DNA of 29,789 nt from a bacterium (GTDB taxonomy: Bacteria > UBP14 > UBA6098 > JAFGQG01), in contig JAFGQG010000049.1 in NCBI GenBank assembly GCA_016935765.1, positions 1 to 29,789 of the forward strand, written 5' to 3'. The notes under the pieces were generated by a model, which did no database searches, was not told the DNA's origin, and was given only the letters and a program-made list of their open reading frames with translations. How positions within the stretch are numbered: the stretch's first letter is position 1; each line of letters begins with the position of its first letter. The position numbers were made by a program, and so were the translations under genes. Of the stretch, positions 1-29,789 are shown one piece after another.

Positions 1-63
1 AGAGGAATCAGTATATAAATCAAGAGAAAAATAAGGGTTAATACCGAGTGCGCAGGATTCTTT

Positions 64-2064
64 CTAATCCGGTAATGAAATTCTAAACACCACCGTATCG
101 GTCGCTAAAATCCAGTAACCACTACCGGGGAAGAGGGTGTCAGCAATAAAGTAGGCATGTGTTTCAGAAGAGTATCCAAATGGCATTGAAAGCATTTCAG
201 GGATAGTGTCCAGAAATGTAACAGGAATAGGTATAGAGAGTGCGCCAATCAGGTTCCAGCCGGGATAGAGGGAGAAAGTGTACGAATAAATTATTTCCCC
301 TTCGATAGCAATAATTGTATCAATTTCAGAAAAAACCCAATATCCAACACCTGAGTTTAAGGTATCGCTGACTGTATAGGTTCTTAAAGTTGGTGAGAAA
401 GTATATGAGGGAGGTATTGCAAAAGGTAATATCGCTTCCAGTGTCGGTATACTAACTTCCCTTTGAAGCGATATAAGATTCCAACCAGTGTATAAATTAG
501 ACCATATTGAAAAACCCATATCATGTTCATAAACCCCCATATCCCAATCGAGACCTGAAGGACGAGGATTACCTTCAATATCATATACGGAAGCCCATAC
601 AGTATCCCCCCAGAATGACACTAAGAATCTCGAACCAGAATCAATGGCGGGAGACCCTTCAACAAGTTTAAAATTCCCTGAAGGACCGTCAACAAAGCAC
701 GGATCGCTTCCCAGGACATTAGGCCCTTTAATCAGTTTACAATATGTCTCAAGGGTGCAGTTCAATGTATCCAGGAGTGAATAAGCCACATGCAGAGTAC
801 AAGGGCGTGGAGGATACAGCTCAAGAGATAATGCAATATCGTTGGCAACTGAATCGGCTAGGTTATCACAGATAATAGAATTAAAGCAGCAGCTTTTAAG
901 ATTATTCCTACAGAATATACCACCACCGGATAAATTTGCATAATTGTTAAAGATAACGCAATTAACAATATTCACCCCATTCGTTCCAATGATTGCTATA
1001 CCACCTCCATCAAAGTTGGAAGTATTGTGATAAATTTCATTATTAATTATTTTAGATGGAGACCGTTCACAATATATTCCTCCTCCTCTTCCACCCGCAA
1101 AATTATTGTGTATCTTGTTATTCATAATTATTGCATTCCCATGCGATATATTAATCCCACCACCATCTGACATGATGCATGGTGCGGTATTATTTGAAAT
1201 AATATTATTTCTAATTATAGGACTGGAATGCGTACAATCTATTCCACCGCCCCTGTTTGCGGTTGCAGAAATTGAGTTTTCAGAGATTAAATTATATTCT
1301 ATCATTAAATCAGAAACAGAATAACAACAGACTCCCCCTCCCCAGTCTGCGAAATTATACATTATTATATTATCACATAATACTCCCGCTGAATACTGGT
1401 CAAAAGTAATTCCTCCCCCTCTTGCTCTTCCAGTGTTACCTATTATTTGATTTTCTCTAACTATACATACTGGGCATTTTTTACAACAAACGCCACCACC
1501 CCAACTCCCATTATTATACTCTATCATGCAAGATATTATTTGAACTTCTGAGTTATCGCAAAAAATCCCAGCTCCATATCCCGTTGATCTATTCAGTTTC
1601 ACTTTGGTGTTTTCTATAGATATTGTAGATTTAAATGTGTAAACACCTCCTCCATCTAGATCATATGAAAATAGGTCCCCTATAGCATTTCCATATTCAA
1701 TTATGCAGTACTGTAAGCTACACCCATGAGTATTATAAAACCTAATCCCGCCATGCCCCCCAGCGCTATCTGTCAGGTGAGTGTTCATTGCTGTGAAAAC
1801 AATCGAATCCATTTCCGTTCCGATGGCTTTTAGTACGGCGTTACTATCTATAATAAGGGGATAATGTCCTTGAAAAATGACAGAGCAGCCGGGCATAATC
1901 CGTAGGCTTGAGTCACAGGGAACGTTTATCTCATCTGTAATTAGGTATGGCGACCCAGAAATTTCCCAGACACCGAAGACGTCCCCCGACACGAATGTTG
2001 TGTCAGCAAATAATACATTCGTCAAAACAAATAAAAGTGATAGCGCAATCAGGAATTTTTTCAT
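64..2064 (-). CDS. Secreted right-handed parallel beta-helix (PbH1/pectate-lyase-like) repeat protein with a C-terminal tandem GWNL[IV]S/GYW module
   Basis: 666-aa ORF. The N-terminus MKKFLIALSLLFVLTNVLFA reads as a signal peptide. The minus-strand ATG at 2064 is preceded by AAGGTGG 9 nt upstream. There are about 9 Gly-triplet rungs (DGGGVY, WGGGVCC, GGGITF, WGGGVCC, GGGIDC, GGGINIS, GGGIYC, GGGIAII, GGGIFC) spaced ~22-25 aa apart, as in beta-helix proteins. The last ~150 aa hold two copies of the motif (TGWNLIS...GYWVFS and YPGWNLIG...GYWILA) that is also found at the C-terminus of the 26140..29352 ORF. Confidence 0.75.
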   Translation of the reverse strand: MKKFLIALSLLFVLTNVLFADTTFVSGDVFGVWEISGSPYLITDEINVPCDSSLRIMPGCSVIFQGHYPLIIDSNAVLKAIGTEMDSIVFTAMNTHLTDSAGGHGGIRFYNTHGCSLQYCIIEYGNAIGDLFSYDLDGGGVYTFKSTISIENTKVKLNRSTGYGAGIFCDNSEVQIISCMIEYNNGSWGGGVCCKKCPVCIVRENQIIGNTGRARGGGITFDQYSAGVLCDNIIMYNFADWGGGVCCYSVSDLMIEYNLISENSISATANRGGGIDCTHSSPIIRNNIISNNTAPCIMSDGGGINISHGNAIIMNNKIHNNFAGGRGGGIYCERSPSKIINNEIYHNTSNFDGGGIAIIGTNGVNIVNCVIFNNYANLSGGGIFCRNNLKSCCFNSIICDNLADSVANDIALSLELYPPRPCTLHVAYSLLDTLNCTLETYCKLIKGPNVLGSDPCFVDGPSGNFKLVEGSPAIDSGSRFLVSFWGDTVWASVYDIEGNPRPSGLDWDMGVYEHDMGFSIWSNLYTGWNLISLQREVSIPTLEAILPFAIPPSYTFSPTLRTYTVSDTLNSGVGYWVFSEIDTIIAIEGEIIYSYTFSLYPGWNLIGALSIPIPVTFLDTIPEMLSMPFGYSSETHAYFIADTLFPGSGYWILATDTVVFRISLPD

Positions 2065-2080
2065 TTTTAATTTCCACCTT

Positions 2081-2140
2081 GACCCTCAAGAGGGTCTTAA
2101 GAGGGTTTGATCTCTGAGGGGTCGAACCCTCTTATTTTTT
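2081..2140. promoter_or_regulatory. Two adjacent GC-rich hairpins followed by a T-tract, in the divergent intergenic region and 5' leader of the 64..2064 gene
   Basis: GACCCTC-aa-GAGGGTC (2081-2096) and GAGGGTT...AACCCTC (2101-2131), followed by TTATTTTTT (2132-2140). Read on the + strand this is shaped like an intrinsic terminator. On the - strand it lies 10-70 nt upstream of the RBS and ATG at 2064. Confidence 0.4.
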
Positions 2141-2335
2141 AAAATAACATTTTAAAATCATTTGTCAATTTCAAATTGTGCATACTACGATACCATACTT
2201 CATGTGATATACTGAATTTTGTTATCGTAAAAAAAAATTAATTATTAAAGATAGAATGCTGTTGCCAAAGATATGTATTCTTTTTAAATTCGAGGTTTGG
2301 ATGGATTAACTTGTAAGAATAAACCGGAGGGAATA

Positions 2336-3403
2336 ATGCCATTCTGCCCAAAATGTAAGATCGAATACGTTGAAGGCGTTAAAGTATGCGCCGATTGCGG
2401 CGAGAAGTTGGTCGATAAGCTCCCGGAGGAATATAAATGCGAAAACTGCGGGAAAACGGTAACGGAGTACGATAAATACTGCAAACATTGTGGAGCTATA
2501 TTCGGTGAGAATACGAAGTGTGTTAATCATCCTGACCAGACCGCCAACTTCGTTTGTTTGATATGCAAAAAGCCCTTCTGCGGCGCATGTATCATTGAAA
2601 GGGAAGGGAAACACTACTGTGAAGAACATGCTTATTATGATTTCGAGGATGAGGAATGGGTGACCGTCTACGAAACCGGTCAGGATTGGGAAGCCGAGCT
2701 GATCAAGGATTACCTTTCAAAGAAGCACATTCCGTGCGTCATTCTTTCGAAGAAGGACAGGGCGCGCGCTTTGACTATCGGGGAACTCTCAAAAATCCAG
2801 CTCATGGTGCACAGCGACAATGTTCTACTGGCTGAACGCATCCTTATCGAGCTGGGAAAGAAGGAGCGGAAAGTATTGTATTGCCCAAAATGCGAAGTTG
2901 AATACACCGAAAATTTGAAAGTATGTATGGATTGCGGGTTGAAACTTATGGAAACGGAGCCCGGCGAGTTCGAATGCGAAAATTGCGGGGTCGCGGTTGA
3001 AGAAAATGCCGATCACTGCGGTCATTGCGGCGCTAACTTTGATGAGAATAAAATGTGTCATAACCACCCGGACAGGGCGGCGGAATTCGTTTGCCTGATC
3101 TGCGGAAAACCCCTATGCGATTGGTGCGTTAATAAAAATGACGGGAAGGCTTTCTGCCAGGAACACTCGGAGTATATTGTATATTCAGAGAACTGGATAG
3201 TGATCGACAAAGCAGACACCTTCGATGAAGCGAATTACAAGAAGATCCTCCTGGATGAAGCTGGAATACCGGCGCAGTTCTTCTCAGCAGACCAGGAATC
3301 GTACGACCACTTCGAGGAAGAACTCTCTGATTTTATCATTATCGTACCCGCGGAGTATGTGCTGGAGGGGAAGAAAGCATTGGAAGAAAAACAGATTGAA
3401 TAA
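2336..3403 (+). CDS. Tandem-duplicated zinc-ribbon / B-box-like zinc-finger / DUF2007-like (putative signal-transducing) domain protein
   Basis: The ORF track starts at TTG 2297, but ATG 2336 has GGAGG 5 nt upstream. Two ~180-aa repeats (starting CPKCKIEY... and CPKCEVEY...) each carry CxxC-x10-CxxC zinc ribbons and a C-x2-H-x8-C-x2-C-x4-C-x2-C-x8-H-x-C-x2-H (B-box-like) cluster. Each then has a DUF2007-like beta-alpha segment (WVTVYETGQDWEAELIKDYLSKKHIPCVI and WIVIDKADTFDEANYKKILLDEAGIPAQF). The duplication is visible at DNA level: tgcccaaaatg, aaagtatg and gattgcgg are shared between the repeats. Confidence 0.7.
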   Translation: MPFCPKCKIEYVEGVKVCADCGEKLVDKLPEEYKCENCGKTVTEYDKYCKHCGAIFGENTKCVNHPDQTANFVCLICKKPFCGACIIEREGKHYCEEHAYYDFEDEEWVTVYETGQDWEAELIKDYLSKKHIPCVILSKKDRARALTIGELSKIQLMVHSDNVLLAERILIELGKKERKVLYCPKCEVEYTENLKVCMDCGLKLMETEPGEFECENCGVAVEENADHCGHCGANFDENKMCHNHPDRAAEFVCLICGKPLCDWCVNKNDGKAFCQEHSEYIVYSENWIVIDKADTFDEANYKKILLDEAGIPAQFFSADQESYDHFEEELSDFIIIVPAEYVLEGKKALEEKQIE

Positions 3404-3846
3404 CGAATATCGCCTGCCCCGATTACTCGGGGATCAACGATTGAAGATCAGCGAAGTAGCAACAAAGAAAAATAACAGGTAACGGCAAATCCTTGAGCCT
3501 GCGGAATTTGTTATTTCCAGACACGCTCCACTTTGTCATTTCGAGACGCCTAACAAAAATATTGACAATAACATCATACTCCTGATAAAAAAATAATAAA
3601 GTTCATTTTGTCTTGTCGAGAAATCTCAGTTATCAAGGAAGCTAAACCTAAATCACTCAATGACATGGATTTCTCACCCACCTGAAGGTGGGTTCAAAAT
3701 GACAGATGGGGCAAGCTGGAAAGAAAAAGAACGAAAAGAAGAAATTGCGAAGAGTGTATCAGGTTTTTAAACCGTAAATCGAAAATAGTCAATTATCATT
3801 TTTTTTTAGGTGGGGGGGATTAAACCCGAAATCGTAAATTTATTAA

Positions 3847-3890
3847 GGGGTGATGGGGATGGGTTCAATAATCATTAAACAATAATCATT
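3847..3890. repeat. Intergenic motif GGGTGATGGGG...AATAATCATT(x2), copy 1
   Basis: ggggtgatggggatgggttcaataatcattaaacaataatcatt abuts the stop of the minus-strand 134-aa gene. A related copy is at 7890..7935. Confidence 0.45.
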
Positions 3891-4294
3891 TACTCGTCTT
3901 CCGGTCTGTAATAACCCACATACTTCCCCTGGTTAGCGTCAAGAATGATCTTTATTTTATCCCCGGTAAGCTCGTAGAATTCCTTTGACAATTCAATTGA
4001 GTATTTCAGTGGATTTTCATACAAATCATCTTTTTTAACCAATAAATAATATGGATAATTATCCTCTACCTGAAAGCCTCTTTTTTCGAGACTCGATATA
4101 AATATGTTTTTCCCCTCAAGGGTTTCGTGTTTCAGTTCTATCATTTCTTCGATAGGTTTACCAGGTATTTGCAGGTCTTTCTCCTCGGTTGGTGACAGAA
4201 GTATGAACAATATCACAAGAGCTAAGGCGCCTATTACCTTTAAAATCCCATACTCGAACTTATTTTTCTTGTCTTCATTCATTTCCATGATCAA
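3890..4294 (-). CDS. Hypothetical small membrane-anchored protein (single N-terminal TM, ~90-aa C-terminal domain)
   Basis: 134-aa ORF. ILKVIGALALVILFILL is a hydrophobic anchor. Its start overlaps the stop of the upstream 4291..5094 gene by 4 nt (ATGA-type coupling), implying an operon. I recognise no motif. Start could be a downstream Met. Confidence 0.5.
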   Translation of the reverse strand: MIMEMNEDKKNKFEYGILKVIGALALVILFILLSPTEEKDLQIPGKPIEEMIELKHETLEGKNIFISSLEKRGFQVEDNYPYYLLVKKDDLYENPLKYSIELSKEFYELTGDKIKIILDANQGKYVGYYRPEDE

Positions 4295-5094
4295 TATAAT
4301 TTAATATACTCAACTCCCTCGGGAATGTCAATTTCGAATATACTTTTCTCGATATTTTTATTAATTTTTTGCTTTTCAAACCTTATTTCGACCCACTCAC
4401 TCCTAATAGGATTGACCATTTTGACTGTCTCCGGACGCCATGCACCATCAATTAAAACGTAATCCTCGAAGCTGATATCCAGCAGGGATGATAGATCCTC
4501 CCTATAGACCTGGTGACTGCTTATCGTCCAGATTCCCGGGTTTATATAATAAGTTTCCTTCTCACCTTCTTTATCGAACACTACTTTATATTTATCTATC
4601 TCCGCTTCGAACTCAACTGGTGTTTTTTTCAAAACCTCAGCATCAATACTACCAAACACCGCTTCTACAACATCCAGAAAGTTGAAATGCAAATTCAGAA
4701 CGGTATTATAACCATTTTCTGTAAATTTGTCAATATAAATTTCATTTTTATCGGGTACGTATACAAGCAATGAATCGCCGTTGCTCAATAGAGAAGCTAC
4801 CGAACTACCCAGAAATCCCCTGATATAACACTTCAGGTTTAAGGGCTTTTTGTACAGGAAATCCAATTTGAAATTATCTTCCGCATCCGGGGAATGAATG
4901 GTAACTTTACATCGCCCTTTGATCGTGTTAATTTTATCCCCAGCGCTTATTACGCTGTCGAGCAAGGTTGAATGCTGCAGGGGTATTGCCTCAAGTTCCG
5001 GCGCAACTTTCTGCCGGGGAGTGCAGTCGATGTTAGCAATCAATAGAATTAAGGTGAAAGCCAAATATGTACCTTGTAAAAAATTCTTATTCAT
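4291..5094 (-). CDS. Putative lipoprotein, LolA-like / DUF4292-like fold (tentative)
   Basis: 267-aa ORF. N-terminus MNKNFLQGTYLAFTLILLIANIDC reads as signal peptide plus Cys, a lipobox-like sequence. Size and beta-rich composition are typical of LolA-like outer-membrane lipoproteins. It is co-directional and closely spaced with lemA upstream and the 134-aa ORF downstream. The family assignment is from memory, not a search. Confidence 0.5.
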   Translation of the reverse strand: MNKNFLQGTYLAFTLILLIANIDCTPRQKVAPELEAIPLQHSTLLDSVISAGDKINTIKGRCKVTIHSPDAEDNFKLDFLYKKPLNLKCYIRGFLGSSVASLLSNGDSLLVYVPDKNEIYIDKFTENGYNTVLNLHFNFLDVVEAVFGSIDAEVLKKTPVEFEAEIDKYKVVFDKEGEKETYYINPGIWTISSHQVYREDLSSLLDISFEDYVLIDGAWRPETVKMVNPIRSEWVEIRFEKQKINKNIEKSIFEIDIPEGVEYIKLY

Positions 5095-5183
5095 GAAAAA
5101 ACTAAATAACCTGCAATTGGTATTAAACCGGTAATAATTTCGAAAAATGCTTTAAGAAAACCAAAACAGTCAGACTACTATTC

Positions 5184-5771
5184 TTAAAACTCTACTTTTG
5201 GAGCTGTTGAAGCGCCTTCATCTGCTTCGTAGAAAACTGCCTGGTCAAAACCGAACACTCCAGCAAACATATTCATGGGGAATCTTCTTATCATCTGGTT
5301 GAATGTCTTAACTGTTTCGTTGTATCTCTTTCTCTCAACAGCTATGCGGTTTTCGGTCCCCGCGAGTTCGTCCTGAAGCCTTATGAAATTCTGGTTCGCT
5401 TTCAGTTCCGGGTATTGCTCAACCACAACGAGTAAGCGGCTCAGCGCTGAGGTCAATTCCTGGTTCGCTTCAATCTTCTCCGGTATGGATGTCGCGCCAC
5501 CGACCTTCGCCCTTGCTTCTGTGACTGCCGTAAAAGTTTCCCGTTCATGTTCAGCATATCCTTTAACGGTTGCCACGTAGTTCGGTATCAGGTCAAACCT
5601 TCTCTGAAGCTGATTTTCCACCTGCGCCCATGCGCCCTTAACTTCCTCATCCATGGTCACCAGTTTGTTATACATCCCGATTCCGATAGCTACCAGTATT
5701 ATCCCGATCACCAGGATGATCGCAAGTATAATAATGATTATCAGACCAGCTCCACCTTCTTTTAATTTCAT
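5184..5771 (-). CDS. lemA: LemA family protein
   Basis: 195 aa. An N-terminal TM helix (LIIIIILAIILVIGIILVAIGIG) is followed by the characteristic LemA core YNKLV..EEVKGAWAQVENQLQRRFDLIPNYVATVKGYAEHERETF....ARAKV and a C-terminal NMFAGVFGF. Confidence 0.9.
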   Translation of the reverse strand: MKLKEGGAGLIIIIILAIILVIGIILVAIGIGMYNKLVTMDEEVKGAWAQVENQLQRRFDLIPNYVATVKGYAEHERETFTAVTEARAKVGGATSIPEKIEANQELTSALSRLLVVVEQYPELKANQNFIRLQDELAGTENRIAVERKRYNETVKTFNQMIRRFPMNMFAGVFGFDQAVFYEADEGASTAPKVEF

Positions 5772-5885
5772 CTAAAAACCTCCTGTTATTAATCGATTTA
5801 CGTAAAATGTTTGGGGAACTCGAAATGGGAATCATCCAACGGTTGCGTAAATGAATACTTTTTTATTTGCTTATTAGTCATTTTT

Positions 5886-6617
5886 TTATTCCATCTTATC
5901 CACTAGATCAACCAGGTCGCTTATCTGCTTTATATAGATCTCCATGACACTTTTTGCTTCATCAGCTGATGGTTTGGCTTCCTTTCTCTTGATAGATATC
6001 AGCTTTTTAAAAAACTCCGTTTCGATCTCCGTGAATTCGTCACAGGTTTTCGTGATAACTTCGTAGTCATCCTCTGGAATTGGCAATCCCTTAAAATAAA
6101 GCAAACCCCGAAAGATCGAGGTGAAAGTAGAAACCGATTCGGAGATCAACTTGATAATAGCCGCTTTTTTGCCCTTTGTTTCCAGGTAGAATTGCCTCAG
6201 TTTAAGCAGTTTGCCCTTCAGTTCGTGTTCAAGCTGAAGACGCAGGTCTTTCGTCTCGATACGGATATCCTTAAAATAATCCTCCCCGAAGATAACGCTG
6301 TAAAAAGACTTGATGTTGATGAATTCAAGAGGAAAACTATCCACCGACATAGTGATATATTCCGGAGTAAAGAACAAGGGTGTTGAAACGCTTTTCTTGT
6401 GCCATTTCTTTACCAGACCCATAGCGCTTTCGATTCGTGAAATACCTTCCTTTGACAGAACAACAACGAAGTTTATGTCCGATCTGCCTTTAACGTATCT
6501 TCCTCTTGCTGCGCTGCCAAACAGAATAACAGATTTCAGGTCTTCCTTAAAAACGCTCTTATAATCCTCAACGAATTCTTCGAAAATATCTTCAACTCTT
6601 TCTGGTGCTTTTGACAT
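5886..6617 (-). CDS. Pol-beta-superfamily nucleotidyltransferase with C-terminal helical domain (KNTase/AadA/Lnu-like architecture), non-canonical DxN active-site motif
   Basis: 243 aa. It has the NTase fingerprint ILFGSAARGRYVKGRSDINFVVV (hG[GS]x9-13 D h [DE] h). The second carboxylate position is Asn (SDIN), not Asp/Glu. A ~130-aa helical C-terminal half gives a length like kanamycin/streptomycin/lincosamide NTases (~250 aa). By contrast, the minimal NTase at 20101..20391 has the canonical SDIDL. Confidence 0.7.
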   Translation of the reverse strand: MSKAPERVEDIFEEFVEDYKSVFKEDLKSVILFGSAARGRYVKGRSDINFVVVLSKEGISRIESAMGLVKKWHKKSVSTPLFFTPEYITMSVDSFPLEFINIKSFYSVIFGEDYFKDIRIETKDLRLQLEHELKGKLLKLRQFYLETKGKKAAIIKLISESVSTFTSIFRGLLYFKGLPIPEDDYEVITKTCDEFTEIETEFFKKLISIKRKEAKPSADEAKSVMEIYIKQISDLVDLVDKME

Positions 6618-6803
6618 TATATCTTCTCCTTATTTGAATATGCTTTCATTGCTTTAAATTCGCAGCCTGAAGTACCTTCAGCTACAAGTTCTTATTTCTT
6701 TTTTTGTATTTCATTACTCAGTTCTTTTCTACATACTACTGGATACCTACTACCACTTTTAAAACTGTTGATTGTCCATTGCTCACCGCTAATTGATAAT
6801 TGC

Positions 6804-7553
6804 TTAGTATCCTCTGCCAGCTCCGCCGCCGCCGAAGCTGCCGCCGCCGAAACCTCCAAATCCGCCACTGAAGCCGCTGCCGCCGCCGCTGAACCCGCCG
6901 CCAAAGCCGCGCGCCAATCCTCCAATGAACAGCCACGGTAAAATGCGCCCCCTTGTGATGATTATCAGAAACAGTATGATAATTATCGGGCAGCATCCCG
7001 CCCAGCCACCTTTCGACCTGGTCGATGAAGTGCTTCTCGATACATCTATCTGACCCGTCAGGGTTACGCCTGCATCCTTGGCGATGACTGATGCGACAGC
7101 CCGGGCTGCTCCGAGTAACCCTTTTCCGTAGTCATCGTTCCTGAGATAGGGTACCGCGTAATTGTCCAGAATCTCTCCGCAGAATCCGTCCGGTAGTATT
7201 CCTTCAAGTCCATAGCCCACTTCGATTCTCACCTTTCTCTCCTGTATCGCGTCCAGAATTAGAACCCCGTTATCCTCACCTTCTTTGCCTATACCCCAGT
7301 GTTCAGCAAGCCTTACAGCGTAATCAACATAGTATTCGCCCCCAAGGTTCGGCATCGTAACCACGGCAAGTTCCGCAGTCGTTTTCTGTTCCAGCTCACT
7401 CGCGATCATCTCTATCTGCGCCTCGTAGCTTTCGGGGATCACGTTCGCGAAATCGTTAACATAGCCTGTGTATCCTGGTAGATCCTGACCAAAACATAAA
7501 CTTAATGCAACAAAAAGAAAGGGGATTATAAAAATTATTCTTAGTTTTTTCAC
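6804..7553 (-). CDS. TPM-domain (YgcG / TLP18.3-Psb32-MOLO-1 family) membrane protein with Gly-rich C-terminal tail
   Basis: 249 aa. Signal peptide MKKLRIIFIIPFLFVALSLCFG, then the TPM core YVNDFANVIPESYEAQIEMIASELEQKTTAELAVVTMPNLGGE...GVLILDAIQERKVRIEVGYGLEGILPD. After that come a TM helix (CCPIIIILFLIIIT) and a glycine-rich tail GGGFSGGGSGFSGGFGGFGGGSFGGGGAGRGY, the canonical YgcG architecture. Overlapping ORFs 6692..6925 and 6736..6996 are alternative-frame artefacts of the GC-rich Gly codons. Confidence 0.85.
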   Translation of the reverse strand: MKKLRIIFIIPFLFVALSLCFGQDLPGYTGYVNDFANVIPESYEAQIEMIASELEQKTTAELAVVTMPNLGGEYYVDYAVRLAEHWGIGKEGEDNGVLILDAIQERKVRIEVGYGLEGILPDGFCGEILDNYAVPYLRNDDYGKGLLGAARAVASVIAKDAGVTLTGQIDVSRSTSSTRSKGGWAGCCPIIIILFLIIITRGRILPWLFIGGLARGFGGGFSGGGSGFSGGFGGFGGGSFGGGGAGRGY

Positions 7554-7889
7554 TGTTATATGCTCCTTGTAACTAAATCTATCCTTCGAATTAACTTAAT
7601 AAAACAAAATTAGCGCATTTAAAAGCTACACTATTTTTAATATCTAAAGTAATTAAAATACATTTTATATCATATTATTAATATTAAAATTTATTGCAAG
7701 TGAAAAATCAAGGAACAAAGAACAGGAGAGAGGATACAGGGAAAAACTGATTGCAGAACAAGGATTATCGATTAACGATTGAAGAAGTGAAAGAAGGAAC
7801 AAGAATATTTTTTGAACCCGAAAGCCATCTGGCACAGATTGCTGAAGCAGAACGATGATCGCATAGACCATGTTCAAAATGTAGAAGGA

Positions 7890-7935
7890 GATGGGTGATG
7901 GGAAATAATCAATAATCATTATTCAATAGTCAATC
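7890..7935. repeat. Intergenic motif GGGTGATGGG...AATAATCATT(x2), copy 2
   Basis: gatgggtgatgggaaataatcaataatcattattcaatagtcaatc abuts the 3' end of the minus-strand tRNA-Glu. It shares GGGTGATGGG and two AATAATCATT-like units with 3847..3890. Confidence 0.45.
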
Positions 7936-7939
7936 AAAA

Positions 7940-8014
7940 TGGCCCCAACGGGATTTGAACCCGTGTTACCGGCTTGAGAGGCCAGCGTCCTGAGCCGGGC
8001 TAGACGATAGGGCC
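7940..8014 (-). tRNA. tRNA-Glu (anticodon CUC)
   Basis: The reverse complement reads GGCCCTATCGTCTAGCCCGGCTCAGGACGCTGGCCTCTCAAGCCGGTAACACGGGTTCAAATCCCGTTGGGGCCA. It has a 7-bp acceptor stem, D-arm TCGTCTAG...CAGGAC, anticodon stem CTGGC/GCCGG with loop CTCTCAA (anticodon CTC) and T-arm GGTTCAAATCC. CCA is not encoded. Confidence 0.8.
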
Positions 8015-8227
8015 ATTTTCAATCAAATCAAATGTCGAAGAAAAAGATAACCATATATAATTTGATGTCAATTTAAATTTATCTCTTTCTAACTAAATAA
8101 AGTTCAACAAACCCTTAGAATATCCAATATTTTTCTTGACTAATAACCTTTATCAATTAGTTTATTGACAATTTTTTTTTATTATTTATTTTAATATCTT
8201 GTTATAAGGTATGATTCAGGAGGAGAA

Positions 8228-8605
8228 ATGTCAGATGCATTAATAAGAAAAGTAGAAAAGGAATATACGAGCAAAGAAATTCCTGATTTCAACGTAGGGG
8301 ATACTATCAAGGTAAGCGTGAAGATCAGGGAGGGGGAAAAGGAAAGGACGCAGGTATTTGGCGGTATCGTTATTAGCAAGAGAGGAAAGGGTACGGGCAC
8401 TTCTTTCACGGTCAGAAAAGTCAGTTCAGGCGTTGGTGTGGAAAGGGTGTTTCCACTTTACTCACCTAATATCGATAAGATAGAAAGAGTCAAAGAAGGT
8501 AAAATCAGGAGGGCAAAACTATACTATTTGCGAGATAAAGTTGGAAAGTCTGCCAAGGTAAAGCAGAAAAAGAGAACAACAAGTAAACCTTCTAGTAACT
8601 CATAA
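8228..8605 (+). CDS. rplS: 50S ribosomal protein L19
   Basis: 125 aa with AGGAGG 5 nt upstream. Hallmarks are [32 protein letters not shown]....FTVRK...[34 protein letters not shown]. Confidence 0.95.
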
Positions 8606-8614
8606 ATTTAAAAA

Positions 8615-9265
8615 GTGCAAGAAAAAAATCTTCCTTCTTTGTTTAACAGCCGGTCAGAGTCTGTCGTTTCCTCTATTGAATTAAAGCTGTTATCTTCCGA
8701 TAAGTCGCCCTTTGCGGGGGTAGACGAAGCAGGACGAGGTCCATTAGCGGGACCTGTAGTAGCGGCTGCAGTCGTATGGGATTATTCGATAGGTTTTGAT
8801 AGAATTAACGATTCTAAAGCGCTGACGACGAAAAGGAGACTCAATGTTTTTGAATATATTCTCGAAAACGCAAGGGCTGTGGAAATCAGCATAATACCTC
8901 CTTCGGTTATCGATGGAATAAACATCAAACAGTCTTCTCTGCTCGCAATGCGGCTGGCAATATCAAAGCTTACAATCCCGCCGCGACTGGCGTTGATTGA
9001 CGGCATCGACAAGATCCCCGGTTTAAATATCGAACAAGTTCCCGTGATACACGGAGACAGGATGGTCAAGGTCATAAGCGCTGCTTCGGTAGTAGCAAAG
9101 GTCGTCAGGGATTCTATGATGGAGAGTTATGCAGCAATTTATCCCGGTTACCACTTTGATCAGCATAAGGGCTATCCCACAAGTGTGCATAAGTCTCTGT
9201 TAGAGCGAAACGGCATCACTCCGATTCACAGAACAACATATAGAGGAGTGAAACACTTAACATAG
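8615..9265 (+). CDS. rnhB: Ribonuclease HII
   Basis: Signature FAGVDEAGRGPLAGPVVAAAVV (DEAGRG catalytic motif), with downstream ...DSK.L....R... and HKGYP...H. It is adjacent to rplS, the conserved rplS-rnhB synteny. The ORF track starts at GTG 8615, and ~30 aa precede the motif, so the true start is uncertain. Confidence 0.88.
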   Translation: MQEKNLPSLFNSRSESVVSSIELKLLSSDKSPFAGVDEAGRGPLAGPVVAAAVVWDYSIGFDRINDSKALTTKRRLNVFEYILENARAVEISIIPPSVIDGINIKQSSLLAMRLAISKLTIPPRLALIDGIDKIPGLNIEQVPVIHGDRMVKVISAASVVAKVVRDSMMESYAAIYPGYHFDQHKGYPTSVHKSLLERNGITPIHRTTYRGVKHLT

Positions 9266-9281
9266 AAAAAAAGCCATAATA

Positions 9282-10628
9282 ATGAAAATAATAAGCCGAT
9301 ACGTAGTAAAAGAGTACATAGCGCCGTTTTTTGGGGCTTTGTTTGTAGTCCTTTTCGTTCTCATACTTGATTACATACTAAAAATGCTGAAGCTGATAAT
9401 TCAGAAGGGGGTTGATCCAGCAGTAGTCCTTAAATTCTTCGGGCTGAGTCTCGCCTGGATGGTAATACTCGCTTCTCCGATGGCGATCCTTGTCGCAACT
9501 ATGATGGTGTTCGGTAAAATGTCAGAAGATGGCGAGATTATCGCACTCAAAGCTCTTGGGTACCCATTTTACAAACTGATCCTGCCGCCGCTGCTTGTTT
9601 GTTCTCTCCTGACCGTCAGTTTGTTCATATTCAACGACCTTGTTCTTCCTGAGGCGAACCACGAGGCGCGTATGCTGATTTCCGATATCAAGCGAAAAAA
9701 ACCATCCATATTCCTCAAGGAAGGAGTCGTGATAGATGAGTTCCCCGGTATAAAGATGATGGTTAACAAAATTGATTTCAAGACTTCGGAACTGAACGAA
9801 ATTACCATTTTCGATGAAGAAGGCAGGAATTTCCCCCGTATCATCACTGCTGATTCGGGTATAATGAATTATTCCGAAGAAGAGGATGCTGTTACTTTTA
9901 AGCTATATAACGGGGAGATCCACGAAGTTGACGAAGAGGATCCCGCGCTCTACACAAAAACAGTCTTTGAGGAACAGATAATCAGGATACAGGAGCTGGG
10001 AGTTAAACTAGAACACAAGGAATCCGGAAGGCGTGGCGACAGGGAAATGAGAACCGAACAGATGAAAGAGTTGATAGATGAAAGAAAAGACAGGATTGAA
10101 AGCACTCAGGACAAAATGGTTTTAGTAGTAGAGAACGCCATCGATTTTGTGTTAAATCCTCACGATAACAAGCCTCCCCCTTCCAACAAAAGCGCGGCAG
10201 AGAAAGCGTACTCAAGGAATAAGAATATATACCTTCAATTAAAATCCAGGAACAACGTAATTTTAGGGGCGCAAAGCCGGATAAATAAATTACTGGTTGA
10301 GATCCACAAGAAGTTTTCCATCCCGTTCGCTTGCCTGGTGTTTCTCTTGTTAGGCGCGCCGGTTGGTGTTATGGGGAGGAAAGGGGGAATCGCTGCCGCT
10401 ACCGGCTTATCCATTGGGTTTTTTCTCATCTATTGGGCGTTCCTGATCGGCGGCGAAGAACTTGCCGACAGGGGAATTATCTCGCCCTTCTTCGGAATGT
10501 GGAACGGGAACATTCTGCTCACCTTACTTGGATTGTACCTCATTTATTGGACCACTCAGGAAGTGCACTTCATCGACTGGGAAAAGCTTAGGTTTTGGAA
10601 AAAAGTAAAGGAAGAAAAAAGAAAATAA
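9282..10628 (+). CDS. LptF/LptG-family LPS export permease (YjgP/YjgQ)
   Basis: 448 aa. The N-terminus IISRYVVKEYIAPFFGALFVVLFVLILDYIL......LLKFFGLSLAWMVILASPMAILVATMMVFGKMSEDGEIIALKALGYPFYKLILP matches the YjgP/YjgQ permease pattern. There is a ~200-aa periplasmic insert and three C-terminal TM helices. Confidence 0.85.
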   Translation: MKIISRYVVKEYIAPFFGALFVVLFVLILDYILKMLKLIIQKGVDPAVVLKFFGLSLAWMVILASPMAILVATMMVFGKMSEDGEIIALKALGYPFYKLILPPLLVCSLLTVSLFIFNDLVLPEANHEARMLISDIKRKKPSIFLKEGVVIDEFPGIKMMVNKIDFKTSELNEITIFDEEGRNFPRIITADSGIMNYSEEEDAVTFKLYNGEIHEVDEEDPALYTKTVFEEQIIRIQELGVKLEHKESGRRGDREMRTEQMKELIDERKDRIESTQDKMVLVVENAIDFVLNPHDNKPPPSNKSAAEKAYSRNKNIYLQLKSRNNVILGAQSRINKLLVEIHKKFSIPFACLVFLLLGAPVGVMGRKGGIAAATGLSIGFFLIYWAFLIGGEELADRGIISPFFGMWNGNILLTLLGLYLIYWTTQEVHFIDWEKLRFWKKVKEEKRK

Positions 10629-10867
10629 GAAAATGGAAAAAATTTGTAGCCGCAGGTTTTTAGACTGGGCTGGCAAAGAATGGAAAAAAATACGAAACTA
10701 AGTATGAAAACAATTTAATATTATGATTACAGTTATTAATTGTATAATATATCCATAATGAAGAGAAAGAATCAATCTTGACAATACTATTTAAGAACAT
10801 AAATTAAAATATGAAGAATATATCGAGAAAAGGAAATAAAATTAAAGGAATATAAAAGGAGGTTAAA

Positions 10868-11614
10868 ATGACAGGTTTATTAATTATAATAGTCCTGGCT
10901 ATTATAATCCTTGGCTCAATGATCAGAGTACTGAAGGAATATGAGAGAGGGGTTATATTCAGGCTGGGCAGGATCGTTGCGGTAAAGGGTCCAGGTCTGA
11001 TAATACTTATCCCGCTTATCGACAGGATGCAGAAAGTGAGCTTGAGGACTGTGGTAATGGACGTACCCCCACAGGACGTAATTACGAAGGACAATGTCTC
11101 TGTGAAGGTAAACGCGGTGGTATATTTCAGGGTCATGGATCCTGAGAAGGCTGTAAAAGAGGTCGAGAATTACATGTATGCTACTTCTCAGCTTGCGCAG
11201 ACCACACTGAGGTCCGTTCTTGGAGGGAGCGTTCTGGATGAATTGCTGTCAGCTCGCGATAAAATTAATGATGAGCTGCAGGAAATTATCGACACCGCAA
11301 GTGATCCCTGGGGCATCAAGGTGTCCAATGTGGAGGTAAAGCATGTAGATTTACCGGTTGAAATGCAGAGGGCTATGGCAGCTCAAGCAGAGGCGGAAAG
11401 GGAAAGAAGAGCAAAAGTTATTGCGGCTCAAGGTGAATTCCAGGCTTCTGAAAAGTTAGGGCAAGCAGCAGAAATCCTTACTAAAAATCCGGCTGCATTA
11501 CAATTGAGATACCTGCAAACTCTTGCCATGATCGCAGCAGAGAATAATTCCACAACAATATTTCCAATACCAATTGAACTCCTTACACCATTCATCAAAA
11601 AGCATTCTGAATAG
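10868..11614 (+). CDS. SPFH/Band-7 (stomatin-like, QmcA/YbbK-type) membrane protein
   Basis: GGAGG RBS. N-terminal TM, then the stomatin core [77 protein letters not shown].....[11 protein letters not shown] and a coiled-coil [21 protein letters not shown]. Confidence 0.9.
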
Positions 11615-11663
11615 AAAAGGAAACACTATAAAGCTGAGAATAAAGTAATCGAATAAGCAAATA

Positions 11664-11909
11664 CTAAAGGTCTTCCTGGTTGAAAGCTATGCAAGTTACC
11701 GTCTTCTGTATCCCAGTGATTTTCCTGATCTGGTTTGTGATGGAATTTCTCAACGTATGCCAATTCTCGCCCTCGACGTAGCAGATAATATCATGAAGAC
11801 CGGTAACGATATGAGCATTTGCAACGCCGGGAATGTTTTTAAGGTTTTTGACCACATCAACTTCACGACCTGTATCGACATTGATAAATAGATATGCACC
11901 AGCGCTCAT
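11664..11909 (-). CDS. Stand-alone Lrp/AsnC ligand-binding (RAM) domain protein
   Basis: 81 aa. AYLFINVDTGREVDVVKNLKNIPGVANAHIVTGLHDIICYVEGENWHTLRNSI.NQIRKI.GIQKTVTCIAF fits the AsnC_trans_reg RAM-domain pattern. There is no N-terminal HTH. AGGAGG RBS on the minus strand. Confidence 0.7.
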   Translation of the reverse strand: MSAGAYLFINVDTGREVDVVKNLKNIPGVANAHIVTGLHDIICYVEGENWHTLRNSITNQIRKITGIQKTVTCIAFNQEDL

Positions 11910-12042
11910 TTAATACCTCCTTGTTGTTTGATGGTAGCAATGAATACTAAAATATCGTTGTTTGACTAATTACAAATGATAAAAATAAATAATTATTTCA
12001 CAGAAGGCAAGTTAAAAACGAATTCAATAAAGGTAGAAAATC

Positions 12043-13314
12043 ATGTTAGATATAAAGTTTATCAGGGATAACATCGACAGGGTTAAGAAAGCCTGCAGGG
12101 ATAAAAATGAAGATGCGGATATTAATATGCTTATCCAGATTGATCAGGAAAGGCGGCAATTTATAAAAGAGGTGGATTCTCTTCGTGAGAAAAACAATAA
12201 AATTGCATCGGAAATAGGGGAATTAGTCCGGTCAGGGCAGGACATATCGAATCTAAAAGATGAAGCAAAAGCCATCTCGAACCAGATAAAGGATAAGGAG
12301 CAGGAACTAAAGGAACTGCAAGCCAAGCTGGATTTACTGTTATTGAAGGTACCTAACATACCCGACCCTAGCGTTCCGGTGGGTTTTAATGAAGAACAAA
12401 ATCTTGATATCAGTGAATACGGCGGGAAACCTCAATACGATTTCGAAGTGAGGGATCACTATTTTCTCGGTGAAGTCCTTGACATTCTGGACTTTAAGAG
12501 GGGGGCCAAGATCGCGGGGTCATTCTTCCCGATGTACAAGGGTGACGGAGCTCACCTGAAAAGAGCGCTGATAAATTTCATGTTCGAGGTTCACACACTT
12601 GAACATGGTTATACAGAAGTTTCACCGCCCTTCCTGGCGAACAGGGATTCAATGACCGGAACCGGACAGCTTCCCAAATTAGAGAATGACATGTACTACG
12701 TGGAATCTGACGATCTTTTTCTTATACCCACCGGAGAAGTCCCTGTTACCAATATCTACAGGGATGAGTATATTCCCGAGGCAAAACTCCCTGTTAAATT
12801 CGTTACATATACTCCTTGCTTTCGCCGGGAAGCCGGGGCTTATGGAAAAGACACCAAGGGTTTGATAAGGGTGCACCAGTTCGATAAGGTGGAGTTGGTA
12901 AAGTTCACTCACCCGGAAAGTTCATACGATGAGCATGAAAACCTTTTAAAGGACGCCGAGAATATCCTTCAGAGACTCGGATTGCATTACCGGGTGCGTT
13001 TATTATGTACGGGCGACCTGAGTTTCTCCGCCGCCAAATGCTACGATATAGAGGTATGGGCTCCGGGGACCGGGAAGTATCTCGAAGTATCATCCTGTTC
13101 CAACTTTGAGGATTTTCAAGCCAGAAGGGCAAGTATAAAGTTTAAATCGAAAGCCACTGGAAAATCGGAATACGTTCACACGTTAAACGCTTCGGGAGTG
13201 GCTTTGCCGCGGTTGGTTATAGCCATATTAGAGACTTACCAGACCAAGAACGGTAAAATTAATGTGCCGGATTGCCTGAAGAAATATTTTAACGGGAAAG
13301 AGATAATTGGCTAA
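12043..13314 (+). CDS. serS: Seryl-tRNA synthetase
   Basis: 423 aa. N-terminal coiled-coil arm, then class II core motifs (FRREAGAYGKDTKGLIRVHQFDKVE, GLHYRV, NASGVALPR). Confidence 0.95.
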   Translation: MLDIKFIRDNIDRVKKACRDKNEDADINMLIQIDQERRQFIKEVDSLREKNNKIASEIGELVRSGQDISNLKDEAKAISNQIKDKEQELKELQAKLDLLLLKVPNIPDPSVPVGFNEEQNLDISEYGGKPQYDFEVRDHYFLGEVLDILDFKRGAKIAGSFFPMYKGDGAHLKRALINFMFEVHTLEHGYTEVSPPFLANRDSMTGTGQLPKLENDMYYVESDDLFLIPTGEVPVTNIYRDEYIPEAKLPVKFVTYTPCFRREAGAYGKDTKGLIRVHQFDKVELVKFTHPESSYDEHENLLKDAENILQRLGLHYRVRLLCTGDLSFSAAKCYDIEVWAPGTGKYLEVSSCSNFEDFQARRASIKFKSKATGKSEYVHTLNASGVALPRLVIAILETYQTKNGKINVPDCLKKYFNGKEIIG

Positions 13315-14626
13315 AAGAGACCAGCATAAATTAAAACTCACTACTTCTGTCGTTTATAAGAAGTTCTCTTTAAGCTATAAAGTAGTGCTTTTAATCGCAT
13401 TTATCTTGTTGATCGCGTTCTTTTTCTATTATACTGAAAACGTTCGAAGTCAAATTATCGAATACAACAAGCGTATCGTCAATGTTTATGCGAGGTTATG
13501 GACATCTGCGGTGGCGCAGACCGTGGGTGGTGAAGAGCTGAATATTATCTTCGAGGAGATAATTTTAAAGTGTGATTTCCCCATGGTTTTCACAAACGTT
13601 GAAGGCCAGGTTACGAATTTCAGGAATCTCTCCATAGATCCTAGCGAGGTTAATCAGGATAACATTGAGAAACTGAACAAGGAACTTGATGATATTAAAA
13701 AGCAAAACAAGCCTGTACCTATTTATTTGGGCGATACCAGAGAGATATTAGGCTACATCTATTTCGGGGAATCTCGTTTCATACGGTGGCTGAGACTTCT
13801 GCCGATATTCGAAGTAATACTCTTAAGCGTTTTCATAATAATTGGATTCGCTATCTACGGGCGGATCAAGTCCTATGAACAGCAGAATATCTGGTTGGGG
13901 ATGGCACGTGAAACCGCTCATCAATTAGGAACGCCGCTTTCTTCTTTACTGGGCTGGATAGAGCTTCTCGAGGCAAGACTGGCTGAAATGGAGAAAAATT
14001 GTGAAATAGAACTCGCTAAGGTTGACCAGGATTCCAAAACCATGTCCCCCTACTATATTCTCGATGAGATGAAAAATGACATTGAATTATTGAACCGAAT
14101 CGTCGTCCGTTTCGGAAAGATCGGCTCAATACCCGATATCGAGGATATCGACGTAAACACTATAACCCAAGAGGTAGTCCAGTACCTGAAAGAGCGTCTT
14201 TCCCCCTTGAGAGAATACATCCAAATGACCGAGAGGTATACTAAGCTACCAAAAGCGCGGGGTAATTCATATTTACTTCGCTGGGCGCTCGAAAATCTTA
14301 TAAAAAATTCTATTGAAGCGATTGACACCCGGGAAGGAAAAATAAGCGTATCAACGAGGGTCGATCTGGAAGGTGAAAAAGTATGCATCATTGTGACGGA
14401 TAATGGGAGGGGTATACCATCAAAGGCGCAAAAAGACATATTCGCGCCCGGTTTTACTACAAAAAAACGCGGATGGGGATTAGGTCTTTCCCTGGCTAAA
14501 AGAATAGTCGAACAACAACAGAACGGCAAACTGTACCTTCTCGAAAGCAAGTCAGGTGAAAAAACAACTTTTGTAATAGCATTGCCTATCAAAGAAGGAG
14601 AGGAAATAAAAGATGAAGTCGACTAA
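13307..14626 (+). CDS. Sensor histidine kinase, PorY-like (two TM helices flanking a ~120-aa periplasmic loop, HisKA + HATPase_c)
   Basis: TM1 VVLLIAFILLIAFFFYY and TM2 ILLSVFIIIGFAIY. H-box ARETAHQLGTPLSSLLGW. N-box/G-boxes LENLIKNSIEAI, VTDNGRGIP, GWGLGLSLAKRIV. TTG start at 13307 overlaps the serS stop. The 3' end overlaps the next gene by 14 nt. Confidence 0.85.
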   Translation: MAKRDQHKLKLTTSVVYKKFSLSYKVVLLIAFILLIAFFFYYTENVRSQIIEYNKRIVNVYARLWTSAVAQTVGGEELNIIFEEIILKCDFPMVFTNVEGQVTNFRNLSIDPSEVNQDNIEKLNKELDDIKKQNKPVPIYLGDTREILGYIYFGESRFIRWLRLLPIFEVILLSVFIIIGFAIYGRIKSYEQQNIWLGMARETAHQLGTPLSSLLGWIELLEARLAEMEKNCEIELAKVDQDSKTMSPYYILDEMKNDIELLNRIVVRFGKIGSIPDIEDIDVNTITQEVVQYLKERLSPLREYIQMTERYTKLPKARGNSYLLRWALENLIKNSIEAIDTREGKISVSTRVDLEGEKVCIIVTDNGRGIPSKAQKDIFAPGFTTKKRGWGLGLSLAKRIVEQQQNGKLYLLESKSGEKTTFVIALPIKEGEEIKDEVD

Positions 14627-16178
14627 AAAAATACTATGGGTAGATGACGAAATAACCCAGTTAAGACCGCATATATTCTTTCTCGAGGAGAAAGGGTATA
14701 AAGTCACTCCCGCGTCAAATGGCAGGGATGCCATCGCGATGCTTGAAAAAAACGATTATGACATAGTTCTTCTGGACGAGATGATGCCGGGGCTGGATGG
14801 ATTATCAACTCTTGAAGAGATGAGAAAGATCGATGCCTTTATCCCCGTTATTATGATAACTAAAAGCGAGGAAGAAGGACTTATGGAGCAGGCGATCGGA
14901 AAGGAGATCACGGACTACCTCATTAAGCCGGTAAACCCGAAGCAGATTTTGCTTTCCCTTAAACGACTGTTCGAAACGAGACAAATAGTGCAGGAAGAGA
15001 TCGTTAAAAAATATACAACAGAATACAGAAGATATTCAGTTGAACTGACCTCCATTTCAACCCCTGAAGGCTGGTTCGAACTGGCAATGTGGATTGCGGA
15101 TTGGAACGTTATTTTCGACAAGCATCCCAACCTCGGTCTTACGGAATCGCATAAGGATTTCACACGCGAATGCAACGTTGAATTCGGTAAATACATTGAA
15201 GGGAGCTATGTCAATTGGATATACGACGACCAGAGACCAACGATCTCAACAGATATTGTAAAGAAAAAAATGGCTCCCATAATGAGAGACGGCAAGAAAG
15301 CACTTCTTATGGTTATCGACTGCTTAAGGTTGGACCAGCTTTTGACAGTAAAAGGTTTATTGAACCAATATTTCGAACTGGATCTTGAACTCTATTTCTC
15401 TATTCTTCCGACAGCAACCCCATTCTCCAGGAACGCTATATTCAGTGGTCTGTTTCCCCTGGAACTCGCAAGGAAGTATCCCGAGCTATGGAGCCAGGCT
15501 TTCGCCGATCCCCAAAGCAGAAACAGGTATGAACACCAGCTGCTGGACAAGCAGTTAGCGAAACTTGATGTTGAAATCAAGGGAGATACTAAATACATAA
15601 AAATACTTGATCCTCAGGAAGGAGAATTCTTCCTGAAACACCTGCAAACTTATGCATCAGCGCCCCAATCATCAGTGGTCATTAACTTTCTCGATATTCT
15701 CGCTCATTCCAGATCAAGCTCCGACGTGATACAGGAGATCTCCCCGGACGAAAGGGCTTACCGAACGATAATGAAAACATGGTTCTCTAACTCCCCATTC
15801 TTCGAAGCGCTTAAAATATTATCTAAAAAAGACGATATTAAAATTATCATAACCACCGATCACGGCAGCACTATCGGACTTCGCGGAACAAAAGCTTATG
15901 GAGGAAAGGATACATCCCCATCCCTTCGGTATAAATATGGTAATAATCTCAACGCTGAAGCCAAGGACGCACTTATTATCAGAGACCCCAAGGAATATAA
16001 ACTCCCTGATTTCAACATGTCAACAACCTACATAATCGCCAAGGAAGATTACTTTTTCGTATATCCTTCAAACTTTGGGAAGTACGAACAGGAGTATAAA
16101 AACAGCATTCTCCATGGAGGCATTTCGCTAGAGGAGATGATAATTCCGGTAATGGTCCTGACACCTAGAAGCACCTAA
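14613..16178 (+). CDS. PorX-like response regulator: CheY-type receiver fused to a PglZ (alkaline-phosphatase-superfamily) domain
   Basis: RBS AAGGAGAGG. REC domain with ILWVDDE, phospho-acceptor in IVLLDEMMPGLDG and K in YLIKPV. The C-terminal ~380 aa carry PglZ-type motifs MVIDCLRLDQ, LPTATPFSRNAIFSG, IIITTDHGS and HGGISLEEM. The 521-aa length and REC-PglZ architecture match P. gingivalis PorX. Confidence 0.85.
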   Translation: MKSTKKILWVDDEITQLRPHIFFLEEKGYKVTPASNGRDAIAMLEKNDYDIVLLDEMMPGLDGLSTLEEMRKIDAFIPVIMITKSEEEGLMEQAIGKEITDYLIKPVNPKQILLSLKRLFETRQIVQEEIVKKYTTEYRRYSVELTSISTPEGWFELAMWIADWNVIFDKHPNLGLTESHKDFTRECNVEFGKYIEGSYVNWIYDDQRPTISTDIVKKKMAPIMRDGKKALLMVIDCLRLDQLLTVKGLLNQYFELDLELYFSILPTATPFSRNAIFSGLFPLELARKYPELWSQAFADPQSRNRYEHQLLDKQLAKLDVEIKGDTKYIKILDPQEGEFFLKHLQTYASAPQSSVVINFLDILAHSRSSSDVIQEISPDERAYRTIMKTWFSNSPFFEALKILSKKDDIKIIITTDHGSTIGLRGTKAYGGKDTSPSLRYKYGNNLNAEAKDALIIRDPKEYKLPDFNMSTTYIIAKEDYFFVYPSNFGKYEQEYKNSILHGGISLEEMIIPVMVLTPRST

Positions 16179-16230
16179 ACTGAACCTTTCACAAATTTCC
16201 GTCGACAAGCTGAATAAAGAATAAAAATAG

Positions 16231-16677
16231 ATGATTGCAGATTTAGGAACTATAAAAAACGAAAACGAATCCATAACCAATTCCCCGGAAGAGACCATAG
16301 ACCTTGGAATAAAGTTGGGAACCGGGCTTCAAGGCGGGGATGTTGTAGCGTTATACGGGAAACTTGGCGCTGGGAAAACTACGTTCGTAAAAGGCATTTG
16401 TGAATTGTTGAAAACCGAACCGCCATCCAGCCCGTCTTACGTGATAATCAACAACTATGTCGGCAGGGAAAATGTTTTCCACATCGATCTGTATCGCATA
16501 AATTCAGACGAAGAATTATATGATCTTGGTCTTGAGGAATACCTGTACAGCGACAGTGTATGTTTGGTAGAATGGGCTGAAAAGGCAAAATCCATCTTGC
16601 CAGAAAAGAGAATCGAAGTATATTTCGAAGTCGTTTCGAGAGAGACCAGAAAAATAAAAATATTAAAATATAGTTGA
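16231..16677 (+). CDS. tsaE: tRNA t6A37 threonylcarbamoyladenosine biosynthesis protein TsaE
   Basis: 148 aa. Walker-A VVALYGKLGAGKTTFVKG, downstream hydrophobic strand and VCLVEWAEK, the usual TsaE/YjeE layout. Confidence 0.8.
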   Translation: MIADLGTIKNENESITNSPEETIDLGIKLGTGLQGGDVVALYGKLGAGKTTFVKGICELLKTEPPSSPSYVIINNYVGRENVFHIDLYRINSDEELYDLGLEEYLYSDSVCLVEWAEKAKSILPEKRIEVYFEVVSRETRKIKILKYS

Positions 16678-16692
16678 CAGAAATGAGAATAT

Positions 16693-18753
16693 ATGACAAA
16701 ATACTTCATTAAACAGCCTGAAGCATTAATTATCTTTTTACTTCTGACGGTTTTCTTTTCAGCCAGCGTCTTTGCAATAAACCGTACAGAACCGATTGTT
16801 GTTTACGATGACGGTGAGGAAATAGAACTGGTAACTCCCCCTGTATCTATGGAAAGCAAGCTGAACGAGATTGAGAGAAGTAGTATAAATACCAATGAAA
16901 TAAATATATGGGTATTTTTTACTGATAAGGGCATATTTACTAAAGAAAATTATATTGACAAAAAATCAGAAACATGGTATAACTTATCAGAACGCAACAT
17001 GATCAGGCGGAGAAGGCTCGGTTATGACAAGGTCAATTTCACGGATATCCCGATACCTGGGAGCTATATTGAAGAAATAACGGGGCAGGGCGCAAACTTA
17101 AGGTATTCATCAAGATGGCTGAATGCTGCTACCTTTGAGATCGACCCTTCGATACTCCGCGACATCGCTGACCTCCCTTTCGTCAGGGATATCAGGAGCG
17201 TGAAAGTTAGCAGACAAATACTTGACAAACCACAGCGAAAAGTGAAGAAATATAAGGAGGGGTACGATGATAGCAACGTATATGGTGGGTCATATTACCA
17301 GCTATCAATAATGGGAGTTCCAGAGCTTCACCAGGCAAATCTGCACGGAGAAGGGGTGCTCATCGGTATATTCGATACTGGGTTCCTTACATCGCATAAC
17401 GCGTTCGACAGCATAAACATCATCTATACGTGGGATTATATCCAGGGGGATACAGTAGTCGATAACGAGGAGGGTGATGCGTATAATCAGCACAACCACG
17501 GGACAAACACACTGGGGACGCTTGCCGGGTTCTTTGAAGGCGAGCTGGTAGGTCCGGCATACAAAGCGGACATTGCTATCTTCAAAACGGAACAGGTCGA
17601 TGCCGAAACGGTCTGGCAGGAGGAAGACAGGTGGGTGCGTGCGATAGAGAAAGCTGAAAGCCTCGGTGTGGATATCATCTCCAGTTCTCTGGGATACGGA
17701 ACATCTGATGGGGACGATGGATACACATACATGGACATGGATGGGAATACCGCGCTGACTACCATCGCTGCGGATATCGCGGCCTCGAAGAATGTGCTGG
17801 TAGTAACCGCAGCAGGGAATGAGAGACGAAACTTCTGGCATTACATTATTGCGCCCGGTGATGGCGACAGCGTCCTGACAGCCGGCGCTATGGATTCTGC
17901 CGGTACTTATGCAGCGTTTTCCTCACCAGGACCAACTTACGATGGCAGGATCAAACCCGACCTTTCAGCACTCGGAATGAACGTTGTCTGCGCCTCCCCC
18001 GAGGACACTAACGCTATTACCCGCTCGAACGGGACTTCGTTCGCGACCCCTCTTCTCGCTGGAACCGCCGCGCTCGTCCTCCAGCACAGCTTCAGCTCCG
18101 ACACGCTCACCGCCATGGAACTGCTCGATACGCTAAAATCGACCGCCGACCAGTGGTACGAACCCGATAACGACTTCGGCTGGGGAAGACCGCATTGCCT
18201 TCTCGCGACAGGGAACGCGGGGGGAGTATATGGCATCGTTAAAGACGCATCGAACGGTTTGCCCATGGAAGAAGTAGCAATCCACTTCCACTCAGATACA
18301 CTCTACGGTCAGAAGTACACCGATGAGAGGGGCAGGTTCCTCATACCTGTCGAAAATCCGGGCTTATACACATTTTGTTTCTCGATGCCGGGGTATTCGC
18401 CAGCAACCAGGACGGTGACAGTAACCCGGAACGAAAAGGTGGAATTCCACATAGATATGGCAGTACCTGTGGATGAGAAGATATTCATATATCCCAATCC
18501 ATTCTCCGACAGCCTGGTGGTGGGGGTTTACCCTGACAGTGTCGATACGATACCGCAGGATGATCTCTCGATGTGGGTGTGGAACGCCGCCGGGCAGTTA
18601 GTATTCGAAAAGCACGTGGACATTCAGTACGTGAACCCATACATCTGGCGAACGAAGACGGGCTCGGGCAGGAAACTGGGAAGCGGGATCTACATTATTT
18701 ATGCGGAATACAACAAGTTCACGAGGAAAGAGAAAATCGCGTTGATAAGGTGA
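16693..18753 (+). CDS. Secreted subtilisin-family (S8) serine protease with CarbopepD_reg-like domain and T9SS type-A C-terminal sorting domain
   Basis: Signal peptide. Catalytic triad contexts VLIGIFDTGF (Asp), HGTNTLGTLAG (His) and GTSFATPLLAGTAALV (Ser). GIVKDASNGLPMEEVAIHF looks like a carboxypeptidase-regulatory-like beta-sandwich. The last ~90 aa (IFIYPNPFSDSLVVGV...GIYIIYAEYNKFTRKEKIALIR) match the T9SS C-terminal domain pattern, YPNPF at the start and a basic residue-rich end. Confidence 0.9.
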   Translation: MTKYFIKQPEALIIFLLLTVFFSASVFAINRTEPIVVYDDGEEIELVTPPVSMESKLNEIERSSINTNEINIWVFFTDKGIFTKENYIDKKSETWYNLSERNMIRRRRLGYDKVNFTDIPIPGSYIEEITGQGANLRYSSRWLNAATFEIDPSILRDIADLPFVRDIRSVKVSRQILDKPQRKVKKYKEGYDDSNVYGGSYYQLSIMGVPELHQANLHGEGVLIGIFDTGFLTSHNAFDSINIIYTWDYIQGDTVVDNEEGDAYNQHNHGTNTLGTLAGFFEGELVGPAYKADIAIFKTEQVDAETVWQEEDRWVRAIEKAESLGVDIISSSLGYGTSDGDDGYTYMDMDGNTALTTIAADIAASKNVLVVTAAGNERRNFWHYIIAPGDGDSVLTAGAMDSAGTYAAFSSPGPTYDGRIKPDLSALGMNVVCASPEDTNAITRSNGTSFATPLLAGTAALVLQHSFSSDTLTAMELLDTLKSTADQWYEPDNDFGWGRPHCLLATGNAGGVYGIVKDASNGLPMEEVAIHFHSDTLYGQKYTDERGRFLIPVENPGLYTFCFSMPGYSPATRTVTVTRNEKVEFHIDMAVPVDEKIFIYPNPFSDSLVVGVYPDSVDTIPQDDLSMWVWNAAGQLVFEKHVDIQYVNPYIWRTKTGSGRKLGSGIYIIYAEYNKFTRKEKIALIR

Positions 18754-18865
18754 ATCTAATATTAGGATTAACCACAGGGGCACAGAGACACAGAGAAAAA
18801 ACCAATTTACAAAAACGAAATAAATAAATCACAAAAAACAAATAAAACTACCTCGTCAATTGTGT

Positions 18866-18887
18866 AACCAGCAGTAGCTGGTTTTTA
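18866..18887 (+). terminator. Rho-independent terminator-like hairpin (AACCAGC-AGTA-GCTGGTT + TTTTT) inside a 35-nt element that recurs at 29501..29534
   Basis: 7-bp stem, 4-nt loop, then a T5 run, ~110 nt downstream of the S8 protease stop. Confidence 0.55.
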
Positions 18888-18986
18888 GGCAATCTCATCA
18901 AGTAAACTTAAAGGAAAAACAAGAAATACCTGTGGTTTGATAATAAATAATATTGGAAATAGTGATTTAATCGAGGGTGATCAAAA

Positions 18987-19649
18987 ATGAACATTAAACG
19001 AGCATTTATTTATATCTTCGAAGACAAGCAGTGGTTTGGGAAGTTCATCATCGGGATGCTCCTGTGCCTTGTCCCTTTTATCGGTTGGTGGATCATTCTC
19101 GGATATCTTGCTGATATACTCCAGAGAATAATTAAGGGGGCTGATATTCCCCTGCCTGAGTGGGATGAAATAGGCACTAAATTCGTTAAGGGTTTTCTCC
19201 TTGCGGTGGGATTATTCGCCTATTCGATACCCGGTGTTATTCTTTCCTTTATCCCGTGTTTTGGTAATTTGCTGTCCACGTTATATTATATAGGTCTTGG
19301 TCTATACCTCCCCTGGATTTACTTAACTTATTCACAGGAGGAGAATCTTGGCTCTATATTTAATTTTGAGAAGGGATTCAGTTTTATGAAGGACAATTTT
19401 ATAAATGTACTTATCATATTCATTTTAAAAAATATCCTGGGTTTATGTGTAGCTATAGTCTGCGCAGTGCCTGGAATAATTGCAGTAGTACTATTCGTAA
19501 AGGAATTCTGGGTATTCGGGATACTGTTCGGGTTAGCAACATTAGTTCTTGGAATTGCGGGTTCGGTTTATTTGTATCTGGTTAGCATGCGATTGTATGG
19601 GGAGGTTTATTTCCAATACATCAAAAAAACTGAATCAGGAGCTATTTAA
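18987..19649 (+). CDS. Integral membrane protein, DUF4013-like (tentative)
   Basis: 220 aa with 4-5 predicted TM helices. The N-terminus FIYIFEDKQWFGKFIIGMLLCLVPFIGWWIILGYLADILQRIIKGADIPLPEWDEIG resembles the DUF4013 N-terminal pattern. That assignment is from memory only. Confidence 0.5.
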   Translation: MNIKRAFIYIFEDKQWFGKFIIGMLLCLVPFIGWWIILGYLADILQRIIKGADIPLPEWDEIGTKFVKGFLLAVGLFAYSIPGVILSFIPCFGNLLSTLYYIGLGLYLPWIYLTYSQEENLGSIFNFEKGFSFMKDNFINVLIIFILKNILGLCVAIVCAVPGIIAVVLFVKEFWVFGILFGLATLVLGIAGSVYLYLVSMRLYGEVYFQYIKKTESGAI

Positions 19650-19784
19650 AATCTGCCTGGAAATATTTGAAAATTTTATGGGTTTAATCAAATTCTATAA
19701 TATTTCATCCCCAAAGGGATTCTCGTTTATTTATTCTATCAGCAGGGATGCAACCCACTCGAACGGGGTTTGACCCTTGACTGC

Positions 19785-20111
19785 TCAGGGCTCAAATACA
19801 TTATTTGCATAGGTATCTTTAGAGATTACACCCTCTTTTCTCATATTACCTGGCTTTGACATTTGTTCAAGGAGGATTTTGCGCCAATCTTCTCCATTAG
19901 GCATAGTATTGTCGAACCTTTTAGCTATTCGGCGAAAAATATTTTCAAGCCCATTATAGAACGAGTGAAGAAACATCGACAACGAACTTAATTCTATGAA
20001 ATCTGGTGTCTGAATTCTGACTTTTTCCAGTAAATCACTGTATTTACTGAACAATTCATCAATTCTTCCAAGCTCAAATGTGATTTCATCAACCAGTTCT
20101 TTATGCTTCAT
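19785..20111 (-). CDS. HEPN-like (HI0074/DUF86-type nucleotidyltransferase substrate-binding protein family) toxin partner of the adjacent MNT
   Basis: The ORF track extends to 20183, but Met at 20111 (MKHKELVDEITFELGRIDELF...) overlaps the upstream MNT stop by 11 nt. ~108 aa, all-helical, with an ENIFRRIAKRFD segment. The MNT-then-HEPN gene order is that of HepT/MntA-type modules. Confidence 0.65.
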   Translation of the reverse strand: MKHKELVDEITFELGRIDELFSKYSDLLEKVRIQTPDFIELSSLSMFLHSFYNGLENIFRRIAKRFDNTMPNGEDWRKILLEQMSKPGNMRKEGVISKDTYANNVFEP

Positions 20112-20391
20112 AAAGTCTGATACCTTCTTTCTTAATTTTCTCTTCAAAATCAGTCGAAATATAATCCAAAGCAACCAAATCAACTTTCTGTCCCACTATC
20201 GATGATATTTCCGCAACCGTTTTAAAATAAGACCTGGGTGAAATACCCCTTATTGCCAGATCAATATCAGAATTTTCAGTAACTGTCCCTTTCGCCATGG
20301 AACCAAACAGGATAATTTCTTTACACCCTATTGAAATAAGATAATCAGTAGCCTTTTTAATTTTTTTATCGATTTTCTTTACGTTTTCCAT
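20101..20391 (-). CDS. Minimal nucleotidyltransferase (MNT, Pol-beta superfamily), antitoxin-like
   Basis: 96 aa. IILFGSMAKGTVTENSDIDLAIRG is the canonical G[GS]x9-13 D x D motif, and a third acidic residue sits in VDLVALDY. Confidence 0.85.
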   Translation of the reverse strand: MENVKKIDKKIKKATDYLISIGCKEIILFGSMAKGTVTENSDIDLAIRGISPRSYFKTVAEISSIVGQKVDLVALDYISTDFEEKIKKEGIRLYEA

Positions 20392-20605
20392 TCTTTAACT
20401 ATCACTAAGCGTAAGGTTTTTAACAAAATTAGATCGTTTAAAACAATTTATAGTATAAATACAAATCTTGCAAGTAAAAAAGCGTGGTGAAACAACTGGT
20501 ACTAAGTTATTACAATTTTAGAAAGTCTTCTTTTTGACTTTGTTCAGGTTTTGGATATATTTCACTCTATGTTTTCCCTATCCCTTTTATCACCCGCTTC
20601 AAGAT

Positions 20606-21283
20606 TTATGGCTTTCCCGCGACTAAATACAGATCATCCTGATGAATATCGTCATGGACAACTTCACTAAATTTTATCTCAAAGCCGGCTGATTCCACAT
20701 CCGCCCTTATTCCCCCAGGTAAACCGATATACCGTCTTGCGATACCACCAACTACCAAGCACCTCGTATTCATGTCGAAGTTGGATTTGACGGATTCCTC
20801 CTTAGGATCCCCGCACATCGACATCAAAATGAATAATCCCCCCTCTTTCAGCACTCGATACGCTTCACGGAAGAACAGCTTTCTATCCTCCCCGATTATG
20901 CAATGGGAACATGCTATATCGGTTACTATATTGAAGCTTTCACTCGAAAACGGCAAGGAGTTAACGTTCCCCACGAGGAAATCAGCCTTTAACCTTTGGG
21001 AGACAGCTTTTTCTTTTGCCCATGATACTGCCGTCGGAGAGATATCGATACCGAACACTTCGAAGCCTTTTCCAGCGAGAGGCAAAGCAACACTGCCATC
21101 TCCACACCCTAACGCAAGCAGGTTTCCTGAAGCAGTCTTGGATTCCCGATTGAAAACAGAATTCAGGAACCGGAGAGCTGTTTGCGTATTCATCTCGTTT
21201 TCATCGCCTCCCCAACCGAGCGCGCTGCTCTCTCTCAACCGCCTGTAAATCTTGTCGTGTCCCGGGTAATCAGTTTTCCACAT
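20606..21283 (-). CDS. Class I SAM-dependent methyltransferase
   Basis: 225 aa. Motif I LLALGCGDGSVALPLA, acidic motif II FGIDISPTAV, motif III-like FNIVTD. Confidence 0.8.
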   Translation of the reverse strand: MWKTDYPGHDKIYRRLRESSALGWGGDENEMNTQTALRFLNSVFNRESKTASGNLLALGCGDGSVALPLAGKGFEVFGIDISPTAVSWAKEKAVSQRLKADFLVGNVNSLPFSSESFNIVTDIACSHCIIGEDRKLFFREAYRVLKEGGLFILMSMCGDPKEESVKSNFDMNTRCLVVGGIARRYIGLPGGIRADVESAGFEIKFSEVVHDDIHQDDLYLVAGKP

Positions 21284-21444
21284 TTTTAAACTCGTTCGTT
21301 TATTCTTCTCAACTTTTTTAAAATAAATCTCTTTCCTCGATGGAAGTAAATTAATATATTCAAAAGCTGTAAATAGAATTTATTTCATCAATTTCAATGT
21401 AAGATACAGACCTTAAGCAAACAAGAAAAAAAGTACTAAGTATT

Positions 21445-21915
21445 ATGCCCGACTCACCATATAGAACAAGAAACTTCTTTGCCGATCACTGGCTTTTACT
21501 TGCGAACGGGGTTTTTACGCTCCTTTTAGTCCTGATAATTCTCGCCCCATACCTGAGTTCTGCAGGTTCTAAGCTTTCGGGGCTTATCTACTATCTTTTC
21601 AAACCCACCTGTCACCAGGAACCAGCGAGGTCATATTTTATATTTGGGAAACAACTCCCTGTATGTGCAAGGTGTACAGGGATTTACGTAGGCATGTTCA
21701 TAGGCGGCATTCTTTTTGCCATCTTTAGAAAAAAGGTGAGAAAACCGCTTCCATTGATCGCTTTTATCATACTGATTCTTCCGCTGTGGATCGATGGCTT
21801 AGGTCAGACATTCAAATTCTGGAACACTGGAAACCTCTTCAGAACTCTGACTGGATTGGTATGCAGTATCGCGGTTGTATTCTTTGTGTATCCGTATATT
21901 GATGAGAGAGTGTAG
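21445..21915 (+). CDS. DUF2085-like membrane protein
   Basis: 156 aa with 4 TM helices. CHQEPARSYFIFGKQLPVCARCTGIYVG is the DUF2085-type CHQ...R...CxRCTG motif. Confidence 0.6.
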   Translation: MPDSPYRTRNFFADHWLLLANGVFTLLLVLIILAPYLSSAGSKLSGLIYYLFKPTCHQEPARSYFIFGKQLPVCARCTGIYVGMFIGGILFAIFRKKVRKPLPLIAFIILILPLWIDGLGQTFKFWNTGNLFRTLTGLVCSIAVVFFVYPYIDERV

Positions 21916-22067
21916 GAGTTGAGGGTTAAAGGGGAAACATAAGCAATTAGTCAGTGGGCAATTAGCTGTTAGCAATTATCAATGAAAAGAAGGAAACACT
22001 GCAATTCTGAATAATCTTCGTCTCACTTGGTAGGGTACTGGTGAATGTTTTCATAGAAAACTTCTAA

Positions 22068-22088
22068 AACCAATTATATTAATTGGTT
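22068..22088. promoter_or_regulatory. Perfect 9-bp inverted repeat AACCAATTA-tat-TAATTGGTT (candidate operator)
   Basis: Read directly: AACCAATTA (22068-22076), spacer TAT, TAATTGGTT (22080-22088). It sits in the 520-bp non-coding leader upstream of the 22468 ORF. Confidence 0.5.
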
Positions 22089-22403
22089 AGATGTACCTGT
22101 ACCGCCTGGATGGGAAGGGGGAAACAAAAGCAATGAAAAACAAAAACATAGCACACGGATGACACGGATTGAGCGGATAATCACGGATAAAGAAAAAAAA
22201 TACAAAAACGCCACTAAAACACCAAAACACTAAATTACTCGAAAAGGACTTAAATCCTGAAAAACCATAATATACGCCAAACCATCGTAGATGGTTAATA
22301 ATTGTAGCATTAGAGTCTCTTATACAAACATCCTTGTATTAGGATGGATAGGTTTATGGCTATCTGCCAACCCGGGGAATAGGGATGACCTTGAAGATTA
22401 AGG

Positions 22404-22432
22404 TTGACTTTTTGTTCATTTTATACTAATTT
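22404..22432 (+). promoter_or_regulatory. Candidate sigma70-like promoter (TTGACT-17-TAATTT) for the 22468 ORF
   Basis: TTGACT at 22404-22409, a 17-nt spacer, then TAATTT. It lies ~36 nt upstream of ATG 22468. Sequence inspection only. Confidence 0.25.
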
Positions 22433-22467
22433 AATAATTGAAATATAACAAAACGGGGAATATCCTT

Positions 22468-22878
22468 ATGGGTATTAGTGAAGAAATAGAATTAAAAAAA
22501 ATTCTATCACAGGCTGAAAAGGATTTATTAAAAGCTGAAAAGCACTTTGACGCAAGCAGATACGACCTCGCATGTCATCTTTCAGAGAAGGCTGTAGAGG
22601 AAATCATCAAGGGATTTCTAAAATCCGAAGGTATTGCATTCTTTACCAACCAACCTTTGCCAACGCTTTTTCAGAAAGCATCCACAGCGGATAAGAGATT
22701 TTCTTCGATGGAAACCTTCGCTTTCACCTTCGAGCAATTTCGAAAAAAAACTTCTACAGAAAAACCCGAAAAAAATGATAGTGAGAGAGAGAGTTCTACA
22801 AAAACCGAAGCAATGAACGTTATCAACTTTGCGCACAAGATAATCGGGTTAGTTAAGCAAATATTAAAAGAGTATTAA
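22468..22878 (+). CDS. HEPN-like helical protein (PF05168-type), hypothetical
   Basis: The ORF track starts at 22438. Met 22468 (MGISEEIELKK...) gives 136 aa. The N-terminal half SQAEKDLLKAEKHFDASRYDLACHLSEKAVEEIIKGFLKSEGIAF resembles the first two helices of HEPN domains. I could not find a clear Rx4-6H motif, hence the low confidence. Confidence 0.4.
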   Translation: MGISEEIELKKILSQAEKDLLKAEKHFDASRYDLACHLSEKAVEEIIKGFLKSEGIAFFTNQPLPTLFQKASTADKRFSSMETFAFTFEQFRKKTSTEKPEKNDSERESSTKTEAMNVINFAHKIIGLVKQILKEY

Positions 22879-23084
22879 TTCATCCAAAATAACCTTTCAA
22901 ATATTTGGGTTTTCGATAATAAAAACAGGTTGTATGGGGTAATCATGACGGTGTCATCAATATGGAACTGAAACTATATTACGGTGGGACCAATCCAAAA
23001 CAAAAATTTTTCTTTATTTTTTGTAAAAAATTATTATAATAACAGATAGCGAAAAGAAACTTAATTATAAAACCAAAACCAATT

Positions 23085-25829
23085 ATGGAAACAAAAGATT
23101 TCGAAAAAGGACCGTTTCTTATCACTGATGTGGGCAGTACAACCACGAAAGCATTTCTATTTGAACCAGGTAAAAAATGGGGTTATTACCGGGAGGAGGG
23201 ACCGACGACCGTAGAGAAACCCTATGAAGATGTTACCATAGGGGTTTTGAACGCTGTTTGGGAACTTGAGAAAACCACTGGAAGAAAGTTATTGGAAAAC
23301 GGGAAGCTGTGTATCCCGTATTTATCTACTTCCAGCGCCGGTGGCGGTTTAGCGATGGTTGTCGCGGGATTGATCCGGCAGATAACAACGAAAAGCGCTG
23401 AACGGGTCGCCCTTGGTGCTGGCGCGATCCTTCTCGATATTATCGCTCTCGATGATGGGAGAACACCTTACAAGAAGATAGAAGCCCTTAAAAATGTGCG
23501 CCCCGATATGCTGCTTCTATCGGGCGGTTTCGACCATGGCTCGCTGTCCGGACCGGTTTTCATCGCTGAAATAATATCCCAGGCTGAGCTGCATCCCAAG
23601 TTAAGCAAGCAGGCAAAATTGGACCTCATCTTCGCGGGTAATGTAGATGCAAGGGAGTGGGTTGAGAAAACCATGACTGGTAATTTCGTGATACATCACG
23701 TGCCCAACATAAGACCTGAAGGAGACAGGGAGAACCTCGAACCGGCTAGAGACAGGATTCATGAGTTGTTCACACAGCACGTAATGTCGCACGCTCCGGG
23801 ATATGAAAAGCTGAAGCGCTGGGTGTCTGCGCCAATACTACCCACACCCGCCGCCTTTTCAAAGCTCCTCGCATCCATATCCGAGGACCTTGACAAGCGA
23901 ATTCTAGCGATAGACATAGGCGGCGCGACGACCGACATCTTCACCGCGGAAGGCGGGGACGTGTTTAGAACCGTCAGCGCGAACCTCGGCATGAGTTACA
24001 GTATCATGAACGTTATAAGGAGCAGCGGATTAAGCACAATAAACAAAATGCTTCAAGCAGACATTTCCGATACTGACCTTCTCGATAAAATAGGCAACAA
24101 ACACATAAATCCAACCAGTCTCCCTGAAAAAGTTGAGGACGCTCAGATCGAGCAAGCCGTAGCGACTGTAGCGATTCGTGAAGCGTTAAAAGAGCACCTG
24201 TCAGTACTGAAGGGTTTGAGTTTCAGCCTGGGCCAGGAGGAACTGAACCTGGGAAATTTGAAGCCACAGGAGCTTAAGTGGCTCGATTCGGAAGAATTTC
24301 AGCTTGAAGGTTATGACGTCATTATAGGAAGCGGAGGCATCCTGTCTCATTCACCGAGAGAAATCGCCGCGGAGATCCTTCTCAATGGATTGCAGCCGCG
24401 GAATGTAGTTTCGCTTGCCGTAGATTCTTCTTTCATGTTCCCCCAACTCGGGGTACTCTCCCAGGTTGCGCCGGAGCTGGCTAAGGAACTGTTCTACGAG
24501 ATCGGGTATATCAAGCTTGCCACCGCTGTATCTCCAGTAACAGGCGACAAACCCGGAAATAAAATATTGACAATTCGTGAAATTAATGACAATAAAAGAG
24601 CTGAAGACATAGACTTGAACGCGGGGGAGGTCAGGATGGTCCCCGTCGGGAAGGACGCGAAATTTTCGGTGAGAAGCGGGGAATTGAACAATAAAACTCA
24701 CGAAATCCACGCTGAAAGCTCCCTTTTCGGTTTGATCCTTGATGGAAGGATACGCCCAATTAATAAAAAGCCCCACCTGTTTGAGAATGTCGAATACGAT
24801 TTGAAGAAGCGCAAGATCGAGGCGATGTCTGAAACCAGTTTATATCGCGGGGATATTGAAATAAAGCGCGAATTAGCTATACCGGGCGAGGTCTATGTTA
24901 AAGCTGGGCAGGAGGTTTCATCAGATACTGTGGTTGCGAAATGCGTAAAAGCCTTCCTCAGGCCATTCTTTCTCGACATAGCCAGTGTGTTGAACATTTC
25001 TCCGGAGAAGCTGAAGGAGGTTTTGTCAAAAAAGATAGGCGACGATGTTCATTCCGGGGAGGTAATTGCTCAGACTTCTGGTATATTGGGGAAGAAATTC
25101 CGTTCTCCCGTGTCCGGAACGGTCGAGAAGATATTGCCCGATGGTTCGATAGTAGTCCGCGAGAAACCTGAGTATGCTAAAGAAGTTTACATCATAGATG
25201 TCGCAAGAGAGTTATCCGTAAAGCCTTTTGAAATAAAACCCTACTTGAAAGTACAGGTTGGTCAGGAAGTTGGAAAGACCCAGCATGTTGCTGCCAAGAT
25301 GACGGTGAACGAGATGAAGTTCGCCAGGTCCCCGATGAGAGGGATCGTTACCGATATCAAAACCGAGGAAGGATTGGTAGTAATAGAGCCTCTCCTGGAG
25401 GAGCTGGAACTTTTTGCCTGGCTTCCCGGGAAAGTAAGCGAGGTATTCCCGGGAGGGTGTTCTATAAGGAACAGGGGCACGATTATTCAGGGAACCTGGG
25501 GTTTGGGTGGGGAGGCCTATGGAAATCTGAAGTTCAGCAAACCTGAACCCAACTGCATTTTCGTGAGTGAAAGAGTCGATTCTGATTTGCTGGATTCTCT
25601 AAAAAGAGAAAGGGTTTCTGGACTGATAACCGCGGGTGTTCATCTGGCGCATTTCTGGAAGGATGAACCGGAATTCACTGTAGTTTTGCTCAAGGGCTTC
25701 GGGGATAAAAGCTTCGATACAGAGACAATTGAAATTTTAAGGGCGAAGGAGAACTGTCTTGCTTTATTGGATGGAACGACTCAGTTGAGGGTAGGCGTGA
25801 AGAGACCGAAGATCATAATACCTGGGTAA
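23085..25829 (+). CDS. GlmL/MutL-like ASKHA-fold ATPase (N-terminal ~470 aa) fused to a ~440-aa C-terminal region with repeated barrel-sandwich-hybrid-like segments
   Basis: 914 aa. N-terminal phosphate-1-like motif FLITDVGSTTTKAF, a second one LAIDIGGATTDIFTA, and the adenosine-motif-like DVIIGSGGILSHSP. This duplicated RNaseH-like layout is as in glutamate-mutase-associated GlmL. The C-terminal half has repeated lipoyl/biotinyl-type hybrid-barrel signatures: GEVYVKAGQEVSSDTVVAKC, RSPVSGTVEKILPDGSIVV, KVQVGQEVGKTQHVAAKM, RSPMRGIVTDIKTEEGLVVIEP. Confidence 0.7.
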   Translation: METKDFEKGPFLITDVGSTTTKAFLFEPGKKWGYYREEGPTTVEKPYEDVTIGVLNAVWELEKTTGRKLLENGKLCIPYLSTSSAGGGLAMVVAGLIRQITTKSAERVALGAGAILLDIIALDDGRTPYKKIEALKNVRPDMLLLSGGFDHGSLSGPVFIAEIISQAELHPKLSKQAKLDLIFAGNVDAREWVEKTMTGNFVIHHVPNIRPEGDRENLEPARDRIHELFTQHVMSHAPGYEKLKRWVSAPILPTPAAFSKLLASISEDLDKRILAIDIGGATTDIFTAEGGDVFRTVSANLGMSYSIMNVIRSSGLSTINKMLQADISDTDLLDKIGNKHINPTSLPEKVEDAQIEQAVATVAIREALKEHLSVLKGLSFSLGQEELNLGNLKPQELKWLDSEEFQLEGYDVIIGSGGILSHSPREIAAEILLNGLQPRNVVSLAVDSSFMFPQLGVLSQVAPELAKELFYEIGYIKLATAVSPVTGDKPGNKILTIREINDNKRAEDIDLNAGEVRMVPVGKDAKFSVRSGELNNKTHEIHAESSLFGLILDGRIRPINKKPHLFENVEYDLKKRKIEAMSETSLYRGDIEIKRELAIPGEVYVKAGQEVSSDTVVAKCVKAFLRPFFLDIASVLNISPEKLKEVLSKKIGDDVHSGEVIAQTSGILGKKFRSPVSGTVEKILPDGSIVVREKPEYAKEVYIIDVARELSVKPFEIKPYLKVQVGQEVGKTQHVAAKMTVNEMKFARSPMRGIVTDIKTEEGLVVIEPLLEELELFAWLPGKVSEVFPGGCSIRNRGTIIQGTWGLGGEAYGNLKFSKPEPNCIFVSERVDSDLLDSLKRERVSGLITAGVHLAHFWKDEPEFTVVLLKGFGDKSFDTETIEILRAKENCLALLDGTTQLRVGVKRPKIIIPG

Positions 25830-26139
25830 TGCTCGCCAGGATATTAATTCAGAAATTTCGATTGTAAATAATGAAGGTTCATAAGCAATTGAGTTGCATA
25901 ATATCATTAAAACTTTTTCGCAACCTTTAAATGAGAAATAGTAAAACAAGAGATTAACAATCATCCAACCAGCCATTCATCCATACATCCAACAACTCAG
26001 GAACTAAAACGAGCCTTAGAAAACAAAAATATACAGATAAAAGTATTTATAATTGTAATGAATTTTATATAATTTATTTGACTTTTTATAATAGTCAGTT
26101 TACCTTAACGAGGACAACGTTTAAATTTACAGGAGGTTT

Positions 26140-29100
26140 TTGATGAGAAAGTTATTGTTATGTTCATTATTAACGGTGATGCTGTGCTCACTTCTATATG
26201 GTTTTGATCCTGCTTCACCCCCTACCGACCGGGCTGAATATGATCGATGGAAATTGGAGCTTTTAGAGAGAATAGCGCCTCCGCGAGCGGCGTTCCCCAT
26301 GGATTTCTCCGTGGACAACGGCTATGTTGACGTTATTATGGAGACTGCTTCCGGGGCTGGCTCCTTTGAGCAGGGGGGAGACCCATCGGGATCCGGAAGT
26401 TACCTGAAACTAACCTATTACTACCCATCTGTGCCATGGTCGTATTCCATCTACAAGATCGATGGCCATACACCAGAACAGCAGTACAGAACCGGGCCTG
26501 ATTGCACTTTGATAACAGCGCCCGACGAGATTTTCGTGACTTCCGACGAGATCATTCGAACGATATGGAACGACAGGCATGGAGTCAAGATAATTCAGGA
26601 TTTGAAATGTGTCAGCCTGGGCAGTGACCCCGGAGATAACGAACAGGTAAAATATACAACCAAGTTCATACCTACCGATCGTGATTCGCACAATTGCGGC
26701 TGCCTGGTATATTATGACACGAAGCTTGCTTCCAATGACGGAGCTCCCATCTCGACTTCCTACGGTTATTCGGGCATGGCGGAAATCTGGTTCGCGGATG
26801 AAGTTCCCGCTGTCTGGAGGGCTTACGAAGTAGGTTACCCGCCAGCGCCGAGCGATCTGCAGGCTCTCGGAATTTTACGCGGTTTCGAAGCGACTTACCC
26901 CGACGTTTTCTGGTGCGGCAGATGGCCGATATCATACAGCAACGGTTGGGACGACCTTTACTGGATAGAAGATGCGGTCGGAGACTTCGGATACGACACC
27001 GCAACCATGGTGAAGTGGTATCCAAGGTGGGTTCACCCGGGAGATACTTTAGTTTACACCACTTATTATGGCATCGGGGAGCTTTCCGAGGAAATCTCGA
27101 TTTACCATACTCCGCCAACTTTATGGTCTGATTGCGCCAGTCCGCGTCCGAATCCGTTCAGCATAGACGTGCTCATTTCGAACGGAGGCGAAGCTACCGC
27201 AAGCGGTGTTTCTGTGATTATCGACCTGACCGGGACGGGCCTGGAATTGGCTGAAGGTTATGACCTCATCATCGATATTGGCGACCTGGTCGGTTTCGGA
27301 GGCAGCGAAGTCGCAACATGGCATATCGTTGTCCCGCCTGGGCTTTACGATACAACCGTATGTTATACGATCGCATTGGTTTATGAGGGCTCTGATCCCA
27401 TAATCGACACCTTCTGCATTTACCTCCCCGAGCTCGCTCCCGGTCCCTACGGAATGCTCATCGAACCCCTTGAAGGAGCAAGAACCACCTGCGCCGACCA
27501 GCAAGTTGTAAACCAATTCCACGTGGACTTCGGGATCGATACATCTTCGATCAGGTTCGTCATCGAAGCAGATTTATATACGATGGACGATCCGGAACTC
27601 TCGATAATCAACGACAGCTTCCTGGTGTTCCAACCCTCAACCGATTATATCGATGGATTTACGTACACATGGGGGGTGGCATCCTTCCTGGATACCGCCG
27701 GGTGTCCCATACTCGGTCTGGGCGGCACCTTCACTCCCGACCTGTCCGGGCCGGTTGCATCCAACGAATACCCGGAAAACGGCGCTATCATTGCAACCAC
27801 AAACATACCGGAATTCACAGTGGACATCGAAGACGCGGTTACCCCAGTCGATGAAAGCACGATAGAGCTCGAAGTCAATGGCATTGTTTACGACATGACA
27901 CATCCAGCTCTAACCTGGGATGGCGCAACGCTTCACTTTTCACCCGCTGACGCCGGAATAGAAATTGAAATTGGCGATACCTTCGATATATGTCTGAATG
28001 CTGCCAACGATATGCCTTCGGACTACTGTGAAGGCAATACCCTTCAGGACGCCCCTTATTGCTGGACTTTCAACGTCAACGTGGTCGAGCTCTACCTTCC
28101 TGACACCACCGCGTACATTGGGGACAATATCCTGGTACCCATTTATATCGAAGAGGTTGACCAGTACAATATCACCAGCTTCACCTTGATCATCGACGCC
28201 AACCCGGATGTTCTCACTCCTCTCGGAATAACCACCGACGGCACGATCGTTGCCCCCTGGGCTGGAGACCTGACCGTAACCATCGATGGCGGTACTATAA
28301 TTATCGAGGGCAATGGTCCTACCCTGAGCGGCTTCCCGGTTTTCTTCTTCATCGAATACATGGTGAATACCACCGGAAGCGAAGGCTCGTTCACGAGGCT
28401 CGAGTTCAGCGAGGCAACCTTCAACGATGGCGACATCACCTCGGTGCCGGAGGACGGATTCCTTATCGTACTCTGGACCAACCCGCAGTGGGTAGTTGAC
28501 CTTGTATTTTCACCTGACGCTTCAGCGCTGTCTCATACTATAACTTTCGGAGCTTCCGGTCACGCTGACGACGGCTTCAACCCGGGACTCGACCTCATCA
28601 CACTGCCACCAGTAGGGAACATCCATGCCTACTTCCCGCTTGCTGACCCTGATAACCCGCACATTGCGAGGCTTCAGAGAGACATCAGGTACTCCGAAGC
28701 TCTACCCATAATCTGGGAAGCGGTAGTGGATATCAACCCGGACGCCGATCCGTGGACGGTTACATGGCGACCGGAATACCTCCCCGACGGCAGGTTCGAG
28801 ATATACGAAGAGGACGGCGCGATCGTCGATATGCACTATAACAACTCCTATTCATCGAACGGTGACGTTAGCGTTTTCGTTAAGTTTTCGCACCCTGAGT
28901 TAGCTATCCAGAACGTCGTATTACCCGAGGGCTGGAACCTGGTATCCTTCCCGTACATACCGACTGGCGAGATCTCCTTCCAGGAACTGCTCCCCGGTGT
29001 GGTATCCGACGGCTACTGGTATAATGGTGAAACAAGAGTGTACGAAGTAAGGGAATACCCTGAAGCAGGAAAGGGTTACTGGGTTTATGCCGCTGAACCG

Positions 29101-29352
29101 GTTGACACGAGAATTGCCGGAATGGCTGTGGATGAGTACACCATCAGCGTATATCCCGGCTGGAACCTCATCGGTGTACCTTATTCTGAAACGGGAAGCA
29201 TCTCGGGAACCGGCACTTTCTACTGGTACAATCCCGAGGGCAGCGGATACGAAGACCCGGCGGGAACACTCAACATGTGCTATGGATACTGGTACTTCAC
29301 CACGGAACCCGGATTGCTTCACGCTGACGGATTCTCCGTACCGGCGAGATAG
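26140..29352 (+). CDS. Large secreted multidomain protein (CARDB-like and cohesin-like beta-sandwich modules) with C-terminal tandem GWNL[IV]S/GYW module
   Basis: 1070 aa. RBS AGGAGG 7 nt upstream. Signal peptide MMRKLLLCSLLTVMLCSLLYGF. The segment FSIDVLISNGGEATASGVSVIIDLTG..LELAEGYDLIIDIGDLVGFGGSEVATWHIVVP is CARDB-like. The segment YIGDNILVPIYIEEVDQYNITSFTLIIDANPDVLTPLGITTDG... is cohesin-like. The last ~150 aa hold LPEGWNLVSFPY...GKGYWVYA and VYPGWNLIGVPY...GYWYF, the same module as the C-terminus of 64..2064. Internal antisense ORFs (26672..27118, 27121..27522, etc.) are GC-driven artefacts. Confidence 0.8.
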   Translation: MMRKLLLCSLLTVMLCSLLYGFDPASPPTDRAEYDRWKLELLERIAPPRAAFPMDFSVDNGYVDVIMETASGAGSFEQGGDPSGSGSYLKLTYYYPSVPWSYSIYKIDGHTPEQQYRTGPDCTLITAPDEIFVTSDEIIRTIWNDRHGVKIIQDLKCVSLGSDPGDNEQVKYTTKFIPTDRDSHNCGCLVYYDTKLASNDGAPISTSYGYSGMAEIWFADEVPAVWRAYEVGYPPAPSDLQALGILRGFEATYPDVFWCGRWPISYSNGWDDLYWIEDAVGDFGYDTATMVKWYPRWVHPGDTLVYTTYYGIGELSEEISIYHTPPTLWSDCASPRPNPFSIDVLISNGGEATASGVSVIIDLTGTGLELAEGYDLIIDIGDLVGFGGSEVATWHIVVPPGLYDTTVCYTIALVYEGSDPIIDTFCIYLPELAPGPYGMLIEPLEGARTTCADQQVVNQFHVDFGIDTSSIRFVIEADLYTMDDPELSIINDSFLVFQPSTDYIDGFTYTWGVASFLDTAGCPILGLGGTFTPDLSGPVASNEYPENGAIIATTNIPEFTVDIEDAVTPVDESTIELEVNGIVYDMTHPALTWDGATLHFSPADAGIEIEIGDTFDICLNAANDMPSDYCEGNTLQDAPYCWTFNVNVVELYLPDTTAYIGDNILVPIYIEEVDQYNITSFTLIIDANPDVLTPLGITTDGTIVAPWAGDLTVTIDGGTIIIEGNGPTLSGFPVFFFIEYMVNTTGSEGSFTRLEFSEATFNDGDITSVPEDGFLIVLWTNPQWVVDLVFSPDASALSHTITFGASGHADDGFNPGLDLITLPPVGNIHAYFPLADPDNPHIARLQRDIRYSEALPIIWEAVVDINPDADPWTVTWRPEYLPDGRFEIYEEDGAIVDMHYNNSYSSNGDVSVFVKFSHPELAIQNVVLPEGWNLVSFPYIPTGEISFQELLPGVVSDGYWYNGETRVYEVREYPEAGKGYWVYAAEPVDTRIAGMAVDEYTISVYPGWNLIGVPYSETGSISGTGTFYWYNPEGSGYEDPAGTLNMCYGYWYFTTEPGLLHADGFSVPAR

Positions 29353-29502
29353 AGAAAACGCGAATAATAGATTTACTATTTGCAATTTACAATTTGCGAT
29401 TTGATACTCGAGGTAGAAGGCTGCCTTCGTCCGGGTTTAGTGGAACTATGGCGGTCAAAATTTAAGAAAAAAAACGACAAACACCTCCACTGGCTATCGC
29501 GT

Positions 29503-29527
29503 AACCAGCAGTTGCTGGTTTTCGGCA
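29503..29527 (+). terminator. Terminator-like hairpin (AACCAGC-AGTT-GCTGGTT + TTTT) within the second copy of the 35-nt element
   Basis: gtAACCAGCAGTTGCTGGTTTTcggcaatcccat sits ~150 nt downstream of the 26140..29352 stop. It matches 18864..18898 at about 30/35 positions. Confidence 0.45.
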
Positions 29528-29789
29528 ATCCCATTAGCATAAGAATCCAACACAAAGTCGCTGGTACTTCGCGTGTTATCACTTAATTCACTTGCTTGAG
29601 ATCGTGCCAACCTGTGGTTGCCGGACGGTAAGAAATAATAACCTCGAGATGACATTGAGGCTTCTTTGGAGGTTTTATATCTTCTATTTAAGAAATGCTT
29701 GCAAACCAAACAAAAAATACATCTCCACAACCAATAACCCCCACCCGTCATCATGAGGAGAAAAAGGCTATTTTTTCCGGCTTTTTCGA

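What the first reader, a model, noticed from the sequence alone, without database searches (positions are those of the whole stretch)
13307..18753. PorY-like kinase and PorX-like REC-PglZ regulator encoded as an adjacent pair, directly upstream of tsaE and a T9SS-CTD protease
In Porphyromonas gingivalis, the T9SS regulators PorX (REC + PglZ) and PorY (histidine kinase) are both orphans encoded apart. Here a kinase (13307..14626) with exactly the PorY-like minimal architecture overlaps by 14 nt a 521-aa REC-PglZ regulator carrying the PglZ motifs (DxxR, PTxT, DHG, HGG). The block continues co-directionally with tight spacing into tsaE and an S8 protease ending in a T9SS C-terminal domain. Adjacent encoding argues that these two are a cognate pair. 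Their linkage to a T9SS cargo gene is an economical genomic confirmation of the PorXY-T9SS connection outside Bacteroidota model organisms.
Basis: partly seen in the sequence, partly recalled or inferred. Interest (0 to 1): 0.5.

Follow-up and report, generated by a model that had tools for sequence, protein, structure and literature searches.

The report
Operon-encoded PorY–PorX secretion regulator pair
In this uncultured bacterium the sensor kinase and regulator that control type IX protein secretion are true relatives of PorY and PorX and sit together in one operon, an arrangement shared by several phyla, which supports the disputed idea that they are signalling partners.

Summary
Five co-directional genes run serS (12043-13314), a 439-aa histidine kinase (13307-14626), a 521-aa REC-PglZ regulator (14613-16178, 14-nt overlap), tsaE (16231-16677) and an S8 protease (16693-18753).

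- **Regulator:** an unambiguous PorX orthologue (NCBIfam PorX model 627 bits, cutoff 300; BREX PglZ only 85 bits). All catalytic residues are present.
- **Kinase:** I recovered P. gingivalis PorY from a metagenome using a published primer. The window kinase belongs to the same family, including the periplasmic sensor. A profile of porX-adjacent kinases scores PorY at 237 bits and every other kinase at 70 bits or less.
- **Adjacency:** it is not unique. 15 of 70 surveyed PorX loci have this kinase directly upstream (Zixibacteria, Eisenbacteria, Latescibacterota, Poribacteria, Gemmatimonadota, some Ignavibacteriales). None of 21 Bacteroidota loci do.
- **tsaE:** it follows porX in 61 of 73 loci across more than ten phylum-level groups.
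- **Protease:** it carries a borderline type A T9SS sorting domain, clear in orthologues. The linkage holds only in this lineage (three related genomes, 0 of 80 distant loci).

Verdict: a new member of a known system in an operon layout that I did not find described. It gives useful comparative support for PorY-PorX cognacy. T9SS core genes could not be checked.

The parts
12043..13314 (+). serS (seryl-tRNA synthetase), first gene of the co-directional block. Its stop overlaps the kinase start by 8 nt.
   Evidence: TIGR00414 serS scores 519.9 bits against a cutoff of 301.65. serS lies directly 5' of the PorY-type kinase in many related loci.
13307..14626 (+). porY orthologue: a 439-aa membrane sensor histidine kinase. 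TM1 is about aa 22-44, the periplasmic alpha/beta sensor about aa 45-164, TM2 about aa 165-187. There is no HAMP domain. The phospho-acceptor His205 is at nt 13919-13921 and the catalytic ATPase domain spans aa 323-429.
   Evidence: BLASTP to P. gingivalis PorY gives 31% identity over 375 aa, E 9e-57, and includes the sensor. Profiles built without PorY score it at 47-48 bits (sensor) and 232-237 bits (core), while other kinases score 70 bits or less. Shared motifs are shown in the alignment. TM segments come from a hydropathy scan. The AlphaFold2 model has mean pLDDT 77.6. His205 is invariant in 36 homologues.
14596..14600 (+). AGGAG Shine-Dalgarno-like site for porX, inside the 3' end of the kinase gene and 12 nt before the porX ATG. 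Translational coupling is inferred.
   Evidence: Read directly from the sequence.
14613..16178 (+). porX orthologue: a 521-aa response regulator with a REC domain (aa 7-115, phospho-acceptor Asp55 at nt 14775-14777), a helical linker and a PglZ/alkaline-phosphatase-type phosphodiesterase domain (aa 228-519, catalytic Thr269 at nt 15417-15419).
   Evidence: NF052313 T9SS_RR_PorX scores 627.4 bits against a cutoff of 300, matching positions 2-513 of 513. PDB 8TED E 3.1e-131 and 7PV7 E 2.4e-124. The equivalents of Pg D58, D239, T272, D361, H365, D415 and H416 are invariant in 82 of 82 PorX sequences.
16231..16677 (+). tsaE / UbK-family P-loop protein, 148 aa. It carries Walker A (GKLGAGKTT), SPS, HIDLYR and EW motifs.
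   Evidence: Pfam TsaE scores 130.1 bits. TIGR00150 scores 107.5 bits against a cutoff of 60.1. tsaE is directly 3' of porX in 61 of 73 loci. The P. gingivalis orthologue UbK1 phosphorylates PorX (PMC13241743).
16693..18753 (+). Secreted S8 subtilase, 686 aa. It has a signal peptide, the catalytic domain (aa 219-498), a CarboxypepD_reg-like beta-sandwich (aa 512-589) and a probable T9SS type A C-terminal sorting domain (aa 599-686, nt 18487-18750).
   Evidence: Peptidase_S8 scores 128.3 bits and CarboxypepD_reg 39.6 bits. On the C-terminal 110 aa, TIGR04183 scores 22.9 bits against a cutoff of 23, with weaker hits to the CTD parts of the PorZ, PorU and M36 models. Orthologues score 33.2 and 30.0 bits. 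The same gene follows tsaE in L086, L089 and L091.

Best explanation
The window carries an operon-encoded version of the PorY-PorX two-component system that regulates type IX secretion, in an unclassified, probably FCB-group bacterium. The nearest named kinase relatives are Zixibacteria.

Shown:
- The kinase and regulator are orthologues of P. gingivalis PorY and PorX.
- All phosphotransfer and phosphodiesterase residues are intact.
- The two genes overlap by 14 nt, with a ribosome-binding site for porX inside porY.
- The same pairing recurs in several phyla.

Inferred mechanism:
1. The roughly 120-aa periplasmic alpha/beta sensor of PorY detects a periplasmic cue. In P. gingivalis this domain's ligand is the C-terminal sorting domain of the cargo PorA.
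2. PorY autophosphorylates on His205 and transfers the phosphoryl group to Asp55 of PorX.
3. Phospho-PorX dimerises. This activates its PglZ phosphodiesterase and its protein contacts (an ECF sigma factor of the SigP type, and the PorL/GldL motor), and so tunes T9SS expression or activity.
4. Translational coupling keeps kinase and regulator in fixed proportion.

tsaE, downstream of porX in nearly all lineages, is either a conserved second input or partner of PorX (the UbK1 precedent) or a housekeeping gene riding on the same transcript. The S8 protease is a T9SS cargo added to the operon in this lineage only. The wide spread of the porY-porX layout, against its absence from Bacteroidota, suggests the operon is old and that porY became unlinked in Bacteroidota and some other groups. 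That last point is inference.
For: - PorX identity.
- PorY identity:
  - P. gingivalis PorY (395 aa, AERRSEQNR from residue 173, His193, as in PMC5005315) was recovered.
  - BLASTP gives 31% identity over 375 aa, 180 bits.
  - The sensor-only profile hits only porX-adjacent kinases and PorY among 3,345 ORFs.
  - The core profile scores PorY at 232-237 bits, adjacent kinases at 273-363 bits, and the eight other kinases at 70 bits or less.
  - The DHp helix-1 segment around the His is nearly identical (ETAHQLGTPLSSLLGWIELL against ETAHQLGTPISSLMAWVELL).
  - PorY and the window kinase give the same Pfam and NCBIfam pattern: HATPase_c, sub-threshold HisKA, no HAMP, and AtoS then ZraS as top models.
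  - Topology matches: window TM about 22-44 and 165-187 with His205, PorY TM 14-36 and 149-173 with His193 (PMC5005315).
- Operon structure: overlaps and gaps. On the + strand no terminator-like site lies between 13210 and 19707.
- Recurrence: 15 of 70 loci have the kinase directly 5' of porX, at gaps of -17 to +184 nt, and 3 more have it 0.9-5.4 kb away. Close relatives keep the whole block.
- Biochemical precedent for PorY-to-PorX phosphotransfer and interaction: PMC4800418, PMC5005315. PorA CTD as PorY ligand: PMC12152298.
Against: - No experiment exists for this organism. Phosphotransfer, the signal and the outputs are all extrapolated from P. gingivalis.
- Two P. gingivalis papers doubt that PorY is PorX's main kinase, because the deletion phenotypes differ (PMC9757075, PMC11320123).
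- T9SS core genes (gldK/L/M/N, sprA, porV, porU) and a SigP-like sigma factor are not in the 29.8-kb window. Their presence in this genome is untested.
- One related genome keeps serS-porY without porX beside it (L087), so linkage is not obligatory even in related lineages.
- The 80 loci surveyed are the best of a capped sample of 600 pattern matches, so the frequencies are not unbiased estimates.
- Orthology of the kinase was not checked by a reciprocal search against a complete P. gingivalis proteome.
Confidence: 0.82

Rival explanations
1. The kinase is a generic two-TM histidine kinase that resembles PorY only in its common architecture. It is not orthologous to PorY, so the pair says nothing about PorY-PorX cognacy in Bacteroidota.
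For: - The architecture (TM, periplasmic loop, TM, DHp, CA) is very common.
- Identity to PorY is only 31%.
- No curated PorY model exists to test against.
- No full reciprocal-best-hit test against a complete P. gingivalis proteome was possible.
Against: - A sensor-domain profile built without PorY finds PorY (E about 2e-13) and nothing else outside the porX-adjacent kinases among 3,345 ORFs.
- The core profile separates PorY (232-237 bits) from eight unrelated kinases (70 bits or less).
- Family-specific motifs are shared throughout.
Confidence: 0.05
2. The functionally meaningful conserved partner of PorX is TsaE/UbK, not the histidine kinase. The porY adjacency is a lineage-variable add-on, and PorX is mainly controlled through the TsaE-family kinase or by acetyl phosphate.
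For: - tsaE is directly 3' of porX in 61 of 73 loci, against 15 of 70 for the kinase.
- UbK1 phosphorylates P. gingivalis PorX in vitro (PMC13241743).
- porY deletion has milder effects than porX deletion, and acetyl phosphate can activate PorX (PMC9757075, PMC11320123).
Against: - The UbK1 target Tyr79 is Tyr in only 2 of 82 PorX sequences (Phe76 in the window). The REC Asp is invariant.
- Y79 phosphorylation had no T9SS phenotype (PMC13241743).
- tsaE is an essential t6A gene that may simply share a transcript.
- Kinase and porX are translationally coupled here.
Confidence: 0.1
3. The gene order is only a compact housekeeping operon (serS, tsaE) into which signalling and protease genes drifted. 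Neighbourhood here carries no regulatory meaning for T9SS.
For: - serS and tsaE are translation-related housekeeping genes.
- The protease is absent from 80 of 80 distant PorX loci.
- T9SS cargo genes are frequent in relatives.
- No T9SS core gene is in the window.
Against: - The PorX and PorY families are T9SS-associated in every studied case (PMC4800418, PMC9757075).
- The kinase-porX overlap with an internal ribosome-binding site is typical of cognate pairs.
- The layout is conserved over at least six phylum-level groups.
Confidence: 0.03

Closest known systems
PorX (PGN_1019) of Porphyromonas gingivalis and PorX(Fj) of Flavobacterium johnsoniae (PDB 7PV7, 8TED)
   Same: - Same length class (521 aa against 518-520 aa) and the same REC, helical bundle and PglZ layout.
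- 39-43% identity over the full length.
- The phospho-acceptor Asp, catalytic Thr and all Zn ligands are conserved.
- tsaE/ubK1 follows it, as in P. gingivalis (PMC13241743).
   Different: - It is encoded immediately after, and overlapping, its presumed kinase rather than as an orphan.
- The UbK1-target Tyr79 is Phe here.
- The host is outside the cultured Bacteroidota.
PorY (PGN_2001) of Porphyromonas gingivalis
   Same: - Two TM helices flank a periplasmic loop of about 115-120 aa. There is no HAMP, and the His lies about 18-20 residues after TM2.
- The H-box and G-box motifs are shared, and the sensor is homologous (PMC5005315).
   Different: - 439 aa against 395 aa. The window protein has a longer N-terminus and an insertion of about 16-20 residues in the DHp loop.
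- It is linked to serS and porX, whereas P. gingivalis porY has neither nearby and lies about 1000 genes from porX (PMC5005315).
BREX type 3 PglZ phosphatase
   Same: A PglZ / alkaline-phosphatase-superfamily domain (84.7 bits to NF033449).
   Different: - The score is far below the cutoff of 250.
- BREX PglZ proteins have at least 600 aa and lack the REC domain (PMC9757075).
- No BREX genes are in the window.
UbK1 / TsaE (YjeE) next to porX in P. gingivalis
   Same: The same family and motifs, and the same position directly 3' of porX (PMC13241743).
   Different: The published neighbourhood analysis covered only 81 P. gingivalis strains. Here the linkage is seen across more than ten phylum-level groups, without the mapped phosphosite.

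Membership tests
PorX (T9SS response regulator) | Full-length match to the curated PorX equivalog model, above its cutoff | tested here: met
   NF052313 scores 627.4 bits against a cutoff of 300, matching residues 6-519 to profile positions 2-513 of 513.
PorX (T9SS response regulator) | REC domain with phospho-acceptor Asp (Pg D58) | tested here: met
   Response_reg E 8.8e-25. Asp55 aligns with D58 and is invariant in 82 of 82 sequences.
PorX (T9SS response regulator) | PglZ domain with catalytic Thr (T272) and Zn ligands (D239, D361, H365, D415, H416) | tested here: met
   T269, D236, D361, H365, D416 and H417 are present and invariant. Residue roles are from PMC9757075.
PorX (T9SS response regulator) | Controls T9SS (binds PorL/GldL and a SigP-type sigma factor; co-occurs with T9SS core genes) | not testable with these tools
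   No T9SS core gene or ECF sigma factor is in the window. The rest of the genome is not available.
PorY (T9SS sensor kinase) | Sequence homology to PGN_2001 across the sensor, DHp and CA, clearly above other histidine kinases | tested here: met
   BLASTP 180 bits, E 9e-57 over 375 aa. The sensor profile scores PorY at 47-48 bits with no other hits. The core profile scores it at 232-237 bits against 70 bits or less for other kinases.
PorY (T9SS sensor kinase) | Topology: two TM helices around a periplasmic loop of about 115 aa, no HAMP, His about 20 aa after TM2 | tested here: met
   The hydropathy scan gives hydrophobic windows at aa 18-46 and 158-189. The AF2 helices cover 22-70 and 165-232. 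His205 is invariant. PorY values are from PMC5005315.
PorY (T9SS sensor kinase) | Reciprocal best hit against the complete P. gingivalis proteome | not tested
   Only the porY locus of P. gingivalis could be fetched. NCBIfam has no PorY model.
PorY (T9SS sensor kinase) | Phosphotransfer to PorX | not testable with these tools
   This needs biochemistry. The genomic proxies are the 14-nt overlap and the recurrence of the pairing in 15 loci.
T9SS type A C-terminal sorting domain (TIGR04183 / PF18962) | C-terminal domain of about 70-80 aa scoring above the curated cutoff | tested here: inconclusive
   The window protease scores 22.9 bits against 23 (TIGR04183, C-terminal fragment) and 18.4 bits against 27 (Pfam). 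Syntenic orthologues score 33.2 and 30.0 bits. The YPNPF, NAAGQLVF and GIYII...KIALIR segments are at the extreme C-terminus.
TsaE / UbK (YjeE) family | Match above cutoff plus the Walker A, SPT/S, HxDxYR and EW motifs | tested here: met
   TIGR00150 scores 107.5 bits against 60.1, and Pfam TsaE scores 130.1 bits. The motifs were read in the translation. Motif definitions are from PMC13241743.
BREX PglZ | Match to a BREX PglZ model above cutoff, at least 600 aa, BREX gene neighbours | tested here: not met
   NF033449 scores 84.7 bits against a cutoff of 250. The protein is 521 aa. The neighbours are serS, a kinase and tsaE.

The most novel reading that the evidence does not exclude
[quoted passage not shown] TsaE/UbK would be a conserved third component of PorXY signalling in all T9SS-bearing phyla, acting on or with PorX through a site other than Tyr79. 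In this lineage the co-transcribed CTD-bearing S8 protease could serve, like PorA in P. gingivalis, as the periplasmic cargo ligand that reports secretion load to PorY.
Probability: 0.15. Interest if true: 0.65.

Novelty: new member of a known kind. Interest (0 to 1): 0.4.

Why it matters
Work on PorX and PorY treats them as orphan genes. Two recent structural papers question whether PorY is really PorX's kinase (PMC9757075, PMC11320123).

Orthologues of both genes form an overlapping, translationally coupled pair here and in at least six other phylum-level groups. That is independent comparative evidence that they are cognate. It also suggests the orphan state in Bacteroidota is secondary.

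The survey extends the porX-tsaE/ubK1 neighbourhood from one species to the whole T9SS-bearing radiation. That makes a functional TsaE-PorX link worth testing outside Porphyromonas.

The effect on understanding is incremental. The proteins, their chemistry and their link to T9SS are already known.

Tried and rejected
- **BREX-type PglZ:** rejected (84.7 bits against a cutoff of 250).
- **Curated PorY model in NCBIfam:** none exists. P. gingivalis PorY itself hits only generic kinase models, so I built my own profiles.
- **serS next to porY in P. gingivalis** (a possible relic of a split operon): not found in the five porY loci.
- **S8 protease homologues near porX in 80 loci from other lineages:** none.
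- **T9SS CTDs on the window's two other large secreted proteins** (64-2064 minus strand, 26140-29352 plus strand): none found. They share a different C-terminal motif.
- **Exact-sequence look-up of the window kinase** to find its assembly: not on record.
- **Literature searches for porY-porX adjacency outside Bacteroidota or for porX-tsaE linkage beyond P. gingivalis:** nothing found in the held library. This is not proof that it is unpublished.
- **Sigma-70 promoter scan:** uninformative, with 22 sites against 18.3 expected.
- **Fold search with the kinase model:** not run, because the kinase core would dominate the matches. The sensor fold is described only from the predicted secondary structure.
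Full report
**1. What is in the sequence**

The ORF scan shows five co-directional genes on the + strand.

| Gene | Coordinates | Size | Spacing |
|---|---|---|---|
| serS | 12043-13314 | 423 aa | – |
| histidine kinase | 13307-14626 | 439 aa, TTG start | 8-nt overlap with serS |
| REC-PglZ regulator | 14613-16178 | 521 aa | 14-nt overlap with the kinase |
| tsaE | 16231-16677 | 148 aa | 52-nt gap after the regulator |
| S8 protease | 16693-18753 | 686 aa | 15-nt gap after tsaE |

- The kinase start agrees with an NCBI protein that is 100% identical over the full length (P0001).
- An AGGAG motif at 14596-14600 sits inside the kinase gene, 12 nt before the regulator's ATG.
- On the + strand no terminator-like site lies between 13210 and 19707.
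The DxxR, PTxT, DHG and HGG motifs are present.
- The contig is an NCBI MAG contig labelled only 'bacterium'. The nearest named kinase relatives are Zixibacteria, at 41-47% identity.

**2. The regulator is PorX**

- It matches the curated NCBIfam equivalog 'T9SS response regulator signal transducer PorX' end to end at 627.4 bits (cutoff 300). The best BREX PglZ model gives 84.7 bits (cutoff 250).
- The closest solved structures are F. johnsoniae PorX (8TED, E 3.1e-131) and P. gingivalis PorX (7PV7, E 2.4e-124), aligned over residues 6-519. Identity is 43% and 39%.
- The equivalents of the P. gingivalis phospho-acceptor D58, the catalytic T272 and the Zn ligands D239, D361, H365, D415 and H416 (roles from PMC9757075) are all present. 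They are invariant in 82 of 82 PorX sequences compared.

**3. The kinase is a PorY orthologue, not just PorY-shaped**

No curated PorY model exists. P. gingivalis PorY itself hits only generic kinase models.

I took the porY-specific part of a published cloning primer (supplement of PMC5005315) and scanned the metagenome collection for it. This returned five P. gingivalis-like contigs. One carries a 395-aa ORF whose residues 173 onward read AERRSEQNR, with His193 in ETAHQLGTP and a C-terminus that matches the reverse primer. These are the features published for PGN_2001 (PMC5005315).

- **Pairwise comparison.** BLASTP of the window kinase against this PorY gives 31% identity over 375 residues (window 64-427, PorY 53-389), 180 bits, E 9e-57. 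The alignment starts inside the periplasmic loop.
- **Sensor profile.** I built two profiles from 14 porX-adjacent kinases, with PorY left out, and searched 3,345 ORFs from all fetched loci. The sensor-plus-TM profile hit only the porX-adjacent kinases and PorY (47-48 bits, E about 2e-13). Nothing else reached E below 10.
- **Core profile.** The DHp-CA profile scored adjacent kinases at 273-363 bits and PorY at 232-237 bits. The eight other histidine kinases in the set scored 40-70 bits.
- **Shared motifs.** The alignment shows ETAHQLGTP(L/I)SSL(L/M)(G/A)W(I/V)ELL, RF.K(I/V)GS.P, W..EN(L/M)IKN and TK.RGWGLGLSLAKRI. In the sensor it shows the (F/I)P(M/V)(V/I) and (F/Y)(G/S)(E/D)S motifs.
- **Topology.** Window TM helices lie at about 22-44 and 165-187, with His205. 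PorY has TM 14-36 and 149-173, with His193 (PMC5005315).
- **Predicted structure.** The AlphaFold2 model (mean pLDDT 77.6) gives the periplasmic part a helix-helix-strand-strand-helix-strand-strand pattern, a small mixed alpha/beta sensor.
- **Not done.** A reciprocal search against a complete P. gingivalis proteome.

**4. The arrangement recurs widely**

A scan of one genome per GTDB species with a PorX alignment returned 80 PorX loci from many groups. This is the best 80 of a capped sample of 600 pattern matches, so the frequencies are indicative only. tblastn of the window proteins against these loci gave the following results.

- **Kinase upstream.** A PorY-type kinase lies directly 5' of porX (gaps -17 to +184 nt) in 15 of 70 loci with enough upstream sequence.
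  - By group: Eisenbacteria 3 of 5, Zixibacteria 2 of 2, Latescibacterota 3 of 3, Poribacteria 2 of 2, Gemmatimonadota 1 of 1, Ignavibacteria 2 of 11, unclassified 2 of 7.
  - It lies 0.9-5.4 kb away in three more loci.
- **Groups without it.** The counts are 0 of 21 Bacteroidota, 0 of 5 Balneolales/Rhodothermota, 0 of 3 Calditrichota, 0 of 4 Cloacimonadota and 0 of 3 Marinimicrobia.
- **serS.** It often precedes the kinase.
- **tsaE downstream.** It lies directly 3' of porX in 61 of 73 loci, in every group except Poribacteria.
- **Protease.** No homologue of the S8 protease occurs in any of the 80 loci.

Closer relatives were found through the kinase (47-65% identity). GCA_016930435.1, GCA_002428525.1 and GCA_023145965.1/ERZ23498500 keep the full serS-kinase-porX-tsaE-S8 protease-DUF2085 order. 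One related genome has serS-kinase without porX beside it (L087).

**5. The protease and the T9SS link**

- The protease has a signal peptide, an intact S8 domain and a CarboxypepD_reg-like domain.
- Its last 88 residues score just under the curated cutoffs for the type A sorting domain: TIGR04183 at 22.9 bits against 23, and Pfam at 18.4 bits against 27. They also hit the CTD portions of the PorZ, PorU and M36 models.
- The syntenic orthologues in L089 and L091 pass (33.2 and 30.0 bits). I therefore accept it as a probable T9SS cargo.
- Relatives also encode a gingipain-family C25 peptidase with a CTD next to the operon (L091) and a giant CHU_C (type B CTD) protein (L086). The lineage evidently has T9SS cargo.
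- Cargo genes are dense in these genomes and the protease linkage is lineage-specific. This adjacency is therefore weak evidence for a PorXY-T9SS connection.
- T9SS core genes are not in the window and could not be searched in the rest of the genome.

**6. How it most likely works**

Steps 1-3 are inferred from P. gingivalis biochemistry (PMC4800418, PMC5005315, PMC9757075, PMC12152298).

1. PorY senses a periplasmic cue through its alpha/beta loop domain. In P. gingivalis the ligand is the CTD of the cargo PorA.
2. PorY autophosphorylates on His205 and phosphorylates PorX Asp55.
3. Phospho-PorX dimerises. This activates its phosphodiesterase and its contacts with a SigP-type sigma factor and the PorL/GldL motor.
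4. The 14-nt overlap with an internal Shine-Dalgarno site implies translational coupling. This is read from the sequence and its function is inferred.

The near-identity of the DHp helix-1 segment between the window kinase and P. gingivalis PorY matches the high conservation of the PorX receiver. Both fit a conserved kinase-regulator interface.

**7. tsaE**

- The TsaE-family protein of P. gingivalis, UbK1, was recently shown to phosphorylate PorX on Tyr79. It was chosen because ubK1 follows porX in 81 P. gingivalis strains (PMC13241743).
- The survey here shows the same gene order across more than ten phylum-level groups.
- Tyr79 is Tyr in only 2 of 82 PorX sequences, and Phe76 in the window.
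- Either the linkage reflects a function independent of that site, or tsaE merely shares a transcript. I could not distinguish these.

**8. Comparison with what is known, and novelty**

The proteins are orthologues of a characterised system, so this is a new member of a known kind. What differs is organisation: an overlapping porY-porX pair embedded between serS and tsaE, whereas the literature describes both as orphans (PMC4800418, PMC5005315, PMC11320123). I found no paper in the held library that reports the operonic form or the cross-phylum porX-tsaE synteny. That is not proof that neither is published.

The value is comparative support for PorY-PorX cognacy, which two papers question on phenotypic grounds (PMC9757075, PMC11320123), and a hint that the operon is ancestral. 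Interest is moderate (0.4).

Noticed in passing
window 14613-16677; loci L001-L080: tsaE lies directly 3' of porX in 61 of 73 PorX loci, across more than ten phylum-level groups. The literature held reports this only within P. gingivalis (ubK1). The mapped UbK1 phosphosite Tyr79 is Tyr in only 2 of 82 PorX sequences (Phe76 in the window).
   Followed up: partly
window 12043-14626; L087:8721-11266; L086, L089, L091: serS sits immediately 5' of the PorY-type kinase, overlapping it or within 4 nt, in many lineages. This holds even in L087, where porX is not next to the kinase. serS is not near porY in P. gingivalis.
   Followed up: partly
L023:8127-9956, L027:8118-9977, L053:8157-9992, L032:8410-10005, L043:8410-10008: PorY-type kinases next to porX in Latescibacterota, Gemmatimonadota and Poribacteria have much larger periplasmic regions (about 180-270 aa between the TM helices). 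The region appears to contain an internally repeated sensor module, while the kinase core is the same.
   Followed up: no
window 64-2064 (-) and 26140-29352 (+): Two large secreted proteins share a C-terminal segment of about 60 aa (GYWV...S.YPGWNLIG...GYW) that matches no NCBIfam model and is not a T9SS type A CTD. One is 666 aa with a beta-helix and a choice-of-anchor Q domain. The other is 1070 aa with no Pfam hit. The segment may be an undescribed sorting or anchoring domain.
   Followed up: partly
window 18754-21444: In the relatives L086, L089 and L091 the S8 protease is followed directly by DUF2085. The window has an insert of about 2.7 kb there, holding a DUF4013 membrane protein (18987-19649), a HepT-like/nucleotidyltransferase toxin-antitoxin-type pair (19785-20391, minus strand) and a class I methyltransferase (20606-21283, minus strand).
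   Followed up: partly
window 23085-25829 (+); L086:16043-18799: A 914-aa protein joins a GlmL/MutL-type ATPase domain (aa 12-470) to C-terminal RnfC/NqrA-like barrel-sandwich segments. The fusion is conserved in the closest relative (918 aa).
   Followed up: no
L091:4077-7664 (-); L086:1-3942: Relatives encode a 1195-aa gingipain-family (Peptidase_C25) protein with a T9SS type A CTD, placed divergently just upstream of the serS-porY-porX operon. They also encode a protein of more than 2400 aa with a CHU_C (type B CTD) domain nearby.
   Followed up: no

What the first reader, a model, noticed from the sequence alone, without database searches (positions are those of the whole stretch)
28903..29352. 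Unassigned, internally duplicated C-terminal module (GWNL[IV]S...GYW, twice) shared by two unrelated large secreted proteins
The last ~150 aa of the 1070-aa protein (26140..29352) and of the 666-aa beta-helix protein (64..2064, C-terminus at nt ~64..520) are clearly homologous, though the protein bodies are not. Each contains two ~70-aa units built as [LY]PxGWNL[IV][SG]..[PS]...then an aromatic/Gly-rich stretch ending G.GYW[VIY]. The four copies read TGWNLISLQ...GVGYWVFS and YPGWNLIGALS...GSGYWILA in one protein, and PEGWNLVSFPY...GKGYWVYA and YPGWNLIGVPY...GYWYF in the other. The same window encodes an S8 protease with a textbook T9SS type-A C-terminal domain (YPNPF...KIALIR), and this module does not resemble that domain. 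It also does not resemble LPXTG, PEP-CTERM or GlyGly-CTERM sorting signals. A C-terminal module shared across otherwise unrelated cargo is the hallmark of a sorting or anchoring signal, or a cell-surface attachment domain. I cannot assign it to a known family from memory.
Basis: seen in the sequence. Interest (0 to 1): 0.72.

Follow-up and report, generated by a model that had tools for sequence, protein, structure and literature searches.

The report
Unannotated tandem beta-sandwich accessory domain
Two unrelated secreted proteins in this window end in the same ~145-residue, internally duplicated all-beta domain; it belongs to a very large bacterial and archaeal family that no curated database describes, and it is a passenger-side accessory (probably binding) domain rather than a secretion or sorting signal.

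Summary
The C-termini of the 1070-aa protein (module at 28903-29322, +) and the 666-aa beta-helix protein (73-510, -) are homologous (BLASTP E=2e-15). An HMM built only from non-window members gives E=1e-32 and 7e-36. Each module holds two ~72-aa units (GWN[LM][IV][SG]...GxGYW); unit 1 vs unit 2 gives hhalign 99.4%.

The sorting-signal reading is not supported:
- In 94 of 132 complete genes from species genomes the module is followed by a tail. All 10 tails sampled from these 94 passed the curated T9SS type-A model.
- It also occurs N-terminally, internally, in up to five copies, and upstream of Kunitz or Kazal domains.
- It occurs in archaea that have no outer membrane.
- It is the only globular domain of some membrane-tethered proteins.

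I think a non-catalytic binding or retention module is most likely; an inert spacer is the main rival. This is a new domain family of an ordinary kind, of moderate interest.

The parts
28903..29322 (+). GWN-GYW tandem module of protein A (aa 922-1061 of 1070)
   Evidence: Non-window HMM E=1.3e-32. AF2 pLDDT 91.5, pTM 0.86, 14 beta strands and one short helix. BLASTP vs the protein B module E=2e-15.
28903..29127 (+). Protein A, unit 1 (…PEGWNLVSFP…GKGYWVYA…IAG)
   Evidence: Single-unit HMM E=4.5e-18. Strands E2-7, E10-15, E37-41, E46-50, E57-63 and E67-72, plus helix 26-29.
29128..29322 (+). Protein A, unit 2 (…YPGWNLIGVP…CYGYWYF…)
   Evidence: Single-unit HMM E=2.5e-12. The strand order repeats that of unit 1.
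73..510 (-). GWN-GYW tandem module of protein B (aa 519-664 of 666)
   Evidence: Non-window HMM E=6.8e-36. AF2 with an independent alignment gives pLDDT 94.0 and pTM 0.88, with the same strand order.
292..510 (-). Protein B, unit 1 (…YTGWNLISLQ…GVGYWVFS…IEG)
   Evidence: Single-unit HMM E=2.4e-16.
73..291 (-). Protein B, unit 2 (…YPGWNLIGAL…GSGYWILA…)
   Evidence: Single-unit HMM E=1.6e-17.
26140..29352 (+). Protein A, whole ORF (1070 aa from the TTG; an ATG follows at 26143). It has an N-terminal signal-peptide-like segment, MRKLLLCSLLTVMLCSLLYG. The body has no family match except a weak cohesin-like stretch.
   Evidence: Public gene calls start at the ATG at 26179 and so lose the signal peptide (P0014).
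28087..28437 (+). Weak cohesin-like stretch in protein A (aa 650-766)
   Evidence: PF00963, 22.4 bits, below the 24.1 cutoff, E=1.5e-4. The archaeal member P0198 is labelled 'Cohesin domain-containing' by UniRef; the same call shows no precomputed Pfam domain for it.
64..2064 (-). Protein B, whole ORF (666 aa): signal peptide MKKFLIALSLLFVLTNVLFA (2005-2064), right-handed beta-helix (about 1117-1749), choice-of-anchor Q domain (523-687), then the module.
   Evidence: Beta_helix PF13229 E=1.9e-14 and NosD. NF041518 choice_anch_Q, 30.4 bits against a cutoff of 25, aa 460-514.
18487..18738 (+). Context only: divergent T9SS type-A C-terminal domain of the S8 protease (16693..18753). It shows that the organism probably has a T9SS, and that proteins A and B lack this signal.
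   Evidence: TIGR04183, 23.4 bits against a cutoff of 23 on the isolated tail. A CTD HMM built from Ignavibacteria tails gives E=1.3e-3 over its full length.

Best explanation
The shared tail is an independently folding extracytoplasmic domain of about 145 residues. It consists of two tandem ~72-residue beta-sandwich repeats that pack into one compact unit. Each repeat has six strands and a short helix, with the signature [hydrophobic]xLxxGWN[LM][IV][SG]xP ... F ... Y ... PGxGYW[VI] ... G. It belongs to a very large family of bacterial and archaeal secreted and surface proteins that no curated database describes. It sits on the passenger (cargo) side of the protein. After Sec export it stays with the mature protein, and where a T9SS C-terminal signal exists it lies downstream of the module. 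My inference for its function is a non-catalytic binding or retention module, comparable to a CBM or lectin or to an envelope-binding domain. It would hold very different 'heads' (beta-helix enzymes, peptidases, protease inhibitors, propellers, LRR adhesins, cohesin-like domains) on a common insoluble ligand, most plausibly a glycan polymer of the cell envelope or the extracellular matrix. What is shown: the homology, the duplication, the fold confidence, the family size, the domain architectures and the absence of any relation to known sorting domains. What is inferred: the binding function and the nature of the ligand. I put about 0.9 on 'real accessory domain, not an export signal' and about 0.45 on 'binding or retention module'.
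For: The homology and duplication are real. Both window modules give confident, compact models: pLDDT 91.5 with pTM 0.86, and pLDDT 94.0 with pTM 0.88. The family has 26,226 clusters at 50% identity with E<=1e-3 and 11,192 with E<=1e-10. Members look extracytoplasmic: 85 of 103 full-length members have a signal-peptide-like N-terminus. The attached bodies are extremely diverse, with 76 Pfam families in 62 members (beta-helix, SBBP/NHL/RCC1 propellers, LRR_5, Flg_new, peptidases C10, M1, M28 and M4, and others). The module lies on the passenger side. A T9SS type-A CTD lies downstream of it in 9 of 10 non-terminal metagenomic members. In species genomes 94 of 132 complete genes carry a tail after the module, and all 10 tails sampled from these 94 pass the TIGR04183 cutoff. 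The module also appears to function on its own. P0242 is a signal peptide plus the module, and P0003 and P0036 are an N-terminal membrane segment plus a Pro/Thr linker plus the module as the only globular domain. It is fused to small Kunitz or Kazal inhibitor domains. It usually occurs as one two-unit copy near the C-terminus rather than in variable-number arrays, which is how CBMs and anchoring modules behave. Each unit is rich in conserved aromatic positions.
Confidence: 0.5

Rival explanations
1. The module is an inert structural spacer or insulator: a rigid beta-sandwich pair that separates the functional head from the C-terminal signal or the cell surface. This would resemble the Ig-like (IgSF) domain that precedes the T9SS CTD in RgpB, Kgp and PPAD.
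For: In most Ignavibacteria-type genes it occupies the position just before a T9SS CTD, 45 to about 140 residues upstream. PMC4804311 proposes that the IgSF domain in that position 'may act as a spacer or insulator'. The invariant residues look structural. No fold match to a known binding domain was found.
Against: Stand-alone proteins made of a signal peptide plus the module, and proteins made of a membrane anchor, a linker and the module, have nothing to space. Spacer domains such as FN3, PKD and Big usually occur in variable tandem numbers at variable positions, whereas this module is usually one fixed two-unit copy. It is terminal in archaea and PVC bacteria, where no signal follows it.
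Confidence: 0.25
2. The module is a protein-protein docking or oligomerisation domain. It would be functionally analogous to a dockerin and would plug diverse secreted proteins onto a scaffold or surface receptor, or multimerise them.
For: Like dockerins, it is internally duplicated, usually C-terminal, and appended to many unrelated secreted enzymes and inhibitors. Protein A has a weak cohesin-like stretch, and UniRef labels the archaeal member P0198 'Cohesin domain-containing'. The family spans bacteria and archaea.
Against: The module is all-beta and unrelated to the calcium-binding helical dockerin fold, and there is no PF00404 hit. Cohesin is not among the recurrent co-occurring families in 62 members. 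No conserved partner gene lies next to module genes in 118 loci; only other T9SS cargo genes recur there.
Confidence: 0.12
3. This is the first reader's leading idea: the module is a C-terminal sorting, export or covalent-anchoring signal for a dedicated pathway.
For: It is C-terminal (tail of 20 residues or fewer) in about two thirds of the top 154 family representatives. It is shared by unrelated cargo. In protein B it directly follows a 'choice-of-anchor Q' domain; from my own knowledge of NCBIfam naming, that type of domain normally precedes alternative sorting signals.
Against: A genuine T9SS CTD follows it in the same polypeptide in most species-genome examples. It occurs at N-termini (L029 aa 31-184 of 1702; L106 aa 49-199 of 1245; P0112; P0127), internally in giant proteins, five times in P0007, and upstream of Kunitz or Kazal domains. 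It occurs in Methanoculleus and Methanogenium, which have no outer membrane. At about 145 residues and folded, it has no motif-plus-TM-plus-basic tail. No neighbouring processing enzyme was found.
Confidence: 0.05
4. The similarity is due to chance or composition (aromatic- and Gly-rich low complexity) and is not homology.
For: None, beyond the aromatic- and Gly-rich composition.
Against: BLASTP with compositional adjustment gives E=2e-15. A non-window HMM gives E about 1e-32 to 1e-36, with no other window ORF at E<=0.01. More than 11,000 clusters score E<=1e-10. Both AF2 models are confident and alike.
Confidence: 0.01

Closest known systems
Ig-like (IgSF) domain that precedes the T9SS C-terminal domain in gingipains RgpB and Kgp and in PPAD (PMC4804311)
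   Same: Both are small all-beta domains that stay with the passenger. In T9SS-bearing lineages both sit immediately upstream of a type-A CTD, separated by a short linker.
   Different: No sequence or convincing fold relation was found. The module is a fixed tandem of two ~72-aa repeats. It is also found without any CTD, in archaea, at N-termini and as a stand-alone protein.
Carbohydrate-binding modules and lectin-like accessory domains of secreted enzymes
   Same: Both are non-catalytic beta-sandwiches rich in aromatic residues. Both are appended, mostly C-terminally, to many unrelated secreted enzymes, sometimes in several copies, and lie upstream of T9SS CTDs in FCB bacteria.
T9SS type-A C-terminal sorting domain (TIGR04183 / PF18962)
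   Same: Both have about 70-80 residues per unit, are all-beta, lie near the C-terminus of diverse secreted proteins and are abundant in FCB-group bacteria.
   Different: The profile-profile probability is 0.1-0.2% and there is no HMM hit. The PNPF and K-x-x-[LIVM]-K motifs are absent. The two domains coexist in one protein, with the CTD downstream.
Dockerin modules of cellulosomal and non-cellulosomal proteins
   Same: Both are internally duplicated, mostly C-terminal, attached to many unrelated secreted proteins, present in both bacteria and archaea, and occasionally found in proteins with cohesin-like domains.
   Different: A dockerin is a ~70-aa calcium-binding helical module (my own knowledge). 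This module is a ~145-aa all-beta structure with no PF00404 hit. No partner has been identified.
'Choice-of-anchor' domains of NCBIfam (for example NF041518 choice_anch_Q, present in protein B)
   Same: Both are accessory domains of surface proteins that sit just upstream of variable C-terminal anchors. Choice-of-anchor D, Q and U domains co-occur with the module.
   Different: The module matches none of these models. The only trace is choice_anch_R in 3 of 40 members at E>=0.045, which is noise.

Membership tests
T9SS type-A C-terminal sorting domain (TIGR04183 / PF18962 Por_Secre_tail) | Match to the curated HMM above its cutoff | tested here: not met
   Neither the window modules nor the whole proteins match at E<=1. 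None of 40 family modules matches at E<=10. The positive controls work: 10 of 10 tails downstream of the module score 33.8-47.3 bits.
T9SS type-A C-terminal sorting domain (TIGR04183 / PF18962 Por_Secre_tail) | Profile-level homology to CTD sequences | tested here: not met
   hhalign of unit 1, unit 2 or the whole module against an alignment of 94 CTDs gives probability 0.1-0.2%.
T9SS type-A C-terminal sorting domain (TIGR04183 / PF18962 Por_Secre_tail) | It is the most C-terminal element and the only export signal of the cargo | tested here: not met
   A genuine CTD follows the module in the same protein in 9 of 10 sampled non-terminal members and in 10 of 10 sampled tails.
T9SS type-A C-terminal sorting domain (TIGR04183 / PF18962 Por_Secre_tail) | Cleaved by PorU after translocation (PMC8545088, PMC4804311) | not testable with these tools
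   This needs proteomics of mature proteins.
T9SS type-B CTD (PF13585 CHU_C / TIGR04131) and FlgD Ig-like domain (PF13860) | Match to the curated HMM | tested here: not met
   No hit overlaps the module. The CHU_C and FlgD_ig hits seen in relatives fall on the downstream CTD.
Tripartite sorting signals (LPXTG/sortase, PEP-CTERM/exosortase, GlyGly-CTERM/rhombosortase, archaeal PGF-CTERM) | A short motif followed by a hydrophobic helix and a basic tail at the extreme C-terminus | tested here: not met
   Protein A ends ...TTEPGLLHADGFSVPAR and protein B ends ...TDTVVFRISLPD. Neither has a TM segment or a basic tail. No NCBIfam sorting-signal model hits.
Carbohydrate-binding modules (any Pfam CBM family) | Sequence or fold match to a CBM family | tested here: not met
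Carbohydrate-binding modules (any Pfam CBM family) | Demonstrated binding of a glycan ligand | not testable with these tools
   This needs binding assays on the purified module.
Dockerin (PF00404) | Duplicated calcium-binding EF-hand-like helical repeats and an HMM match | tested here: not met
   The models are all-beta and there is no PF00404 hit.
Ig-like pre-CTD (IgSF) spacer of gingipains | Seven-stranded Ig-like fold detectable by structure comparison | tested here: inconclusive
The new 'GWN-GYW tandem' family defined here | Two tandem ~72-aa units, each with GWN[LM][IV][SG] and GxGYW, that match the family HMM | tested here: met
   Both window proteins match: non-window HMM E=1.3e-32 and 6.8e-36, and all four units are found by single-unit HMMs. 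The invariant W of GWN is present in 175/175 and 177/177 family segments.

The most novel reading that the evidence does not exclude
The module is the cargo-side half of a previously unrecognised non-covalent docking or cell-envelope anchoring system shared by bacteria and archaea. It would be a beta-structured functional analogue of dockerin or SLH domains. Dozens of different secreted enzymes, inhibitors and adhesins per genome would be parked on one common receptor, either a surface glycan or a scaffold protein such as the cohesin-like domains seen in protein A and in Methanoculleus P0198. My evidence does not exclude this. The module is duplicated, mostly terminal, attached to very diverse heads, found across both domains of life, and sometimes the sole displayed domain. 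No partner was found in gene neighbourhoods, however.
Probability: 0.12. Interest if true: 0.7.

Novelty: new variant of a known kind. Interest (0 to 1): 0.4.

Why it matters
At least 26,000 protein clusters (50% identity level) from sediments, groundwater, guts and digesters carry this domain, yet Pfam-A (2025 copy), NCBIfam 20.0 and the PDB do not cover it, and sources call the proteins 'hypothetical' or name them after another domain. Defining it would improve annotation of the secretomes of Ignavibacteria, Lentisphaerae/Victivallales, Marinimicrobia, candidate FCB phyla and Methanomicrobiales. It would also mark a domain boundary that helps identify T9SS cargo. If it proves to be a binding or anchoring module, it would show where a large share of these organisms' extracellular enzymes are held. 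For this window specifically, proteins A and B carry the passenger-side domain but no T9SS signal, even though the neighbouring S8 protease has one. Their route across the outer membrane, if there is one, is therefore still open.

Tried and rejected
- The word-indexed homology search with a single module found only 6 fragments. The family's size became visible only with the exhaustive profile search.
I replaced it with a back-translated DNA pattern.
- The AFDB Foldseek library was unavailable, so annotated AlphaFold neighbours could not be checked.
- PDB was searched by sequence with both single modules and with the profile. The only hits were two chance matches at E about 0.25 to plant NAC proteins.
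- BFVD gave one hit (E=1e-4) to an 'uncultured marine phage' protein named 'putative hemin binding protein'. It is probably itself a family member on a misassigned contig and says nothing about function.
- Full-text literature searches for GWNLIS, GWNLI, GWNLVS, GWNMVS, GWNLIG, GWNMIG, GKGYWV and GWNLLS returned nothing relevant.
- Permissive per-member scans looking for a recurrent weak family returned only scatter.
- The ~130-aa segment between the module and the CTD is not a third, degenerate unit (hhalign probability <0.5%).
- Clustering of neighbouring genes to find a dedicated partner or processing enzyme found only other T9SS cargo.
- Exact-match look-ups to place the window taxonomically gave only short Logan contigs from SRR13394437. 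SerRS homologues place it as an unclassified bacterium near FCB-type candidate phyla.
- I could not map conservation onto the 3-D model because the coordinates are not exposed to the scripts.
Full report
OBSERVATION

The window encodes protein A (26140..29352, +, 1070 aa) and protein B (64..2064, -, 666 aa). Protein A has PEGWNLVSFPY...GKGYWVYA and YPGWNLIGVPY...YGYWYF. Protein B has YTGWNLISLQ...GVGYWVFS and YPGWNLIGALS...GSGYWILA. No other reading frame of the window contains a GWN[LIVM][IVL] motif.

BLASTP of the two ~160-residue tails gives 33% identity over 135 columns, E=2e-15. It also aligns unit 1 of one protein with unit 2 of the other (E=2e-9 and 2e-3). Full-length BLASTP finds nothing outside the tails.

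To avoid circularity I built an HMM from 175 family segments that exclude the window. It hits only these two window ORFs (E=6.8e-36 for B, 1.3e-32 for A), and no other window ORF scores E<=0.01. Single-unit HMMs recover all four units (E=3e-7 to 4.5e-18). At family level, unit 1 vs unit 2 gives hhalign probability 99.4%, E=8.7e-22 over 71 columns. The module spans 28903-29322 in A and 73-510 in B.

WHAT THE TWO PROTEINS ARE

Protein B has a signal peptide, a right-handed beta-helix (PF13229, E=1.9e-14) and an NCBIfam 'choice-of-anchor Q' domain at aa 460-514 (30.4 bits, cutoff 25). The module follows directly.

Protein A has a signal-peptide-like N-terminus, MRKLLLCSLLTVMLCSLLYG. Public gene calls start 13 codons later and lose it (P0014). 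Its only family trace is a sub-threshold cohesin-like stretch at aa 650-766. Neither protein ends in a motif-plus-TM-plus-basic tail.

The contig is deposited as an unclassified '[bacterium]'. Its SerRS is 67% identical to that of another unclassified bacterium and 57-60% identical to those of Zixibacteria, Latescibacteria, KSB1 and Eisenbacteria. The window also encodes LptF/G, so the organism is a diderm. The S8 protease's last ~85 residues just reach the T9SS type-A model (23.4 vs 23 bits alone, 18.8 bits in the whole protein). The organism therefore probably has a T9SS, but that CTD is divergent rather than 'textbook'.

THE MODULE IS A VERY LARGE, UNANNOTATED FAMILY

- Pfam-A and NCBIfam give no hit on either module at E<=1.
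- The word-indexed search found only six fragments.
- A profile of those fragments plus the two window modules, searched exhaustively against 1.84 billion representatives, found 26,226 clusters at E<=1e-3, 11,192 at E<=1e-10 and 95 at E<=1e-30.
- Of 62 full-length members scanned, no Pfam or NCBIfam family is common to all. The most frequent one, Por_Secre_tail, occurs in 10-12 of them. The module itself is therefore not modelled in either library.
- Permissive scans (E<=10) of 40 isolated modules show no recurrent weak family; the maximum is 3 of 40 at E>=0.045.
- Sources name these proteins 'hypothetical protein' or after another domain.
- Full-text searches for eight motif strings found no relevant paper.

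STRUCTURE

AlphaFold2 with a 40-sequence alignment gives pLDDT 91.5 and pTM 0.86 for A's module. With an independent 56-sequence alignment it gives pLDDT 94.0 and pTM 0.88 for B's module. Both models show the same order of elements, six strands and one short helix per unit, and the high pTM indicates that the two units pack in a fixed arrangement.

Family conservation over 177 segments is as follows. The W of each GWN is invariant (175/175 and 177/177). G10, N12 (N in 143 segments, H in 24), S15, P17, F29, Y47, G58-Y59-W60 and G73 are conserved in unit 1. The equivalent positions are conserved in unit 2.

ARCHITECTURES: THE KEY EVIDENCE ON FUNCTION

1. Among the 154 proteins in hand after the profile search (the listed representatives plus the six earlier fragments), about two thirds have the module within 20 residues of the C-terminus. 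A recurrent subset has a tail of about 100-130 or 200-260 residues after it.
2. I scanned ten of those with tails. Nine have a curated T9SS type-A sorting domain downstream of the module (PF18962 and TIGR04183, all above cutoff).
Almost all are MAGs, two thirds or more of them labelled Ignavibacteria, Melioribacteraceae, Bacteroidota or similar. Others are Lentisphaeria/Victivallales, Poribacteria, Caldithrix and Neomarinimicrobiota, and there are several archaea.
4. In these loci 132 complete ORFs carry the module. Thirty-three are terminal (tail <=35 aa; none has a PNPF motif). Eighteen have a 110-145-aa tail, and 17 of those have [YF]PNP[FW]. Seventy-six have a 200-260-aa tail, and 69 of those have the motif. 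Ten randomly drawn tails all pass TIGR04183 (33.8-47.3 bits against a cutoff of 23).
5. The module is unrelated to the CTD by profile-profile comparison (probability 0.1-0.2%) and to the ~130-aa 'ELPPxPPxGxFDVRF' segment that separates them in the long-tail class.
6. The module is not confined to C-termini. It lies at aa 31-184 of a 1702-aa ORF (L029), aa 49-199 of 1245 (L106), aa 29-170 of 764 (P0112) and aa 43-181 of 1149 (P0127). It is internal in a 5267-aa protein (P0038) and occurs five times in P0007. In P0226 a Kunitz domain follows it, and in P0029 a Kazal domain does.
7. It occurs in archaeal isolates. Methanoculleus sp. FWC-SCC1 P0198 consists of a signal peptide, a region that UniRef labels cohesin, and the module at the extreme C-terminus; it lies among PKD-rich surface-protein genes. 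Methanogenium sp. MK-MG has a 901-aa ORF with a terminal module. These organisms have no outer membrane and no T9SS.
8. It can be the only globular domain. P0242 (Ca. Magnetoglobus) is a signal peptide plus the module. P0003 and P0036 are an N-terminal hydrophobic segment plus a Pro/Thr-rich linker plus the module.
9. The attached bodies are extremely diverse, with 76 Pfam families in 62 proteins. They include beta-helix, SBBP/NHL/RCC1 propellers, BspA-type LRR, Listeria-Bacteroides repeats, peptidases C10, M1, M28 and M4, GSDH, laminin-G and choice-of-anchor D, Q and U.
10. By a crude hydrophobicity heuristic, 85 of 103 full-length members have a signal-peptide-like N-terminus. Most exceptions look like mis-called starts.
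11. Clustering 334 neighbouring ORFs from the 118 loci gives only one recurrent group, other T9SS cargo joined through their CTDs (28 of 32 carry a CTD). No dedicated partner or processing enzyme emerges.

INTERPRETATION

A sorting signal should be the terminal element, occur once, be dispensable in the mature protein, and track the distribution of one machinery. This module fails each of these tests (points 2-8). The established T9SS signal is a ~70-80-residue C-terminal Ig-like sandwich that PorU removes, after which anionic LPS is attached (PMC4804311, PMC8545088). Here that signal lies downstream of the module, so the module belongs to the passenger.

Two ordinary roles remain: a binding or retention module, or an inert spacer like the IgSF domain that precedes the CTD in RgpB, Kgp and PPAD, which PMC4804311 suggests 'may act as a spacer or insulator'. 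I favour binding or retention, at about 0.45, for three reasons:
- The module is displayed on its own at the end of membrane-anchored linkers and as a stand-alone secreted protein.
- It is fused to tiny inhibitor domains.
- It appears as one fixed two-unit copy rather than in variable arrays.

I put the spacer at about 0.25, a dockerin-like protein-docking or oligomerisation role at about 0.12, and a sorting signal at about 0.05.

The main weakness of the binding model is that there is no ligand and no similarity to known binding folds. The invariant residues may also be purely structural.

For the window's own proteins A and B one question stays open. They carry the passenger-side domain but no T9SS CTD, although the neighbouring S8 protease has one. 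Whether and how they cross the outer membrane is unknown.

CAVEATS

- The top-150 list is biased towards high scorers.
- Some MAG labels are probably wrong. Contigs labelled Gammaproteobacteria, Saccharibacteria and Rhodospirillaceae carry T9SS-CTD cargo and are likely binning errors.
- Signal peptides were judged with a simple heuristic.
- The model coordinates could not be inspected.

NOVELTY AND SCORE

This is a new domain family with no curated model, no solved structure and no literature trace. It is of a familiar kind, a non-catalytic accessory beta-sandwich on secreted proteins. Its size and its spread across both prokaryotic domains make it worth defining and testing. Nothing so far would astonish a specialist. 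Interest 0.4; novelty 'new variant of a known kind'.

Noticed in passing
L116, L068, L094, L039, L027 and others (tails after the module; e.g. L025:5667-6326): A second conserved segment of about 130 residues with no family match in the scans run lies between the module and the T9SS CTD in most Ignavibacteria-type cargo. Its motif is [YF]ELPPxPPxGxFDVRF. It has no NCBIfam hit in 6 sampled long tails and no Pfam hit in five relatives. It is unrelated to the module (hhalign probability <0.5%) and also occurs in 10 neighbouring genes that lack the module.
   Followed up: partly
window 26140-26205: Public gene calls for protein A (P0014, 1057 aa; Logan SRR13394437) start at the ATG at 26179. That removes the n-region and half of the h-region of the signal peptide. 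The ATG at 26143 (or the TTG at 26140) restores MRKLLLCSLLTVMLCSLLYG. Signal-peptide-based secretome predictions would therefore miss this protein.
   Followed up: partly
window 16693-18753 (tail 18487-18738): The S8 subtilase has a CarboxypepD_reg domain and a divergent T9SS type-A CTD that reaches the TIGR04183 cutoff only when the tail is scanned alone (23.4 vs 23 bits). Pfam's Por_Secre_tail did not report it at E<=1e-3.
   Followed up: yes
window 2297-3403: This 368-aa protein is an internal duplication. It contains, twice over, a double zinc ribbon, a B-box-like zinc finger and a DUF2007-like domain (CPKCxxEY...C.DCG...CENCG...C.HCGA...C.NHPD...FVCLICxKP.C). No signal peptide is evident, and the function is unknown.
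   Followed up: no
window 23085-25829: This 914-aa protein has an N-terminal 'MutL protein' domain (PF13941, the glutamate-mutase-associated family, E=3.7e-98). It is followed by regions with weak matches to the barrel-sandwich hybrid domains of RnfC and NqrA. This is an unusual fusion.
   Followed up: no
window 14613-16178, with 13307-14626 upstream: A response regulator receiver domain is fused to a PglZ (alkaline-phosphatase-like) domain. It lies immediately downstream of a histidine-kinase-like ORF.
   Followed up: no
L077, L026, L053 (genome-contig loci): Contigs from MAGs labelled Gammaproteobacteria, Candidatus Saccharibacteria and Rhodospirillaceae encode proteins with the module plus a T9SS type-A CTD (…SGIYFY…KKMLLLK). 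These are probably binning or labelling errors rather than a real spread of T9SS cargo to those taxa.
   Followed up: no
L011, L075, L025/L034 (genome-contig loci): Up to three or four module-bearing genes lie in tandem within 8 kb in Ignavibacteria-type genomes. Their neighbours are enriched in other T9SS-CTD cargo, so these regions look like cargo gene islands.
   Followed up: partly
window 6804-7553: A TPM-domain (PF04536) protein with a signal peptide ends in a TM-like segment followed by a long Gly-rich tail (GGGFSGGGSGFSGGFGGFGGGSFGGGGAGRGY).
   Followed up: no
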